Assembly: GCA_964521325.1 (NCBI GenBank) | Contig: CAZFRL010000003.1 | Span: 6,373 to 70,372, forward strand | Reading direction: 5' to 3' | DNA length: 64,000 bases | Source of the DNA: an uncultured Dehalococcoidales bacterium | GTDB lineage: Bacteria > Chloroflexota > Dehalococcoidia > Dehalococcoidales > CAZFRL01 | In this document: positions 1-64,000 of the stretch, piece after piece | Layout: each line of letters opens with the position of its first letter | Position numbering within the stretch: the stretch's first letter is position 1 | Notes under the pieces: model-generated | The model's input: the letters and a program-made list of their open reading frames with translations, nothing else | Databases searched by the model: none | Told to the model about the DNA's origin: nothing | Translations under genes and position numbers: made by a program

Positions 1-1651
1 CAGTGTCAGCAGCCACCTCCTTATCACCGACCACCAGCATATACGGAATCTTATCAAGTTGCGCCTGTCGAATCTTGAGATTCACTGTTTCCGACCGAGC
101 ATCAACTTCGGCACGAACCCCTTCACTTTTAAGTTCAGCCTCCAGTTTACGAGCATAATCCAAGTGGCGGTCCGCTATTGGAATCACCATTACCTGGACT
201 GGGGCTAGCCACACCGGGAAGGCACCTCCATAGTGCTCAGTAAGCGAGGCAAGAAAGCGCTCCATGCTACCCAGCACTGTCCGATGTACCATCACTACCA
301 GATGCTCCTCGCCGTCTTCACCAATGTAAGTAACATTGAAGCGCTGTGGCAGGTTAAAATCAACCTGGATAGTGGGACCCTGCCATGCCCTGCCTTGAGC
401 GTCCTCAAACTTAATGTCTATTTTAGGTCCATAAAATACACCTTCTCCCGGGTCTATATCATAGGCAAGCCCTAAACGAGCCAGAGCCTGGCTTAAGGTC
501 TCGGTAGCTTCTTCCCAGGCCTGGGTAGTGCCAGCATATTTCTCAGGTCGAGTAGAAAGTAACACCCGATAATTAGTAAAACCAAATGTGTCTATCATAA
601 AGCGGGCTAAATCCAATACCCCTGCCACTTCATCTTCTAGTTGGTCAAAACGACAGAATATATGGGCATCATCTTGGGTAAACCCTCTGACTCGGGATAG
701 ACCATGCAACACTCCAGAGCGCTCATAACGATAAACGGTGCCCAGCTCAGCGTAACGTATTGGCAGCTCTCGGTAACTGTGTAGCCCTGTTTTATAAATC
801 AGGATATGCCCGAGGCAATTCATTGGTTTAAGAATATATTCCTGCCCTTCCACCTCCATTGGGCTGTATAAATAATCACGATAAAATTCCCAATGACCGC
901 TGGTCCTCCACAAATCCAATTTGGCAATATGGGGGGTATATACCAGGTCATAGCCACGTTTGATATGCTCGTCTTTCCAGAAATCCTCAATAACCCGGCG
1001 TATCATTGCCCCCTTGGGATGCCAGTGAACCAGCCCCGGGCCAGCTTCCTCATGGATGCTAAACAGGTTAAGTTCCCTGCCCAATTTCCTATGGTCACGC
1101 TTGACTGCTTCATCCAGATTTTTTAGATATTCTGCCAAGGCCTCTTTTGTATTAAAAGCAACGCCATATATCCGTTGTAACATAGGACGATGCTCATCAC
1201 CCCGCCAGTAAGCGCCGGCAATGCTAACCAGCTTGAAAGCCTTTATTTCCCCGGTAGAATCCAGATGGGGTCCACGACATAAATCTACAAACGAACCCTG
1301 CCGATATAAGCTAACCTTCTCATCCGGGATTTCATCGATTAACTCCAGTTTATAGGGCTGAGCAGCAAACAGTTGCCGAGCTGCTTCCTTGGTCACTTCC
1401 TGTTTAACAAAGGGTTCGTTTTGAGCGATTAGCTCCTTCATCTTAGCTTCAATGACCGGCAAATCATCCGGAGTTAACGAGCGAGGTAAGTCAAAGTCAT
1501 AATAGAAGCCGCTTTCAATAGCCGGGCCAATGCCAAATTTAGCATCAGCGAAGACAGACTGAACTGCCTCAGCCATAACATGGGCTGCTGAATGCCGCAT
1601 TTTTTCCAGCTTGTTACCCTCCGTTGCCAGCTGCTCCTTATCAGAAACCAC
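1..1651 (-). CDS. thrS: threonyl-tRNA synthetase, nearly complete (C-terminal ~30 codons beyond the left window edge)
   Basis: Absent from the ORF track because it runs off the window. Manual reverse translation from GTG at 1651 (GAGAGGAG SD at ~1660-1667, in-frame TAA at 1670-1672) gives VVSDKEQLATEGNKLEKMRHSAAHVMAEAVQSVFADAKFGIGPAIESGFYYDF...EALAEYLKNLDEAVKRDHRKLG...LKIRQAQLDKIPYMLVVGDKEVAADT. This covers the ThrRS editing-domain HxxxH motif, the class II core and the anticodon-binding domain. No TGS domain precedes the HxxxH motif. Confidence 0.9.
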   Translation of the reverse strand, partial: MVSDKEQLATEGNKLEKMRHSAAHVMAEAVQSVFADAKFGIGPAIESGFYYDFDLPRSLTPDDLPVIEAKMKELIAQNEPFVKQEVTKEAARQLFAAQPYKLELIDEIPDEKVSLYRQGSFVDLCRGPHLDSTGEIKAFKLVSIAGAYWRGDEHRPMLQRIYGVAFNTKEALAEYLKNLDEAVKRDHRKLGRELNLFSIHEEAGPGLVHWHPKGAMIRRVIEDFWKDEHIKRGYDLVYTPHIAKLDLWRTSGHWEFYRDYLYSPMEVEGQEYILKPMNCLGHILIYKTGLHSYRELPIRYAELGTVYRYERSGVLHGLSRVRGFTQDDAHIFCRFDQLEDEVAGVLDLARFMIDTFGFTNYRVLLSTRPEKYAGTTQAWEEATETLSQALARLGLAYDIDPGEGVFYGPKIDIKFEDAQGRAWQGPTIQVDFNLPQRFNVTYIGEDGEEHLVVMVHRTVLGSMERFLASLTEHYGGAFPVWLAPVQVMVIPIADRHLDYARKLEAELKSEGVRAEVDARSETVNLKIRQAQLDKIPYMLVVGDKEVAADT

Positions 1652-1730
1652 TACTATACTCCTCTCAATTTATTAAATGAACACCTTCTAAATTATACTA
1701 GCCACAAGCTATAAGTGCAATCACCCTAGG

Positions 1731-1760
1731 TTGACAGGTTCAGCAAGCAACAGCTACAAT
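1731..1760 (+). promoter_or_regulatory. sigma70-type promoter candidate for the MFS gene
   Basis: TTGACA (1731-1736), 18-nt spacer, TACAAT (1755-1760). It lies only ~15 nt upstream of the TTG start at 1775, implying a very short leader. Confidence 0.5.
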
Positions 1761-1774
1761 GCCTTAGTACTACC

Positions 1775-2920
1775 TTGGTCAGGAAAATTTTCCCCATTTT
1801 AGCTTTATCCGCCTTCTCTTCAATGCTGGGCGTTGGCATAATAGCTCCACTCCTACCTCTTTACGCTGATAGCCTGGGAGCCACTGGAGTTTGGCTGGGT
1901 ATAATCTTTGCCAGCTTCTCTATCACCCGAGCTATATTCATGCCTATTTTCGGTAGACTCTCCGACCGCAAAGGTCGAAAAAATTTTATCTGCATTGGGC
2001 TTATTATCTATTCCATTATTTCGCTGGGCTATATATGGGCAGATAATGTCTCGCAGCTAACCCTGGTTCGCTTAATACAAGGGACTGCCGCGGCAATGAT
2101 TATCCCCATTGTCATAGCTTATGTTGGTGATACTTTACCGGAGGGTGAAGAGGGAAAATGGATGGGTTACCTTCAAGCTGCTCTTTTCAGCGGTTTTGGC
2201 ATTGGCCCTCTTCTGGGTGGATTGCTAACCGACCACTTCGGGATGAATGTCGCCTTCTATTCTATGGGCGGTCTTAATCTCCTGGCTTTCCTGCTAGCTG
2301 TTCTTTTTCTGCCCGAGATCAGACAGAGGAAAATGACAACAAGCCCTCACCTATCCTTTAGAGAGATAGGCGCTAGCAACATTGTAAAGGGGATTTTTAG
2401 TTTCCGACTGGGATATTCCACAGTTAGAGGCATCTTTACCTGCTTTCTCCCTATCTTTGCTGCTGTGTATATTGGCTTGAGCCCAACTTCAATCGGGATA
2501 CTGCTGGCAGTCAATATGTTGTTAATGTCAGTACTCTCGGTTCCTTTAGGTAGAATTGCCGATAGATTCAATAGAAGGGTCTTGGTAATTCTGGGTAACT
2601 CTATGTACGTTATATTTCTGGGTCTATTTCCGCTGGTACGTAACTTCTGGCAGTTATTGTTGCTGTGTGTCCTTCTAGGCATCGGCGGTGCAATCTCCTT
2701 GCCAGCCGCCTCAGCGTTGACTATAGACGAGGGCAGAAAGTTAGGCATGGGGACAACTATTGCCATATTTACCCTGGCTTTTAGCATAGGTATGGCTGTA
2801 GGGCCACTTCTAGGTGGGGTAATAGCCGATTCAGTAAATATTAACTCGGTGTTCTACTTTGGAACGGCTGTGGGACTTATCGGTACTGGCTTATTTGCCT
2901 GGTTTACCAGACGCCACTAA
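1775..2920 (+). CDS. MFS transporter
   Basis: 381-aa ORF with ~11-12 hydrophobic helices and the MFS TM2-TM3 loop motif GRLSDRKGRK. TTG start as in the track. Confidence 0.85.
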   Translation: MVRKIFPILALSAFSSMLGVGIIAPLLPLYADSLGATGVWLGIIFASFSITRAIFMPIFGRLSDRKGRKNFICIGLIIYSIISLGYIWADNVSQLTLVRLIQGTAAAMIIPIVIAYVGDTLPEGEEGKWMGYLQAALFSGFGIGPLLGGLLTDHFGMNVAFYSMGGLNLLAFLLAVLFLPEIRQRKMTTSPHLSFREIGASNIVKGIFSFRLGYSTVRGIFTCFLPIFAAVYIGLSPTSIGILLAVNMLLMSVLSVPLGRIADRFNRRVLVILGNSMYVIFLGLFPLVRNFWQLLLLCVLLGIGGAISLPAASALTIDEGRKLGMGTTIAIFTLAFSIGMAVGPLLGGVIADSVNINSVFYFGTAVGLIGTGLFAWFTRRH

Positions 2921-2936
2921 TATAGCGCCCACATTC

Positions 2937-3575
2937 CTATTCTAAAAGCTCCAGGTTCCTGACCACATCATTAAGGTCAATAAAGGGGGTGCAGTTAAGA
3001 TTTATCTCCTTACAGCAGGTCAGCAGCTCATCTCTAGCGAAAATGTGCTGAGCTAGCTTTGCCGCCGGGACATCGGAAAAACCATTTCCCACATATACCA
3101 CGCGATAACCTCTTTTTAAGAATAACCTGGTATACGATTCCTTGAAATCACTTTGTAATTGGTTACCCTCTGGCCCTACATATCTGACTTCCATACCTTC
3201 GGGACTGAATCGTGTTTGGGCAGCGAATGCCTCAATATCCTCTGCCCCAATATCCCTTAAAATTGTGTCTATATAGAAATCCAGACCATTACTTACAATA
3301 ACAAACTGGAAGCCCTTCCTGCGACAACAGTCCAGTAATCCGTCAAATCCGGCTCGTATTTTCGCCTCGCGCCGCACCAAGTCAACCAAGGTCTGTCTAT
3401 CCGCCTTAACCATGGCGAAAGCCCTGGTATTGAAATAGCCAACAGGTATCTTGCCCTCCCTGTAATCGGCTAGCAACTGCCTCCAGTTTCCATTGGCAAA
3501 GGCATCCAGCAATAGGAAACTTACATCCTTTTCGGTAATTGTGCCATCAAAATCACATTGAACTAAGGTTGTCAT
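2937..3575 (-). CDS. HAD-superfamily phosphatase (HAD-IB, MtnX/phosphoserine-phosphatase-like)
   Basis: 212 aa. HAD motif I DFDGT near the N-terminus and a late GNGFSD motif. Confidence 0.75.
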   Translation of the reverse strand: MTTLVQCDFDGTITEKDVSFLLLDAFANGNWRQLLADYREGKIPVGYFNTRAFAMVKADRQTLVDLVRREAKIRAGFDGLLDCCRRKGFQFVIVSNGLDFYIDTILRDIGAEDIEAFAAQTRFSPEGMEVRYVGPEGNQLQSDFKESYTRLFLKRGYRVVYVGNGFSDVPAAKLAQHIFARDELLTCCKEINLNCTPFIDLNDVVRNLELLE

Positions 3576-3612
3576 TGTTTTAGTCCCGGTTCAGGCTTAA
3601 TCCCTTGTAGCC

Positions 3613-3945
3613 TTAATGCTCTTCTGGGAACCACCCCTCCTTTGCCAGAATCTCATTCGTTATTTTTGTACCTGGCATATCACCCCTTGCCACATTTATT
3701 GAGACTCCTTCGCCAACGGCATTTGCAATCTTTGCCACCGCTTCATGTGAGAAACCAGGGCAGAGAATGAAGGATTGGAGCCCTTCGTTTTGAACTAAGT
3801 CCTTGCAGACATCGGCTGCTTGGTCAAAATTCATAAGCTCAACTACTACCGTGGTAAGTTCATGCTTAGAGGTCTTGATCGAAGCTCTGTGTATCTTGGG
3901 GTCACCATCAGGTGCCATAACGATAAATCCCGATTTGAAAGCCAC
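3613..3945 (-). CDS. small conserved-looking soluble protein of unknown function
   Basis: 110-aa ORF with GGAGG-type SD (aaggaggtgtgct) upstream. I can name no motif. Confidence 0.6.
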   Translation of the reverse strand: MAFKSGFIVMAPDGDPKIHRASIKTSKHELTTVVVELMNFDQAADVCKDLVQNEGLQSFILCPGFSHEAVAKIANAVGEGVSINVARGDMPGTKITNEILAKEGWFPEEH

Positions 3946-4157
3946 AGCACACCTCCTTATTTATTCACTTTTATCTATTTGAGAATTTGATTGTCTCTTT
4001 ATCTTACCGCCGCATTGTAATATTCGCCGTAATAGCCGTCAATATAACTGGCTTCTAGCGGGGTGTGACGAAGTCGCTATAGGCGATTTGCACAAAGCGG
4101 AGTGAGTTCGCTACCAGGATATTAGGCCATCTGGTGCCAATCAGCTTGACCTACTCC

Positions 4158-4574
4158 CTAGTCTACCTTAGCGCCTAGTTGTGTCATAAAGCCCAGGTTG
4201 TCGCTCTCATTCCATTCTTCCACGATTTTGCCACCTGCGATGTGAAGGATACTGATCCCTGTTATCGTCACTCGCTTACCCGTAGGGGCGATTCCCATAT
4301 ACTCACCTTTGTGGGTGCCACTCCAGCTCCAGCGCACCGCAATCTTGTCTCCTTCGGCAACCATATCCTCTGCGGCGCAATTAGTGTTGGCAAAGGGAGC
4401 GAGCGCCTCGGTCACAGCTTGTTTGTAGCCCTCCCGATTGGGCGCTACTTCGACACCAGGATAGTGAAATATAACGTCGGCGGCACAAAGCTCATCAATT
4501 GCAGCCGTGTCCGCCTTCGTCCAGATTTCCTCTGCCCAGCGATGGGCGAGAGCCTTACTTTCTTCCATTGACAT
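4158..4574 (-). CDS. SnoaL-like / ester cyclase (NTF2-fold) protein
   Basis: 138 aa. Pattern WAEEIW...D..AIDEL.A.DV..H....GTHKGEYMGIAPTGKRV...GISI......GKIVEEW is typical of ester-cyclase/SnoaL-like proteins. AGGAGG SD upstream. Confidence 0.8.
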   Translation of the reverse strand: MSMEESKALAHRWAEEIWTKADTAAIDELCAADVIFHYPGVEVAPNREGYKQAVTEALAPFANTNCAAEDMVAEGDKIAVRWSWSGTHKGEYMGIAPTGKRVTITGISILHIAGGKIVEEWNESDNLGFMTQLGAKVD

Positions 4575-4665
4575 GACTTATCACCTCCTTTTTTAGTTAA
4601 CTCAATGGTAATATCTGCCATAGTAGCTGTCAAGCCAACCCACTTCCAACACTCTGATAAGCCTG

Positions 4666-4694
4666 TTGATGTAATAGACAGCGGTAGGTATAAT
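4666..4694 (+). promoter_or_regulatory. sigma70-type promoter candidate for the 4725 gene
   Basis: TTGATG (4666-4671), 17-nt spacer, TATAAT (4689-4694), 30 nt upstream of the ATG. Confidence 0.55.
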
Positions 4695-4724
4695 TGTAAC
4701 ACCAGTATTTAGCTTGGATAGTAT

Positions 4725-6212
4725 ATGAACCAGCAGAACACTGATAGAACCGCCAAATTTGATTATCTAATACTACTCCCGATACTGGGACTAGCATTTT
4801 ACATTGCATTCATTCCCCACCACTCCTATCCCTACCCGGTACACGTTGATGAGTGGATTCACCTGGCTCTTTCTAAAGCAACAATACAAGCCGGTAGCAC
4901 TACCTTCATCGACCCTTTTTTAGGAGAATCAACTCTAGGTTTCACCTCCACCTTTGAGGCTGGCTACCATGTATTCTGGGGCATCTTTCATCAGATTAGT
5001 GGCATTCCATGGATGGTTATCTCTAGATACTTCCCAAGCATTATTTTTATGCTGACTGTTCTTTCAGCCTATGTTTTGGGTAGAAGACAGGGATTTGGCT
5101 GGGAGGCAGCTCTCTTCACCTGCCTGATACCAACCACAGTTGGAATTATGGGTCCCGCCTTTCTCGTTCCGGTGGCAATGGGATTACCCTTCATCCTCCT
5201 TTCAATCTTTGTCGCCTTTAATTTTAGAAGCATCTGGTCTTACATCGTATTATTTATTTTCATCTGTGCTCTGTTTTGTATGCATGCAGTAACAGCAGTA
5301 GCTGTAGTCCTCATTCTTATACCCTATATCTTGCTCAATCTGAAGGGTAACTTTAAACACAGCTTGGGGATAACGCTAGCCCTGGGAATACCCTGCCTCG
5401 TACCCTTCCTCTGGATACCCCAAGCCTTGCTATCTCAAGTGGAGCCACTACTCAGCTTACAGCCTCTACCTGCCTATATCGATTTGCCACTGATTATCAA
5501 GACTTATGGTTACCTTCCCGTCGCGCTCTGCCTTCTGGGTATTTTCCTGCTAGCAATTAGGGGTGAAAAGAAAAACTACGGCTTGATATCAGGCTTGCTG
5601 GTTCTATTACTGATGCTTGTCAGCTTCTTCTCCTTCCACTACGGAATACCTATAATGTATTACCGTGGGTTGACATGGACGATGTTGATGATGAGCATTG
5701 TTGCCGGGGCTGGTTTGATGGGAATAAGAAAAATCAGGCTACCGGCGAAGTTCAACGCCCAGCTAAAGATGCCTCTCATTACACAAAATGTGGGGATTAT
5801 CTTGTGCCTTGTTCTCATTGGACTGACGTTAGTCTTCTGTATTCCAGCCCGTCAAGACACCCCCTATTATCACATGATTGACACAGAAGATTATGAGGCA
5901 TTTGTCTGGATAAAAGACAATATCAGTGATACTTACGAGAAGGCAATTCTAGACCCATGGAAAGCTACCGCCTTTACTGCCATCACCGGGAAAAAAGTTT
6001 ATACCAAGATACATGCCCATCCCGAATCCACTGACAATGAAGCCTATGAATTTCTACAGAATGACTGCACTGATACTACCTTCCTGGCGGAAAATGACAT
6101 TTCTATTGTTTATACCCGGGGGGAATGTCGTAATCCTGACTTGGTAGAGGTGGGAAAGAATACCTACTTACTTGAAGAAGTGCCGAAGGATGAACAAAGT
6201 ATCCCTATTTAG
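4725..6212 (+). CDS. polytopic membrane protein with C-terminal soluble domain; possible GT-C-fold glycosyltransferase/oligosaccharyltransferase-like (function uncertain)
   Basis: 495 aa with ~12 hydrophobic segments followed by a ~110-aa hydrophilic tail. The first extracytoplasmic loop carries HVDEWIH, loosely reminiscent of the acidic EL1 motif of GT-C enzymes. No WWDYG motif. Confidence 0.6.
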   Translation: MNQQNTDRTAKFDYLILLPILGLAFYIAFIPHHSYPYPVHVDEWIHLALSKATIQAGSTTFIDPFLGESTLGFTSTFEAGYHVFWGIFHQISGIPWMVISRYFPSIIFMLTVLSAYVLGRRQGFGWEAALFTCLIPTTVGIMGPAFLVPVAMGLPFILLSIFVAFNFRSIWSYIVLFIFICALFCMHAVTAVAVVLILIPYILLNLKGNFKHSLGITLALGIPCLVPFLWIPQALLSQVEPLLSLQPLPAYIDLPLIIKTYGYLPVALCLLGIFLLAIRGEKKNYGLISGLLVLLLMLVSFFSFHYGIPIMYYRGLTWTMLMMSIVAGAGLMGIRKIRLPAKFNAQLKMPLITQNVGIILCLVLIGLTLVFCIPARQDTPYYHMIDTEDYEAFVWIKDNISDTYEKAILDPWKATAFTAITGKKVYTKIHAHPESTDNEAYEFLQNDCTDTTFLAENDISIVYTRGECRNPDLVEVGKNTYLLEEVPKDEQSIPI

Positions 6213-6258
6213 GGAACTAACTGAGTATGCCTACCTGCCATGACCAAGACTCTCGTCT

Positions 6259-7131
6259 TTACTCTGTAGCGTCAACCCAAAGGTAAAGCCGGCGGTAGGG
6301 CTCGCCCTCTTCACATCTATATAACCGGAATTCCACCTTCTGATTTCCCCCTGCCTTATCCAGTGTAAAGCTGGTTTTCCTCTCCCATCGCTCTTGATGA
6401 GCCAGCACCACCGGTCCTATTTCCTCGTTTATTACCCCGTCTACTGTCACTTCCACCCGGTATCTCATTTCTTCCTGCTCCTCGTTTACAATGCCGAGTA
6501 TCACCCTTGCCTCTTCCCCCACCACAAGCTTCTCGGGGTAACCTTCAGCCTTACCTTCCAGTCCCAAGATATAAAATTGGGTGAACCTTTCTCCTGTTTC
6601 GGGTGTAGCCATCACATAGCCCAGAGTTACTATAGCCCCCAATATGGCGATTGCCAGAATAATGGATAGCACTCTATTCCCGATAGCTTCACCCCAACCT
6701 GGTATCGCCAGGTGAAATTTAATACTAAACCTCTCCTCTGCCGTTAAGTTTCTTCTCCGAACCCAGGCAATACCCGAAACAATAAATATAAAGCAAGCTA
6801 CAGAATACAGGACAGGTTCTGGCCTTATCCCCCAGAGGGTATAGTTAAAAATAAGTCCGATAAACGCCGCCACAGGAAGGCTTAGGCCAAAGCTCAGGGC
6901 TACTCTCTCAATACCACCCAAGTCGCCTTTTCTGGGGAATAATGCAGCCATCAATGCATACCCGGGGAAGAAAAGCGCCACTAGCAGTCCGAAGATAGCA
7001 TGCAAGATACCACGTGGAAGGAAGGTAATGATGATAATTAACAGGACAGTCAGAACAATAATAATTAACAGCTCATTTTTGACCTTTGTTTCCATAGTTA
7101 CATTTAGATCCGTTATCGGACTATAGTCCAT
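6259..7131 (-). CDS. DUF1616-like membrane protein (N-terminal 4-5 TM, C-terminal beta-rich domain)
   Basis: 290 aa. PGYALMAALFP...ERVALSFGLS...TQFYILGLEGKAEGYP matches my recollection of DUF1616, a family common in archaeal surface-glycosylation neighbourhoods. Family assignment is from memory only. Confidence 0.65.
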   Translation of the reverse strand: MDYSPITDLNVTMETKVKNELLIIIVLTVLLIIIITFLPRGILHAIFGLLVALFFPGYALMAALFPRKGDLGGIERVALSFGLSLPVAAFIGLIFNYTLWGIRPEPVLYSVACFIFIVSGIAWVRRRNLTAEERFSIKFHLAIPGWGEAIGNRVLSIILAIAILGAIVTLGYVMATPETGERFTQFYILGLEGKAEGYPEKLVVGEEARVILGIVNEEQEEMRYRVEVTVDGVINEEIGPVVLAHQERWERKTSFTLDKAGGNQKVEFRLYRCEEGEPYRRLYLWVDATE

Positions 7132-7261
7132 TCTTTATTTAGAGTGTAATCTAGCCTTAACCAGAAGGCGATATAAAACCATGCCGCTTGCTCTTGACAA
7201 AAACGATGCAAAAGCAGCTAGCTCTTTCCAGTTTGAGGTATAGCCTAGAAAAATAGCTCTC

Positions 7262-7289
7262 TTGCTAAAGGCCCCTTCTTTTCTATAAT
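7262..7289 (+). promoter_or_regulatory. sigma70-type promoter candidate
   Basis: TTGCTA (7262-7267), 16-nt spacer, perfect TATAAT (7284-7289), upstream of the glycan gene train. Confidence 0.45.
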
Positions 7290-7306
7290 AGGTTAGCAAA
7301 AAGGCA

Positions 7307-7318
7307 TGCCACCTGGCA
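7307..7318. promoter_or_regulatory. palindromic operator candidate TGCCAccTGGCA (site A)
   Basis: Perfect TGCCA-N2-TGGCA, ending exactly 6 nt upstream of TTGACA at 7325-7330. The same geometry occurs at 10414-10437 and, on the minus strand, at 56212-56189. Confidence 0.6.
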
Positions 7319-7324
7319 AGTTAC

Positions 7325-7358
7325 TTGACAATTAGCAATTAATCTTGGAAAATATAGT
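7325..7358 (+). promoter_or_regulatory. promoter candidate of the 7461 operon (paralogous to the 10432 promoter)
   Basis: TTGACA at 7325-7330. The -10 is ambiguous: TGgAAAATA at +18 or TATAGT at +22. The block ACTTGACA-N4-GCAATTAAT-N-TTG-N-AAAATAT-N-GT is repeated at 10430-10464. Confidence 0.5.
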
Positions 7359-7460
7359 AGAAAATTTAGCCAGGGCTGCCGAAGCAGGACATACTGGGTT
7401 GGTAGTTAGGCAGGGTACTCTCAGGTCTACCAAGCTTTTAGAGACCAGAAATGGAATTGA

Positions 7461-8387
7461 ATGGAAAAGGTAGTCGTTACCGGTGGAGCCGGGTTTATCG
7501 GCTCACACCTCGCTGAGAAACTAGCGGGACGAGGCTATCAGGTAACAATTATAGATGACCTCTCTAGCGGGAAACGGAAAAACATAGAACGACTACTAAG
7601 CCAGGATAAAGTTGGATTCATCAAAGGTAGTATCCTCACTCCTCCTCTGCTCCAAAAACTTTTCCAGGGTACTGACTATGTCTTCCACCAGGCAGCTATT
7701 CCCAGCGTTCCCAGAAGTATAAACAATCCTCTTGCTTCCCATGAAGCAAACGTTACTGGGGTACTGAATGTGCTTATCGCTGCCAGAGATAATGGTGTTA
7801 AGAAGGTAATCTATGCTTCGTCCTCCTCAGTCTATGGTGACACTCCAACCCTTCCCAAAAGAGAGGACATGCTGCCCAACCCCCAGTCTCCTTATGCGGT
7901 AACCAAACTTACCGGAGAGTATTACTGTCGAGTTTTTGAGCAAGTCTATGGGCTTGCCACCATTTGCCTCAGATATTTTAACGTCTATGGTCCCAGACAG
8001 GACATCGATTCTCAGTATGCTGCTGTTATTCCCAGGTTTATAAAGAGAGCCTTGGCAGGGAAGGCTCCCATTATTTTTGGCGATGGTGAGCAAAGCAGAG
8101 ACTTCACCTTTGTTACGGATGTAGTTGAAGCTAATATCTTAGCTGCCGAAAGTCAGGCTTGCGGTGTATTTAACATTGGCAGAGGTAAGAATATCACCAT
8201 AAACGAGCTGGCAAATCTTGCCCTGAATATCACGGGAAGTAAGGTTGAACCGTCTTACCAAGAGCCAAGACCTGGAGATATTAAGCACAGTCTTGCCGAT
8301 ATCTCTAAAGCCAGAACCTTTGGCTACGAGCCAAAATATAGCCTGAAAGAGGGGCTAGGGCGGACCTTTAAGGAGTTCAGACAATGA
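7461..8387 (+). CDS. NAD-dependent nucleotide-sugar 4-epimerase (extended SDR, WbpP/TviC-like)
   Basis: 308 aa. GGAGFIGSH Rossmann motif, catalytic SPYAVTK (YxxxK) and DD.SSG near the N-terminus. ATGA overlap with the next gene. Confidence 0.85.
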   Translation: MEKVVVTGGAGFIGSHLAEKLAGRGYQVTIIDDLSSGKRKNIERLLSQDKVGFIKGSILTPPLLQKLFQGTDYVFHQAAIPSVPRSINNPLASHEANVTGVLNVLIAARDNGVKKVIYASSSSVYGDTPTLPKREDMLPNPQSPYAVTKLTGEYYCRVFEQVYGLATICLRYFNVYGPRQDIDSQYAAVIPRFIKRALAGKAPIIFGDGEQSRDFTFVTDVVEANILAAESQACGVFNIGRGKNITINELANLALNITGSKVEPSYQEPRPGDIKHSLADISKARTFGYEPKYSLKEGLGRTFKEFRQ

Positions 8388-9652
8388 AATATAGTCTGGA
8401 GAGGGCAGTAGTATGTATCGTTGGTCTTGGCTATGTTGGCCTGCCTTTAGCCGAAGCCTTTTCTAAAAGCTTCAAGGTTATTGGCTTTGACACCGATGTT
8501 GACAAGATAAAGAAGCTTAGCCAGAGCAGCCATAATCAAAACCTTCTGCTTACCAATAATCACAATGAGATAAGCAAAGCCAGCTTTATTATTATCTGTG
8601 TCCCAACACCGTTGACCAAATCAAAGGAGCCTGACCTATTCCATGTCATAAGCGCCGCCGAGAACGTGGGGCGTAATATGAAGCAGGGAGCTGTGGTAAT
8701 CCTTGAGTCTACCGTCTACCCCAGCGTAACTGAGGAGATAGTAAAACCCATCCTGGAGAGGGAATCAGGCTTAAGATGTGGTAAGGGCTTTAAGATTGCT
8801 TACTCCCCGGAGAGGATAAACCCGGGAGACCTTGAACACGCCATAGACAAAATGACCAAAGTCATCGCTGGAATGGATGAGGAGACCACAGAGCTTGTCG
8901 CCCAGCTTTACCGCAAGGTCACTCCCCACATCTTTAGAGCCAAGGACATAAGGACGGCTGAAGCAGCTAAGGTTATCGAAAACATTCAGCGTGACCTCAA
9001 CATCGCGCTGGTGAACGAACTAGCTACAATATTTGAGAGGATGGGACTGAGCACACAGGATGTCCTCAATACAGCGGCAACCAAATGGAACTTTCACCGC
9101 TATTCCCCGGGACTTGTCGGCGGACATTGCATCCCTGTTGACCCCTACTACCTTGTCTACAAAGCAAAGGAGTTGGGCTATCACCCCCAGGTGATTTTGG
9201 CTGGTAGAGCCATAAATGATTACATGCCCAAACGTGTTGCCCAAATGACGATAAAAGCTCTGAACGAAGTAGGTAAGGTCATCAAAGGCTCCCGAGTACT
9301 GATAATGGGTCTTACCTACAAAGAGAATGTAGCTGACACCAGGCAGACACCAGTGAAAGGGATAATAAAAGAACTTAGCGAATTCGGAGTTGATATTAGA
9401 GGCTTTGACCCTCTATTAAGCAGCCAAGATTTTGAAGGCGAACTTGGATTAAAGCTGGTGAAAGAACTTGAAGAAGCAAAAGATATAAAGTCGGATTGCA
9501 TTATCCTTGCTGTAGCCCACTCTTCCTTCTACAAACTTAGCTTGAGTGACCTCAAGGAGATGCAGAACAATACTCCCATCCTGATAGACGTTCGCGGTCT
9601 TTTCAATCCCGAAGAAGCCAAAAAAGCAGGATTTTACTATAAAGCTTTGTAG
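8384..9652 (+). CDS. UDP-N-acetyl-hexosamine (nucleotide-sugar) 6-dehydrogenase (WbpO/TviB/WbpA family)
   Basis: 422 aa. N-terminal VGLGYVGLPLA Rossmann motif, GGHCIPVDP catalytic-Cys motif and a C-terminal UDP-binding domain. Paired with the upstream epimerase as in WbpO/WbpP and TviB/TviC. Confidence 0.85.
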   Translation: MKYSLERAVVCIVGLGYVGLPLAEAFSKSFKVIGFDTDVDKIKKLSQSSHNQNLLLTNNHNEISKASFIIICVPTPLTKSKEPDLFHVISAAENVGRNMKQGAVVILESTVYPSVTEEIVKPILERESGLRCGKGFKIAYSPERINPGDLEHAIDKMTKVIAGMDEETTELVAQLYRKVTPHIFRAKDIRTAEAAKVIENIQRDLNIALVNELATIFERMGLSTQDVLNTAATKWNFHRYSPGLVGGHCIPVDPYYLVYKAKELGYHPQVILAGRAINDYMPKRVAQMTIKALNEVGKVIKGSRVLIMGLTYKENVADTRQTPVKGIIKELSEFGVDIRGFDPLLSSQDFEGELGLKLVKELEEAKDIKSDCIILAVAHSSFYKLSLSDLKEMQNNTPILIDVRGLFNPEEAKKAGFYYKAL

Positions 9653-9773
9653 ACGAGGCTGAGCTTCGCCTGAAGTTGTTCCTGATACCTTGCTTACTCA
9701 GCCACTTAGGTTGCAATAATTGCCGAGTTAATGAAGGTACCCGTGGCACAGTTTTCGAGGAGAGAAGTAAAGC

Positions 9774-10394
9774 ATGATACTTGGTATCACCCCAGCTAGG
9801 GGCGGAAGCAAGGGAATTCCAAAGAAAAATATACGGATGATATGCGGGAAGCCCCTGATTGCCTGGACTATTGAAGCTGCCAGACAATCAAGATTACTGG
9901 ATAGGTATATTGTTTCTACAGAGGACGCGGAGATTGCAGAAGTATCAAGAAAATATGGGGCTGAGGTTGTTGAGCGTCCACCGGAGCTTGCCACTGACCA
10001 AGCATCGACCTTATCTGTGCTTCAAGATGTTCTAAAGCGGATTGATGCTGGCACAGTTGTTGTATTGCAGGCAACATCACCAATCCGTAATCCCGATTTA
10101 ATCGACTGCTGCGTTAAGCAGTTCTTGGATAAAGATGCCGATTCACTGGCAACCGGGTTTATCTGCAAATATCAAGAGTATGGCACCTCAATGCTACGCA
10201 GGCAGGACATCGACGGGTTTTTTTATGATGATGGCAATATATATGTGATAAAGGCAGACCTGATAAGGAAAGGGGATAGATACGGTAAGAAAATTGAACG
10301 GGTTATTACTGATGGGGAACAGAATATAGATATAGATGACGAGTTTGATTTCTGGATTGCAGAGCAAGTATTAAAAAAGAGGGGGTTCAAGTAA
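9774..10394 (+). CDS. acylneuraminate (nonulosonic acid) cytidylyltransferase family protein (NeuA/LegF/PseF-like)
   Basis: 206 aa. The N-terminal signature PARGGSKGIPKKN is typical of CMP-NulO synthetases. Confidence 0.85.
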   Translation: MILGITPARGGSKGIPKKNIRMICGKPLIAWTIEAARQSRLLDRYIVSTEDAEIAEVSRKYGAEVVERPPELATDQASTLSVLQDVLKRIDAGTVVVLQATSPIRNPDLIDCCVKQFLDKDADSLATGFICKYQEYGTSMLRRQDIDGFFYDDGNIYVIKADLIRKGDRYGKKIERVITDGEQNIDIDDEFDFWIAEQVLKKRGFK

Positions 10395-10413
10395 TACGCC
10401 TATAGTGAGATTA

Positions 10414-10425
10414 TGCCAGTTGACA
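10414..10425. promoter_or_regulatory. operator candidate TGCCAgtTGaCA (site B, one mismatch)
   Basis: One mismatch to TGCCA-N2-TGGCA. It ends exactly 6 nt upstream of TTGACA at 10432-10437, the same spacing as site A. Confidence 0.5.
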
Positions 10426-10431
10426 GGACAC

Positions 10432-10464
10432 TTGACAGCTGGCAATTAATGTTGCAAAATATGG
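10432..10464 (+). promoter_or_regulatory. promoter candidate of the 10525 operon (paralogous to the 7325 promoter)
   Basis: TTGACA at 10432-10437. The -10 is ambiguous: TGcAAAATA at +18 or TATGGT at +22. ~76% identity to the 7305-7358 block by hand alignment. Confidence 0.5.
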
Positions 10465-10524
10465 TGAACCATTTGGGCAAAGGTTTAGCTAAAGTAGAAC
10501 ATACTGTAAGCAGAAAGGGGCTAA

Positions 10525-11643
10525 ATGAATATACCACCAGTGAAGATATATTTCCCCGAGGCGGATAGGAAAGAGATACTCAATCAAATCAATGAAATAC
10601 TTGACAGCGGGCAGTTGACCCTGGGGAAACATGGTAAAGAGTTTGAGCAAAGATTCGCTGAATATGTAGGCACAAAATATGCCGTGGCGGTAAATAGCGG
10701 CACCAGTGCCTTGGAGATAATTCTCAGGGCGTTAGATATCAAGGGTTCCTCAGTAATAGTTCCTACCAATACCTTTTTTGCCACTCCGGCTTCAGTAATC
10801 CATGCCGGGGGCAAAGTGATATTTGCTGATATAACCGATAATCTTTGCCTTGCCCCTGAAAGTCTAAGGCAGAATATCCAAAAAGATACCAAAGCTGTAT
10901 TCGTAGTCCACATTGGAGGAATTATTCCCCCACAGATAGGTGAGATTCAGCAAATCTGTAAACAGCATAACCTCTCCCTGATTGAAGATGCTGCTCATGC
11001 TCAGGGAAGCACTCTGGATGGTAAAAAGGCAGGAAGCTTCGGTATTGCCGCTGCCTTCTCTTTTTATCCCACCAAGGTGATGACCTCCGGTGAGGGTGGA
11101 ATGATTACCACCAACGATGACAATATCTACAAACGGGCACTTGTCTTCAGAGACCAAGGGAAAGCCGGTTTCTTGGGCAATGTCCATACTGAGATGGGCT
11201 ACAACTGGAGAATGAGCGAAATACATGCTGCTATAGGCTTATCCCAGTTTGCCCGGCTGGAGGAATTTATTACCGTTAGAAGAAGGGTCGCCCGGTTCTA
11301 TGATACGGACCTGGAACAAATTAATGGATTAACTCGTCTCAAGATTCCATCAGAGGTAAAGTCAAATTACTACAAGTATGTAGTAATGCTAAACGACGGC
11401 ATCGATAGGGTTGCCCTTAAAAAGGAATTAAAAGAGAAATTTAGTGTAAGCCTGAGCGGCGAGGTCTATGAGCTTCCCTGCCACCTACAGCCAATACTTA
11501 AAGCTCTATATGGATTTAACGGTGGTGAATTCCCGGTAGCCGAAGACCTTTGTCAAAGGCAGATATGCCTGCCCGTATTTGCTGGCATGACCGAAGAGCA
11601 GGCAAGATATGTGGTTCAGTCACTAAAGGGGGTTTTGGCATGA
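10525..11643 (+). CDS. DegT/DnrJ/EryC1/StrS-family PLP-dependent sugar aminotransferase
   Basis: 372 aa. AVNSGTSALE, IEDAAHA and SFYPTKVMTSGEGG (Schiff-base Lys context) are classic for the family. Confidence 0.9.
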   Translation: MNIPPVKIYFPEADRKEILNQINEILDSGQLTLGKHGKEFEQRFAEYVGTKYAVAVNSGTSALEIILRALDIKGSSVIVPTNTFFATPASVIHAGGKVIFADITDNLCLAPESLRQNIQKDTKAVFVVHIGGIIPPQIGEIQQICKQHNLSLIEDAAHAQGSTLDGKKAGSFGIAAAFSFYPTKVMTSGEGGMITTNDDNIYKRALVFRDQGKAGFLGNVHTEMGYNWRMSEIHAAIGLSQFARLEEFITVRRRVARFYDTDLEQINGLTRLKIPSEVKSNYYKYVVMLNDGIDRVALKKELKEKFSVSLSGEVYELPCHLQPILKALYGFNGGEFPVAEDLCQRQICLPVFAGMTEEQARYVVQSLKGVLA

Positions 11644-12593
11644 AAGCACTGGTAACTGGTGGCGCTGGCTTTATCGGCTCACATGTAGTCGATAAATTGA
11701 GAGACAAAGGAATTGAGGTGAGGGTCTTTGACATGGTCATGCCAACTTTTAGGAAGGACATTGAGTATTATCACGGGAGCATACTGGACCTTGAGGCGCT
11801 AAGAATGGCGGCAAGTGAAATAGATGTCATCTTCAATCTTTGTGCTGTTGCCGATGTCAAGAATGTTTACCAGGAGCCACACTATTCCGAGTCTATCAAT
11901 GTAAGGGGTACGATTAATGTTCTAGAGGCAGCTCGCCGCTCTGGATGCATAAAGAGGCTAATCTATGCCAGCACCGTATGGGTCTACGGCGACTGTATCG
12001 ATGATTTTGTGAACGAAAGTACTCCCCTATCCCCACCCTCCCACTTGTACACGGCAACCAAACTCGCTGGGGAATACTATTGTCTTGCCTACTCCAAATT
12101 ATATGACCTTGATGCAACCATCCTCCGCTATGGTATCCCCTACGGTCCAAGAGCTCGGTCAGGTGCAGTCATTCCCATATTTGTGGCTAAAGCACTAAGG
12201 GGTGAGTCCCTAACCATAGCTGGAGACGGCTCACAATTCAGAAAATTTATCTATGTTGAAGATTTAGCTGAAGGCAATGTCCTGGCACTAAAGTCCGTCG
12301 CTAAAAACAAAATATATAATCTCGTTGGTACAGAGAAAGTGACCATAAAACAGATTGCCGAGACCGTTCAGAAACTCCTTGGCGATGTAAAGATAGAGAG
12401 TATTCCTGCCCGTCCCGGAGACTTCTCTGGCAAAGAAGTCTCAAGCGAGCTGGCAGAGAAAGAGCTGGGCTGGGAGCCAAAGGTAAGCTTTGAAGATGGG
12501 CTAAACAGGTATATTGAATGGTATAAAAAAGAAGAGGAGAGGCGGGACTCAAAGTGGGCCCAGCTTGACCAGATTTTAAGGTCACAGATGTGA
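11640..12593 (+). CDS. NAD-dependent epimerase/dehydratase (extended SDR)
   Basis: The start is moved from the track's 11550 to the ATG at 11640, giving an ATGA overlap with the aminotransferase stop. The N-terminus becomes MKALVTGGAGFIGSH. YTATK (YxxxK) is present. Confidence 0.85.
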   Translation: MKALVTGGAGFIGSHVVDKLRDKGIEVRVFDMVMPTFRKDIEYYHGSILDLEALRMAASEIDVIFNLCAVADVKNVYQEPHYSESINVRGTINVLEAARRSGCIKRLIYASTVWVYGDCIDDFVNESTPLSPPSHLYTATKLAGEYYCLAYSKLYDLDATILRYGIPYGPRARSGAVIPIFVAKALRGESLTIAGDGSQFRKFIYVEDLAEGNVLALKSVAKNKIYNLVGTEKVTIKQIAETVQKLLGDVKIESIPARPGDFSGKEVSSELAEKELGWEPKVSFEDGLNRYIEWYKKEEERRDSKWAQLDQILRSQM

Positions 12594-12684
12594 TACTGGG
12601 CATAATAAAATTAATTGGAGGTAAAGGCAAATACGCATACTGTATATTGGTGCTGAGCGAGTAGGTCTAGTCTGTTTAAGAAAA

Positions 12685-13413
12685 TTGTTAGACCTAAAGA
12701 AAAATATCGTCGTTATCATTACCTATACTGATGATTTAAAACCTGAGATAGCTGATTTTGTTCCTTTTGACGACGTGGTTAAACAAACTTCGATTCCATT
12801 AATTAAAATTAAACGCTCAAGAGACCCCGCAACAATCCGGCTAATAAAAAGTTATAAACCTGATCTGATACTTATTGTTAGTTGGTCACAAATTATCCCT
12901 AAACAGGTTATAGATTTAGCTCACAAGGGATGTTTGGGAATCCACTTCTCTCTGCTACCAGAGAGAAGAGGGGGGGCACCTTTAAACTGGGCAATTATTG
13001 ATGGTCTGAGAAAAAGTGGTATCACCCTATTCTTCCTCGATAAAGGTGTTGATTCTGGGGATATAGTAGCTCAGAAGGAGTTCGAAATTACTGAAACAGA
13101 CACCCCGAGGGAACTTCTTGACAAGATATGCGTTCTTGCCCCTCAAATCATTGAAGAGAATATTGAAGCGATAGAGAGGGGGACTGTTAAACGGATAAAA
13201 CAGGACGATTCACAAGCAACCTATACTCCCCGTCGAAAACCTGAGGATGGGTTAATAGACTGGAACAAACCGGTGAAAGAAGTTTATAACTTTATCCGAG
13301 CGCTAGCTCCGCCTTACCCCTGCGCCTTCACCTATCTTGGTGGCAAAAAATTAATTGTACCTAAAGCAACGCTTAAGGGAAATTATTTACACATTGAGGG
13401 GTATATTGAATGA
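12685..13413 (+). CDS. formyltransferase-family protein (Fmt/ArnA-N-like sugar N-formyltransferase); true start probably upstream (~12631)
   Basis: 242 aa. SWSQIIP, HFSLLPERRGGAPLNWAIIDG (the HxSLLPxxRG formyltransferase motif) and a C-terminal Fmt-like domain. The in-frame upstream sequence RQIRILYIGAERVGLVCLRKL looks like the missing N-terminal Rossmann strand, but it contains no ATG/GTG/TTG. Confidence 0.8.
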   Translation: MLDLKKNIVVIITYTDDLKPEIADFVPFDDVVKQTSIPLIKIKRSRDPATIRLIKSYKPDLILIVSWSQIIPKQVIDLAHKGCLGIHFSLLPERRGGAPLNWAIIDGLRKSGITLFFLDKGVDSGDIVAQKEFEITETDTPRELLDKICVLAPQIIEENIEAIERGTVKRIKQDDSQATYTPRRKPEDGLIDWNKPVKEVYNFIRALAPPYPCAFTYLGGKKLIVPKATLKGNYLHIEGYIE

Positions 13414-14075
13414 AAGTTCTGGTCATTGCTCCACATATGGATGATGAAGTTCTGGGCATGGGTGGCACCATTGCCAGGCATGGCTTCGAGGGCGACGAGG
13501 TATATGTTTGTTTCGTGGCTCACCGTATCTACGGGCATAAGTATGATGAAGAGAAGAATAGACTTGAAATCCAGTGTGCTTTAAGAGCTAAAGAGGTATT
13601 AGGATATAAGGCAGCGGAATTTCTAAATCTAAATGATGAAAGGTTAGATGCATGCATCCAAGATATAGTAATCCCGCTGGAAGCGTATGTAAGTAAAATT
13701 AAACCTGAGACTATTTATGTATGTCACCGAGGTGATATACACCAGGACCATAAGGCTGTATTTCAAGCGGCAATGGTTGTTTTAAGACCACTGGCCAACG
13801 CGAATATCAAAAGAATATTGTCCTATGAAGTTCCGTCATCAACAGAGCAATCACCGCCGTTTACTGACCATGCCTTCCTGCCCAACTACTATGTAAATAT
13901 AGAACAATACCTAAAAACTAAAATAGATGCCTTCAGCTGCTATCAGACGGAAAAAAAGGAATTTCCTAACCCTCGTTCCCTCGAGGGGATTAGAATATAC
14001 GCTAAGAAACGTGGAACAGAGGTAGGATTCAGTGCAGCTGAAGCCTTTGTGCTCATACGGGAGCTTCGGTTATGA
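13410..14075 (+). CDS. PIG-L/LmbE-family N-deacetylase
   Basis: 221 aa. APHMDDEVLGMGG and HQDH motifs. ATGA overlap with the upstream gene. Confidence 0.85.
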   Translation: MKVLVIAPHMDDEVLGMGGTIARHGFEGDEVYVCFVAHRIYGHKYDEEKNRLEIQCALRAKEVLGYKAAEFLNLNDERLDACIQDIVIPLEAYVSKIKPETIYVCHRGDIHQDHKAVFQAAMVVLRPLANANIKRILSYEVPSSTEQSPPFTDHAFLPNYYVNIEQYLKTKIDAFSCYQTEKKEFPNPRSLEGIRIYAKKRGTEVGFSAAEAFVLIRELRL

Positions 14076-14776
14076 GTGAAGAAATTACAATCTTAATCTG
14101 CTGTTACAATGGAGAAAGGTTTCTGAGAAGAGCCCTAGATAGTGCTTTCAATCAAACTCTAAACTCTGATAAATTTGAAATCATTTTTGTTGATGATGGC
14201 TCTAACGATTTAACCCCTGAGATTGCCAGAGAGTATATAAACAGGCCTAACTTTAAATACTATAGCCATGAACAAAACTTAGGACTTGTAGCAAGCTGCA
14301 ATAGAGGCTTAGATTTAGCCAAAGGCACATGGGTGATAAGGTTAGACGCAGATGACGCTTTCTCGCTAGATATATTGAGATACACTTACAAATATGTTGA
14401 GGATAAGGAATGTAATTTTATTTATACTGACCGTAAGGACATCTATTGGGATAAAGGAGAGGAACGCTATGTTGACCTAAGTGAGTTTAACCTCTTTGAA
14501 TTGATTGCCACCGGTATCATGATGCGCAAGCAAATTCTTCTTCAAATCGGTGGTTACCGTAACCTATTTTGGGAAGAATATGACCTATATATACGCTATC
14601 TTCAATGTAGCAATGGGAAAATCATCCACATACCACAACCTCTTTACCACTACTCAGTATACCAGGGAAGCATGACTTCACACTCACAGAAGGTAACTGA
14701 AGGTTGGAACGAATTAATAAAAGAATGGGGAACTGATACTCTAAAACAATATGGCACCCATCCTAGACTATTGTAA
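14072..14776 (+). CDS. glycosyltransferase family 2
   Basis: 234 aa. N-terminal ILICCYNGERFL...FNQT...IIFVDDGSND and a DADD (DxD) motif. Confidence 0.85.
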   Translation: MSEEITILICCYNGERFLRRALDSAFNQTLNSDKFEIIFVDDGSNDLTPEIAREYINRPNFKYYSHEQNLGLVASCNRGLDLAKGTWVIRLDADDAFSLDILRYTYKYVEDKECNFIYTDRKDIYWDKGEERYVDLSEFNLFELIATGIMMRKQILLQIGGYRNLFWEEYDLYIRYLQCSNGKIIHIPQPLYHYSVYQGSMTSHSQKVTEGWNELIKEWGTDTLKQYGTHPRLL

Positions 14777-15591
14777 TGAAAAAAGAAGGTTATGTAATCA
14801 TCATCGCTGAAATCGGTGAAAATCACGTCGGTGATATGGAGCTGGCAAAGAAGATGATTGTCCAGGCGGCTAAAGCTGGAGCGGATATGGTGAAGTTCCA
14901 GTCCTATTTAACCTCTGAGGTAAGGGATGATGACCCGGAAAAGGAATGGTTTGCCAGGGTCCAGCTATCAGATAAAGCCCATCATGAGCTTAAAGAGTAT
15001 GCCGAGCGGCACGGAGTTGAATTCTTAAGCTCGCCCTTCTCCCTTAATCGGGCAAAACTCCTCTGTGAAAGGCTGGGATTAAAAAAGATAAAGATTGCCT
15101 CTTCGGAAATGCTTAACTTTTCTCTTCTAGATTATGTTAACCAGTATGCAGAAGTCGTCTTCCTCTCTACAGGAATGGCAACCATAGACGAAATCAAACT
15201 GTCTTTAAGCCACTTGAGCAAAGTGAAAACCTGCTACATCATGCACTGCGTGACCCAATATCCCGCCAAATTTGAAGATATTAATTTAAGCGTTCTAACC
15301 ACCCTTAAAGCTGCTTTTCCTGATTACCCCATCGGTTATTCCGACCACACTGTGAGTATCTTGGCGCCTATTATTGCGGCAGCTTTAGGCGCTGAGGCAA
15401 TAGAGAAGCACTTTACCCTGGACAAAACGCTTCCGGGAACAGACCATGTTCTGGCGGCTACCCCCAAAGAGCTGAAAGAGATGATTAAAAGGGTTAGAGA
15501 AACTGAAAAGATTTTAGGTAAACCAATTAAACACCCTACCTTGGAGGAAGTAGAAATCAGAGACTTTGTTAGAGGCAGGTTTCCCAAATAG
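14776..15591 (+). CDS. NeuB-family nonulosonic/sialic-acid synthase, TIM-barrel domain only (no SAF domain)
   Basis: 271 aa. IIAEIGENHVGDMELAKKMI..AAKAGADMVKFQSY, SSPFS, IKIASSEM, GYSDHT and EKHFTLD match the NeuB/PseI/LegI core. The ORF ends ~70 aa short of typical NeuB proteins, so the C-terminal SAF/antifreeze-like domain is absent. Confidence 0.8.
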   Translation: MKKEGYVIIIAEIGENHVGDMELAKKMIVQAAKAGADMVKFQSYLTSEVRDDDPEKEWFARVQLSDKAHHELKEYAERHGVEFLSSPFSLNRAKLLCERLGLKKIKIASSEMLNFSLLDYVNQYAEVVFLSTGMATIDEIKLSLSHLSKVKTCYIMHCVTQYPAKFEDINLSVLTTLKAAFPDYPIGYSDHTVSILAPIIAAALGAEAIEKHFTLDKTLPGTDHVLAATPKELKEMIKRVRETEKILGKPIKHPTLEEVEIRDFVRGRFPK

Positions 15592-15692
15592 TTTACCTGC
15601 TAAATTATCCAACTCGACAAGAGCAGGAGGACGGGGTGGAGAGAATAGAGCAAAGTGGGCTCAGTTTGAGAAGATCCTGAGGTAATAAGGAT

Positions 15693-16352
15693 GTGAAAGA
15701 CGGCATATCTAAAGATTATCACGATTATGTCTTTAAGGATGGTGAATTTATAGGTGCCTTTGAGGAAATGTACCGGGACGTTGATGACCCTTGGCACCAC
15801 GGGGATGCTACCGCCATCCATTATGATTTAGCTTTATTTCTCTTGAAAAGACATGTAAGTCTACATGGAGGTAGAGCGTTAGATTTGGGGTGTGGCAAGG
15901 GTGCCTTTACCGTTCGGCTAAAGGAAATCTTTCCCAACGCATGTATACTTGGGGTTGACATTGCTCCAACGGCAATAAAGAAGGCTAGCGAGAAATACAA
16001 TCATTTGGGAATCGAGTTTAAAGTCTTTGACGCCGGTAAATACTGGGATATGGCTGATAAGGTAGGGAAGGACTTCCAGCTTGTAGTTATGTCTGACATT
16101 ATGTGGTATATACTCTCCGAATTTGAGAGCGTCGTAAAATACCTTGACAGGATAGTATCTGTGGGGGGATATCTCCTAATTAATCAGACCTTTTATCCGC
16201 TAGACGAACAAAAGTATGGTCGTGAGACTGCTTCATCTGTAGAAGATATGCTGAAGCTAATACCCTATGAGCTGGTGGAAACAATTGAGGTAAAAAGGTC
16301 TGATAGTCAACACGCGATAATGCTATTTCAAGTAGAAACACAAGAGATGTGA
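15693..16352 (+). CDS. class I SAM-dependent methyltransferase
   Basis: 219 aa. GTG start with GAGGT SD. Motif I ALDLGCGKGAF. Confidence 0.8.
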   Translation: MKDGISKDYHDYVFKDGEFIGAFEEMYRDVDDPWHHGDATAIHYDLALFLLKRHVSLHGGRALDLGCGKGAFTVRLKEIFPNACILGVDIAPTAIKKASEKYNHLGIEFKVFDAGKYWDMADKVGKDFQLVVMSDIMWYILSEFESVVKYLDRIVSVGGYLLINQTFYPLDEQKYGRETASSVEDMLKLIPYELVETIEVKRSDSQHAIMLFQVETQEM

Positions 16353-16353
16353 A

Positions 16354-18162
16354 ATGAAACTATTACTCTTAGATAGACCAGTTGACAAGAGCATTTTAGA
16401 AGATCGAGAGGTAGAATTTTTCGGGCCGTGGGCACAACCGATGCATCTCCCCGAGGACTTAATCAAGCCCACGTTTGAGCCTTACTCAACACCAGAATCA
16501 GTTTATGAGGCAAGTATAAAAACAATGAGTACGGCTCAGACCCTACTTGCGCAGTTGAAAGATGTAGTGCCGAGCGTGACTGGAGTTAATAGAAACGAAA
16601 GATTTTGGAAAGTATTTTTAGGTCATCATGTGGTAGTTTTAGCCGGGATTGTCCAGGATATTATAGTTAGGCATCAGGCGCTGCCCGAAAAGGATTACGT
16701 TCTCGGACTAGCGCATGATGTCGATTATATAAAGGAACATGTACCTTATTCATGGAATGATGCCCAGGAACTTCTATTTTCCAATGATTGCTTCAGATGG
16801 TATGCAATGGGTTTGTATTTAGAGGACTGCTATAGTAATCACGAATCGGTAAAATACTCGGAAATTCCTCGGAGAAGAATTGCTAAAAGAGCTGATGAAC
16901 TGCGTACAACAATTTCCCAGAATGGTCTTGGATGGCTTTTTAAGAAGGTAATGCCCATTCTTCTCGGTCACGGTAGGCTACAGAGTAAAGAAGAGCAGAT
17001 GCGGGATAATACCTGCTCGTTGGTTTGGGATAGATATCATTTAGACGATTTTGATTTTAAGAAATTAGGGGCTACTGTTCTAACCGAAGAATTTTTGCCA
17101 GACATTAATTCACTCCCATCTTTTCATGTAGACAAGGAAAAAAGAGAGAAGATTGAGAATTCCTTATCTAAACCATACGGAGAACTTCTAAGTTTAAGTT
17201 TACCTGTAATTGCTGTCGAAGGCTTAGCCTATTTGGTTAATTTAATAGCGGCTGAAAAACGGCACTGGTTCAAAAAAATAGAACGCGTCTACACACATGG
17301 GCAAGGATTTAGCAACGAAGGGTCGAAAAGAATATGGCTGGCATTACTTGCCGATGACGGTAAAAAGATCGTATCCATTCAGCATGGAGGTGGGGCAACC
17401 TACTTTGCCCATTCAACGATGTTTCTGGAGAAAATAATTGCCGATGGCTATATATCCTGGGGTCCCGGTTACTCCAATTTTAGTGACTTACCAAATGCTA
17501 ACAAAACGAAAATTCTGCCAAGTATATATCTAACTCATCTTAAACAAAAGAGCCTTATTGATAAAAAAGAGAAATGGGAGATACTTTTTGTTGTTTTAGA
17601 AGAAAACCGTTATACCATATGGCTCCGTAATTCCCTATTCCCAGACATGGCTCACGATTATTTTACTCGACAAAAAGTTCTTTTTGATTATTTTTGTGCG
17701 AGAAGGCAGACTGCGGTGAAGGTTTACCCGGAAACCTATGGATGGGGACAGGCTGAGTGGATCAAGGCGAAATATCCCGCAGCCGATCTCTTAGCAAGTG
17801 GCAGGTTTGTGAATTACGCCTTGCAGTCAAGAATCGTTATCGTTGACTATAGCTCCACTGCTTTTTTAGAGTTACTTGCTATGGGAAGACCCTTTTTAGC
17901 TACCTGGAACCGTAGATGGTTCAAAGGAAATGGTTTGTTTGAGGAATTTATCGACAAATTGATTGATGTCGGAATATTCTACGAGCAACCAGAAGCATTA
18001 ATAAAGTCATATGCTGAAATAATTTCTCCAGATATTACTCTGTGGTGGAATGAAAGCAAGAGGCAAGATGTGCTTAGAGAAATGGCAAACAATTTTGCCA
18101 TGACTTCAGATGAGACGAACAAAGAGTGGAGTGAGGAATTTCAGAAAAACTTACTGTACTGA
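16354..18162 (+). CDS. orphan 602-aa protein, putative GT-B/TagF-like transferase (family unknown)
   Basis: Long ORF tightly packed in the operon. Motifs GKKIVSIQHGGG (~res 342) and RIVIVDYSSTAFLELLAMGRPF (~res 497). I recognise no GT2/GT4 signature. Confidence 0.55.
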   Translation: MKLLLLDRPVDKSILEDREVEFFGPWAQPMHLPEDLIKPTFEPYSTPESVYEASIKTMSTAQTLLAQLKDVVPSVTGVNRNERFWKVFLGHHVVVLAGIVQDIIVRHQALPEKDYVLGLAHDVDYIKEHVPYSWNDAQELLFSNDCFRWYAMGLYLEDCYSNHESVKYSEIPRRRIAKRADELRTTISQNGLGWLFKKVMPILLGHGRLQSKEEQMRDNTCSLVWDRYHLDDFDFKKLGATVLTEEFLPDINSLPSFHVDKEKREKIENSLSKPYGELLSLSLPVIAVEGLAYLVNLIAAEKRHWFKKIERVYTHGQGFSNEGSKRIWLALLADDGKKIVSIQHGGGATYFAHSTMFLEKIIADGYISWGPGYSNFSDLPNANKTKILPSIYLTHLKQKSLIDKKEKWEILFVVLEENRYTIWLRNSLFPDMAHDYFTRQKVLFDYFCARRQTAVKVYPETYGWGQAEWIKAKYPAADLLASGRFVNYALQSRIVIVDYSSTAFLELLAMGRPFLATWNRRWFKGNGLFEEFIDKLIDVGIFYEQPEALIKSYAEIISPDITLWWNESKRQDVLREMANNFAMTSDETNKEWSEEFQKNLLY

Positions 18163-18176
18163 TAATAAGGGAAACC

Positions 18177-20093
18177 ATGATTTTGTTTTTTGAAGCCTAT
18201 TCTATTATTCAGACCCTGTTCCTATTTAGGTATATAAGGAAGGCAAGGCTTATCTACTTTCATAAGCGAGGTGTCCCTAGGTCAGATTTTGCTCCAGGGG
18301 TCAAAAGACGTGTGGAGAGATTAATACACCTCATAAATAAAAGGGTTGAGATAAAAACCATCCCCACTGAAAAGGTTTACCAGTATAATTGGGAGCTTAA
18401 TAAGGAGGCAGTTGGTCTTGTCGAGGAGTTGACATCTGATATACAACAGTCTTCTGTCTACAGAATGGTACTGAAAATAATTCGGGATGCCAATATATTG
18501 AAGTTTTACCAACAACGACTAGCGACAGATATACCAGATAGATGGTTATTTATGAAGGTGGCAAAAGCCCTGAGTTCTGAGCATGATTCTCTGGTCATTA
18601 TCCCAAAGAGCAACGATAATTCTTTCTTAGAAATTAAGTTGTTTGGGAATGAAGAACTGGGGAAATATTCTATATCGGTCACCCGCAGAGCTAATAATCT
18701 CAGGTTCTTCTTTAGGAAAGTAGGTGCATTAGCTATCCTGCTTTTACTCCCTCTGGGTTTTGTTATTCTGCGGACTAGGATAACCTTAAGCAGGATTAAT
18801 CGAGAAAGCTACGACGTGGCGATGCCTGTAATCTGGGGATTTCACGGGGATGAGGATAAGGCAAAAATAAGGGGGGTTAGGAGACCACATAATGACGAAT
18901 ACTTATACAACGAGGAAATAATAAGAGGCCATATTATTCATATCTTTGGTGATTGGCGAGATACCGACGTAGTTGATAATAACTATAAAAGAATCATGAA
19001 TAAAAAAGGTATTCCCTACATAGATAGGCGGGATTATAAGGCGAACATAAATTTTCTTTTGACCGCAGGCAGGATTCAATTAAAGATTCTAACCGGTTTG
19101 TGGCAAAATTCTCTTTGCTGGCGGAGTCCTCTTGATTATATAGACTATAGCATTGGAGCTATTAACTGCATGTTAAGAAAGTACCTTGAATTTGAAAACA
19201 TTGGCTACAAAGTAGAACTGATGAGGCACGATTATAGTGCCGCTCATATTGTAGAAACAATTCTGTGTAACCAGCAAGGGAAGAAAACTGTTGGCATCCA
19301 GCACCGCGTAACAGCCGGCCCAAATGTGATGAATTCATTGTGTTACGTGCACATGGACAAATATTGCATATTTAGCGATGCCCACTTGAGACTGTATTCT
19401 CCGTATTGGGAGAAGCTCGATTTAGCCAAGACAGGAGCAATGGATATCGATTGGACGATTAATCTGGTTGATAACGGGAAATTAATGGTAAACAACCTTA
19501 AACAAAAGATGCACTCGTTATATAAGGTAAGAAAATATACCGTTCTCATTGCGTTTCCAGGTCCCTCCGGATACAATCAGCAAAGCAAGTGGGCTGAAAT
19601 GTATGACGCTTTACGGGAATTCAAATCACTTGATACTGACTGTAATGTTTTCTTGCGATTTAGAACGATTGACGACCTTAGTGCCCCTCATATGGTCCGT
19701 TTTGCCGACCTTCCTAAAAGAGACGAGCGTATAATCATAGATCTTACTAATTTTACAACTTATGAATTAATGGCCTTGTGTGACTTATATATTACTAGCT
19801 CCCACTCATCTGGGCTTATCGAGGCTGTAGCTATCGGGAAGAAGGCGTTCACCTTTGATTACATGGGAACAACTCAATATTGTTTCAGTAATTATGGCAA
19901 AGACCTCATCCTTACTATAAAGGACGACGTTTTGGCCTTATTTAAGGACTTAGAAAATAATTTTGCTGGATACGACTGTAACTGGGAGTTACTGAGGAAA
20001 GAATATAATTACTACTATGACGGCAGATGTTCGGAGAGACAACAAAGAGTCGTGTGTGAGACAGTGAAGGAAGTTAGTCAAGGGAAAACGTGA
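18177..20093 (+). CDS. orphan 638-aa protein, distant paralogue of the preceding ORF, putative transferase
   Basis: Motifs GKKTVGIQHRVT (~res 373) and CDLYITSSHSSGLIEAVAIGKKAF (~res 538). One internal hydrophobic segment (VGALAILLLLPLGFVIL). Confidence 0.55.
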   Translation: MILFFEAYSIIQTLFLFRYIRKARLIYFHKRGVPRSDFAPGVKRRVERLIHLINKRVEIKTIPTEKVYQYNWELNKEAVGLVEELTSDIQQSSVYRMVLKIIRDANILKFYQQRLATDIPDRWLFMKVAKALSSEHDSLVIIPKSNDNSFLEIKLFGNEELGKYSISVTRRANNLRFFFRKVGALAILLLLPLGFVILRTRITLSRINRESYDVAMPVIWGFHGDEDKAKIRGVRRPHNDEYLYNEEIIRGHIIHIFGDWRDTDVVDNNYKRIMNKKGIPYIDRRDYKANINFLLTAGRIQLKILTGLWQNSLCWRSPLDYIDYSIGAINCMLRKYLEFENIGYKVELMRHDYSAAHIVETILCNQQGKKTVGIQHRVTAGPNVMNSLCYVHMDKYCIFSDAHLRLYSPYWEKLDLAKTGAMDIDWTINLVDNGKLMVNNLKQKMHSLYKVRKYTVLIAFPGPSGYNQQSKWAEMYDALREFKSLDTDCNVFLRFRTIDDLSAPHMVRFADLPKRDERIIIDLTNFTTYELMALCDLYITSSHSSGLIEAVAIGKKAFTFDYMGTTQYCFSNYGKDLILTIKDDVLALFKDLENNFAGYDCNWELLRKEYNYYYDGRCSERQQRVVCETVKEVSQGKT

Positions 20094-20111
20094 ACTCCCT
20101 ATAGAGGCACA

Positions 20112-21716
20112 ATGATAATTATTTGTATTATCCCGGCAAAATCAGACTCTAAGCGACTAAAAAATAAGAATATGGCACAAATAGCAGGAAAACCCCTCAT
20201 TTACTATACAATAAAAGCGGCCCAAGCATCTAAAAAAATTGATAAGGTCTACGTATCTACAGATTCAGAGGAAATTGCAGGTTATGCCGAGAAAATGGGT
20301 GTTGAGGTTATTAAAAGAGGACAAGAATTATGTGGAGAAGCACCAGTATTAGATGTTTTTAACCATGCTTATAACAGTGTGTATAATCGCGAGATTACAC
20401 ATATTGTCGGTCTCCAGCCTGACCATCCCGACCGCAGGATGAATATTGATGAAGCAATCCGATACGGGTTAGATTCAGACTTTGACCTGCTTAAGAGCGT
20501 GGATGGCAAAGGCAGGGTAAATGGTTCTTTCTGGATGATAAAAGCGCCTTTCTTAAAGGAAAAGCGCCCCGGTTTTAAGGTAGGCACAGTCATGGACCCT
20601 TGTACTAATATTCACACCGAGGAGGACTTATTAATCGCCGAGAGGTATATTCTGCGAAAACAAACTATCGAAGTTGCTGGCAAAAAGATAGGTAAAGGTT
20701 GCCCCACTTTTGTTATAGCTGAGGGTGCTTGCAATCATATGTGTGACTTAACCCTGGCCAAGAAAATGATTGCCAAGGCTAAAGAAGCAGGGGCTGATGC
20801 CATAAAATTTCAAGCTTATAAAGCAGAACGTCTTGTAACCAAACATGCCGAGAGTTACTGGAAATATCCGGGCATAAAGTCTCAATTTGACTATTATAAA
20901 CAACTGGACAAATTCGGTGAAAGGGAATATGGCGCACTATTTGAGTATGCTAAAGAACAAGGGATTATTGCTTTCGCCACACCCTTCGATATCGAAAGCG
21001 CTTCCATGCTTAATAAGCTTGGTGTGCCTCTTTTTAAAATCGCCTCCTGTGATTTACCGGATATTAGGCTTTTAAGACATGTTGCCAGTTTTAGGAAACC
21101 CGTTATCCTATCAACCGGTGGGGCAACTCTGGAAGAAGTCAAAAACGCTGTTACCACTTTAGCCAGGGAGGGTGTTGAAGATTTAATCTTAATGGTTTGC
21201 ACTTTAAGTTATCCAGCAGGAAACGAAAGTGCTCACTTGCGGCGGATTACCGCATTTGAGAAGGAGTTCCCTGAATTAATCATTGGTGTTTCTGACCACA
21301 CAAATCCTGACCGGCAAATGCTTATCCCGTCGGTGGCGGTTGCCCTGGGTGCCAAGGTTGTAGAAAAACATTATACGTTAGACCGCAACATGACTGGCTC
21401 CGGGCATGCTTTTTCAGTTACCCCTGATGACTTGAAGAAAATGATAGAAAACATCCGGTTAACCGAACAGGTGCTGGGAAGCTCAGAAATACGTATTTAT
21501 CCACAAGAGGAAGCAGTCCGAGAAAATGCCAGGAGAAGCCTGGTGGCTGAGGTTCTTATCAAAAGTGGGGATATAATAACCTCAGAAATGGTAGGAATAA
21601 AACGCCCTGGAAATGGCTTACCGGCCTATATGATTGATACCATCATAGGAAAACGAGCCAGACAAGATATTAAGCCAGAACAGCAGATAACTTTAGAAAT
21701 GCTGGAGGAGCCCTAA
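20112..21716 (+). CDS. bifunctional fusion: NulO cytidylyltransferase-like domain + NeuB-type nonulosonic-acid synthase with SAF domain
   Basis: 534 aa. The N-terminal ~190 aa carry IPAKSDSKRLKNKN and GLQPDHPDR (cytidylyltransferase fold). Residues ~195-534 carry FVIAEGACNHMCDL..AK.MI..AKEAGADAIKFQAYK, FKIASCD and SDHT, plus a C-terminal SAF-like segment (ARRSLVAEVLIKSGDIITSEMVGIKRPGNGL). Confidence 0.85.
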   Translation: MIIICIIPAKSDSKRLKNKNMAQIAGKPLIYYTIKAAQASKKIDKVYVSTDSEEIAGYAEKMGVEVIKRGQELCGEAPVLDVFNHAYNSVYNREITHIVGLQPDHPDRRMNIDEAIRYGLDSDFDLLKSVDGKGRVNGSFWMIKAPFLKEKRPGFKVGTVMDPCTNIHTEEDLLIAERYILRKQTIEVAGKKIGKGCPTFVIAEGACNHMCDLTLAKKMIAKAKEAGADAIKFQAYKAERLVTKHAESYWKYPGIKSQFDYYKQLDKFGEREYGALFEYAKEQGIIAFATPFDIESASMLNKLGVPLFKIASCDLPDIRLLRHVASFRKPVILSTGGATLEEVKNAVTTLAREGVEDLILMVCTLSYPAGNESAHLRRITAFEKEFPELIIGVSDHTNPDRQMLIPSVAVALGAKVVEKHYTLDRNMTGSGHAFSVTPDDLKKMIENIRLTEQVLGSSEIRIYPQEEAVRENARRSLVAEVLIKSGDIITSEMVGIKRPGNGLPAYMIDTIIGKRARQDIKPEQQITLEMLEEP

Positions 21717-21750
21717 TCAAAGTTCAGGTGTGAATAGTATAAGGAGCTTT

Positions 21751-22797
21751 ATGAAAACGTGGGTACTTGTCGGGAATGAGAAACTAGAATTAAAAGAGAT
21801 ACCAATTCCCAATCCAGGGGCAGATGAGATTCTGGTCAGGGTCAAAGCGGCTAGCATTTGTAATAGGACTGACCTTGTTGCCTTTATGTATAACGAAAAA
21901 CCCGTTGAATTTTTCGGGTATAAATTACCCCACCCTGATGATTTTGGGTATGAGTGGGTTGTCCGCAGCCCCTTGTATCTTGACCACTTTGGTCACGAGG
22001 TGACAGGAATTGCAGAAAGGGTAGGAAAAGATATAACGAAAATAGCTACCGGGGACCGTGTTTTTTTGCGTAGCCCCGTAAGAAACCCAGAGCGCTCAGG
22101 ATTTGCCGAATATGTATTAGCCAAGGAATACATGATAGCTAAATTACCCCAGTACTTATCTTTTGAAGAGGGGGTGCTTGGCGAGCTTCTTCCCATCGCC
22201 ATAGGTGCAGCCAGGGACATCAGGCTTGGGGACTACGTGGGCATACTTGGTCAAGGTCCCGGAGGATTGATGATTACCCAGGTGGCAAAACTTCAGGGAG
22301 CCGCTAAAATAATTGTGGCTGATAAGTATGAAAAGAGGTTGAAATTGGCAAAAGAGTTGGGAGCTGACTGCGTAGTCAATGTGACAAGAGAAAATATAGA
22401 AAAGAAGGTGAAGGATATTATAGGAGTATCAGATTTGAAGGACTATGGTCTGGATGTAGTTATTGATGCTGTAGGCACACCAGATGTCTTGAGAGAATGC
22501 CTTAGGTTGGTGAAGAAAGGGGGCTCAGTAAGAATCTTTGGGACGCACCACTTAGAGCCAGTAATGATTGATGTGGTAAAGTGGGAGGAAAAGGCGGTAA
22601 CTATAGGCATGTCAAATGAGGCCACACCTGAAGAAACCGCAGAAAGAATGGCAAGAGCGCAACGCTTATTGGAAGCTGAACTTATAAAAACAAAACCCTT
22701 CATAACCCATGTTTTCAGGCTAGAAGAACTACCACAAGCATTTGCCCTATTAAAGAACTCACCAGGGGAGGTGATAAAGGTTGCTATCACGCCGTGA
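21751..22797 (+). CDS. zinc-type medium-chain dehydrogenase/reductase (sorbitol/threonine dehydrogenase-like)
   Basis: The start is moved to the ATG at 21751, preceded by an AAGGAG SD; the track start is 21730. CNRTD and GHE zinc-ligand contexts and the GQGPGGL Rossmann motif are present. Confidence 0.8.
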   Translation: MKTWVLVGNEKLELKEIPIPNPGADEILVRVKAASICNRTDLVAFMYNEKPVEFFGYKLPHPDDFGYEWVVRSPLYLDHFGHEVTGIAERVGKDITKIATGDRVFLRSPVRNPERSGFAEYVLAKEYMIAKLPQYLSFEEGVLGELLPIAIGAARDIRLGDYVGILGQGPGGLMITQVAKLQGAAKIIVADKYEKRLKLAKELGADCVVNVTRENIEKKVKDIIGVSDLKDYGLDVVIDAVGTPDVLRECLRLVKKGGSVRIFGTHHLEPVMIDVVKWEEKAVTIGMSNEATPEETAERMARAQRLLEAELIKTKPFITHVFRLEELPQAFALLKNSPGEVIKVAITP

Positions 22798-24181
22798 AAC
22801 ACTAAAGGTTACGGTATATATCCCAGCCTATAATTACGGGAAATATATTGAGATGGCTATCCAGAGTGTGTTAAATCAAACCATGGAAGATTGGGAATTG
22901 ATAGTCATAAATGATGGCTCAACAGATAACACCTCGGAGATTCTAAAGGGATATGAAAGCCATCCCAAAATTAGAATTATTGAGCAGCAAAACAAAGGAC
23001 TAACTGTATCGAATAACATTGCTTTAAGGTTGTCTAGCGGTAAATACTTGATGCGACTGGATGCGGATGATTATTTAGACGAAAATGCCCTTCTGGTCTT
23101 GTCAAATGTCCTGGATAGCAAGCAGGAGATTGGCCTTGTTTACCCTGATTACTACGTTATTGATGAAGAAGGAGAAGTTCTTGAAATCGTGCGCAGGAAG
23201 AAGATAGGAGAAGAAGTCGAGTTGCTTGATTTACCTGCCCATGGCGCATGTACTATGTTCCGTAAAGAATGCCTGGTAAGAATCAAGGGGTATGAGGAGA
23301 GTATCGGTTGCCAGGATGGGTATGATATTTGGCTTAAATTTAACCGATTATTTAAGCCGTCTAATGTTAATGTCCCCCTATTTTATTATCGGCAGCATCG
23401 GGGGAACCTAACCAAGGACCAGCAAAAACTTCTGCGGACACGAAAGGCAATCAAAAGCGATTTCGTAAGGAAGTATTTGGACAACGATGTCCCTCGTGTC
23501 TTAGGTATTATTCCAGTGCTGAAGAAATCTCTTTCTTATCCCTATTCCCCTTTCGTAGACCTTGCCGGGAAACCTCTATTATGGTACACAATTCATGAAG
23601 CTTTACAAACGAAAACGCTAGATAAAGTTGTGGTCACTTCAGATGATGACGAAGTCTTGAATTACGCTAAAGCATTTGCTGATATCACTATTATAAAGAG
23701 ACCTCCTGAGCTAACGAAATCTTCTTCGAAAATAGAATCCATTGTAATACACACTCTTAATGTTCTTAAAGAAAAGCATAATGTCCATAATCCGGATGCT
23801 GTCATGGTTTTATATGTTAATGTCCCACTTAGAAAAGCAACACATATAGAAGAAGCAATAAATACAATGGCTATTTTTGATGTTGATAGCGTGGTTTCGG
23901 TGTGTGAAGAACTGGCGTTTTGCTACACGCATGACAGAGATGGCTTAGCCCCTATCTGGAGCAAAAGGGACTTCAGGATAGAAAGAAACTCTATTTATAA
24001 GGAAAACGGAGCCATCCTTTTAAGTAAAGTTACTGCTGTAACGGAAAAGGATTTTTGGGGTAAGAAGATAGGGCATGTCATTATGCTCCCCGAGGAGAGC
24101 ATAAAGATAAATAGTCAGTTTGAATTTTGGCTGGCAGAAAAGATAATATCCGAATGGGATGCGGGGAATGCTGAAGCTTAA
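22781..24181 (+). CDS. fusion: GT2 glycosyltransferase + C-terminal acylneuraminate-cytidylyltransferase-like domain with degenerate N-terminal signature
   Basis: 466 aa. Residues 1-230 carry VYIPAYNYGKYI...NQT...VINDGSTDNT and LDADD (GT2). Residues ~235-460 align in architecture with NeuA-like proteins (GKPLLWYTIHEA, VVTSDDDEVLNYA, IKRPPEL, ending QFEFWLAEKI like the 9774 protein's DDEFDFWIAEQV). The ARGGSKG..KN loop is replaced by PVLKKSLSYPYSPF. Confidence 0.75.
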   Translation: MLSRRETLKVTVYIPAYNYGKYIEMAIQSVLNQTMEDWELIVINDGSTDNTSEILKGYESHPKIRIIEQQNKGLTVSNNIALRLSSGKYLMRLDADDYLDENALLVLSNVLDSKQEIGLVYPDYYVIDEEGEVLEIVRRKKIGEEVELLDLPAHGACTMFRKECLVRIKGYEESIGCQDGYDIWLKFNRLFKPSNVNVPLFYYRQHRGNLTKDQQKLLRTRKAIKSDFVRKYLDNDVPRVLGIIPVLKKSLSYPYSPFVDLAGKPLLWYTIHEALQTKTLDKVVVTSDDDEVLNYAKAFADITIIKRPPELTKSSSKIESIVIHTLNVLKEKHNVHNPDAVMVLYVNVPLRKATHIEEAINTMAIFDVDSVVSVCEELAFCYTHDRDGLAPIWSKRDFRIERNSIYKENGAILLSKVTAVTEKDFWGKKIGHVIMLPEESIKINSQFEFWLAEKIISEWDAGNAEA

Positions 24182-24196
24182 AGGGGAGTCCTCCAA

Positions 24197-26005
24197 ATGA
24201 CTACAGCTACATCTAAACCAGGGACAATGAGACCTAAGAGAGAAATAAAGATAGCCCTTGCATACATCAGGAGATATAAACGGCTATCTGCCATAAATGC
24301 ATTGGTATTAATTGGGGTAGCTGCTTCTGAAGCGTTTGGGATTGGGATGATTATTCCCATTCTACAAAGTCTGATTGGAGAGGCCGGCATAGATTTTTTC
24401 ATCATCGACTATATCAGGTCACTATGTGCCTTTTTGCATATTGAGTATAATTTCCTGAATTTAATGGCTATTTTTGCTGTTATAATAGCGATAAGGTATG
24501 GTCTTACCGCTTTACAACAATATTTAGCTAGGCTTCTGAGTGCGTCCGTAACCTACGAACTCCGAGAAAGAGCTTTCCAAAACTTGATGGACCTTCCCTT
24601 AAATTACCATTACAAACAAAAGACGGGGGATATAATTGCCACTTTATACACTTCGTCGCAGAGTTCAGGTGTTGTGATAGAACAATCTATATTAGCCTTT
24701 TCAATGGTGATAATTTGCTTGGCTTATCTAGTTATTAACTTTTTAATATCCGTCCCGCTTACTCTAATTGTGTGTGTACTGGCTTCACTTTCATATTTTC
24801 TAATAATACCCAGATTTAGAATTGGCTTTATCCAGGGAGGTGAAGAGAAAGGTTTAATAGATAAAATTTCCTCGTTCCTAGTTGATACGCTAGGGGGAAT
24901 TAAAATTCTTAAGTCGTTCAATAACGAAAGCTTCCATGTGAGGAAATTTAGGCAACTGAATTCTTCCTTTAAAAAACTTTCTATTCGGATACAGCTCAAC
25001 CGGATGATAGCTGGTATTTTTTCTGAGCCTCTTATATTTCTAATCACAATTAGTTTAATGGTTTTTGCCATCCAGGTGTTAAATATGTCTCTTGTTTTGA
25101 TGATAACCTTTTTCCTTGTTTTTATTCGATTAATTCCGCAAATTAAGGGGGTCAATGCTAATTATTTGCTGATTTTACAATTATTGCCGCACTTCTCAAA
25201 AGTTGAGGATATAGTTAGGCGAGAGAACAAAACATATCTTCCCGATGGCTCTAGAGAAATCAGGACAATTCGTTCTGGGATAGAATTTAGCCATGTTTAT
25301 TTTAGATATCCCAGCTCTCGGGAGTCTGTTTTGAAGGATGCCAATCTAATGGTGGAAAAGAACAAAAGTACGGCTTTGGTAGGAGTCTCGGGGGGTGGTA
25401 AGACCACAATAGTAGACTTGATTTTAAGGCTGCATGACCCTGATAAAGGTCTTATCAAAGTGGACGGGATTGACTTGCGCGAGTTTAGGAGGAGTGATTG
25501 GCACCGGATTCTCAGTGTAGTTCACCAAGATCCGTATTTATTTAATGACACCATATATAACAATATCTTGTATGGAAAACTAGGGGCTACGAAGGAAGAG
25601 GTTATCAATGCTGCTAAATTGGCGAACGCACATGATTTTATCTCGAAGTTGTCCGATAAATATGACACCCAGGCAGGGGAGAGAGGAGTGAAGCTTTCAG
25701 GGGGGGAGAAGCAAAGGATAGCGCTAGCCAGGGCATTGATAAAAAACCCTGAGGTTTTAATACTTGACGAAGCTACAAGCGCTTTGGACAGTGAATCTGA
25801 AAGGCTCATTAAGGACGCTATTGCCAGGCTTATCACCAGCAAAACAATAATTATTATTGCCCACAGGATATCTACGATTGTGGATGCGGATAAAATAATT
25901 GTTGTTGATAATGGAGAGATTGTCGAAGAAGGTACTCATGAGGAATTGCTCCAAAAAGACGGTATATATAAGAAAAATTATAGTCTACAACTACTCACCG
26001 CATAA
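24197..26005 (+). CDS. ABC exporter, fused permease/ATPase (MsbA/PglK-like)
   Basis: 602 aa. Six N-terminal TM helices, Walker A GVSGGGKTT, signature LSGGEKQR and Walker B ILDEATSALD. Confidence 0.9.
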   Translation: MTTATSKPGTMRPKREIKIALAYIRRYKRLSAINALVLIGVAASEAFGIGMIIPILQSLIGEAGIDFFIIDYIRSLCAFLHIEYNFLNLMAIFAVIIAIRYGLTALQQYLARLLSASVTYELRERAFQNLMDLPLNYHYKQKTGDIIATLYTSSQSSGVVIEQSILAFSMVIICLAYLVINFLISVPLTLIVCVLASLSYFLIIPRFRIGFIQGGEEKGLIDKISSFLVDTLGGIKILKSFNNESFHVRKFRQLNSSFKKLSIRIQLNRMIAGIFSEPLIFLITISLMVFAIQVLNMSLVLMITFFLVFIRLIPQIKGVNANYLLILQLLPHFSKVEDIVRRENKTYLPDGSREIRTIRSGIEFSHVYFRYPSSRESVLKDANLMVEKNKSTALVGVSGGGKTTIVDLILRLHDPDKGLIKVDGIDLREFRRSDWHRILSVVHQDPYLFNDTIYNNILYGKLGATKEEVINAAKLANAHDFISKLSDKYDTQAGERGVKLSGGEKQRIALARALIKNPEVLILDEATSALDSESERLIKDAIARLITSKTIIIIAHRISTIVDADKIIVVDNGEIVEEGTHEELLQKDGIYKKNYSLQLLTA

Positions 26006-26040
26006 GGTTGTGTTGATTTGAAGGAGGTAATGCCTGAATA

Positions 26041-26814
26041 ATGAAGAATCCCTTAAAAATAAAGCTGAGAAATAATGAACTCACCATCGGTAGTTGGATT
26101 ACACTGGGACACACCGCTATCGCTGAGATTATGGCTAAAGCTGGATTTGAGTGGTTGACGATTGATATGGAGCACAGTGTAATAACCCTTGATACTGCCC
26201 AGCAGCTAATCCAGGTTATTGAGGGCTGTGGTGTTGTTCCCCTGGTCAGAGTTGGAGAAAACAATCCAAACATAATTAAGCGGGTGATGGATGCTGGTGC
26301 CTACGGAGTAATTGTTCCTATGGTGAATAGCAAAGAGCAGGCTGAAGCCGCGGTTAAGGCAGTTAAATATCCATCTGTTGGTACTAGAGGGGTAGGATTA
26401 GCTCGAGCTCAAGGTTACGGTGACAACTTTGATGAATATGCTGCAACCGTTAATGAGGCATCCATAGTAATCGCTCAAATAGAACACATAGATGCGGTAA
26501 ATAATATTGAATCAATCCTTTCTGTAGCTGGGATAGATGGTTGCATAATAGGCCCCTACGACTTATCTGCCTCGCTGGGAATACCCGGTGATTTTGCTCA
26601 TCCCGAAGTAATAGCAGCGTTGAAAAAAGTAGAACAGACTTGCCGGGAGAAAAAAGTTGCCTTAGGCGTACATATAATCCAGCCAGATTATAGGTTAGTC
26701 TTGGAAGAAATTGCCAAAGGCTACTGTTTTATAGCTTTTAGCTTGGACATATTGTTTTTGGGCAATACCTGCCGCGAGCAGATGGCAAGGCTTAAGGAAA
26801 ATATAGAGAGGTAA
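26041..26814 (+). CDS. HpcH/HpaI-family class II (pyruvate) aldolase
   Basis: 257 aa. G.W........AEI.A.AGF.W..IDMEH, PLVRV, GVIVPMV and GPYDLS match 2-keto-3-deoxy-sugar-acid aldolases (HpaI/YfaU/GarL type). Confidence 0.85.
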   Translation: MKNPLKIKLRNNELTIGSWITLGHTAIAEIMAKAGFEWLTIDMEHSVITLDTAQQLIQVIEGCGVVPLVRVGENNPNIIKRVMDAGAYGVIVPMVNSKEQAEAAVKAVKYPSVGTRGVGLARAQGYGDNFDEYAATVNEASIVIAQIEHIDAVNNIESILSVAGIDGCIIGPYDLSASLGIPGDFAHPEVIAALKKVEQTCREKKVALGVHIIQPDYRLVLEEIAKGYCFIAFSLDILFLGNTCREQMARLKENIER

Positions 26815-26817
26815 ATA

Positions 26818-27597
26818 ATGAAGATAATAGGCATAATTCCAGCTAGAATGGGTTCGTCTCGTTTTCCAGGTAAGCCACTGGCAAAAATACTGGGAATTCC
26901 GATGATGGGACATGTCTATTTTAGAAGCAAAATGAGCCAAAGTCTAGATGAAATTTATGTAGCCACCTGTGATAAAGAGATTTGTGATTATGTGGAATCC
27001 ATCGGCGGTGAGGCTATTATGACCTCAGATTCTCATGAGCGCTGCACTGATAGGATTGCTGAAGCACTTGAAAAAATAGAAGCAACGACCAGGAGCAGGG
27101 TAGATATTGTGGTCAATATTCAGGGAGATGAACCCATGGTTTTTCCTGAAATGATTGACGAAGCAGTAGCTCCAATGTTAATTGATAGCTCTATAGTAAC
27201 CACCAATCTAATGGCGCAAATGAAAACCCGTAAGGAACATGAAGACCCGAATGAGGTGAAGGTGGTAGTTGACCAAGATAATTATGCCCTATATTTTTCC
27301 CGGGAACCCATCCCGTCATGGAAGAAAGGGGCAACCGAAGTGCCTATGTTAAAACAGGTATGTATCATTCCCTTCCGGCGAGACTTTTTATTCAGATTTA
27401 ATCAACTTGAGCCCACTCCGCTGGAGAAAGTTGAATCGGTAGATATGTTACGGGCTATGGAACATGGCTATAAGGTAAAGATGGTTCTAACCAGTTTTGA
27501 AACCTTTAGTGTAGATACCTCTGAAGACCTGCGCTTTGTCGAAGAACGGATGAAAAATGACCCGCTTCTTCCAAAATATCAAGGGACTGAGAAATGA
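26818..27597 (+). CDS. kdsB: 3-deoxy-manno-octulosonate cytidylyltransferase family protein (KdsB-like; substrate uncertain)
   Basis: 259 aa. IIPARMGSSRFPGKPL, H.RCTDRIAE, NIQGDEP, YALYFSREPIP and VESVDMLRAMEHG align along the whole length with my recollection of E. coli KdsB. Confidence 0.8.
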   Translation: MKIIGIIPARMGSSRFPGKPLAKILGIPMMGHVYFRSKMSQSLDEIYVATCDKEICDYVESIGGEAIMTSDSHERCTDRIAEALEKIEATTRSRVDIVVNIQGDEPMVFPEMIDEAVAPMLIDSSIVTTNLMAQMKTRKEHEDPNEVKVVVDQDNYALYFSREPIPSWKKGATEVPMLKQVCIIPFRRDFLFRFNQLEPTPLEKVESVDMLRAMEHGYKVKMVLTSFETFSVDTSEDLRFVEERMKNDPLLPKYQGTEK

Positions 27598-28586
27598 AAG
27601 AAGAAGAGATTCGCAAGCGGTCGGTGTTCAACCGCTATCTGGAACTGGTTGCCGAAGATGTTAAAACAATATTTACTGACCGTAGCTGTTTTATTCAGAT
27701 TGACTGCCCGGCTTGTGGAGGTAAAAACTACCAGTCACAGTTCGAGAAGTTAGGGTTTACCTATGTGCTGTGTCCAGATTGTGGTACTTTATTTGTGAAT
27801 CCCAGACCTCCAGCTCAATTGCTAATTGAATTTTACACTAAATCGCCTTCTACTAGTTTCTGGGTTCATGATTTCTTTCAACCAGTGGCTGAGGCTCGAA
27901 GAGAAAAAATCTTCCGACCAAGAGCAGAGTATATTAGAGATACCTTCCCCGAAATATCAAACGGGGTAATTGGAGATATAGGGGCTGGTTTTGGACTATT
28001 CCTGGAAGAATTAGCTAAGCTCTGGCCTTCGGCTAAATTGGTAGCCATTGAACCGTCTGATGAGATGGTGGCTATTTGTAAAGACAAGGGCTTGGAAGTC
28101 CTGCCTTATGCTGTGGAGAATGTTCAGGGCTGGGATAACCAGTTTGATTTGCTCACATCATTTGAGCTTTTTGAGCACCTATATAACCCGGGTGAGTTTC
28201 TGAACAAAGTCTGGCATTTATTACGTCAGGGGGGGCGTTTATTTCTCACCACCTTAAATGGAGAGGGTTTCGATATTCAGATATTGTGGCAAAAATCAAA
28301 GAGTGTAGCCCCACCGCATCATTTGAATTTTTTTAATCCGCGGTCAATAACGAGGCTACTTCAAGAGAACAACTTTGTTGTCGAGAAGGTTGATACTCCT
28401 GGTAAACTTGACTGGGATATAATAGAGGGAATGTACCGAGAGGGGGAAGTAGCACTTGGGCATTTTTGGCAGTTGGTTGCCGAGCAGGCTGGGCCAGCTG
28501 CTAAAAGTAGCTTGCAGGACTGGATATCGAAAAATGGTCTGTCTTCTCATATGAGAATACTGGCAAGGAGGGTCTCCCAGTCGTGA
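27594..28586 (+). CDS. class I SAM methyltransferase with N-terminal CxxC...CxxC zinc ribbon
   Basis: 330 aa. CPACGG...CPDCG zinc ribbon, then motif I IGDIGAGFGLF. ATGA overlap with kdsB-like. Confidence 0.8.
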   Translation: MKEEEIRKRSVFNRYLELVAEDVKTIFTDRSCFIQIDCPACGGKNYQSQFEKLGFTYVLCPDCGTLFVNPRPPAQLLIEFYTKSPSTSFWVHDFFQPVAEARREKIFRPRAEYIRDTFPEISNGVIGDIGAGFGLFLEELAKLWPSAKLVAIEPSDEMVAICKDKGLEVLPYAVENVQGWDNQFDLLTSFELFEHLYNPGEFLNKVWHLLRQGGRLFLTTLNGEGFDIQILWQKSKSVAPPHHLNFFNPRSITRLLQENNFVVEKVDTPGKLDWDIIEGMYREGEVALGHFWQLVAEQAGPAAKSSLQDWISKNGLSSHMRILARRVSQS

Positions 28587-29455
28587 GCCTTCAAAGTTTC
28601 CTCAAACATATTTTGCCGAATAAAATAATTCTTTGGATTATCCGCTTACACCAACTAATACGCATTAAGTCTCTTCGTCCTGCTGTTCGTGAACAGAAAC
28701 TATCACCTATTTACCATCAGTTAACCAAGATTGTTCCTGATATTACCCACCAATATACTTCTTCTGACTTAGACTCAGAATATTTGATAACCAAGGCTAG
28801 AGCCCAGCACTCCTTTCAAATTGCTCTGGTGAATGAAGCTCTACAATCTATTAATGGTCCGCCGAAGGATACAATAACAATCGTTGACATTGGTGATTCA
28901 GCCGGTACCCACCTTCAATATATAAAGGGAATCCACAAAGACCGCAACATTCGCTGTTTAAGCATAAATATAGATGGAGAAGCAGTTAGGCGAATTAAGG
29001 AGAAAGGGCTGGAAGCAATTTGTGCTCGTGCTGAGGATTTACCATCTCGTTCCATTGAAGCCGATATTTTTCTATCCTTTGAGATGCTCGAGCACCTGGC
29101 GAACCCCTGTGGGTTTCTCCGGAGTCTTTCTGAAACCGAGTGCAAGGCTTTTGTAGTAACTGTTCCTTATGTCAACTGTAGCCGAGTGGGCCTGTATCAT
29201 ATCCGGGAAAACCAAAAGCGCAATGTAAATCCTGAAGATACGCATATTTTTGAACTTTCACCAGAGGACTGGCGGTTGCTTTTCAAACACTCAGGATGGG
29301 CAGTACAAGCTGACAAAGTTTACCTACAATATTCCAGAAAGTCTCCGCTTCGCTTTTGGTTGAAAAGGTACTGGAAACGATATGATTTTGAAGGCTTCTA
29401 TGGTGCCATTCTAAAGCCGGATAAATCCTGGAGTAGTTTGTATAATGGGTGGTAG
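28583..29455 (+). CDS. class I SAM-dependent methyltransferase (divergent)
   Basis: 290 aa. GTGA overlap start. IVDIGDSAGTH motif I-like and FEMLEHL (post-II) motif. Confidence 0.65.
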   Translation: MSLQSFLKHILPNKIILWIIRLHQLIRIKSLRPAVREQKLSPIYHQLTKIVPDITHQYTSSDLDSEYLITKARAQHSFQIALVNEALQSINGPPKDTITIVDIGDSAGTHLQYIKGIHKDRNIRCLSINIDGEAVRRIKEKGLEAICARAEDLPSRSIEADIFLSFEMLEHLANPCGFLRSLSETECKAFVVTVPYVNCSRVGLYHIRENQKRNVNPEDTHIFELSPEDWRLLFKHSGWAVQADKVYLQYSRKSPLRFWLKRYWKRYDFEGFYGAILKPDKSWSSLYNGW

Positions 29456-29471
29456 ACAAGAAGGGTTGACA

Positions 29472-30395
29472 ATGCCAAGAATATTTATTTCCACTTCTTC
29501 TTTTGCCAAATATGATGCATCACCATTAAAGTTGCTGAAGGAAGTTGGCATGAATGTTCAGATAAATCCTTACCAGCGTAAACTTACCCCAGATGAGTGT
29601 TTGAATCTTTATAAAGATATTGATGGCCTACTTGCCGGCACTGAGGCTTTAACCGCTAAAGTCTTGAGGTCGGCCAAGAACTTGAAGGTTATATCGCGTT
29701 GCGGTGTGGGCACAGATAATATTGATATGGGAGCGGCAAAAGAGCTGGGAATTAAGGTATTCATTACAGCGGATGCCCCTACCCAGGCAGTAGCTGAGCT
29801 AACCATCGGTCTGATACTAGACCTGTTGCGCGGTATTTCTGCACAAGACCACTTAGTTAAAACCAGCTCATGGCAGAAGAATATGGGCAGCTTACTTTCA
29901 GGGAAGACCCTTGGCATTCTAGGACTGGGAAGAATAGGTAAGAAGGTGGTAGAGCTAACACAACCCTTCAATTTGAAGTATGTCGCCTGGGATAATTCGC
30001 CAGACAGGCAGTTTGCTGATAAATACAGCATTGAGCTTACCGGGCTTGATGAGCTGCTAACCAAAGCCGATATAGTGACAGTTCATCTTCCTTATACCTC
30101 TGAATTGAAGGGTATTATCGGAGAAAGAGAACTTAGTTTAATGAAACGAGGTGCCTTTTTGCTCAATACCGCTCGAGGGGGACTGGTGGATGAGGTTGCA
30201 CTCTATAGTGCGCTAAAGGCAAAAGGAATTGCCGGGGCAGCCCTGGATACCTTTGACCAAGAACCCTATACTGGTCCTTTAACGGAACTGGATAACGTTA
30301 TTCTCACTCCCCATATTGGCTCATACGCCAGAGAAGCCCGCATAGAGATGGAAACCCAGGCAGTAAAAAATTTGCTTCAAGGGTTTGGACTTTAA
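29472..30395 (+). CDS. D-isomer-specific 2-hydroxyacid dehydrogenase (PGDH/GyaR-like)
   Basis: The start is moved to the ATG at 29472 (MPRIFIST); the track start is 29445. GILGLGRIGKKV NAD motif, NTARGGLVDE and LDTF..EP. Confidence 0.85.
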   Translation: MPRIFISTSSFAKYDASPLKLLKEVGMNVQINPYQRKLTPDECLNLYKDIDGLLAGTEALTAKVLRSAKNLKVISRCGVGTDNIDMGAAKELGIKVFITADAPTQAVAELTIGLILDLLRGISAQDHLVKTSSWQKNMGSLLSGKTLGILGLGRIGKKVVELTQPFNLKYVAWDNSPDRQFADKYSIELTGLDELLTKADIVTVHLPYTSELKGIIGERELSLMKRGAFLLNTARGGLVDEVALYSALKAKGIAGAALDTFDQEPYTGPLTELDNVILTPHIGSYAREARIEMETQAVKNLLQGFGL

Positions 30396-30451
30396 AAAAA
30401 GGCTCGCAATAATTAAAAAAGTACATCGTTAAAATATTTTAATACGCTGTG

Positions 30452-30481
30452 TTGACAACAGGGCATATTTATGGTTATGAT
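30452..30481 (+). promoter_or_regulatory. internal sigma70-type promoter candidate
   Basis: TTGACA (30452-30457), 18-nt spacer, TATGAT (30476-30481) in the 165-nt gap after the dehydrogenase. This argues against the track's 30449 start for the next ORF. Confidence 0.5.
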
Positions 30482-30559
30482 GTGCTCATCTGGCAATTTC
30501 TTAATTGTCTTTGGGTTTTAACATTAAAATCAAGAGAAGGTGCTCATAGGAGTTTTGGA

Positions 30560-31204
30560 GTGATTAAGGCGGTTATTTTTGATGTTGACGGGGTTATAAT
30601 TGAGTCAGCCGAGATTAAGACTAGGGCTTTTGAGCTGCTTTTTGCCGATTATCCTGATAAGCTAGGGGAAATTATTGACTACCATAAGAGAAATGCTGGT
30701 CTTTCCCGTTATATCAAGTTTAGGTATTTTTACGAGGAAATATTAAGACAGAAGCTTCCTCCCCAAAAAGAAGCTGAATTAGGGGAAAGATTCTCCCAAA
30801 TTGTCCTGCATGAGGTTCTCAAAGCACCATTTGTACCAGGAGTCCTAGATTTTCTTACACGGAATAAAGACCGTTACCATTTCTTTATCGCTTCCGGCAC
30901 TCCTGAGGACGAACTCCGTAACATTATTACCCACCGCAAATTGGACCACTTTTTCCATGAGATACACGGCACCCCAAAGCTGAAAGAGGAAATCATAGAA
31001 GATATTCTAAGCAGATACTCTTTGCAGAGGAAGGAAACTGTTTTTATCGGTGATGCTGAAAGCGACCGAGTTTCTGTTGACAAGGTAGGGGTACTCTTCA
31101 TTGCTCGTATTAGCCCGGGGGATCATCAACTGCAAGACTGCCGTTGGAAAGTTAACGATTTAACTGGTCTGGATACCCTTTTGAGCAACATGAGTGCTTG
31201 TTAA
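30560..31204 (+). CDS. HAD-superfamily hydrolase (beta-phosphoglucomutase/phosphatase-like, subfamily IA)
   Basis: The start is moved to the GTG at 30560 (AGGAG SD 7 nt upstream), giving VIKAVIFDVDGVIIES (motif I DxDG). ASGT (motif II) and GDAESD (motif IV) are present. Confidence 0.8.
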   Translation: MIKAVIFDVDGVIIESAEIKTRAFELLFADYPDKLGEIIDYHKRNAGLSRYIKFRYFYEEILRQKLPPQKEAELGERFSQIVLHEVLKAPFVPGVLDFLTRNKDRYHFFIASGTPEDELRNIITHRKLDHFFHEIHGTPKLKEEIIEDILSRYSLQRKETVFIGDAESDRVSVDKVGVLFIARISPGDHQLQDCRWKVNDLTGLDTLLSNMSAC

Positions 31205-31225
31205 AAGAAAGGAGAACAATAACCG

Positions 31226-32137
31226 ATGAAAGCTATAGTCTTTGGTGGCTCAGGTTTTTTGGGGAGCCATGTGGCAGATGCACTCACCAAGACAGGTTAT
31301 GAAACCACCATTTTCGATATTAAAAAGTCGCCATATTTGCAAAAGGGGCAGAAGATGATTCTCGGAAATATTCTTGATAAGGAGGCGGTGGAAAGAGCAG
31401 TAACAGGATACGATGTAGTATACAATTTTGCTGGGGTGGCTGACATTGAGGAGGCACCTAAAAAACCGGTCGAAACAGTAGAAAACAATATTCTTGGGAC
31501 TACTATTATTCTCGAATCCTGTCGTAAAAATGGAGTAAAAAGATTTGTTTTTGCCAGTACTATTTATGTTTATAGTGATACCGGCTCTTTCTACAGAAGC
31601 AGCAAACAGGCCAGTGAACTAATTATTGAGAACTATAATGAGGTTTTTGGGTTGCCCTACACCATATTGAGATATGGCACTCTCTATGGTCCGAGAGCCG
31701 ATGAAAAGAATTATATATACCAAATCCTAAAGCAGGCTATAACCGAGGGTAAAATTATCAGTTTTGGTAAAAGCGATGATTTGAGAGGGTATATTCATGT
31801 TGAGGATGCTGCTCGATATAGTGTAGAAGTCTTATCTAAAGAATTTGAAAGTGAGTATGTAATTCTTACCGGAGCTCAACCCATGAAGAGAGGGAAACTA
31901 CTAACAATGATTAAAGAGATGCTTGGCAATCGTATTCAGATTGACTTCTTGCCAGTAGATTCAGAGCTTCATTATGAGGTCACACCCTATTCATTCAGTC
32001 CAAAAATAGCCAAGGTATATAGAGGTGCTTCTTACCTTGACCTGGGACAGGGAATATTGCAATGCCTAGATGAAATCTATAAAAAGTATTCCCCAGTCAA
32101 GGAGCTAAATGGTATTTTTATGTCAAACAGAGATTGA
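31226..32137 (+). CDS. NAD-dependent epimerase/dehydratase (SDR)
   Basis: 303 aa. GGSGFLGSH and YRSSK (YxxxK). Confidence 0.8.
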   Translation: MKAIVFGGSGFLGSHVADALTKTGYETTIFDIKKSPYLQKGQKMILGNILDKEAVERAVTGYDVVYNFAGVADIEEAPKKPVETVENNILGTTIILESCRKNGVKRFVFASTIYVYSDTGSFYRSSKQASELIIENYNEVFGLPYTILRYGTLYGPRADEKNYIYQILKQAITEGKIISFGKSDDLRGYIHVEDAARYSVEVLSKEFESEYVILTGAQPMKRGKLLTMIKEMLGNRIQIDFLPVDSELHYEVTPYSFSPKIAKVYRGASYLDLGQGILQCLDEIYKKYSPVKELNGIFMSNRD

Positions 32138-32162
32138 GTAAATAGTAAAGAGTAAGGGTTAG

Positions 32163-33971
32163 ATGAAAGACACTATTATCGTGCATGCCAGAGATATAAA
32201 AAAAGCCTCACCCATAGCAGCCAAGAGGCCTTTTAACTGGCTCTACTTGGGACAAGATATCAAACAAAGGGAGAATATTTCCCAGGCGCTGGGGAAGGAA
32301 AATCGCTACTTCATTGGAGATTTATTACAGAAGGCTGCCCTTAGAGAAAAGCAGCCATTTCTCGATTTCATCGCCCAGCTAGGTCTTTGCCAGAAAAACA
32401 AACTTTACTGGTGGTCATCAAATACTGCCTATAGACACCCATTTCTGAGAAACGACCTCTTTTTACTCTGGTGTTATAATGCCATCCTTGACAAGATTTG
32501 CTCAGAAAAGAAACAAGATGGAGATAGAGTACTTTTTATTCTTGTCGAGGACCGTTGGTTGTATCGGTATTTGTGGGAACACAGCCAGAAGAATGGATAT
32601 GGTTTTCGTTTTTTAAGCCGGAAATCTGTGCTTCCAGAAATTCTGAAGTCCGTAATTAGGGGCATCGCCAGTAGAGGGTATTTTCTGCTAAAGACTACCT
32701 ACCAAGTTTGGCAGTCAAGAGGTATTGCTTCTAGGCGTAAAATCATTAGTAGCAAAGGGGATAGGCAGCAAGTTTATATTTATTCCTGGATACAGGATAG
32801 GTTCTTCCAGGGAAACGGGAAGTTTAACGATGCTTATTTGGGAAGGCTACCAGAAATCTTAACTAAAAACGGCTTTAATGTTGCCTACATTACATCTCCG
32901 TTTCTCTACCCCGCCCTAAAGAGAAAATGCCTGGATTACGGTAAGTATGAATTCACCTTCTTGGACCAGTACATCGATTTTGGCAACATAGTGAAGTGTC
33001 TATTTACCCTTTCCCCTATTTCTTATGATAGTAAGCAAAGATGGTTAAGGACGCTACTCTGGCGCCAAACCGTGTATGAAATTTCCTCGGTTCCTGGACA
33101 CCTTCTTTATTACTGTGCTTTTAAAAAGTGGCTGAAAGAAATTAGCCGGGGTGAGATTACCATAGTCTACCCCTTTGAAAACCAGCCCTGGGAAAAAATG
33201 CTCTGTATGGCGGCAAAAGAGTCAGGCAAAAATATAAAGCTGGTTGGTTATCAACACTCAGTAGTCCCCGCCTTATTGCTAAACTATTTCCTTGGGGCTA
33301 AGGAGTCCAGTAATATGCCTCTGCCTCACACTGTAGTAGCCAATGGTGAATATACACTGGAATTACTTAAGAATGCCAGGTATGGGAATGTGGAATTGGT
33401 GAATGGGGGTGCTCTGCGATATGAGCACCTTCATGAGATTAGAGAACGCTTAACTAAAAAAGAGGGGAAATTAAAAACTGTTTTGGTAGCACTGCCCTAC
33501 CTAGCTAATCTTGCCCGAGAGATGTTATTAACTACATTTAATACCTTCAAAGATTCGGAGGGGGAAAATATCAGAATCATTATAAAGCCCCATCCAGTTG
33601 TGCCCTTAAAACGCTTAAAAATGCAGCCGTTGTCTTGGCCGGCGCATTTTCAGAAAACAGATAAATCCATATCGGAAATCCTTAAAGATGTCGATTTGCT
33701 TATTTACTCATCATCAACTACCGGCTTAGAGACGCTCCTGGCTGGTGTTCCAGTCATTAAATACTGCTCGGGGCATATTATTGATCTTGATACCTTAGAT
33801 GCTCTTGATGGAGCAGCGGTAAGAAGTTGCTCTGAAAATAACATGAAGCAAGTGGTTTTATCAGCTCTAAATGAAAAGAGTGACCACTCAGCCCAACGAC
33901 TTACAACGAGCCTTGACCGGTTCTTTTCTCCAGTTAACGAAGACGTATGGAAGCAAATCGTGAAGTGTTAA
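32163..33971 (+). CDS. orphan 602-aa protein, third member of the QH/SS-motif putative transferase group
   Basis: Motifs GKNIKLVGYQHSVV (~res 361) and VDLLIYSSSTTGLETLLAGVPVI (~res 512). The motif order and ~150-residue spacing match ORFs 16354 and 18177. Confidence 0.55.
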   Translation: MKDTIIVHARDIKKASPIAAKRPFNWLYLGQDIKQRENISQALGKENRYFIGDLLQKAALREKQPFLDFIAQLGLCQKNKLYWWSSNTAYRHPFLRNDLFLLWCYNAILDKICSEKKQDGDRVLFILVEDRWLYRYLWEHSQKNGYGFRFLSRKSVLPEILKSVIRGIASRGYFLLKTTYQVWQSRGIASRRKIISSKGDRQQVYIYSWIQDRFFQGNGKFNDAYLGRLPEILTKNGFNVAYITSPFLYPALKRKCLDYGKYEFTFLDQYIDFGNIVKCLFTLSPISYDSKQRWLRTLLWRQTVYEISSVPGHLLYYCAFKKWLKEISRGEITIVYPFENQPWEKMLCMAAKESGKNIKLVGYQHSVVPALLLNYFLGAKESSNMPLPHTVVANGEYTLELLKNARYGNVELVNGGALRYEHLHEIRERLTKKEGKLKTVLVALPYLANLAREMLLTTFNTFKDSEGENIRIIIKPHPVVPLKRLKMQPLSWPAHFQKTDKSISEILKDVDLLIYSSSTTGLETLLAGVPVIKYCSGHIIDLDTLDALDGAAVRSCSENNMKQVVLSALNEKSDHSAQRLTTSLDRFFSPVNEDVWKQIVKC

Positions 33972-33995
33972 ATGTCAGTACGAGGAGGGCTAACA

Positions 33996-34784
33996 ATGGA
34001 AAAGCCTGAAGTGGTGATTTTATGTGGTGGCAAAGGCTCCCGGTTAAGTGAGGAGACGATTCTTAAGCCGAAACCAATGGTTGAAATAGGTGGAAGACCA
34101 ATATTATGGCATATAATGAAAATTTATGCCCATTATGGCCATAAAAGGTTTATCCTTGCCCTAGGTTACAAAGGTGAAGATATTAAGAGATACTTCTATG
34201 ACTATAGAATTATGTCGGCTGATTTTACCCTGCCTATGCATCCGCATGAGCCTCCACAGCTTCATAACATTCATAAAGATAATGACTGGGAAATCACCTT
34301 TGTTGATACAGGGTTAAATACCTTGAAAGGTGGAAGGATAAAACGTCTAGAGAAATATATAAAATCTGAAGACTTCCTTTTAACCTATGGTGATGGTGTA
34401 GCCAACATAAATATTGATGACCTTTATAAGTTTCATATCTCCCATGGTAAGATTGGAACGGTAACTGCGGTAAGACCTCCCTCAAGATTCGGCGAGCTAG
34501 TATTATCCAGCGATGAAGTGGTTAAATTTGAGGAGAAACCCCAGCTTGGCACCGGGGTGATTAATGGGGGGTTTTTCGCGTTTAAAAGAGAATTCCTGAA
34601 GTATCTAACGCCTGACGAAGACTGTGATTTTGAGTTTAGTGCTTTGCAGAAACTGGCTCAAGATGGGCAATTGAAAGCCTACTTCCATACCGGATTCTGG
34701 CAGTGCATGGATAATGTCCGTGATAGGGATTACTTAAATAGCCTGTGGGATGATAATGAAGCACATTGGAAGGTATGGAAGTGA
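33996..34784 (+). CDS. rfbF: glucose-1-phosphate cytidylyltransferase
   Basis: The start is moved to the ATG at 33996, preceded by an AGGAGG SD; the track start is 33972. ILCGGKGSRLSEET..KPKPMVEIGGRPILWHIMKIYAHYG...LGYKGE.IK.YF.DY and GFWQCMD match RfbF/DdhA closely. Confidence 0.85.
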   Translation: MEKPEVVILCGGKGSRLSEETILKPKPMVEIGGRPILWHIMKIYAHYGHKRFILALGYKGEDIKRYFYDYRIMSADFTLPMHPHEPPQLHNIHKDNDWEITFVDTGLNTLKGGRIKRLEKYIKSEDFLLTYGDGVANINIDDLYKFHISHGKIGTVTAVRPPSRFGELVLSSDEVVKFEEKPQLGTGVINGGFFAFKREFLKYLTPDEDCDFEFSALQKLAQDGQLKAYFHTGFWQCMDNVRDRDYLNSLWDDNEAHWKVWK

Positions 34785-35857
34785 AGGTCAATCAGGATAA
34801 CCGCAAGCTGCTCTACCATCCAAAGAACATCCAGGAATGGTTAAGCAAAGGCACATGCCAACCAGTGACCGCGGAGATTGACCCAAGTTTAATGTGCAAC
34901 CACAAGTGTCCTGAGTGCACCTTCCGTAACTATCTCAAGAAGCAGTTTATTCCAGGGCGTATCCTAAAAAGATTAGTGCCTGAGCTTTCTGCTGCTGGTG
35001 TCAAAGGAGTGATAATTTCCGGGGGGGGAGAGCCACTTACTAATCCTAATACCTATAGGTTTATCGAATTACTTGCCCAAGGAGGGATTGACGTGACCCT
35101 TTCCACTAATGGGCTTACACTGGATAAGAATATGGAATCCCTTCTTCGTCATTGTTTAAGAATCAGAGTATCAGTGGATGCTGCCTCACCCCAGGTCTAT
35201 CTGAAGACCCATGGCGTGTCGGAGTCCTACTTCAAACGGATGTTAGACAATTTGCACGCAGCCGTTCGCCTAAAAAGAAATTTAGGCTTTAGGACTAACC
35301 TTGGCATTAGCTTCCTTGTCTCCAGCCAAACTAAGGAGGATATCGTTCCGGCTATGGCATTGTTTAAAGAAATAGGGTTAGACTTTATCCAATTTAAGCC
35401 GATGCAGAGATATGATGAGAGTAAAAGCCAGTGGTACTATGAGGACATTGGCTCCCTCGAGGAGTATATCGCTAGGAAACATGACTTCGAGAGTGAAACA
35501 TTCAGGATTAGCTTCCTACGGGAGAAATATTTTGTGGGGGAGAAATATGAGAGGGGCTATACCAGGTGTCACGGTGCGTGTTTTGATTTAGTAATTGGCG
35601 CCGATTCTAAGGTATACCTCTGTTGCCATCTCAAGTATAATCCGAGTTATTGCCTTGGAGACCTTCAGTCAGAGCCTCTTATTAATACCATTGAACGAAT
35701 CAGGTCAAATTCTCGCGTGACAAAGGATTGCGTCCCTCTCTGCCGGCTGGACGCTATTAATGAACTCCTTGAAGATTTTCCCAACAATCCAGATAATGCT
35801 ATCCATGTCTTGAACCAGTTTAAAGGGGACGATGCATTGGATAAGAACTGGTTATAA
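34766..35857 (+). CDS. radical SAM enzyme (sugar-modifying, function unknown)
   Basis: 363 aa. CNHKCPECTF (CxxxCxxC), the glycine-rich ISGGGEPL SAM motif and a C-terminal Cys cluster (CHGACF...LCCH...C). Overlaps the rfbF stop. An alternative start is at 34775. Confidence 0.8.
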   Translation: MEGMEVKVNQDNRKLLYHPKNIQEWLSKGTCQPVTAEIDPSLMCNHKCPECTFRNYLKKQFIPGRILKRLVPELSAAGVKGVIISGGGEPLTNPNTYRFIELLAQGGIDVTLSTNGLTLDKNMESLLRHCLRIRVSVDAASPQVYLKTHGVSESYFKRMLDNLHAAVRLKRNLGFRTNLGISFLVSSQTKEDIVPAMALFKEIGLDFIQFKPMQRYDESKSQWYYEDIGSLEEYIARKHDFESETFRISFLREKYFVGEKYERGYTRCHGACFDLVIGADSKVYLCCHLKYNPSYCLGDLQSEPLINTIERIRSNSRVTKDCVPLCRLDAINELLEDFPNNPDNAIHVLNQFKGDDALDKNWL

Positions 35858-35945
35858 CGACCTAGAAGAGATTTATTTAAAATTTTGGCATCGGCTTGGT
35901 CGAGGAATAATAAGAATACATATACCCTAACTTTGGTATGATTTA

Positions 35946-36836
35946 ATGAAAGTAAGTGTGATTGTCCCAACCTATAATCGAGCACATCTTGTAACAGAAA
36001 CCATAGATTCAATATTAAGCCAAACCTTTAAAGACTTTGAGTTGATAATAGTGGATAATAACTCTTCAGACAATACTGAGGAAGTGATTAAGTCATACAA
36101 AGATGAACGTATAAAGTATTTCAAGAACCAGAACAATGGGATAATCGCTGTTAATAGAAATTATGGCATAAGTAAAGCTCAAGGTGAGTATATTGCTTTT
36201 TGTGATGATGACGACTTGTGGTTCCCGGAAAAGCTGGAGAAACAGATGCAGGAGTTTGAAAAGGATAGCCAAATAGGCTTAGTTTGTAACAATGAGATAG
36301 GTTTTGATGATAGGGGAGACCATGGAGAGATGATTAAAACCAAGTTAAGGGGCAGGGACTTCTCCTTTGAATCTCTAATTTGGAATAATCATGTGTCCAG
36401 CTCTACAGCCATGGTGAGAAAGGCTGTTCTAGATGATGTAGGGGTAATGGATGAAAGTCCACAATTCGTGTGTGTGGAAGATTATGAGCTCTGGCTGAGG
36501 ATAGCCCAAAAATACAGGGTCAAATATATAGATTTACCTTTAGGTAAGTATAGAACTCATCCTGGTGCGTATAGGAAAGGAGCTGTCAAAGTGCTAGGGC
36601 TGGACAGGTTAATATACAAAAAGTTATTAGATAAAGGGATATTAAGCCCTGAATTATATCAGAGGAGAATCAGCAAACTTAATCGTCAAATCCTGCTTTT
36701 AAAGTTCCTAACCTATACCGGGACAACTAAATACGCCTTGTTTTTTATGCGGCTACTTCGTAGTTTGAAAAGACTTATAAGTATGACAGGGCTTTTTAAA
36801 AGCCAAGGTACGGAGGACAGATCCCTAGGGGAATAG
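35946..36836 (+). CDS. glycosyltransferase family 2
   Basis: 296 aa. VIVPTYNRAHLV...SQT...IIVDNNSSDNT and CDDDD (DxD). Confidence 0.85.
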   Translation: MKVSVIVPTYNRAHLVTETIDSILSQTFKDFELIIVDNNSSDNTEEVIKSYKDERIKYFKNQNNGIIAVNRNYGISKAQGEYIAFCDDDDLWFPEKLEKQMQEFEKDSQIGLVCNNEIGFDDRGDHGEMIKTKLRGRDFSFESLIWNNHVSSSTAMVRKAVLDDVGVMDESPQFVCVEDYELWLRIAQKYRVKYIDLPLGKYRTHPGAYRKGAVKVLGLDRLIYKKLLDKGILSPELYQRRISKLNRQILLLKFLTYTGTTKYALFFMRLLRSLKRLISMTGLFKSQGTEDRSLGE

Positions 36837-36872
36837 AAATTTATTCAGTACTGGCAAATTAAAGAGCAAGAG

Positions 36873-37997
36873 CTAGGGAAAGTACAGCCCCTTAGTTGCT
36901 TTTTCCAGATGAAATATGTCTGTGCTTTGGTGCAGCGGCAAAACGAGTAGATGTTCAGCTAGAAAATTCGCTGTGGGATATTCTTTATTGCCCTTTACCT
37001 GTCTGGGAAGCCAGGGCCAGTGGTTAACAGGAATCCCTCTGCTTAGTAGCTTCTGCTCAAAACTGCCCCCATCATCGGCAATGATGGGGAATACCTGTGG
37101 GCAGACTCCCTCAAGCAAATCTTCAAAAATTATGGTTACCCTGTGCTTTCTATGCAATCTATCTAGCCAAAATTTGTAATTTTCTCTCCTCCTGTTGACT
37201 ATCTCATCAGGGTCTACTCTTTGTAAAACCTTAAGCGAGAGTCCAGATAGCCTCACTTTAGCCCTTTGATAATCCAGAGTGCTATCTCTTTCCACCTTGG
37301 ACAAAAACTTGTAATAAACATTTCTGAAGTATTGCGATGGAAACTTATAGCGGGCTTCAAGATAACTCAGTAGTGAACTGAGAATATATTTGGAGGGGTT
37401 TATATGTGGAAGGCTCTCTTCGGCTAACCTAATCTGTGAACGGCTTCGGGTCTTCATCAATTGTTCATTGTTTACAAACAAAACTGCTCCATTTGGAACG
37501 GGTAAAATCTTCCAAATGCTGGAGAACCCGATATCCCCTAAGGTCCCCAGTAAGTGTGAGTTCTTTCTGCTCAAAAAGCCGTGAGCATTATCTTCTATGA
37601 GAGTGAGGCCGTGCTCTTTACAGATACTCTGGGTTTCAAGTAGCCTTTGGGGAAAGCCAAAATAATTCACAACCAATATAGCTTTTGTCTTCTGATTTAT
37701 TCTTTTTTTAATATCTTCTATGTCCGGCTCGAGGTTCGTCAGCATCTTATAAAATGCTGTCTGTATGCCTAGTTCGTAGAAAGGCTCAGCGGTTACGTCA
37801 CAGATGTAGGAGGGAAGTAAGACATTGTCACCCTTGGTATAATCTAAAATCTTCAGTCCGTCAAGGAGCGCTATTCTTCCATAGCCAGAGAGTGAGTAAT
37901 TCTTAACGCCATATTGCTCCATCCATTCGAAGAGCTTTCTTTCTTTCTTTTTAAGAAATAGCCCTAGCGTTAAGTGAGGGCTTCCATTAATTAGCAT
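36873..37997 (-). CDS. DegT/DnrJ/EryC1-like PLP-fold protein (divergent)
   Basis: 374 aa. Architecture and motifs (LPSYICDV, ILVVNYFGFP, LIEDNAHGF, SSIWKILPVPNG) parallel the DegT family but are clearly divergent from the 10525 paralogue. Confidence 0.6.
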   Translation of the reverse strand: MLINGSPHLTLGLFLKKKERKLFEWMEQYGVKNYSLSGYGRIALLDGLKILDYTKGDNVLLPSYICDVTAEPFYELGIQTAFYKMLTNLEPDIEDIKKRINQKTKAILVVNYFGFPQRLLETQSICKEHGLTLIEDNAHGFLSRKNSHLLGTLGDIGFSSIWKILPVPNGAVLFVNNEQLMKTRSRSQIRLAEESLPHINPSKYILSSLLSYLEARYKFPSQYFRNVYYKFLSKVERDSTLDYQRAKVRLSGLSLKVLQRVDPDEIVNRRRENYKFWLDRLHRKHRVTIIFEDLLEGVCPQVFPIIADDGGSFEQKLLSRGIPVNHWPWLPRQVKGNKEYPTANFLAEHLLVLPLHQSTDIFHLEKATKGLYFP

Positions 37998-38031
37998 ACA
38001 GACTCCATTGTGGGGGACTCTCCGCCTACTC

Positions 38032-38778
38032 TTAAACTCGATTTAGCAGCTGATACAAGTATTTGGTTAATCTAGTAGTCTGAGAATAGGCTTTTTGGTA
38101 GTTATAGCACTTGACTGTCACGCCACCAAAGCTTTGCTTAAAGAAATTTATATTGCGCTTTGCTTCGTCTCCTTCTGCTTCTTCCTCTGAGGCTAACGTC
38201 CCCATATCAAATTTTTTGATTCCTTTGTCTTTAGCGTATTTTATTGCTTCCCAAATAATTAGTTTACTGGCATTACCTACTAAAGTAACACGTTCTTTAG
38301 CCTTTTCAAATCGCTTAGACCCGATTACCCAGGAGATCATATTATCTTCGTCTTCCAAATAGCCGTGGCCACTAATAATTTCGCCATTAAACTCAGCAAC
38401 AAATAGCGTCACATTCTTTTTAATATCTTCCTGGCTTAGTAGAAAGCCCGATACCGCCTTTGTTTTCTTAACCGAACGGTACATTTCATAGAACTCACCA
38501 TAATTTTGATTTAGCTTAATTTTGACACCAGCCCGCTCCGCCCGGTTTATGGGTTTTCTGCAGTTGCCTCTACTCATATTTGTCCAGATAGTATCTAAAT
38601 CTCGGGTCAAATTAATGATTGAGGTAAACGCTGGCACGCAAGTAAATCCTTCAGCATCAACCTTGTTCTTGCAATGAACGAACGTCACGCTATCACAATT
38701 ACTAACTTCGACGGGATAATCGCAGAACTGTATTTCCTTAATTTTGAATAGAAGAATTTTCCTATCAACGACTAACAT
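38032..38778 (-). CDS. FemAB-like / GNAT-fold acyl- or aminoacyl-transferase (single-domain)
   Basis: 248 aa. RKPINRAERAGVKI, the WEAIKYAKDKGIKKFDMG block and the C-terminal FFKQSFGG motif are typical of FemABX/Acetyltransf_6-type proteins. Confidence 0.65.
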   Translation of the reverse strand: MLVVDRKILLFKIKEIQFCDYPVEVSNCDSVTFVHCKNKVDAEGFTCVPAFTSIINLTRDLDTIWTNMSRGNCRKPINRAERAGVKIKLNQNYGEFYEMYRSVKKTKAVSGFLLSQEDIKKNVTLFVAEFNGEIISGHGYLEDEDNMISWVIGSKRFEKAKERVTLVGNASKLIIWEAIKYAKDKGIKKFDMGTLASEEEAEGDEAKRNINFFKQSFGGVTVKCYNYQKAYSQTTRLTKYLYQLLNRV

Positions 38779-39700
38779 TGTGGTTTCCTCTGTTTTGATT
38801 CAAGCAAGAAGCCAAATCTCCCATGGTCATCACCTTCAACGTACCTTCGTCTCTCTTTTGAGACACTATAGCCAGGAATGTTTCCAAATCTTGTAACAAT
38901 CCCTTAGACAGTAGCAGGCTCCAGGGATGCAGCCAAATGTGGAAAACCTTGTTGGTTCGGATAGTTCTCCTAAGGCCTGTCTTAGCCCGAGATAGTAAGG
39001 TGAAAGGCACAAAAGGGTCATAAAAAGACATGGACCCGGGTATTTCCCAGATATCTTCTTTCCACAAAGGTAGAACCGGGAGCGCTATGAGCTTACCTAT
39101 TGCTCCACTAGCTTTACGAATTAACAGTGGTGCGGTCTTCTTACAGAGCTTGGCGTCGTTGCCTCGGTAGATTTTAATTCCTTGACCCTTAAGGGCATCT
39201 ATATGCCCTATAAAATTCCCAGGGAAGACAAACGATTGTGGGGCGAAACCCCATTTCCGCATTAAATTCACACCCAATTCAACTTCCAGCCTAGCTGCTT
39301 CTTGATTACAAAGAGAAAACGGAATATGGAAAAAGGAGTGAAGACCAATTTCGTGAGTTACCGGGCTAGCTAGGATTTCATTGATTATATCGGGAGCAGA
39401 ATAGAGTGGCGAACTACAAATCTGACAATAGAAATCCCAATTGACCCAGCCATCCTTAAACTGAGGCAGATCCTTGGATATCCATCTTTTCCCCTCGCCT
39501 TGATTCAGGAACAGGTGCCCAACTACTGCCCAACTTGCTGGAATATTGTATCTCTGAAGCAGGTTGAGGAGTAGCTTAGCAACTCCCCTACCACATTGCG
39601 GGTCGTTGTTAAGTAATCTTAGAGCTTTATGTTCCGGATGTGCGATAAAGCCCCACCCCAACTCAAGATCTAAACTTATGACAAAAACGGGCTTAGCCAT
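38765..39700 (-). CDS. polysaccharide deacetylase-like (CE4-related) protein
   Basis: 311 aa. N-terminal VFVISLDLELGWG and later HSFFH/HPW His motifs resemble the polysaccharide-deacetylase subfamily found in EPS loci. Confidence 0.6.
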   Translation of the reverse strand: MAKPVFVISLDLELGWGFIAHPEHKALRLLNNDPQCGRGVAKLLLNLLQRYNIPASWAVVGHLFLNQGEGKRWISKDLPQFKDGWVNWDFYCQICSSPLYSAPDIINEILASPVTHEIGLHSFFHIPFSLCNQEAARLEVELGVNLMRKWGFAPQSFVFPGNFIGHIDALKGQGIKIYRGNDAKLCKKTAPLLIRKASGAIGKLIALPVLPLWKEDIWEIPGSMSFYDPFVPFTLLSRAKTGLRRTIRTNKVFHIWLHPWSLLLSKGLLQDLETFLAIVSQKRDEGTLKVMTMGDLASCLNQNRGNHNVSR

Positions 39701-39884
39701 CTATTTATTATAGAAGTCATTATACTTCAACACTTTTGGCAAGTCAATGGACAGCAGGCTTTTTAAAAATAAACAACCTAATTTATGCTGTGTTTGTGGC
39801 TGATTGAACTTGTGCCCCACAGGTACATAAGAGTATAATGAGTTAGCATATTTGTAGGACATCTGGCTTATTATGTGCCAAATC

Positions 39885-41618
39885 ATGAAAAGAAATAATC
39901 TTCCCTTCATAGCTGCAATTCTTTTCTTTGTCTGTATAACATTATTACTCGTATATCTTCTAGGAATGCGTCTTTATTCTCCGCTCCCGACTGCTGTTTT
40001 TTGGGTCCTAGTTATCACCGCAATTTCGGCAATGGTATTTCAAATTGCCAGAGTTCCGTGGCCCGGTTATGAACCACTCTTAGTCGTAGAAATTTTAATG
40101 TTCAGCATTATATTGCACATGATTCATCTAGTCCCTCACTATGGCTTCAGCGGTTTTGATTCACTGAGAAATTTGATGGTAGTAAGGGAAACCATTGAAC
40201 AAGGCATGCTATCGCCTGACAGGCTAGGTGCCGCATCTATTGCTGCCTGGCCCTTATTACATATGTGGAGTGCCGAGCTGCACTTCATTACTGGGATTAC
40301 CCCACGAAATATTGCTATGTGGTTTCCATCATTAGTTATTAGCAGCCTTTTTGCTTTACTCTTCTATATCTCTATGAAGCGGGTATTTAAAAGCAAGCAA
40401 GTTGCATTATTAGCCATGTTACTGATGGTGACAATACTATATTTCACATTTAGCGGGGCAATTTTTAAACAGGAATTTTTCGCCTTAGTTATGATGATGG
40501 CTGTGCTTTACTTTTTAACCAAGACACAGGTAAACAATAAGACACGGTTTGCTGTCCTTTCGATCTTATGTTTAGCCGGGGTTATATTTTCCCACCATTT
40601 AACTGCTTTTCTCTTATTGCTCCTTCTTATTGTGTGGCTAATCACTAACCGCCTTTTGGATATACTTGGCGGTAAGTGGCTGGCTTCTCCCAAAAAGGCA
40701 ACCCTTGGCATAACTGGGATATTCACGCTACTTACTTTTATAGGAGTATTTGCTTACCAGATATATATAAATGAATCACTCCTATCGACTTTAATCAGCC
40801 TAAGTCGAGACCTCTTATATGGTGAACAGGGTGTGACACTTGCCGAAACAGCATACGTCGTAAACCCACAAGTCATAATAACAACTACGGGACAAATAAC
40901 ATTCTGGGGCTATTACCTTTTTCACACAGTGTTTGCCATCATTTTGCTGCGTGGCTTACTTTCCCGGTCTAAAGAGAGATTTCCTGAATTTTACTCACTT
41001 ATCCTCCTCTTGTTTGTATATGGGGTTTGGGCACTTGTGCAGTTATACCTTCTGAATGTGAGAACAGCCGGGGTTGTTACTGTAGAACGCTTGCTTATGT
41101 TAGGATGGATTTGGGGACTTGCACCGCTAGTTATTTGCGTTTTGGAGAGCAAGCCAAGATGGGGTAAGCAACTCGGCATAATAGTACTGGCTGCGTTTAT
41201 GGTGTTTAATGTTTATATGATACCACCTGTGGATTGGGACTTCCAGGCATCTGGAAGGATGGAAGGACATGTGGTTTTAAGGGAAGACTATGCTCTAGCT
41301 AAGACGTTAGCCCTTACCGGCGAGGGGGGAACCTTCAAGATGACCGGTATGGCAATCTATGATGTTCAAGGTTACTACAGTCCTTATTACCATCTGGGCA
41401 AAGTTGGCCCTGAATATTTGGAAACGTTTAACTGGATAGCTATTAAGAAAAAAGAGCTAGAAGCCTATGTCGAAACCGGCAATAGACTCATAGGAATGGG
41501 CAGACCATTCAGTTATAATATGGATATGCTGAATGAACTCGAGGAAATGATAATCGAAGATTCTTCCCAGAGTAGGGATAGGATTTACGATTCCAACAAT
41601 CTCGCCGTGTTTAAATAA
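39885..41618 (+). CDS. polytopic membrane protein (~14 TM) with C-terminal soluble domain; possible GT-C-fold glycosyltransferase or polymerase
   Basis: The track ORF is 39873-41618; the ATG at 39885 (MKRNNLPF) is equally possible. Many hydrophobic helices, an acidic first loop (GFSGFD) and a ~130-aa hydrophilic tail. Confidence 0.6.
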   Translation: MKRNNLPFIAAILFFVCITLLLVYLLGMRLYSPLPTAVFWVLVITAISAMVFQIARVPWPGYEPLLVVEILMFSIILHMIHLVPHYGFSGFDSLRNLMVVRETIEQGMLSPDRLGAASIAAWPLLHMWSAELHFITGITPRNIAMWFPSLVISSLFALLFYISMKRVFKSKQVALLAMLLMVTILYFTFSGAIFKQEFFALVMMMAVLYFLTKTQVNNKTRFAVLSILCLAGVIFSHHLTAFLLLLLLIVWLITNRLLDILGGKWLASPKKATLGITGIFTLLTFIGVFAYQIYINESLLSTLISLSRDLLYGEQGVTLAETAYVVNPQVIITTTGQITFWGYYLFHTVFAIILLRGLLSRSKERFPEFYSLILLLFVYGVWALVQLYLLNVRTAGVVTVERLLMLGWIWGLAPLVICVLESKPRWGKQLGIIVLAAFMVFNVYMIPPVDWDFQASGRMEGHVVLREDYALAKTLALTGEGGTFKMTGMAIYDVQGYYSPYYHLGKVGPEYLETFNWIAIKKKELEAYVETGNRLIGMGRPFSYNMDMLNELEEMIIEDSSQSRDRIYDSNNLAVFK

Positions 41619-41705
41619 GCCATATTAGAATAGCGAGCAGTGATTTGGTGTGATTCATTCGCAGGAAAGTATAGCACCCAGTAATCTGGAACAATCGATA
41701 AACAT

Positions 41706-42749
41706 CTAGGCCCTCACCCTAGGGCGAAACATGTAGCCCCAAATTCCTCTAATAATTCCGATAGCAACAGCAAAGAAACCAATATAGCCCACCATAAGTA
41801 CTAACACGGCGTCTTTTGTTTTTTGAATGTACTGCCTTACCTTCATTAATTGAACGAGATAAAAAACTAAAGGTGATACTAAAATCACCAATGATAAATA
41901 CAAAAGTGGCGCAATCTTGAGTAGAAATCCTAGTGTTAAGAGGACGACTAGAATCGGCACAAACCCAGCATTAAACAGGTAGCGAATTCCCATCTTAGAA
42001 GGGTGTTTACGATACATGGCTATTCCCCCGCTGGCACGGTGGTAGGCTTGCTTTATATAATCCCTAATACTGGGTCTAGGGTGTACATACACGATAGCCT
42101 CTGGTTTGAACGCTATCCGATAGCCCATCTGTTCCACCCTCCAAAGGATATCGTGGTCTTCTCCCGCTGACAAAGTAGTGTCGAATCCTCTCACTGCCTC
42201 AAATACGCTCTTTCTGAAGGATTGATTTGTCCCCACACTTTTACCACTACGACTCATGCGCCCATAACGGTCATGGATTCTTGTAACCTTTCGTCCACCG
42301 TAGGCACATACATAGAGTTGGGCAATGGTTCTCTGGCGCCAGTTTTTAACATCGTATTCTACATGCGAGCTACCTACTACTGTGCCTACATCTGAATCCT
42401 CATATCCTTCCACTAGGTTCCTTACCCAGCTTTCGCACACCCTATCATCGGCATCTGTGGTCATCAATATTTCACCGATTGCATTTCTAGCCCCGGTGTT
42501 TATTGCTGCGCTAACACCCTTGTTATAGTCATGGCACACTAGCTTGACCGGATAGCGTGATACAATCCCCCTAGAGCGATCACTAGAGCCGTCATCAACC
42601 ACAATTATTTCCATTTTCTCTGAAGGATAATCCTGCTGAAGTAGCGCCTTGATAGCAGTGCTGACTGTTGATTCGGCATTATAGACAGGCAGAATCACAG
42701 ACACAAATGGAAGCTTCTGCTTGTCTTTCCCTTTTCGATTACTTGCCAT
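41706..42749 (-). CDS. glycosyltransferase family 2 with C-terminal TM helices (processive-type architecture)
   Basis: 347 aa. VILPVYNAE, VVDDGSSD and TDADD, with 3 C-terminal hydrophobic helices. Confidence 0.85.
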   Translation of the reverse strand: MASNRKGKDKQKLPFVSVILPVYNAESTVSTAIKALLQQDYPSEKMEIIVVDDGSSDRSRGIVSRYPVKLVCHDYNKGVSAAINTGARNAIGEILMTTDADDRVCESWVRNLVEGYEDSDVGTVVGSSHVEYDVKNWRQRTIAQLYVCAYGGRKVTRIHDRYGRMSRSGKSVGTNQSFRKSVFEAVRGFDTTLSAGEDHDILWRVEQMGYRIAFKPEAIVYVHPRPSIRDYIKQAYHRASGGIAMYRKHPSKMGIRYLFNAGFVPILVVLLTLGFLLKIAPLLYLSLVILVSPLVFYLVQLMKVRQYIQKTKDAVLVLMVGYIGFFAVAIGIIRGIWGYMFRPRVRA

Positions 42750-43866
42750 GTATATTCCCTAATGGTAATTGTCCTTCCCTTCTCCAAGGAATGTCGTTAC
42801 CATTAAACAGCTCATTGGCAACCCTGTGGCAATTACCTTGATAAACAGGATAGTTTCTCTTACATTCTATAAGGGCTGAAAGAAAATCCTCTTTCACTGG
42901 CTTAGCCATGCATCCACACTGATACTTCCTCACTATTTCTGCGATTTCAGGCACATCGGTAGTTACCACCGGCCTGCCACAGACTAGTGACTCTACAGCT
43001 GATAGTGGAATCTCCGGACTATCCCTCAGGGTAAGGAAGGGGGTAACAGTAATGTGAGTTTGGGCATATAACGAGGGGGTATCAGCTACCCGGTTAATAA
43101 CCTCGACTCGGTTTTCCAAATCTAGCTCCTTAATTTTTCTATGCAGAGTTTGATTATACTTTCCTCTCCACAAAAGGTACAACGAGGCTTTATGATGCTG
43201 GCTAAACTCAGCAAAGGATTCTAAGAGTAAGTCCAGCCCTTTTTCGATAAATGGGGCTTCACTTTCACTCTCCATATTGGGAGCACTGGCAAAAAGTATC
43301 CTAAACTCTTTAATATCGGGTGGTTCACTGTATTTGAATCGGCTTGAATCAACCCAGGGATAGATAAGGAATATCTTTCTGGACTCTACTCCCATAACCG
43401 TTAGTTGTTCTTTTATTCGGCGGCTCTGGGCGATTATAGCCGGTAATTTAGGAGCGAATTTACTAGTAAAGGTCTTGACTATGTCATCGTCAAAGCTAAA
43501 GGGGAGGACATTAATAATAGGAATGCACTTTCTTAAATCCAAAAGGGGAAGGAATCCACTGTTGATGCTGGCTGATAAATATATTATATCGAATCTCCTT
43601 TCAAACAGCTTGACAAAGGGGTAAAAGAAGGCACCATTAACTAGCCGGAGGAAAGGATTCGGCTTTTCCGCCCTTAAGAATCGAGTGTTTATGATGAGAT
43701 ATTGCCCCATCTTCTTAAGCGGCAAAAAACCCAGATTATTGCAGGTCAATACCGGAACTTTGAGCTCTTGCGAAAGCAAATACATCTGATTGGCATATGC
43801 TTCATTAAAGTGCGGGGCAAGTGCATCCCCAACTATACCTATTTTCCGATTAAGCTTCGCATTCAT
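42739..43866 (-). CDS. glycosyltransferase, GT-B fold (GT4-like)
   Basis: 375 aa. The C-terminal SAVESLVCGRPVVTTDVPEIAEIV (E-x7-E-like region) is typical of GT4. Confidence 0.75.
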   Translation of the reverse strand: MNAKLNRKIGIVGDALAPHFNEAYANQMYLLSQELKVPVLTCNNLGFLPLKKMGQYLIINTRFLRAEKPNPFLRLVNGAFFYPFVKLFERRFDIIYLSASINSGFLPLLDLRKCIPIINVLPFSFDDDIVKTFTSKFAPKLPAIIAQSRRIKEQLTVMGVESRKIFLIYPWVDSSRFKYSEPPDIKEFRILFASAPNMESESEAPFIEKGLDLLLESFAEFSQHHKASLYLLWRGKYNQTLHRKIKELDLENRVEVINRVADTPSLYAQTHITVTPFLTLRDSPEIPLSAVESLVCGRPVVTTDVPEIAEIVRKYQCGCMAKPVKEDFLSALIECKRNYPVYQGNCHRVANELFNGNDIPWRREGQLPLGNIHGK

Positions 43867-43883
43867 GGTTTTAGGGTTTAAGC

Positions 43884-44981
43884 TCAGCAGATTCTGGCTA
43901 TAAACTGGTAAATTTGGTTGAAGGTATCTGGGCTGTAGGCAGACGGAATTTCTACCTTGTAGGCTGGTATATTCTCCAGACTGCTTCTCAAGCTCTCGGC
44001 TAGTTTCCTTTCCTGGGTAGCGACCAGGCTGTTGGGGAAAACAAAAGAGTAAGCGAGCATGTACCGTAGAAAGGGAGCGGAGCTTATACCAAAACTGGAC
44101 ATACCCATGCCTGAAAAGTCCTCCAGTCTGGCACTAAGTAGCAGGCTGTCTACGATTTGTTCTAAAGAAGCCTGGGGAAGGGGTTCAAAATTAACTCGTT
44201 TATCGGCATGTAATCCGCTGCTCCTAGTGATTAAGAGCAGAGTCTTTAATTTAGCCGATTTAGTCTCGTTCCCTCCAGCTTTTCCATGCTTGTCTCTCAG
44301 ATACCGGGCAATAAATTGAGCCTGTTGGAGAATACCAAAATTTGTCTCGTTAGACAACTGTTTGGTCATAAAGTCAAACATGGCAGGATTCATAGGAAAG
44401 TCCAAAATCTTATTCTGGTGCAGAATCACTCTGTCGTCGCCGAGGCAGGTAAAGCCAGCACAACGCACAAAATCCATACACAGCGAGGTCTTAAAGCCAC
44501 CAGCTCGTCCACTGAGCAAGTATGCCTGATTATCCTTGCTCACGGCTGCTGAATGGGTTAGAAAGTAGCCTTTCAGGCTCAGTTTATGCTCGATGATTCT
44601 GAGTAAGAAGGCTTGAGGAAAGAACAGGGATATGCGAACCAAGCTGAAAGGCTGCATTTGAAATTGCCTACTCGAATGGAGATTGATTATAGTATTTCCC
44701 TGTTCAAACCCTTTTATCTCCACATTCCAGCTTGCCCTCCCCTCAGACTCATGGCAGTAGAAGTAGTTATCCTTGATGTAATATTTATAGTCTACGAGGT
44801 AGCAGTTCTCATTTGAAGGGGTAAACCTGCCTATATTCAGGACTATATCCGGCTTTTCCACTTGCTCAACCTGAAAACAGGAGAACCTCAGGTTTATCAA
44901 GTCCCCGAAGTCAAATTTTCTATCCCTGATTATCTGAAATTTCAGGATGTCATGGATATTGTAGCTTAAAATCTGTTTCAT
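43884..44981 (-). CDS. HPr-kinase-like (HprK C-domain/PEPCK-like P-loop) protein, degenerate Walker A (paralogue B)
   Basis: 365 aa. THSAAVSKDNQAYLLSGRAGGFKTSLCMDFVRCAGFTCLGDDRVIL parallels the HprK/P pattern HG.......G.LI.G.SG.GKSE.AL.L..RGH.LVADD. The GK of the P-loop is FK, and the DD is retained. Confidence 0.6.
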   Translation of the reverse strand: MKQILSYNIHDILKFQIIRDRKFDFGDLINLRFSCFQVEQVEKPDIVLNIGRFTPSNENCYLVDYKYYIKDNYFYCHESEGRASWNVEIKGFEQGNTIINLHSSRQFQMQPFSLVRISLFFPQAFLLRIIEHKLSLKGYFLTHSAAVSKDNQAYLLSGRAGGFKTSLCMDFVRCAGFTCLGDDRVILHQNKILDFPMNPAMFDFMTKQLSNETNFGILQQAQFIARYLRDKHGKAGGNETKSAKLKTLLLITRSSGLHADKRVNFEPLPQASLEQIVDSLLLSARLEDFSGMGMSSFGISSAPFLRYMLAYSFVFPNSLVATQERKLAESLRSSLENIPAYKVEIPSAYSPDTFNQIYQFIARIC

Positions 44982-45030
44982 CTGTTAAGCTTTCCTTGCC
45001 TTCATCGTCAGATATACTGAGTGCCTGGGG

Positions 45031-45228
45031 TCAGGGCGAGATAGCAGCCTCCACACCACAAAGCTGGTCTGTTCCAATTTTCTTGCTTAGCTCCAGGGTA
45101 AAGCTGCCATCACTACAGCCCAGATCCAAGAGTTTAGCGGATTTATCTGGCTCCAGGAGGTCAATGATAACCCTCCTATTTTCAAGGTCAGCGGAGTCTT
45201 GGAGTTTCTTTGACCATTCCCTCAGCAT
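45031..45228 (-). pseudogene. truncated class I (MetW-like) SAM methyltransferase remnant (N-terminal 65 codons only)
   Basis: Encodes ...VIIDLLEPDKSAKLLDLGCSDGSFTLELSKKIGTDQLCGVEAAISP* and stops just after motif I/post-I. Full-length relatives are ~200 aa. None of the three frames of the 49-nt gap before the next gene continues the fold. Confidence 0.6.
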
Positions 45229-46253
45229 TTGCCTGCCAATTTGGTTATCCTGTCCAGGGTTTCATTATCGTATTTCAGCGGCACCTCTACCTGGTAGAAG
45301 GCCTGTGCCACACTTAAGGACTGACTCAGGTTCGCTTCATATCGAGCCCAATGAGTAGCCATATTGCTCCGGGGAAATAGATAAGAGTATTCCATCATAT
45401 ATTTAATGAAGGGAAGGGACTCAAGCTTTTGATTTGATATCACATGAGCGATAAATTCCTCTTTGCTAATCTTTTTCACCTTGAACTCCTTTCGGGGCAG
45501 AAGAAGAAAAACAGAGTGAACATTCGCCTTATCCTGTGTCAAGCCCGGGAATAAAGTTTTCGGGCTGATTTTGGTCCCCATCTGCAGTCCTGTTATTTTT
45601 TGGGAGATTTGATTAACCCTGAAAAGGAGTCTATGCCTTGCTTTCATCCTCCTTCTGATAAAAGGAGTTAGATTAAAATCTACGATGTGTAATGGCAAAG
45701 GAAAACTTAATACAGCATTATTACCCAAGATAACAAAATGGTCTCCAAGAAGCTTGAACCCCCTCTCCACAAGGTTTAAGGCAACGGTAGTCTTGCCAGC
45801 AGCACCTCGTCCAGTGAAGATATATGCTCTATCGTCCTTGACCACTCCAGAGCCATGCACAATAGCGTAGCCTTTTTCATTCAGCTTGAACCATATCAGG
45901 TGATTTATTATGAAGTCAGGGAGAAGCAGCCAGGCAAAGGGATTAGCTGAAACATGGACCTCCATACTGCCACCACTAAATCCAGATATCTTTAGTCGCC
46001 ATTTAGCATATTTATAAGAATCAGAGCAGTAGAGGTAATCTTCCTGTATATAGAACTTATCGTCCAAGATATGGCAATTTGGGCTTTGTGAACTGAATTT
46101 GCCCAAGCAGATAGTAAAATCTGGCTCATCTTTTTGTTTTGACTCAAAATCCCGCAATTCAATGTCCCAGAAAGGAAGAATCCGGCTCAACAAAACAGCA
46201 TTATTCACTACTTTAAAGGTGACAATATCATGGATGCTATAATACTTTTCCAC
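45222..46253 (-). CDS. HPr-kinase-like (HprK C-domain/PEPCK-like P-loop) protein, intact Walker A (paralogue A)
   Basis: 343 aa. VHGSGVVKDDRAYIFTGRGAAGKTTVALNLVERGFKLLGDHFVIL has an intact Walker A (GRGAAGKT). The HprK LVADD position reads LLGDH. Confidence 0.65.
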   Translation of the reverse strand: MEKYYSIHDIVTFKVVNNAVLLSRILPFWDIELRDFESKQKDEPDFTICLGKFSSQSPNCHILDDKFYIQEDYLYCSDSYKYAKWRLKISGFSGGSMEVHVSANPFAWLLLPDFIINHLIWFKLNEKGYAIVHGSGVVKDDRAYIFTGRGAAGKTTVALNLVERGFKLLGDHFVILGNNAVLSFPLPLHIVDFNLTPFIRRRMKARHRLLFRVNQISQKITGLQMGTKISPKTLFPGLTQDKANVHSVFLLLPRKEFKVKKISKEEFIAHVISNQKLESLPFIKYMMEYSYLFPRSNMATHWARYEANLSQSLSVAQAFYQVEVPLKYDNETLDRITKLAGKC

Positions 46254-46261
46254 AACTTTTA

Positions 46262-47287
46262 CTAAATTCCCCGAACTTCTTTTAGCTTCTTAATACAGGC
46301 TTGGGCAAATTTTTCTATGTTGCCGGTTTCAATCAATATCCCATTCTCATCAATCACCTCTGGATGAGGCCCAATATCAAAAGCAACTACTGGCTTCCCA
46401 CAAGCCTGCGCCTCTGCTACTGGAACATTGAAGGTCTCCCAGAGTGAACCCGTAGCGTAGAGATCACACATTGCATAGTAAAGAGGGAGAACCCCATGGG
46501 CGACAAAATTAGCAAATACTACCGAGTCGTCGCTTATACTCTTTAGATCTCGGAAATAATAGGCGTAATCAGGGCGCCCAACAATGACAAGTTTAGCACT
46601 CGGTATCTTCTCCTTAACCAAGTTGAAAGCACGGATTAGGAGATGAACACCCTTTACCGGCCGCAATCCTCCGACAAAAAGGATAGTAGGGTCACTCCCC
46701 AGGCCGTATTTTCTCCTGATTTCATAACCATTGACCCCTAGGTGAAATTTTTCCAAATGTATCTTGTTATATACAACTTCGCTGTCTAATCCAGTGTATT
46801 GCTTGAGTTCCTTCTGCGCGTATTTACTTACTGCAACAGCACTGTCTGCATTCTTTACAGTAAGTCTGGTAAGGAATATCTGCAATTTAATATAGATTCG
46901 CTCGTAGAGGTGTGGGAAGAATTGGGGATCCATAATTCCGTGATACCACACTTTATGCTCAACCTTATAGAATCTCTTGGCGAGGTAAGCCAGCCAAGTC
47001 ATTGGATACTGGTGTGTAATAATTAGATCAAAGCTCCTCAGTTTGGGAAGCCACTGCAAAGTTCGAAATATGTCCAGCGGGAAGACCAATCGATAGATTC
47101 TCTCCCAGGTCGGATTTTTGGGCATACCAATAATAAATACGTTAACATTCCTTGGCCTTATGGCGGCACGCAGAGCAAATATGGCAACGTAGTTGCCCTG
47201 GGCCACTAGTTCTTGAGCCTGAAGCTCAGCTACTCGAGCGCCACCGTCATAGTCGACAAAGTTAGGATACAGTATGGCTATCCTCAT
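46262..47287 (-). CDS. glycosyltransferase family 4 (GT-B)
   Basis: 341 aa. FVGGLRPVKG and ETFNVPVAEAQACGKPVVAFDIGPHPEVI (E-x7-E). Confidence 0.85.
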   Translation of the reverse strand: MRIAILYPNFVDYDGGARVAELQAQELVAQGNYVAIFALRAAIRPRNVNVFIIGMPKNPTWERIYRLVFPLDIFRTLQWLPKLRSFDLIITHQYPMTWLAYLAKRFYKVEHKVWYHGIMDPQFFPHLYERIYIKLQIFLTRLTVKNADSAVAVSKYAQKELKQYTGLDSEVVYNKIHLEKFHLGVNGYEIRRKYGLGSDPTILFVGGLRPVKGVHLLIRAFNLVKEKIPSAKLVIVGRPDYAYYFRDLKSISDDSVVFANFVAHGVLPLYYAMCDLYATGSLWETFNVPVAEAQACGKPVVAFDIGPHPEVIDENGILIETGNIEKFAQACIKKLKEVRGI

Positions 47288-47480
47288 AGTGACCTTATTG
47301 CTCCTCCTTTGTTTACCCCAATAACGTATCCTTTTTCCTTTTGGCCTAGTTATAGAATGATATCAGCCGAAACAAAAGACTAGAATAAGTAAGAGTGTAA
47401 ATACGCAAAACTTTGCTGTTAACAATGTCTTATACTGTATGCACCCAACTATACTAGGTACTGGCATCACACTGATTGCT

Positions 47481-47915
47481 TCAATCTGCTTTAGTATCCC
47501 TTACCTGCCTTAATAGGTTCTCAACAAGCTTTGAGCTTTCTCTTAGTTGACTGCCAACACCATAAACTATCTTGCAGCCAATCTCTTCACATGCCTCTAT
47601 TTCATTTTGTGGCATATTGTCATGGATTCTATCTCCCCCTTTGGCAAATATATCGGGCTTAACCAATTTTAATGTCTCGGCTTGGGTGCCATCGTTGTCC
47701 ACGGTAGCGATAACCTCATCAACACAGCGTAATTCCTTCAGAATTTTCATTCTGTCTTCCAGGGGCATAAAGCAATAACCCTTCTTCCTTATCATATCTT
47801 CGTCATTACTGACCAAAACAATGAGATAATCACCTAGCGTCTTTGCTTTCTGAAAGTGTCGCAAATGACCAATGTGCAAAGGGTCAAAACCACCAGCTAC
47901 AGCTACTCTTACCAT
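47481..47915 (-). CDS. small HIGH-motif nucleotidyltransferase (cytidylyltransferase-like; HldC/RfaE-domain-II or TagD-like)
   Basis: 144 aa. GGFDPLHIGHLRHF..AK.LGDYLIV.VSND and KGGD. Confidence 0.8.
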   Translation of the reverse strand: MVRVAVAGGFDPLHIGHLRHFQKAKTLGDYLIVLVSNDEDMIRKKGYCFMPLEDRMKILKELRCVDEVIATVDNDGTQAETLKLVKPDIFAKGGDRIHDNMPQNEIEACEEIGCKIVYGVGSQLRESSKLVENLLRQVRDTKAD

Positions 47916-47968
47916 CTCTTGCTCCTTAAAATATAATAGGAGACTAAGATCGCTATTCTCATTCTCTA

Positions 47969-48658
47969 TTAGGAGCTCTCCTTAACTGCTGCCATCATCT
48001 CAATGGCTTTATTAGCATCGGTGACAAATTGCCGTACGGTATCACGGGTATATTTATGGTCTACCATTCGAGTAAGGAACGGGGGTGGGATGGTGATGAT
48101 GTGAGCGCCGGCTATTGCCGCCTGAAGGATATCAGCCACCGACCTTATGCTGCCAACGATGATTCGGCTCTTATATTTCCAGCGCTCAAGCCAGTCAACC
48201 GAATTTTTGATAACCTCTGACACATTTCCACCCTCATCACCCACTCTGCCAGCAAAAATACTGATAAAGGTCGCCCCAGCTTTGGCCGCAAAAATAACCT
48301 GTCCTAATGACAGGGCTACTGTTGCATTAACCTTTATCCCTTCGTTTTCAAGTTGTCTGATAACTCCATAGCAGGGGGTGCCATCCTGAGTTGTCTGGGG
48401 AACCTTGATAACAATGTTCGGTGTCCAGGAAGCAAACTTATGTGCCTGAGCTACCATTTCCTCAAGGTCATTGGTGGTAACTTCAACGCTTACCGGGCGA
48501 GGATGAACCAATCTAGCAATCTCTGTCGCTCCCTTCTCTATGTTGTAAACACCATCTTTGAGCATTATGGAAGGATTGGTGGTAACACCATCAGCTATGC
48601 CCATCTCAACCCATCTTTCAATTTCCTTTACATCTGCTGAATCAATGAAAATTTCCAT
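47969..48658 (-). CDS. tal: transaldolase / fructose-6-phosphate aldolase family (short, TalC/Fsa-type)
   Basis: 229 aa. FIDSADVKEI, GVTTNPSI and VIKVP (Schiff-base Lys). Confidence 0.85.
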   Translation of the reverse strand: MEIFIDSADVKEIERWVEMGIADGVTTNPSIMLKDGVYNIEKGATEIARLVHPRPVSVEVTTNDLEEMVAQAHKFASWTPNIVIKVPQTTQDGTPCYGVIRQLENEGIKVNATVALSLGQVIFAAKAGATFISIFAGRVGDEGGNVSEVIKNSVDWLERWKYKSRIIVGSIRSVADILQAAIAGAHIITIPPPFLTRMVDHKYTRDTVRQFVTDANKAIEMMAAVKESS

Positions 48659-48668
48659 ATGTATCCTC

Positions 48669-49250
48669 CTAGGTTAAGATTATTTGCACTGCTTCTAAGA
48701 GATTTGAGGCAATGGCATCGGGTCTTATATTTTCTTCATCCATCAGATGGCAGAGTTCGCACTTCATCCTGCCGAGAAGTATGGTCCTACATCCAGCACC
48801 CTTTCCTGCTTTAACATCAGTAAGCCCATCACCTACCATCCAGGACTGAGATAGATCTATGTTATGCTCCCTTGCCGCTTGAAATAGAAGCCCAGGTTTA
48901 GGCTTTCGACATTCACAGTTCACCCTTAAGCTCTCATCCACTGCCTCAGGGTGATGGAAACAATAGTATTCGCCATCAATGAAAGCCCCCTGTTCAGCGA
49001 GTTGCTCTCTCATTTTCTCTCTGATTTTCTCAAAAGTCTCCCATGAGAGATGCCCTTTTGCTATTCCCGGCTGGTTGGAAACTATGATCACTTTGTACTC
49101 CGTCTCTTTCAGCTTCTTAATAGCCTCACCTGCCCAGCGGAAGAGTTTCAATTGCTCTGCAGTGAACGGCGAATCAATAATCCCGTGCTCCTGGTAGTAG
49201 ACAAGCTCATTTACCACGCCATCCCTGTCAAGAAAAACTGCTCGGTTCAT
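48669..49250 (-). CDS. gmhB: D-glycero-D-manno-heptose 1,7-bisphosphate phosphatase
   Basis: The start is moved to the ATG at 49250 (ATGA overlap with the gmhA stop), giving MNRAVFLDRDGVVNE; the track start is 49277. SNQPGIAKG and the Zn-finger insert C.H...C.CRKPKPG are GmhB hallmarks. Confidence 0.85.
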   Translation of the reverse strand: MNRAVFLDRDGVVNELVYYQEHGIIDSPFTAEQLKLFRWAGEAIKKLKETEYKVIIVSNQPGIAKGHLSWETFEKIREKMREQLAEQGAFIDGEYYCFHHPEAVDESLRVNCECRKPKPGLLFQAAREHNIDLSQSWMVGDGLTDVKAGKGAGCRTILLGRMKCELCHLMDEENIRPDAIASNLLEAVQIILT

Positions 49251-49846
49251 AATTCGGTTATCTTCTGCTTTAGACAACTACAAATAAGGTGCTCTAAAGT
49301 CAGGTGAAAAGACTCCACATAGGGAGTGGAATTTGCCGGAACGACAATACAAGCATCGGCAATTTCCTTCATTGGTCCACCATCAAAGCCGGAAAGGCCA
49401 ATGGTCTTACCCCCGTTCTCCTTGACATACCTCATCGCCTTGATGAGGTTTTGTGACCATAAGTCTGCTTTATCTCGCCCAGCACCACCATGTACGCTGA
49501 TGCAGATAAGGACATCCCCCTCATGGAATTTAGTCTTGAGCTGCTCAATGAAGAGGCTATCAAAGCCTTCATCATTTATTAAGGCAAGCATGAGAGGAAT
49601 GTTATCATTGAGGCATTCGGCTTTGAATCCTCTTTTTCCCTCAGGGGCGGCAGTCTTAAGCAGGTCGCAGGCGAAGTGAGTAGCGGTGGAGGCAGAGCCT
49701 CCGTTTCCACAGGTATAGACCCGATTTCCATTCCTCCAGGCATCAAAGAGGATTCCAATAACCTTATCCGTGTCCTCTACTGATATCTTTCGGGCAACCT
49801 CACTTACCCCAGATAGGTAATCCTCAATGAGTTCCCTGTTTTTCAT
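49247..49846 (-). CDS. gmhA: phosphoheptose (sedoheptulose-7-phosphate) isomerase, SIS domain
   Basis: 199 aa. CGNGGSASTATHFACDL and the SIS-domain layout. Confidence 0.85.
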   Translation of the reverse strand: MKNRELIEDYLSGVSEVARKISVEDTDKVIGILFDAWRNGNRVYTCGNGGSASTATHFACDLLKTAAPEGKRGFKAECLNDNIPLMLALINDEGFDSLFIEQLKTKFHEGDVLICISVHGGAGRDKADLWSQNLIKAMRYVKENGGKTIGLSGFDGGPMKEIADACIVVPANSTPYVESFHLTLEHLICSCLKQKITEL

Positions 49847-49869
49847 AATTCCTCCGGTTGCCTGACTTA

Positions 49870-50856
49870 TTAGGTGTTAGCCAGTATCTTCGCCCCATCA
49901 AAGTCAAAGTGAAACCTTTCCCACCCAAGTCCCATCTTGTGCATAGCCTCTATTACCTTGGACTTATCGCTGTTATTGCAGTAAAACATCAAAAATCCTC
50001 CCCCGCCGGCTCCAATCAGTTTACCTCCTATAGCCCCGTTCTTCCGGGCGACCTCGTAACACTCGTCAACAAAAGGATAGGATATCTTCGAAGAGCGCTT
50101 TTTCTTTGTCTCCCAGTGAACTTGAAGGAATTCGCCAAGGCTATCTACCTCTCCTTTTTCTAGATGCCTTCGTGTTTCCAAGCCTATTTCTTTAATCTGA
50201 TGGAGATTTTGAATCATTGCCGGGTTATCCTTTCTACTCTGCTTGTCATGCTCAGAGAGTATCTCCGAGGCATTCCTCTCCTTACCGGTGAAGAAGAGGA
50301 CAAGATTGCTCTCTAATCGGTCTAGAGCTTCCTCAGATATTCGCAATGGCTCTACGGTAACTCCGCCATTCTTCTCGAAGGTGAGGCAAGTGAGACCACC
50401 GAAAGCAGCCATATACTGGTCTTGTTTACCTATAGGTTCCCCTATGAGGTCTATCTCAATGTGACAGGCTTCCTCAGCGAGCTGCCTTTGGTTTATGAAT
50501 TCACTCTTATAAGCATGAAGGGCATTAAGAAGAGCTACAGTGAAACTGGAGGAGGTGCCTAGTCCGCAGCCAGCGGGCACATCAGCAGCAGAATGAAGCT
50601 CTATTCCCTGTTCAATGCCAAGGAGCTTAAGGGCTGCCTTGAAGATTCGATGCTCTATGTCATCTACATTATCTATTATCTCCATCTTAGAATAGCTAAG
50701 TCGGATACTGTTATAAAATCTCTTGTTAGCCAAGATAGTGCAATATTTGTTAATTGCCCCGGCAATCAGGAAACCGCCATATTTGGAATAATACGCTGCG
50801 AAATCTGTTCCCCCACCTCCCAAGGTTATCCTTGTCGGTGCTCTTGAAAGTATCAT
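49870..50856 (-). CDS. hddA: GHMP-family sugar kinase, D-glycero-alpha-D-manno-heptose 7-phosphate kinase-like
   Basis: 328 aa. SRAPTRITLGGGGTDF, the GHMP motif II PAGCGLGTSSS and the C-terminal GAGGGGF. Confidence 0.75.
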   Translation of the reverse strand: MILSRAPTRITLGGGGTDFAAYYSKYGGFLIAGAINKYCTILANKRFYNSIRLSYSKMEIIDNVDDIEHRIFKAALKLLGIEQGIELHSAADVPAGCGLGTSSSFTVALLNALHAYKSEFINQRQLAEEACHIEIDLIGEPIGKQDQYMAAFGGLTCLTFEKNGGVTVEPLRISEEALDRLESNLVLFFTGKERNASEILSEHDKQSRKDNPAMIQNLHQIKEIGLETRRHLEKGEVDSLGEFLQVHWETKKKRSSKISYPFVDECYEVARKNGAIGGKLIGAGGGGFLMFYCNNSDKSKVIEAMHKMGLGWERFHFDFDGAKILANT

Positions 50857-50887
50857 TTCACCCTCATTCGGTTGTTATCTGACATAG

Positions 50888-51616
50888 CTAGAGCTTGGCT
50901 TTGGCTACGCTTGAGAAAGAACGTGGAGATAGATTACTTTTAGCGAACTCTTCGAAATCTTTAAGTCCCTGAGGTGAGCCTATCTCATAGAAGCGATTCC
51001 TGACCTCATAGGCAAGAAGGTCTCCCGTCTCAATGAGCCGTGAAAACAGTCGCTCCAGAGTATAGTGACCCTGTGGAATCATTTTAAGGATTTCTTTTCT
51101 GAAGATATTCGCTCCATATTCAATATAGACCATACCGGCAGCTCTTTCGCTCTTGCTAAACTTCTTTACTAGCTCTCCTGCTACAACGGTGTTGCTCCTC
51201 TCATATTTGTCGTAGTTTTTATAAACACTCATAAGAGCAAGATTATCCTTAGACTCAAAAAAGGACATGGCAGCTTTAAAGTTCAGGAATAGATAAGAAT
51301 CGCCGTAGAGGGTAAAAAGGATATCTTCGAGCAGGTTCTCAGCGTTTTTAAGCGCTCCAGCGGTACCGAGGAGTCCATCCTCGCGACTATATTTCACACT
51401 CATCCCAAACCTATTTCCGTCTCCAAAATAATTCTCTATTTGTTCCCCAAGATGACCAATACATAAGATGATATCCCTTATTCCGTTTTCCCTAAGAAAG
51501 TCGAGTTGATGTTCAAGGAAAGGCTTACCCAAGATTTGAACCATGGATTTAGGGCGGTCTCGAGCTAAGGCTTCTAGCCTTGTTGCCAGACCTCCAGCCA
51601 GTATTACTACCTGCAT
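50888..51616 (-). CDS. sugar-1-phosphate nucleotidylyltransferase, heptose-1-phosphate guanylyltransferase-like (HddC-like)
   Basis: 242 aa. VILAGGLATRL...PK.MV.I.GKPFLE. Substrate is inferred only from the operon context. Confidence 0.7.
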   Translation of the reverse strand: MQVVILAGGLATRLEALARDRPKSMVQILGKPFLEHQLDFLRENGIRDIILCIGHLGEQIENYFGDGNRFGMSVKYSREDGLLGTAGALKNAENLLEDILFTLYGDSYLFLNFKAAMSFFESKDNLALMSVYKNYDKYERSNTVVAGELVKKFSKSERAAGMVYIEYGANIFRKEILKMIPQGHYTLERLFSRLIETGDLLAYEVRNRFYEIGSPQGLKDFEEFAKSNLSPRSFSSVAKAKL

Positions 51617-51625
51617 CGTTCCTCC

Positions 51626-52576
51626 TCAAGCTTCATCCAAATTCTCTCTCCAGTAATCAAGAAGGTCGGATAGAGTTTTCTCCATAGGTATTTGAGGCTG
51701 CCAGCCGAGACTGAGCAGTTTTGTGTTATCGCCTACATATATCGGGTCATCAAAAGGGCGTAATTTTTCAGGGATTACTCGATAATTAATCTCCCTTCTA
51801 GAAAGGGAGATTAGCTTGGTTAGAATCTCTTCCGTTTTATATGCCTTTCCAGAGCAGAGATTATAAACCTCTCCAGGCTCTCCTTTCTCGGACAAAAGCC
51901 ATAGCGCATTTACTGCATCCCTGCCATCAGTAAAGTCCCTGATTGTATTTAAGCTCCCTACTTCTAAGACCTCTTTTAACCCCTTCTCTATTTCAACTAT
52001 ACCTTTAGCAAAATCGGAGCAGGCGTCAAAGGTTTTCCTCGGGCCTGTCATATTAAAAGGGCGGACACGGATGACCTTCATTCCATAGACCTTCCAGTAA
52101 AAGTAACCAAGCATGTCTTCGCTTACCTTACTAACCGCATACATGCTGGTGGGTCTAAAATCCCCTTCTTCCGTTAAAGGCATTTCATTTTCATCGCAGG
52201 GTCCATATACTGAACTTGAACCCACAATTTCTATTACCGGAGCTATTCCTGTCTCTCTTATGCTATCCAGTAAATAGAATGTCCCTAACACATTGGTCTT
52301 TAGTGTCTCTTCAGGGTTCTCCCAGGACACAGTGACAAAGCTTTGGGCGGCGAGATGAAAGACAATGTCTGGCTTTACCTCGCTGATGATTCTCCTCACT
52401 CCCTGGCTGTCTTTTAAATCGCATTTCAAAATGGTAATCTTGTCTTTTAGATGCTTGATATTCTGTGTATCATCATAAGCCATTCCGTATATCTGAAGGC
52501 CTTTCTCTACTAACATATCCGCCAAGTGAGAACCAATAAAACCTTCGCAGCCGGTTATTAAAATTCTTGTGAACAA
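51626..52576 (-). CDS. GDP-sugar 4,6-dehydratase/4-reductase family SDR (Gmd/Rmd/DmhA-like)
   Basis: 316 aa. ITGCEGFIGSH, HLAAQSFV.VSW..P, NVLGT..LL and MYAVSK. Confidence 0.75.
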   Translation of the reverse strand: MFTRILITGCEGFIGSHLADMLVEKGLQIYGMAYDDTQNIKHLKDKITILKCDLKDSQGVRRIISEVKPDIVFHLAAQSFVTVSWENPEETLKTNVLGTFYLLDSIRETGIAPVIEIVGSSSVYGPCDENEMPLTEEGDFRPTSMYAVSKVSEDMLGYFYWKVYGMKVIRVRPFNMTGPRKTFDACSDFAKGIVEIEKGLKEVLEVGSLNTIRDFTDGRDAVNALWLLSEKGEPGEVYNLCSGKAYKTEEILTKLISLSRREINYRVIPEKLRPFDDPIYVGDNTKLLSLGWQPQIPMEKTLSDLLDYWRENLDEA

Positions 52577-52658
52577 TTATCACCTCTACTAAATAATGGC
52601 ATCAAAGAACTCGCATTTTTAGACTTCTTGTTCCAAATGTCCTTGAACATTACTCGCT

Positions 52659-54095
52659 TTAGAAAAGATGCTTAAAGAAAGTTCTAGCTGATTTAAAAGT
52701 TCTTCTAATCTCCCTGGGCTTAAGTATCATCCTCTTCGCTTTCATCAATATATACCGGGGTCTCAGATAGTACTCACGAATAGCTCGTTCACAAAAGGCA
52801 TTTATCTCCTCTGCTGGTAGGTTAGGTAGATTTAAAAGGCAATTATACCTCGTCTCTTCTATTACCCATTTGGAGTAGTCGGAAGTAGTAAGGTAATTAT
52901 TTCTTTTTGCCCATTCAAAAGCTTCTGTACCCGGATAAACTTGGAGAGGGTAAAATTGCATGGTATCGCAGTTGAGTTCCTTGGCGAGTTTAAGGGTTTT
53001 TCCCATGGTTTCTTTGGTCTCACCCGGGTTACCGACAATAAAGCAGCCATGAACCGTCAAGCCTGCCTTTCTTGAATTTTTGACATATTCACGAATCTGC
53101 TTAACTGTTATCCCCTTGTGCATTAAATCCAGTGAATTCTGGTCTCCACTTTCAAAACCTGTTCCAAGCCCCCTGCATCCCGCCTCCTTCATCGCTAACA
53201 TTGTCTCTAAGTCCAAGTCAGCCCTAACTTGGGCATACCACCTTATTTTGATGTTCCGCGCCAGAATTAATCGACATATCTCTCGTACCCTCTCTCTGTC
53301 AATCGTAAAGGTATCATCATCTAGTTCTATTGCCTTCACCTCAGGCAGCTTCTCAGCAATATATTCAAACTCGTCAACCACATTGGCTGCACTCCGTGGT
53401 CTAAATTGCCGGCTGTGAAAAGTCTGGGGATACAGGCAAAAAGAACATTTATAGGGACAACCTCTCGCTGTCAATATCTGTACCATGGGATAGTCCACAG
53501 CAGCGAAGAAATAGTTTTTGATGTTGAGATGCTTTTTGTAGACCTTGCTGACAAAGGGAAGCTCGTCAAGGTTCTCGATTAAAGGACGAGGTCTATTGTA
53601 AACCACGCTGCTGTTTTCTCTGAAGATAAGTCCATCGACAGCTCTCAAATCACCTTTATCACTCAGGCAGTAAGCAAGGTCACGAATCGTATAATCATAT
53701 TCTCCCTTCGCCACCGCATCTACTTTGTTACTTAATAGAAGGGTTTCTTCAGGTAGAACAGAGGGATGAGTACCGACTAAAGTGATAAAGGCGGAGGGAA
53801 AGGCAGCTTTCAATTTCTCAACTACTTTGATGTCGTTGTAGATGCTGGGGGTACTGGTATCAACCACAATTAAGCGGGGCGAGGATTTTTCTGCCCTCTC
53901 GATGATATTATTAATGGAATAACCCTCTGCGGGGGCATCGATGAGGCTTACATTAAACCCATTCTGGTCAAGAACCCCGGCGGCATATACCAGCCAAAAA
54001 GGGTAGTAAAGTGTGCCCCCGATTGACACCCCAGGGCTTCGGGATGTTCTGGAAAATCTGTTCATGAATGGCGGATTTAGTAATAAGACATTCAT
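52659..54095 (-). CDS. B12-binding-domain radical SAM enzyme (class B rSAM, likely methyltransferase-type)
   Basis: 478 aa. An N-terminal cobalamin-binding-like Rossmann region, then TARGCPYKCSFCLYP (CxxxCxxC) and a TIM-barrel rSAM core. Confidence 0.8.
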   Translation of the reverse strand: MNVLLLNPPFMNRFSRTSRSPGVSIGGTLYYPFWLVYAAGVLDQNGFNVSLIDAPAEGYSINNIIERAEKSSPRLIVVDTSTPSIYNDIKVVEKLKAAFPSAFITLVGTHPSVLPEETLLLSNKVDAVAKGEYDYTIRDLAYCLSDKGDLRAVDGLIFRENSSVVYNRPRPLIENLDELPFVSKVYKKHLNIKNYFFAAVDYPMVQILTARGCPYKCSFCLYPQTFHSRQFRPRSAANVVDEFEYIAEKLPEVKAIELDDDTFTIDRERVREICRLILARNIKIRWYAQVRADLDLETMLAMKEAGCRGLGTGFESGDQNSLDLMHKGITVKQIREYVKNSRKAGLTVHGCFIVGNPGETKETMGKTLKLAKELNCDTMQFYPLQVYPGTEAFEWAKRNNYLTTSDYSKWVIEETRYNCLLNLPNLPAEEINAFCERAIREYYLRPRYILMKAKRMILKPREIRRTFKSARTFFKHLF

Positions 54096-54115
54096 ACCAA
54101 CTCTTCTTCCATAGC

Positions 54116-55075
54116 CTACTTAATGCCGGTTTTATGTGGAAGTATTATTCCTTTCCAAAACCCGAGAGTGTATAAAGTATGCTCGACAATATAGACAAAC
54201 GGTATCGAAACTAAATACCTAATATCTCTTTCTCGAATTATGAACTTCAAAGCCATAGTTACTAATAGAAGACAATATAAGCCCAGTAGAGATAGAAAGG
54301 CCCAACGGGTAAACAGCAGTGATAGAACAACCAAAGGGATAACCAATGGCGGGATAACTTGTAAGTCCCAGGCTCGAATCACCCCTCTCTCTTTTCCATA
54401 CCGATACATCTTTTTGGCGAATTTTCCCACGGTCCAGCCATGTTGGTGCAAAACTATTGCCTCTGGGGTATAGAGCAATTTTCCTTTCTTATAAAGCTTC
54501 TTATTCAGTTCCAAATCCTCTCCACCAGGTAACTTAATATTGAACCCACCTACCTTCAATATGTCCTGCTTACGATATACACTATTAAATCCACCAATGC
54601 TTCTTAAAAAGCGTTTGTTCTTGAAGAACCTTCCTTGTGGTGTTTTAGCACCTCCCAGAAATGTACCCATGGAAAGGTTGATTGATTTTTCCCACAGGCT
54701 GTCTCCTGTATTTTTTGTTGCCCCACCAACACCAATAATACCCGTATCAAATTCTTTAATTAAATTTCTTAGCCATTCTTTATCTGGTATACAGTCAGCA
54801 TCGGTAAAAGCTATATACTCCCCTTTCGCCCTTTCTGTTCCAATCTGACGAGCGCAAGCTATGGATTGAGCACCCTCGTAGAATATTTTCACTAGGAAGT
54901 TCCTCGCCTTTCCCACCGTCTCATCGGTGGAATGCCCATCAACGATGATGACCTCATAAGGCTTTAGTGATTGAGAAAAGACCGCTTTTAGGCATTGCTC
55001 TATCTTAGCAGCTTCATTCCGCGCCGGTATTACTACAGATATCTTGGGTCTACTCACTCCTCTTACTTCCCCCAA
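54116..55075 (-). CDS. glycosyltransferase family 2 with C-terminal TM helices
   Basis: 319 aa. VVIPARNEA, IIVDGHSTDET and TDADC. The TTG start overlaps the upstream gene by 26 nt, so the exact start is uncertain. Confidence 0.8.
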   Translation of the reverse strand: MGEVRGVSRPKISVVIPARNEAAKIEQCLKAVFSQSLKPYEVIIVDGHSTDETVGKARNFLVKIFYEGAQSIACARQIGTERAKGEYIAFTDADCIPDKEWLRNLIKEFDTGIIGVGGATKNTGDSLWEKSINLSMGTFLGGAKTPQGRFFKNKRFLRSIGGFNSVYRKQDILKVGGFNIKLPGGEDLELNKKLYKKGKLLYTPEAIVLHQHGWTVGKFAKKMYRYGKERGVIRAWDLQVIPPLVIPLVVLSLLFTRWAFLSLLGLYCLLLVTMALKFIIRERDIRYLVSIPFVYIVEHTLYTLGFWKGIILPHKTGIK

Positions 55076-55793
55076 ATAAGCAATGCTTAAGGCGAATTCT
55101 GACTACCGAGAGGGCCACACCGAGTCCATGCTTGATTGCCTTTAAGTTAAGGGTTGATGAGACATAGGAACAGGAGATGACAACTTCTCTGATAATAGCC
55201 CCTCTTCTTCTGGCTTCCTCCAGACTCTCAATGCTAGCACTCATTCCCCTCTCAGAAAGGGGAAGATTTGTAAATGCCTTTCTGTTGTAAGCCCTAAAGC
55301 CACTTTGAGCATCGGATACCTTTGTCTTAGAGCCAAGGTTAAACAGCAAGGTAATTACACTGATGCCGAATTTGCGATAGCTTGGCATAATAGCCGATTG
55401 AATTGGTTGGAGAAAACGGGAGCCAATGACAACGTCTGCTTCCCCGTTGAGGATAGGAGTTACTAACTTTGGTATTTCATCCGGGTTGTGTTGTCCATCA
55501 CCATCGATGATAACCAAAATATCAGCGGCATTTGCCTTCACCGTCTCGAAACACGACTTGATGGCTTCTCCATAGCCCCTATTTGTGCCATGATTTATTA
55601 CCTGGGCTCCGGCTGCTCTTGCTGCTTCGGCTGAGCCATCGTATGAACCATCATCTATCACGATGACATGGTCAACATAGTTCTTGGCCGTAGAAACCAC
55701 GTCACCAATAAAGTACTCGGTATTAAAACAAGGTATGGCGGCTACGACTTTAGGTCTAATTTTCTGAGAAGGTTGAGACAACTGCGGCATCAC
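55050..55793 (-). CDS. GT2 polyprenyl-phosphate glycosyltransferase (DPM1/GtrB-like)
   Basis: 247 aa. AAIPCFNTE, VIVIDDGSYDGS, NRGYGEA, IDGDGQH.P..IP and VIGSRF. Confidence 0.8.
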   Translation of the reverse strand: MMPQLSQPSQKIRPKVVAAIPCFNTEYFIGDVVSTAKNYVDHVIVIDDGSYDGSAEAARAAGAQVINHGTNRGYGEAIKSCFETVKANAADILVIIDGDGQHNPDEIPKLVTPILNGEADVVIGSRFLQPIQSAIMPSYRKFGISVITLLFNLGSKTKVSDAQSGFRAYNRKAFTNLPLSERGMSASIESLEEARRRGAIIREVVISCSYVSSTLNLKAIKHGLGVALSVVRIRLKHCLFGGSKRSE

Positions 55794-55914
55794 ATCTCCC
55801 TTATCCTAATCTTCTTGAGGCCTCTTCTTTTGGTACCTACCGCTAGAATCCTCAAAGCATCCATTACTGTTTAGTCTATGATGTATATTATCTATTTAAT
55901 ACCCGAGATTCCGG

Positions 55915-56112
55915 CTATTCTTCCCCACCTTTGATTCCCACCTCGTTGAACAACCTCCCCAGCTCACGACGGGCAAGACGGGTAGGCTTACCCCCGCTTT
56001 TCTCCCAGCGTTGCACTGTAGACAGACTGACGCATATCTCCCGAGCCAAATCTTCCTGTGTCCAACCCTTCTTTTTTCGCAGTTCCTTTACCTTTTCCTT
56101 AATTTGTTCCAT
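55915..56112 (-). CDS. XRE-family helix-turn-helix transcriptional regulator (65 aa)
   Basis: LRKKKGWTQEDLAREICVSLSTVQRWE is a canonical HTH_3/XRE motif. Confidence 0.85.
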   Translation of the reverse strand: MEQIKEKVKELRKKKGWTQEDLAREICVSLSTVQRWEKSGGKPTRLARRELGRLFNEVGIKGGEE

Positions 56113-56165
56113 TATAGAAGACCTGGGCTACATTAGGTAAGGTTTTACCTTGGGTATTATTAAGG

Positions 56166-56194
56166 ATTATAACACGTAATATGCCAGATGTCAA
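56166..56194 (-). promoter_or_regulatory. near-consensus sigma70 promoter of the XRE gene
   Basis: On the minus strand: TTGACA (56194-56189), 17-nt spacer, TGtTATAAT (extended -10, TATAAT = 56171-56166), ~55 nt upstream of the ATG at 56112. Confidence 0.65.
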
Positions 56195-56212
56195 TAGGTA
56201 TGCCAGTTGGCA
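56182..56212. promoter_or_regulatory. two operator candidates: TGCCAgaTGtCA (56182-56193) and perfect TGCCAgtTGGCA (56201-56212)
   Basis: The perfect palindrome ends 6 nt upstream (minus-strand sense) of the XRE promoter -35. The one-mismatch copy overlaps the -35 and spacer. Centre-to-centre distance is 19 nt. Confidence 0.6.
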
Positions 56213-56240
56213 AGTTCCCACCAAAATTCAACCTTCTATG

Positions 56241-56885
56241 TTACCTCCAGGCTTGCCCACTTTTGATAAGTGTATAGAACTTCCTTCGGCGTATTGTCAC
56301 TAGTACAAACCAAATTAATATTGCCATGCCCAAAAGTTCAGGTACATATACACCTGGGTCAGTGAACAGGCTATAGGAGATGTTCTGTGTCCAGTGGGTG
56401 AGGTCTGCTCTGGCAAAAGTAAAACCATAAATGGGCCAGAGAAGGGTTTGAGGAGTAAGCCACATTTGGTCAAAGATTAGGTGAGTAAAGGTACCAAAAC
56501 AAAGGATGAGGAGCCAGGGCTTTCTATAACTCCGGTTGAGGTAAAATCCAGCGAGGGTGATGATAAGGAGAAAGAGAATAGTGTGGGAAAATATTCTGCC
56601 ATTGCTAAAAGTGTCCCTGAAAAAGAACTGCCCTACAGGTTTATCAATGATGTCAGGGAGAAGCGAACCGATGAGCAGAAGCCTTATGTCTATCTTTTCT
56701 AAAAAGGCAAGCCACTTTGCGCTACCACTGGATGGGTAATTTTGTGTGGAGTGCATTCCAGAGGTAGACTCAAGGCGTTCCATTCCCGTATCAACCCTTG
56801 ATGGAAGGGAGTGGCATTTGGCGAGAGTGCTTTTTAATAGAACTGCCGCACCAAGGGTAAGTCCAGCGTGCCCAAATATCAGCAT
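56241..56885 (-). CDS. membrane-bound metal-dependent hydrolase-like protein (YdjM/DUF457-like)
   Basis: 214 aa. N-terminal MLIFGHAGLTLG, LPDIIDKP and multiple TM helices. Confidence 0.65.
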   Translation of the reverse strand: MLIFGHAGLTLGAAVLLKSTLAKCHSLPSRVDTGMERLESTSGMHSTQNYPSSGSAKWLAFLEKIDIRLLLIGSLLPDIIDKPVGQFFFRDTFSNGRIFSHTILFLLIITLAGFYLNRSYRKPWLLILCFGTFTHLIFDQMWLTPQTLLWPIYGFTFARADLTHWTQNISYSLFTDPGVYVPELLGMAILIWFVLVTIRRRKFYTLIKSGQAWR

Positions 56886-56975
56886 CCGATTTCTGTCTCT
56901 TGCATTATAATATATCTAAAAAGAATAGCATAATAATCGTTGGTGATGACCGCTTGGTACAGAAATTATATAGGC

Positions 56976-57004
56976 TTGCAAGGCAGGTAGGCTTATGGTA
57001 GTAT
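56976..57004 (+). promoter_or_regulatory. sigma70-type promoter candidate for hdrA
   Basis: TTGCAA (56976-56981), 17-nt spacer, TGgTAGTAT (extended -10, 56999-57004). Confidence 0.55.
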
Positions 57005-57040
57005 ATGGGCGAAGTAAAAACAGTTTTTGAGGAACACGAA

Positions 57041-57064
57041 TTTAGCCTCACCCCCAGGGCTAAA
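57041..57064 (+). other. 5'-leader hairpin upstream of hdrA
   Basis: TTTAGCC (57041-57047), a 10-nt C-rich loop, GGCTAAA (57058-57064). There is no U-tract, so it is not a classical terminator. Confidence 0.35.
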
Positions 57065-57092
57065 ATATATAAGGTAAAGCAGGAGATTAAGA

Positions 57093-59048
57093 GTGGAACC
57101 TAGAATTGGTGTATATATCTGTCATTGTGGCAGCAATATCGCTGGTACAGTTGATGTAGAAGAGGTTACCAGGTTTGCTCAACAGCTAGACTCGGTAGTG
57201 ATAGCACGAAATTATAAGTATATGTGCTCTGACCCGGGGCAGGATACCATCAGAAATGATATCAAAGAATACGAACTTAACCGGGTAGTGGTAGCTTCCT
57301 GCTCCCCGCTGATGCATGAGCGAACCTTCCGTAAAACCTGTGAAAGCGCTGGAGTGAACCGTTATCTATTCTACATGGCGAACATTCGAGAGCACTGCTC
57401 GTGGGTAACCGAAGACCCCAAGGAAGCTACCGAGAAAGCTAAGGCATTGGTCAGTGCAGCAGTAAGGCGTATTTATTACCAGGAGGCATTGGAAACCAAG
57501 AAGGTTCCAGTCAACCCCAATACCCTGATAGTAGGCGGAGGTATTTCCGGTATTCAGGCAGCTTTGGAGATTGCTGATTCCAAGCGTAAGGTCTATCTGG
57601 TGGAAAGAGAGCCTAGCATTGGGGGACATATGGCACAGCTGGATAAGACTTTCCCTACTCTCGATTGCTCAGCCTGTATTCTTACTCCAAAGATGACATT
57701 GGTGGGCTCCCATCCCTATATTGAGCTGATGACATATAGCGAAGTGGAGGAGGTTTCTGGCTATTTTGGCAATTTCACGGTCAAAATTAGGAAGAAGGCA
57801 AGGTATGTTGACGAAGATAAGTGTAATGGCTGCGGCTTATGCCAGACCAAATGCCCTTGGAAGGTAGATAGTGAGTTTGATGCTGGTCTGGGTAAGAGGA
57901 AAGCCATTTATACCCCCTTTCCTCAAGCGGTGCCTAACACACCAGTTATTGACCGAGAGCACTGTGCCTACTTTCTAAAGGGGACCTGTCGTGTCTGTGA
58001 GAAAGTCTGCGAGACGAATGCTATTGATTTTGAACAGAAGGATGAAATCATAGAGGTAGAGGTTGGTAATATAATCGTAGCCACTGGTTTCAGTCTGTTT
58101 GAGCCTACCGGTATTTATCAGTACGGCTACGGCTCCCTTGATAATGTCCTCACCAGCCTCGAGTTTGAGAGAATAGTTAATTCCTCTGGACCTACTGGCG
58201 GTGAAATTGTGCTTAAGGATGGTTCGCATCCCCAGAGTGTAGCCATTATCCACTGTGTGGGCAGTCGAGATAAGGACTACCATGAGTACTGCTCCCGAGT
58301 TTGTTGTATGTACTCAATGAAGTTTAGTCACTTGCTACGGGAGCATATTCCTGGAGCTGAAATTTATGAATTCTATGTTGATATCAGGAGCTTTGGTAAA
58401 GGCTTTGAGGAGTTCTACAACCGAGTCATGGATGAAGGGACAATATTTATCCAGGCCCGCCCTAGCGGGGTAACCGATGTAGCCGAGACGCCTGAGGAGA
58501 AGGGGAAACTCATTGTTCAGTATGAATTAGACAGTTCACAATGTCGCCAACCGGTGGACATGGTTGTTCTAAGTTGTGCTCTGGAGCCACAACCGGATGT
58601 CGAGGCTGTAGCCCGGCTATTCGGTATTAGCCGGAGTGCTGATGGCTTCTTCCTGGAGAAGCATCCCAAGCTCGACCCAGTGGCCACAATGAGTGATGGC
58701 ATTTTCGTGGTTGGCTGTGCTCAAGGTCCCAAGGATATACCGGACAGTGTAGCTCAGGCTTCAGCCGCCGCAGCCCGGGTTCTGGCTATGATTAGCAAGG
58801 GCAGTGTCGAGATTGAGGCAGCTACTGCCGTTATTGATGAAGAAATCTGCTCCGGCTGCAAGGTTTGTGAGCTTCTCTGCCCCTATAAGGCTATCTCCTT
58901 TGACGAAGAGAAGGAGGTATGCCGGGTTAACGAGGCTCTATGTAAGGGGTGTGGTGTGTGTGTGGCAGCTTGCCCTAGTGGTGCTATCACTGGTAAGCAC
59001 TTTACCACTGAGCAGATTATGGCTGAGATTGAAGGCATATTGGTATAA
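57093..59048 (+). CDS. hdrA: heterodisulfide reductase subunit A-like flavoprotein (HdrA)
   Basis: 651 aa, GTG start. IGVYICHCGSNI, GGGISGIQAALE FAD motif, PTLDCSACILTPKM, an inserted ferredoxin domain and a C-terminal 2x[4Fe-4S] domain. Confidence 0.9.
   Translation: MEPRIGVYICHCGSNIAGTVDVEEVTRFAQQLDSVVIARNYKYMCSDPGQDTIRNDIKEYELNRVVVASCSPLMHERTFRKTCESAGVNRYLFYMANIREHCSWVTEDPKEATEKAKALVSAAVRRIYYQEALETKKVPVNPNTLIVGGGISGIQAALEIADSKRKVYLVEREPSIGGHMAQLDKTFPTLDCSACILTPKMTLVGSHPYIELMTYSEVEEVSGYFGNFTVKIRKKARYVDEDKCNGCGLCQTKCPWKVDSEFDAGLGKRKAIYTPFPQAVPNTPVIDREHCAYFLKGTCRVCEKVCETNAIDFEQKDEIIEVEVGNIIVATGFSLFEPTGIYQYGYGSLDNVLTSLEFERIVNSSGPTGGEIVLKDGSHPQSVAIIHCVGSRDKDYHEYCSRVCCMYSMKFSHLLREHIPGAEIYEFYVDIRSFGKGFEEFYNRVMDEGTIFIQARPSGVTDVAETPEEKGKLIVQYELDSSQCRQPVDMVVLSCALEPQPDVEAVARLFGISRSADGFFLEKHPKLDPVATMSDGIFVVGCAQGPKDIPDSVAQASAAAARVLAMISKGSVEIEAATAVIDEEICSGCKVCELLCPYKAISFDEEKEVCRVNEALCKGCGVCVAACPSGAITGKHFTTEQIMAEIEGILV
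58053..59048 (+). repeat. high-identity paralogous block, copy 1 (hdrA 3' third)
   Basis: By-eye alignment with 61479-62519 gives >90% nt identity, with runs of ~97% (for example around 58600-58790 versus 62080-62270). The 5' ~860 nt of the two genes are clearly less similar (~78% aa). Confidence 0.8.
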
Positions 59049-59138
59049 GGTATTAACTCAAGAAGCGTTGTTTGTTGGTGTTCTTCCACAACGATAGACG
59101 AGTGCTAAACTTTATAAAGTATAAGCTGGAGGCTAAGA

Positions 59139-62100
59139 GTGGAACCTAGAATTGGTGTGTATATCTGTCATTGCGGCAGCAACATAGCTGGTACGGTTGA
59201 TGTAGAGCAGGTTGCCCAGTTTGCCCAGAACTTGGATTCGGTGGTAGTAGCTCGTGACTATAAGTTTATGTGTTCTGACCCTGGTCAACAGTTAATCAAA
59301 GATGATATTAAGGAGCTTGGTCTTAATCGAATAGTTGTTGCTTCTTGCTCGCCAACGATGCATGAACCTACATTCCGTCGCGTCTGTCAGGAGTCAGGGC
59401 TAAATCCCTATGTGTTTGAGATGGCGAACATTCGAGAGCACTGCTCGTGGGTGACTGAAGACCACGGGGAAGCTACCGAGAAAGCCAAGGCATTAGTAAG
59501 CGCTGCGGTAAGGCGGGTTTATTACCACCAGCCTCTGGAGACTAGGCGGGTTTCTATTAACCCCAATACCCTGGTAGTAGGCGGAGGCATTTCTGGTATT
59601 CAGGCAGCTTTAGAGATTGCTGATTCAGAGCATAAGGTCTACTTGGTAGAGAGGGAGCCCAGCATTGGCGGTCATATGTGCCAACTGGACAAGACCTTCC
59701 CTACTCTGGATTGTTCGGCTTGTATTCTTACCCCTAAGATGAGCGATGTAGGGTCTCATCCATATATTGAGCTAATGAGCTATAGCGATATTGTAGATGT
59801 CTCAGGGTTCGTAGGTAACTTCAAGGTCAAAATCAAGAAGAAGCCCAGGTATGTGGATGTTGATAAATGCACCGGTTGCTCGGATTGTGCCAATGTGTGC
59901 CCTGTTGAACTACCTGCCGAGTTTGAATTTGGGAGGAGCCAAAGGAAGGCGATATACCGTCCTTTCCCTCAGGCTGTTCCCAATGCTTTTACCATTGATA
60001 AACGGGGCTATCCACCCTGCCGGGCGGCTTGTCCTGCTGGGGTCAATGCCCAGGGTTACATAGCCCTTATTTCACAGGGTAAGTTCAAGGAGGCTCTTAA
60101 CCTGTTCAGGGAGACTCAGCCCTTTGCTAGGGTTTGTGGACGAGTCTGCACGCATCCCTGTGAGATTGATTGCGAGAGGGGAGGAGTTGATGAGCCAATA
60201 GCCATCCGCTCACTAAAGCGCTTCATGGCTGACTATGAGCTAAAGGTAGGCAGAGAAAAAGCAACTCCGGTTGAGAAAACGAAGAAAGAGGAAGTGGCTA
60301 TTATTGGCTCTGGGCCTGCCGGCCTGGCTTGTGCTTATGACCTTATTAGAGAGGGATACCCGGTTACTGTTTTTGAGGCTGCCCCGCAGGCAGGTGGTTT
60401 GCTGCGTTATGGTATCCCCGAATACAGATTGCCCAACGAGATAGTAGATAATGAAATTAGCTATATTGAAGAGCTGGGGGTGGAAATAAAGACAAATGCC
60501 CCAGTGAAAGACCTGGAGAATATTTTCAATCAAGGGTATCATGCCGTCTTCCTGGCAGCTGGTGCCGGCACCAGCCAGAAAATGGGTATTCCTAACGAAG
60601 ACACCAAGGGAGTAATCCATGCCCTCGACTTCCTAAATCAGGTGAATTTAGGGACAGAGGTTAGCTTAGGAAACCGGGTAGTTATTATTGGCGGCGGCAA
60701 TGCTGCCGTGGATGCAGCCAGAGTGTCCCGCCGTCTAGGAGCAAAGGAGGTTACGATTGTTTATCGTCGCTCCAGAGCCGAAATGCCAGCCGTCAAGAGC
60801 GAGGTTGATGAAGCGGAACGGGAGGGAGTGAAAATCCATATTCTAGCGGCGCCAGTCAAAATCCTGTCCCAGAATGACCACCTAACCGGTATCCGGTGCA
60901 TTCAGATGGAATTAGGCGAACCTGACGCCAGTGGGCGTCGACGCCCAATACCTATTAAAGGCTCAGAATTTGATATGGATGTCGATAATGTAATCATTGC
61001 CATCGGTCAGGCAGTGGATAAACCGGCGCTACCCAAGGAGCTAGAATATACCGGTTGGGGCACGCTCTCTGTTGACCCGGTCACCTTGCAAACCAACATT
61101 GAAGGTGTTTTTGCTGGCGGTGACGTGGTGGCTGGTCCAGCCGATGTTATTGCTGCTATTGCTGTCGGCAAGGAAGCTGCCATCTCTGTTAGTCGCTACA
61201 TCAGAGGAGAGGACTTAACAGAGGGAAGGCCAACCTCGATTAAAAGAGTACAAGAGGTATCAAAGGAAGGGGTGGAGAAGAAGGCGAGGAGTGCTATGCC
61301 AATGCTCGAGCTGGAGAAACGGAAGGGCTTTAACGAGGTCGAGCTAGGCTTCGATGAGAAAATGGCTATTGAGGAGGCCGGACGCTGTTTGAACTGTGGC
61401 GTGTGCTCGGAATGTATGGAGTGTGTTAAAGTCTGCGAGGTCAACGCAATCAATCATGAAATGGAGGAGGAGATTGTTGAGGTAGAGGTGGGTAATATAA
61501 TCGTAGCCACTGGTTTTAATCTGTTTGAGCCTACTGGTATTTATCAGTACGGCTACGGCTCCCTTGATAATGTCCTCACCAGCCTCGAGTTTGAGAGAAT
61601 GGTAAACGCTTCAGGACCGACTACTGGTGAAATTGTGCTTAAAGATGGTTCACACCCCCAGAGTGTAGCCATTATCCACTGCGTGGGCAGTCGAGATAAG
61701 GACTATCATGAGTACTGCTCCCGGGTTTGCTGCATGTACTCAATGAAGTTTAGTCACCTGCTACGGGAGCATGTTCCCGGGATTAAAGTCTATGAATTCT
61801 ATCATAATGATATCAGGAGCTTTGGTAAAGGCTTTGAGGAGTTTTACAACCGAGTCATAGATGAAGGGACAATATTTATCCAGTCTCGTCCCACCAGGGT
61901 AACCAATATAGCCGAAACGCCTGAAGAGAAGGAGAAACTCATTGTTCAGTATGAATTAGTAGACAGTTCACAATGTCGTCAACCGGTGGATTATGAATTA
62001 GACAGTTCACAATATCGCCAACCAGTGGATATGGTTATTTTAAGTTGTGCCATGGAGCCACAACCAGATGTCGAAGCTGTAGCCCGGCTATTTGGTATTA

Positions 62101-62519
62101 GCCGGAGTGCTGATGGCTTCTTCCTGGAGAAGCATCCCAAGCTCGACCCAGTAGCTACAATGAGTGATGGTATCTTCGTGGTTGGCTGCGCTCAAGGTCC
62201 CAAGGATATACCGGACAGTGTAGCTCAGGCTTCAGCCGCTGCAGCCCGGGTTCTGGCTATGATTAATGTGGGCACTGTTGAGATTGAGGCAGCTACTGCC
62301 GTTATCGACGAAAGAATCTGCTCCGGCTGCCAGATTTGTAAGCTTGTGTGTCCCTATGCTGCTATCTCCTTTGACGAAGAGAAGGAGGTGTGTCGGGTTA
62401 ATGAAATTCTATGCAAGGGGTGTGGTGCCTGTGTTGGTGGTTGTCCCAGTGATGCTATAAGCCTTAGTCACTTCACTAATGAGCAAATCCTGGCGGAGAT
62501 GGAGGGTATGCTGGTATAG
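59139..62519 (+). CDS. HdrA-like protein with internal GltD/NfnB-like NAD(P)H-FAD module (HdrL-type architecture)
   Basis: 1126 aa. Residues 1-287 and ~760-1126 are collinear with the upstream HdrA. Residues ~288-755 (nt ~60000-61400) carry CRAACPAGV...C.RVCTHPCE..C, VAIIGSGPAGLACAYDL, GGLLRYGIPEYRLP and VIIGGGNAAVDAAR, i.e. the glutamate-synthase small-subunit-like fold. Confidence 0.85.
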   Translation: MEPRIGVYICHCGSNIAGTVDVEQVAQFAQNLDSVVVARDYKFMCSDPGQQLIKDDIKELGLNRIVVASCSPTMHEPTFRRVCQESGLNPYVFEMANIREHCSWVTEDHGEATEKAKALVSAAVRRVYYHQPLETRRVSINPNTLVVGGGISGIQAALEIADSEHKVYLVEREPSIGGHMCQLDKTFPTLDCSACILTPKMSDVGSHPYIELMSYSDIVDVSGFVGNFKVKIKKKPRYVDVDKCTGCSDCANVCPVELPAEFEFGRSQRKAIYRPFPQAVPNAFTIDKRGYPPCRAACPAGVNAQGYIALISQGKFKEALNLFRETQPFARVCGRVCTHPCEIDCERGGVDEPIAIRSLKRFMADYELKVGREKATPVEKTKKEEVAIIGSGPAGLACAYDLIREGYPVTVFEAAPQAGGLLRYGIPEYRLPNEIVDNEISYIEELGVEIKTNAPVKDLENIFNQGYHAVFLAAGAGTSQKMGIPNEDTKGVIHALDFLNQVNLGTEVSLGNRVVIIGGGNAAVDAARVSRRLGAKEVTIVYRRSRAEMPAVKSEVDEAEREGVKIHILAAPVKILSQNDHLTGIRCIQMELGEPDASGRRRPIPIKGSEFDMDVDNVIIAIGQAVDKPALPKELEYTGWGTLSVDPVTLQTNIEGVFAGGDVVAGPADVIAAIAVGKEAAISVSRYIRGEDLTEGRPTSIKRVQEVSKEGVEKKARSAMPMLELEKRKGFNEVELGFDEKMAIEEAGRCLNCGVCSECMECVKVCEVNAINHEMEEEIVEVEVGNIIVATGFNLFEPTGIYQYGYGSLDNVLTSLEFERMVNASGPTTGEIVLKDGSHPQSVAIIHCVGSRDKDYHEYCSRVCCMYSMKFSHLLREHVPGIKVYEFYHNDIRSFGKGFEEFYNRVIDEGTIFIQSRPTRVTNIAETPEEKEKLIVQYELVDSSQCRQPVDYELDSSQYRQPVDMVILSCAMEPQPDVEAVARLFGISRSADGFFLEKHPKLDPVATMSDGIFVVGCAQGPKDIPDSVAQASAAAARVLAMINVGTVEIEAATAVIDERICSGCQICKLVCPYAAISFDEEKEVCRVNEILCKGCGACVGGCPSDAISLSHFTNEQILAEMEGMLV
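61479..62519 (+). repeat. high-identity paralogous block, copy 2
   Basis: Counterpart of 58053-59048. It is 45 nt longer: a 42-nt tandem-duplication unit plus one extra codon (YHNDIR versus YVDIR). Confidence 0.8.
61950..62030 (+). repeat. in-frame tandem duplication (42 nt + 39 nt) inside the HdrA-GltD gene
   Basis: tatgaattagtagacagttcacaatgtcgtcaaccggtggat / tatgaattagacagttcacaatatcgccaaccagtggat. This encodes YELVDSSQCRQPVD-YELDSSQYRQPVD, whereas hdrA at 58519-58560 has a single YELDSSQCRQPVD. Confidence 0.9.
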
Positions 62520-62528
62520 CAATACCCC

Positions 62529-63401
62529 TTAATATTCACTAGAGATAAAGTTCTTAATCTGGGCATAGGTAAATATCGGCCCGTCACGACATACGTATAG
62601 ATTACCAATATTACACCGCCCGCACTTACCTACACCGCACTTCATTCTTTTTTCCAGAGTGGTTATCATTTGCTCTGGGGCAAAGCCCAGCTTTTCTAGC
62701 ACAGGGAAGGTAAACCGTATCATAATCGGTGGTCCACAGACAACAGCTACGGCATTGTTAGCTGAGGGAGCTACCTGCTCCAATACCGCCGGAACAAACC
62801 CCTCTCTTCCCGTCCAATTCTCATCGCCTTTGTCAACAGTGGTTACCATGCTTACTGTTTTGTCCTTCTCCCACGCATCCGAGTCATACTTAAAGCAGAG
62901 GTCAGCAGGACTACGAGCCCCGTAGATTATGTCTATATTTTTATATTTATCCCTGTTATCCAAGACGTTCCAAATTAGAGACCGTAACGGGGCTAACCCG
63001 ATGCCGCCGGCAACAAAAACCAGGTTCTTACCCTGTAAGAAATCAAGGGGGAAGCTATTACCATAGGGACCTCGAAAACCTATCTCAGCACCGACACCAA
63101 GCCGGTGGAGGGCGTTGGTTACTTTTCCCACCTTGTTTATGGCACACTCCAGGTGGTCGCTTCGGGTGGGGCTGGAGGAAATACAAAAGGTAGCTTCACC
63201 GATGCCAAAGACAGATAATTCAGCGAATTGCCCTGAGTCAAAGGTAAATTCTTTCTTCAGTTTCTCATCTTTAAAATTAAGATGGAAGGTTCTGACAGTA
63301 GGGGTTTCATCAATTATTTTCTCTACTATTGCTATGTGAGGCAGATAAACATTATCCTTGGCAAGGAATCTCCTCCTCTGGCTAATATCAGTAATTGTCA
63401 T
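62529..63401 (-). CDS. FAD/NAD(P)-binding oxidoreductase with C-terminal [2Fe-2S] (AsrB/HydG/PyrK/FloxA-like)
   Basis: The start is moved to the ATG at 63401 (GGAGAA SD); the track start is 63428. Ferredoxin-reductase-type FAD and NAD domains (GGIGLAP) and CGVGKCGRC....VC.DGPIF. Confidence 0.8.
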   Translation of the reverse strand: MTITDISQRRRFLAKDNVYLPHIAIVEKIIDETPTVRTFHLNFKDEKLKKEFTFDSGQFAELSVFGIGEATFCISSSPTRSDHLECAINKVGKVTNALHRLGVGAEIGFRGPYGNSFPLDFLQGKNLVFVAGGIGLAPLRSLIWNVLDNRDKYKNIDIIYGARSPADLCFKYDSDAWEKDKTVSMVTTVDKGDENWTGREGFVPAVLEQVAPSANNAVAVVCGPPIMIRFTFPVLEKLGFAPEQMITTLEKRMKCGVGKCGRCNIGNLYVCRDGPIFTYAQIKNFISSEY

Positions 63402-63447
63402 CTTCAGTTCTCCAATTATAAATACCACCTGGCCAAGTTGATTGAAG

Positions 63448-64000
63448 CTATGCCTCAGCTGGCAGTCTGTCCAGTGTTTGAGTAATATCCCAGTTTACCG
63501 GGCATTGACGAATGCACCTTCCACATCCAGTGCAGGCAATGACGCCAAAATTCATCGGGTAGAATCCATATTTATGGTATACCTTCTGTCTCACCCGCCG
63601 CCACTTTTCTTCTCTGGGGTTTTCCATTGGCATCTTGGTATAGATGGGGAAAGCACAGCTATCCCAGCTTCTAAATCTGGCTCCCAAGCCCTTAGCCAGT
63701 TCATCATTAATATCGAAGCAATAACAGGTGGGACAAAGGAAGGTGCAAATACCACAACTTATACACTTGGCGGCTATTCCTTCCCAGAAGTCCTGATTGT
63801 CAAACGAAGACGATAGTTTTCGCTTGATATCCTCAGTATCTATCTTTCTGGTTACCTTATTGTAGGACGCTTCTTTTGCTTCCTTGGCTTTAGCTTCATC
63901 GGCTTCACTTGCCTCTTCTACCCCGCTAGCTGCAGCGATTAGCTTTTTGCCTTTATCGGTAACCTCTTCAATTAAAAACTCATCACCAATATCAATAAGC
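63448..64000 (-). CDS. 4Fe-4S dicluster protein (AsrA/HydB/FloxB-like), N-terminus beyond the right window edge
   Basis: The track shows only the last 79 codons. Manual reverse translation stays open to the window edge: LIDIGDEFLIEEV...DIKRKLSSSFDNQDFWEGIAAKCISCGICTFLCPTCYCFDINDE...SWDSCAF...CTGCGRCIRQCP. It has two CxxCxxCxxxCP motifs. Confidence 0.8.
   Translation of the reverse strand, partial: LIDIGDEFLIEEVTDKGKKLIAAASGVEEASEADEAKAKEAKEASYNKVTRKIDTEDIKRKLSSSFDNQDFWEGIAAKCISCGICTFLCPTCYCFDINDELAKGLGARFRSWDSCAFPIYTKMPMENPREEKWRRVRQKVYHKYGFYPMNFGVIACTGCGRCIRQCPVNWDITQTLDRLPAEA

Follow-up and report, generated by a model that had tools for sequence, protein, structure and literature searches.

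Does a 65-amino acid XRE-type regulator, encoded at the head of a run of glycan genes in a Dehalococcoidales bacterium, control its own promoter and, through the same operator, glycan promoters elsewhere in the locus? The question is raised by a palindrome that recurs at three promoters of the window (the whole stretch of DNA that was analyzed, 64 kb). Marine sediments and aquifers harbor an abundance of Dehalococcoidia, hardly any of which have been cultured, and to our knowledge essentially nothing is known about transcription regulation in this class. The envelope of cultured Dehalococcoidia has an S-layer and no peptidoglycan, which makes surface glycans the main interface of such cells with phages and surfaces. 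Literature searches returned no description of the XRE family or of its operator. Based on the comparison presented here, it is fairly probable that a dimer of the 65-amino acid protein recognizes the operator TGMCA-N2-TGKCA and exerts a negative autoregulation that also reaches the glycan genes. The outcome is a candidate regulator–operator pair that can be synthesized (one short protein and 40-bp oligonucleotides), a predicted consensus promoter for Dehalococcoidia (TTGACA-N17-TATAAT) and a rule to locate the heads of glycan loci in metagenome-assembled genomes (MAGs).

Organization of the Glycan Locus

The XRE gene (HTH_3 type, MEQIKEKVKELRKKKGWTQEDLAREICVSLSTVQRWEKSGGKPTRLARRELGRLFNEVGIKGGEE; 55915..56112, minus strand; translation, Pfam and AlphaFold) has a YdjM gene upstream and a GT2 gene downstream. 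It is followed by a minus-strand glycan run (41706..55793; ORF map and Pfam) that contains two GT2 genes and genes for a B12 radical SAM protein, an epimerase, an NTP-transferase and others. The 121-nt gap between the XRE gene and this run contains no terminator-like site on the minus strand, and the two are probably co-transcribed, at least in part. On the plus strand, the first gene behind promoter p7461 encodes an NAD-dependent epimerase/dehydratase (7461..8387; Pfam) and is followed by genes for a UDP-sugar dehydrogenase and then a cytidylyltransferase (Pfam). Promoter p10525 precedes a nonulosonic-acid-type pathway (10525..16352, plus strand; Pfam) with genes for a DegT aminotransferase, an epimerase/dehydratase, a formyltransferase, a PIG-L deacetylase, a GT2, NeuB and a methyltransferase; a second NeuB, fused to a cytidylyltransferase, is encoded further along the window. 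The window also encodes DUF1616, HdrA-like and PMT-like genes. The HdrA-like genes form a pair (57093-59048 and 59139-62519, plus strand) in which the N- and C-terminal thirds are almost the same; on visual inspection the second gene appears to contain an inserted oxidoreductase-like middle, and it carries a short internal duplication (YELDSSQ[C/Y]RQPVD). The first 1.7 kb of the window look ORF-free but are not non-coding DNA; they appear to be the 5' part of a minus-strand gene (1-1650, threonyl-tRNA synthetase-like by eye) that leaves the window edge.

In the related loci that were examined, a glycan cluster begins with the XRE gene. Among 66 loci, the gene next after XRE is a GT2 gene in 18 cases, an NTP-transferase in 7-8, an epimerase/dehydratase in 6 and PGM/PMM in 4, with DegT, DUF1616 and B12 radical SAM genes as further cases, and no toxin family was found among the 66 downstream genes. 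Since the regulator usually heads a glycan operon, its autoregulation would amount to regulation of glycan genes too. The neighbors of the sites vary among the loci (YdjM, TetR, an NrpR-like protein, a cyclase). In L027 (7900-8000) and L048 (2970-3020) the XRE gene is divergent from a gene of 346 amino acids (MSFEAQSVERKEL...GARVIAHRMKDYGFELGERAVRYH) that is NrpR-like by reading alone, and the shared gap contains dyads facing both ways. ORFs of ~138 amino acids located 320-340 nt behind some of the homologs were rejected as spurious-looking, a reading of the sequence indicating an apparent convergent gene on the opposite strand.

Tandem Sites at Three Promoters

Six sites were identified in the window, arranged as three tandem pairs in three intergenic regions, with site starts 19 bp apart at the XRE promoter, p7461 and p10525. 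In each pair, site 1 reads TGMCA-N2-TGKCA and is followed 6 nt downstream by TTGACA, and the TGACA of this -35 hexamer doubles as the left half-site of site 2. At the XRE promoter (TGCCAACTGGCA-TACCTA-TTGACA-TCTGGCAT...TG-T-TATAAT, minus strand), site 1 is a perfect palindrome (TGCCAACTGGCA, 56201..56212) that ends 6 nt upstream of the -35 box, and site 2 (TGACATCTGGCA, 56182..56193) covers the last 5 nt of the -35 box and the first 7 nt of the spacer. The core promoter (56166..56194) consists of TTGACA (56189-56194), a 17-nt spacer and a TG-extended TATAAT (56166-56171), and matches the sigma-70 consensus at 12 out of 12 positions; sigma-70 logic is applicable because the organism is a Dehalococcoidia bacterium.

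The two glycan promoters, both on the plus strand, each combine a perfect -35 box with a weak -10 box. At p7461 (TGCCACCTGGCA-AGTTAC-TTGACA-ATTAGCA), site 1 (TGCCACCTGGCA, 7307..7318) is located 6 nt upstream of the -35 box of a TTGACA-N17-GAAAAT core promoter (7325..7353) and site 2 is degenerate with two mismatches (TGACAATTAGCA, 7326-7337). At p10525 (TGCCAGTTGACA-GGACAC-TTGACA-GCTGGCA), the right half of site 1 (TGCCAGTTGACA, 10414..10425) carries an A that is rare across the family, and a perfect site 2 (TGACAGCTGGCA, 10433-10444) overlaps the -35 box of a TTGACA-N17-CAAAAT core promoter (10432..10460). The initial annotation had quoted the sequences and coordinates of all three promoters correctly, but its arrangement of one site per promoter, with an extra copy at the XRE promoter only, stood in part: the sites are present, whereas pairs occur at all three promoters and the second sites TGACAGCTGGCA and TGACAATTAGCA had been overlooked. 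A second promoter-like site (TTGCTA-N16-TATAAT, 7262-7289, plus strand) is found just upstream of p7461 site 1; if it is used, the p7461 palindrome would lie just downstream of its start, in a roadblock position.

The pattern TGCCANNTGGCA with up to one mismatch has six matches in the window (1.94 expected), five of which are located inside the three intergenic gaps of a window that is 8.5% intergenic. The search against shuffled sequence that had been suggested at the outset gave four matches of the family-derived pattern TGMCANNTGKCA in the window (0.29 expected), a number that none of 100 shuffles reached. A 31-bp composite (TGMCANNTGNCA-N6-TTGACA-NN-TNGCA) matches exactly the three promoters and nothing else in the window (0.00 expected), which bears out the shared promoter geometry. 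Isolated half-sites at 39737, 47464 and 42741, listed in the initial annotation, are attributable to chance: the window contains TGNCA 320 times, with no intergenic enrichment when the modules are left out. A short nhmmer profile of the module found the XRE promoter (E=1.6e-4) and was too weak for p7461 and p10525; pattern matching yielded more information.

Paralogy between p7461 and p10525 extends past the sites over ~100 bp, so that the two represent roughly one independent glycan-promoter occurrence in the window, while the XRE promoter has only the dyads and the -35 box in common with them. The likeness of the two glycan promoters past the operator (7325-7415 and 10432-10505, TTGACAnnTnGCAATTAATnTTGnAAAATATnGTnGAA ... 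GACATACTG) appears to be a promoter–leader duplication within the locus, with a leader unlike the XRE-type leader.

Footprint over the Promoters of XRE Homologs

A total of 70 distinct homolog promoters were anchored on the -35 box. They are near the consensus TTGACA-N17/18-TATAAT and 36 out of 70 are perfect (12/12). Positions +9 to +14, counted from the start of the -35 box, are also conserved (T9 in 54/70, G10 in 65/70, furthermore C12, C13 and A14), and these bases, which no generic sigma-70 promoter requires, define site 2. Site 2 is recognizable with up to one mismatch in 30 of the 70 promoters; in most family members its right half reads TGTCCA or TGNGCA and exceeds a half of site 1 by one base, so that site 2 may be weak or differently read. 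The upstream TGMCA-N2-TGKCA is perfect in 24/70 promoters and has at most one mismatch in 39/70, compared with 0.24% and 0.9% of random windows in the same loci; 31 promoters are without an upstream palindrome at this threshold.

A looser scan (TGNCA-N2-TGNCA) places the palindrome starts, relative to the first T of the -35 box, at -18/-19 (18 promoters, the class to which the XRE promoter of the window belongs), at -28 to -30 (15 promoters) and at -51/-52 (6 promoters). Steps of this size (~11 and 22 bp) leave site 1 on the same face of the helix relative to site 2, with the classes following clades, so that the phasing counts are not independent events. The palindrome had been described as always ending 6 nt before the -35 box, which holds in the window but not in the family (6-7, 16-18 and 39 nt), and conservation of this spacing in relatives had been named as a test; the spacing varies and is helically phased. 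In L001, L002, L006 and L007, which are strain variants of the window's XRE promoter within one species, site 1 is separated from the -35 box by a tandem duplication of 11 bp (CTGGCATACCT) that shifts the full palindrome by one helical turn, from -18 to -29, and leaves a half-site at the former position. Some homologs appear to have two promoter–leader modules in tandem upstream of XRE; these were read directly in L009 (9700-10000) and L045 (9090-9375), and are suggested in L035 (1354-1510) and L088 (6970-7118) by a promoter 128-146 nt from the start codon.

Among 43 upstream sites, the middle base of the left half is A or C and never G, that of the right half is G or T and never C, and the two halves vary independently. 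This pattern indicates a true dyad in which each half contains one position that is not read, and it explains why the copies in the window that had been called imperfect differ at exactly that base. The earlier observation that they deviate at the third base of the right half was correct as to the base, which is a position of family-wide degeneracy; given this degeneracy the 56182-56193 copy, formerly a one-mismatch copy, is not imperfect at all and only the right-half A of 10414-10425 is unusual. The distance of 7 bp between half-site centers is unusual for HTH dimers, although it recurs in C-protein boxes (PMC2175313).

Distribution of the Putative Operator in Related Loci

A total of 42 perfect dyads were found in 1.02 Mb of related loci. 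Most of them (32 out of 42) precede an XRE gene by no more than 220 bp, and the remaining 10 are all in ORF-free DNA; none lies in a long ORF, and the commonness in coding DNA that the initial annotation had considered was not seen. No element other than the XRE protein invariably accompanies the sites. The autoregulation and co-regulation proposed in the initial annotation are well supported by comparison, through the 39 out of 70 homolog promoters with an upstream palindrome and the 32 out of 42 sites at XRE genes.

Targets other than XRE include a GT2 promoter in L008 with the full tandem module, a B12 radical-SAM gene in L056 and, in the composite scan, a module that precedes an L045 NTP-transferase gene. 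A site in the divergent gap between DUF1616 and epimerase genes of L033 is the counterpart of window positions 7132-7460: the L033 epimerase is 67% identical to that of the window, and site 1-N6-TTGACA-nTTAG is kept while the flanks have diverged. The site 1-N6-TTGACA block is also kept at an epimerase ortholog in L131 (61.5% identity). The TTAG after the -35 box is common to p7461 and L033, and site 2 is degenerate in both. No cross-genome footprint was obtained for p10525, for which the sole close DegT ortholog (L008, 75% identity) is operon-internal and without a promoter. A few sites precede signaling genes, namely a PAS-histidine kinase (L009) and response regulators (L057, L209).

A metagenome-wide scan with the composite motif returned at least a handful of relevant loci among the matches listed and does not represent an unbiased regulon; the matches listed are dominated by an unrelated AT-rich repeat family (TGACACGTGGCA-N6-TTGACACGTGGCA). 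The AT-rich element, highly repeated and found in other metagenomes among L093-L212 (e.g., L097, L098, L104 and L149; ..TGACACGTGGCActagcaTTGACACGTGGCAcaattgtgacTTGACACGTGGAC..tttttgaaattaaaaaa) and sometimes twice per contig, fits the composite pattern by chance through its own G-box-like repeats.

A Conserved 5' Leader

An alignment of the XRE homologs revealed a conserved leader downstream of the -10 box (consensus ..GTGCTACaCAAGGTAAAACCTTGCTTAATgTAGCTTgTGGAGGTTATAATG; also written ..CAAGGTAAAACCTTGCTTAATGTAGC.. or AAGGTAAAACCTTGCTTAATGTAGC, with segment AAGGTAAAACCTT). In the window it extends between the -10 box and the start codon (56125..56160, minus strand, ..ATACCCAAGGTAAAACCTTACCTAATGTAGCC..; nhmmer E=3e-5 with the family leader profile), and with the same profile the block was not recognizable at p7461 or p10525. 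It is also present ahead of glycan operons with GT2 (L008, 12847-12886; L202, 827-863), epimerase (L033, 4078-4112, minus strand) and NTP-transferase genes (L013, 3213-3253, minus strand), the last of these without a canonical operator. The block contains the dyad AAGGT-N3-ACCTT, and its distances to the -10 box and to the ATG are only partly fixed on either side. An RNA hairpin was rejected, since RNAalifold gave no pairs and the covariation of a two-helix model was no better than in shuffles; Rfam gave no match to the leader at the gathering score or at E<=1. The leader could act at the DNA level, as a dyad bound by another protein, or as a signal in single-stranded RNA.

The XRE Protein and Its Family

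The XRE protein matches Pfam HTH_3 (PF01381) with E=3.7e-12 (46.5 bits, cut-off 23), and no other curated family reached its cut-off. The AlphaFold model (pLDDT 85.5) consists of four helices, the fourth of which is followed by the C-terminus (residue 65). Homologs form at least 1250 clusters (75-87% identity); in a collection of genomes at the species level they were found at 80 loci, every one of them in a Dehalococcoidia MAG. No variation is seen in the recognition helix (VSLSTVQRWE) across the family, so that one operator sequence is expected family-wide. Several genomes contain two or three paralogs at different loci, and the paralog sets on separate contigs (L028/L036/L064, L057/L058, L055/L066, L034/L075 and L060/L070) have an identical recognition helix, which implies cross-talk between loci. 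Contigs related to the window encode Cpn60/Cpn10 (GroEL/GroES), histidine kinases and an ECF sigma factor. An archaeal origin of the window, first suggested by its DUF1616, HdrA-like and PMT-like genes and under which reasoning on -35 and -10 boxes would not apply, was rejected in view of the GroEL/GroES and ECF sigma factor genes and of the 80 Dehalococcoidia loci.

The best sequence relatives are HipB antitoxins (E=2e-4, over the HTH) and RstR, and the Foldseek neighbors (EDF1/MBF1, C.Esp1396I, 434 Cro, SinR-N, DdrO-N and C.AhdI) are all of the Cro/C1 type with no preference among them. No close relative was found in the viral contigs searched and none in the plasmids searched with tblastn, which indicates that the family is neither phage- nor plasmid-borne. 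A role as antitoxin or in defence was rejected, as there is no toxin neighbor and the PADLOC and NCBIfam matches are weak and generic.

Probable Autorepression and Alternative Mechanisms

From the arrangement of the sites we infer binding by the XRE protein, its cooperativity and the sign of regulation. One dimer would occupy the strong upstream site 1 and a second dimer would bind cooperatively to the weaker site 2, whose left half is the TGACA of the -35 box; occupancy of site 2 would block sigma-70 region 4. The maximal XRE promoter, and with it the glycan genes behind, would be kept low by negative feedback, and the same site pair at p7461 and p10525 would place the epimerase/dehydrogenase and nonulosonic-acid blocks under the XRE protein. 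Extra modules, as in the window, may thus recruit further operons. The protein has no sensor domain, and release would occur through dilution, turnover or a further partner. Autorepression would explain why a maximal promoter is tolerated before a regulator gene, why site 1 moves by whole helical turns only and why nearly all sites are at XRE promoters. The initial annotation had divided the two functions, with activation at the glycan promoters and repression at the regulator's own; a perfect site 2 covers the -35 box of p10525 as well, so that this division is not supported by the architecture, which does not separate activation from repression. The glycan promoters, with their weak -10 boxes, would be equally compatible with activation.

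The alternative that survives best, possible though on balance rather unlikely, is a switch like that of restriction-modification controller proteins, in which the site 1 dimer would activate at low concentration by touching RNA polymerase and cooperative binding to site 2 would repress at higher concentration. Activation would weigh most at the glycan promoters with their weak -10 boxes, and the switch would produce a pulse or set-point of glycan expression. The layout resembles that of C.PvuII (two dyads, 7-bp half-site centers, a proximal dyad that shares bases with the -35 box and a small XRE fold; PMC2175313), and C.Esp1396I and C.AhdI are structural neighbors (TM ~0.7). The -10 hexamers GAAAAT and CAAAAT of p7461 and p10525 point in the same direction, and the degenerate site 2 at p7461 and L033, both with TTAG, suggests that site 1 may act alone there. 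The phasing of site 1 fits a face-dependent contact with RNA polymerase as well as it fits cooperativity. However, half of the XRE promoters match the consensus at 12/12 with an extended TG and need no activator, site 2 of p10525 is perfect, the center of site 1 near -47.5 is non-canonical for an activator, and the inter-dyad spacing (7, 17-19 and 40 bp) differs from the fixed 4-nt spacer of the C-box.

It is quite improbable that the sites are read by another factor, such as a global regulator, or reflect a lineage-specific feature of RNA polymerase or sigma, with the XRE gene merely located behind them. Such a reading draws on the indirect assignment of the sites to the XRE protein, on a site 2 consensus unlike that of site 1 and on the few sites before non-glycan genes (the L009 PAS-histidine kinase and the L057 and L209 response regulators). 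The concentration of perfect sites at XRE promoters (32/42), however, is a signature of autoregulation and not of a global regulon, no other regulator is conserved beside the sites, and the strict left/right asymmetry of the middle bases argues for a homodimeric DNA-binding protein and not for RNA polymerase.

The faintest prospect is that the likeness is purely historical (duplicated promoter segments without operator function, as the ~100 bp shared by p7461 and p10525 might suggest) or that TGGCA-N6-TTGA is a sigma-54 -24/-12 element, as the spacing of TGGCA-N6-TTG would allow, but the first reading is opposed by an XRE promoter that shares only dyads and -35 box with the glycan promoters and is largely refuted by dyads kept across genomes with diverged flanks, and the second (-24 TGGCA/-12 TTGC) was rejected because the -12 element reads TTGA without the obligatory GC, the distance from TGGCA to the -35 box varies family-wide and a perfect sigma-70 promoter is present.

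A broader reading appears unlikely: a Dehalococcoidia-wide control layer for surface-glycan loci, in which the two or three paralogs per genome are summed and regulation would be controller-like (activator, then repressor) and coupled to the leader element AAGGTAAAACCTTGCTTAATGTAGC. If so, each glycan locus would read the summed regulator concentration with cross-locus feedback, and the leader element might represent a novel signal, either bound by a protein or acting in antitermination, that serves glycan transcripts of great length.

Comparison with Known Systems

The XRE protein shares the HTH_3 fold with Cro/CI-type repressors and HipB-type antitoxins and, like them, would be autoregulated through dyad operators overlapping the promoter but, unlike phage Cro/CI and the HipB, MqsA and HigA-like antitoxins, it has no toxin gene or prophage context. 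In Bacillus subtilis the eps operon is repressed by SinR, a protein of the XRE type whose binding sites are short repeated motifs. The N-terminal domain of SinR alone aligns with the XRE protein, which at 65 amino acids has no C-terminal domain for oligomerization or for binding of an antagonist (SinI). EpsR of the Lactococcus eps cluster is the first gene of a polysaccharide cluster with a conserved head and a variable tail (PMC6458302), and the XRE gene at the head of glycan clusters is analogous in position (PMC6458302). In contrast to both EpsR and SinR, the XRE family is restricted to Dehalococcoidia and its operator sequence is unrelated to theirs.

In its logic, the XRE module is closest to the controller proteins of restriction-modification systems. 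In C.PvuII, the distal dyad activates and the proximal dyad, which overlaps the -35 box, represses; the C-box reads GACT-N3-AGTC-N4-GACT-N3-AGTC with a conserved GT in the spacer (PMC2175313). Similar to C.PvuII, C.AhdI and C.Esp1396I, the regulator is an XRE-fold protein of ~8-9 kDa encoded by the first gene of the unit that it would control, and as for the C proteins there are two tandem dyads with half-site centers 7 bp apart, the proximal one overlapping the -35 box (PMC2175313). Unlike in the C-protein systems, the downstream genes in the window and in the 66 loci encode glycan enzymes and no restriction or methylase functions, the operator is TGMCA-N2-TGKCA with an inter-dyad spacer that is variable and phased instead of fixed at 4 nt, and the promoters are of consensus strength instead of activator-dependent; furthermore, there is no family match between C proteins and the XRE protein at the sequence level. 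By these features, and with no relative on plasmids, the XRE protein belongs neither to the C proteins nor with EpsR. The cooperative dimer–dimer feedback of the C proteins (PMC2175313) would have its counterpart in the XRE protein, and the proposed XRE autoregulator is in this respect conventional, a self-regulating switch of a known type that involves no new regulatory principle.
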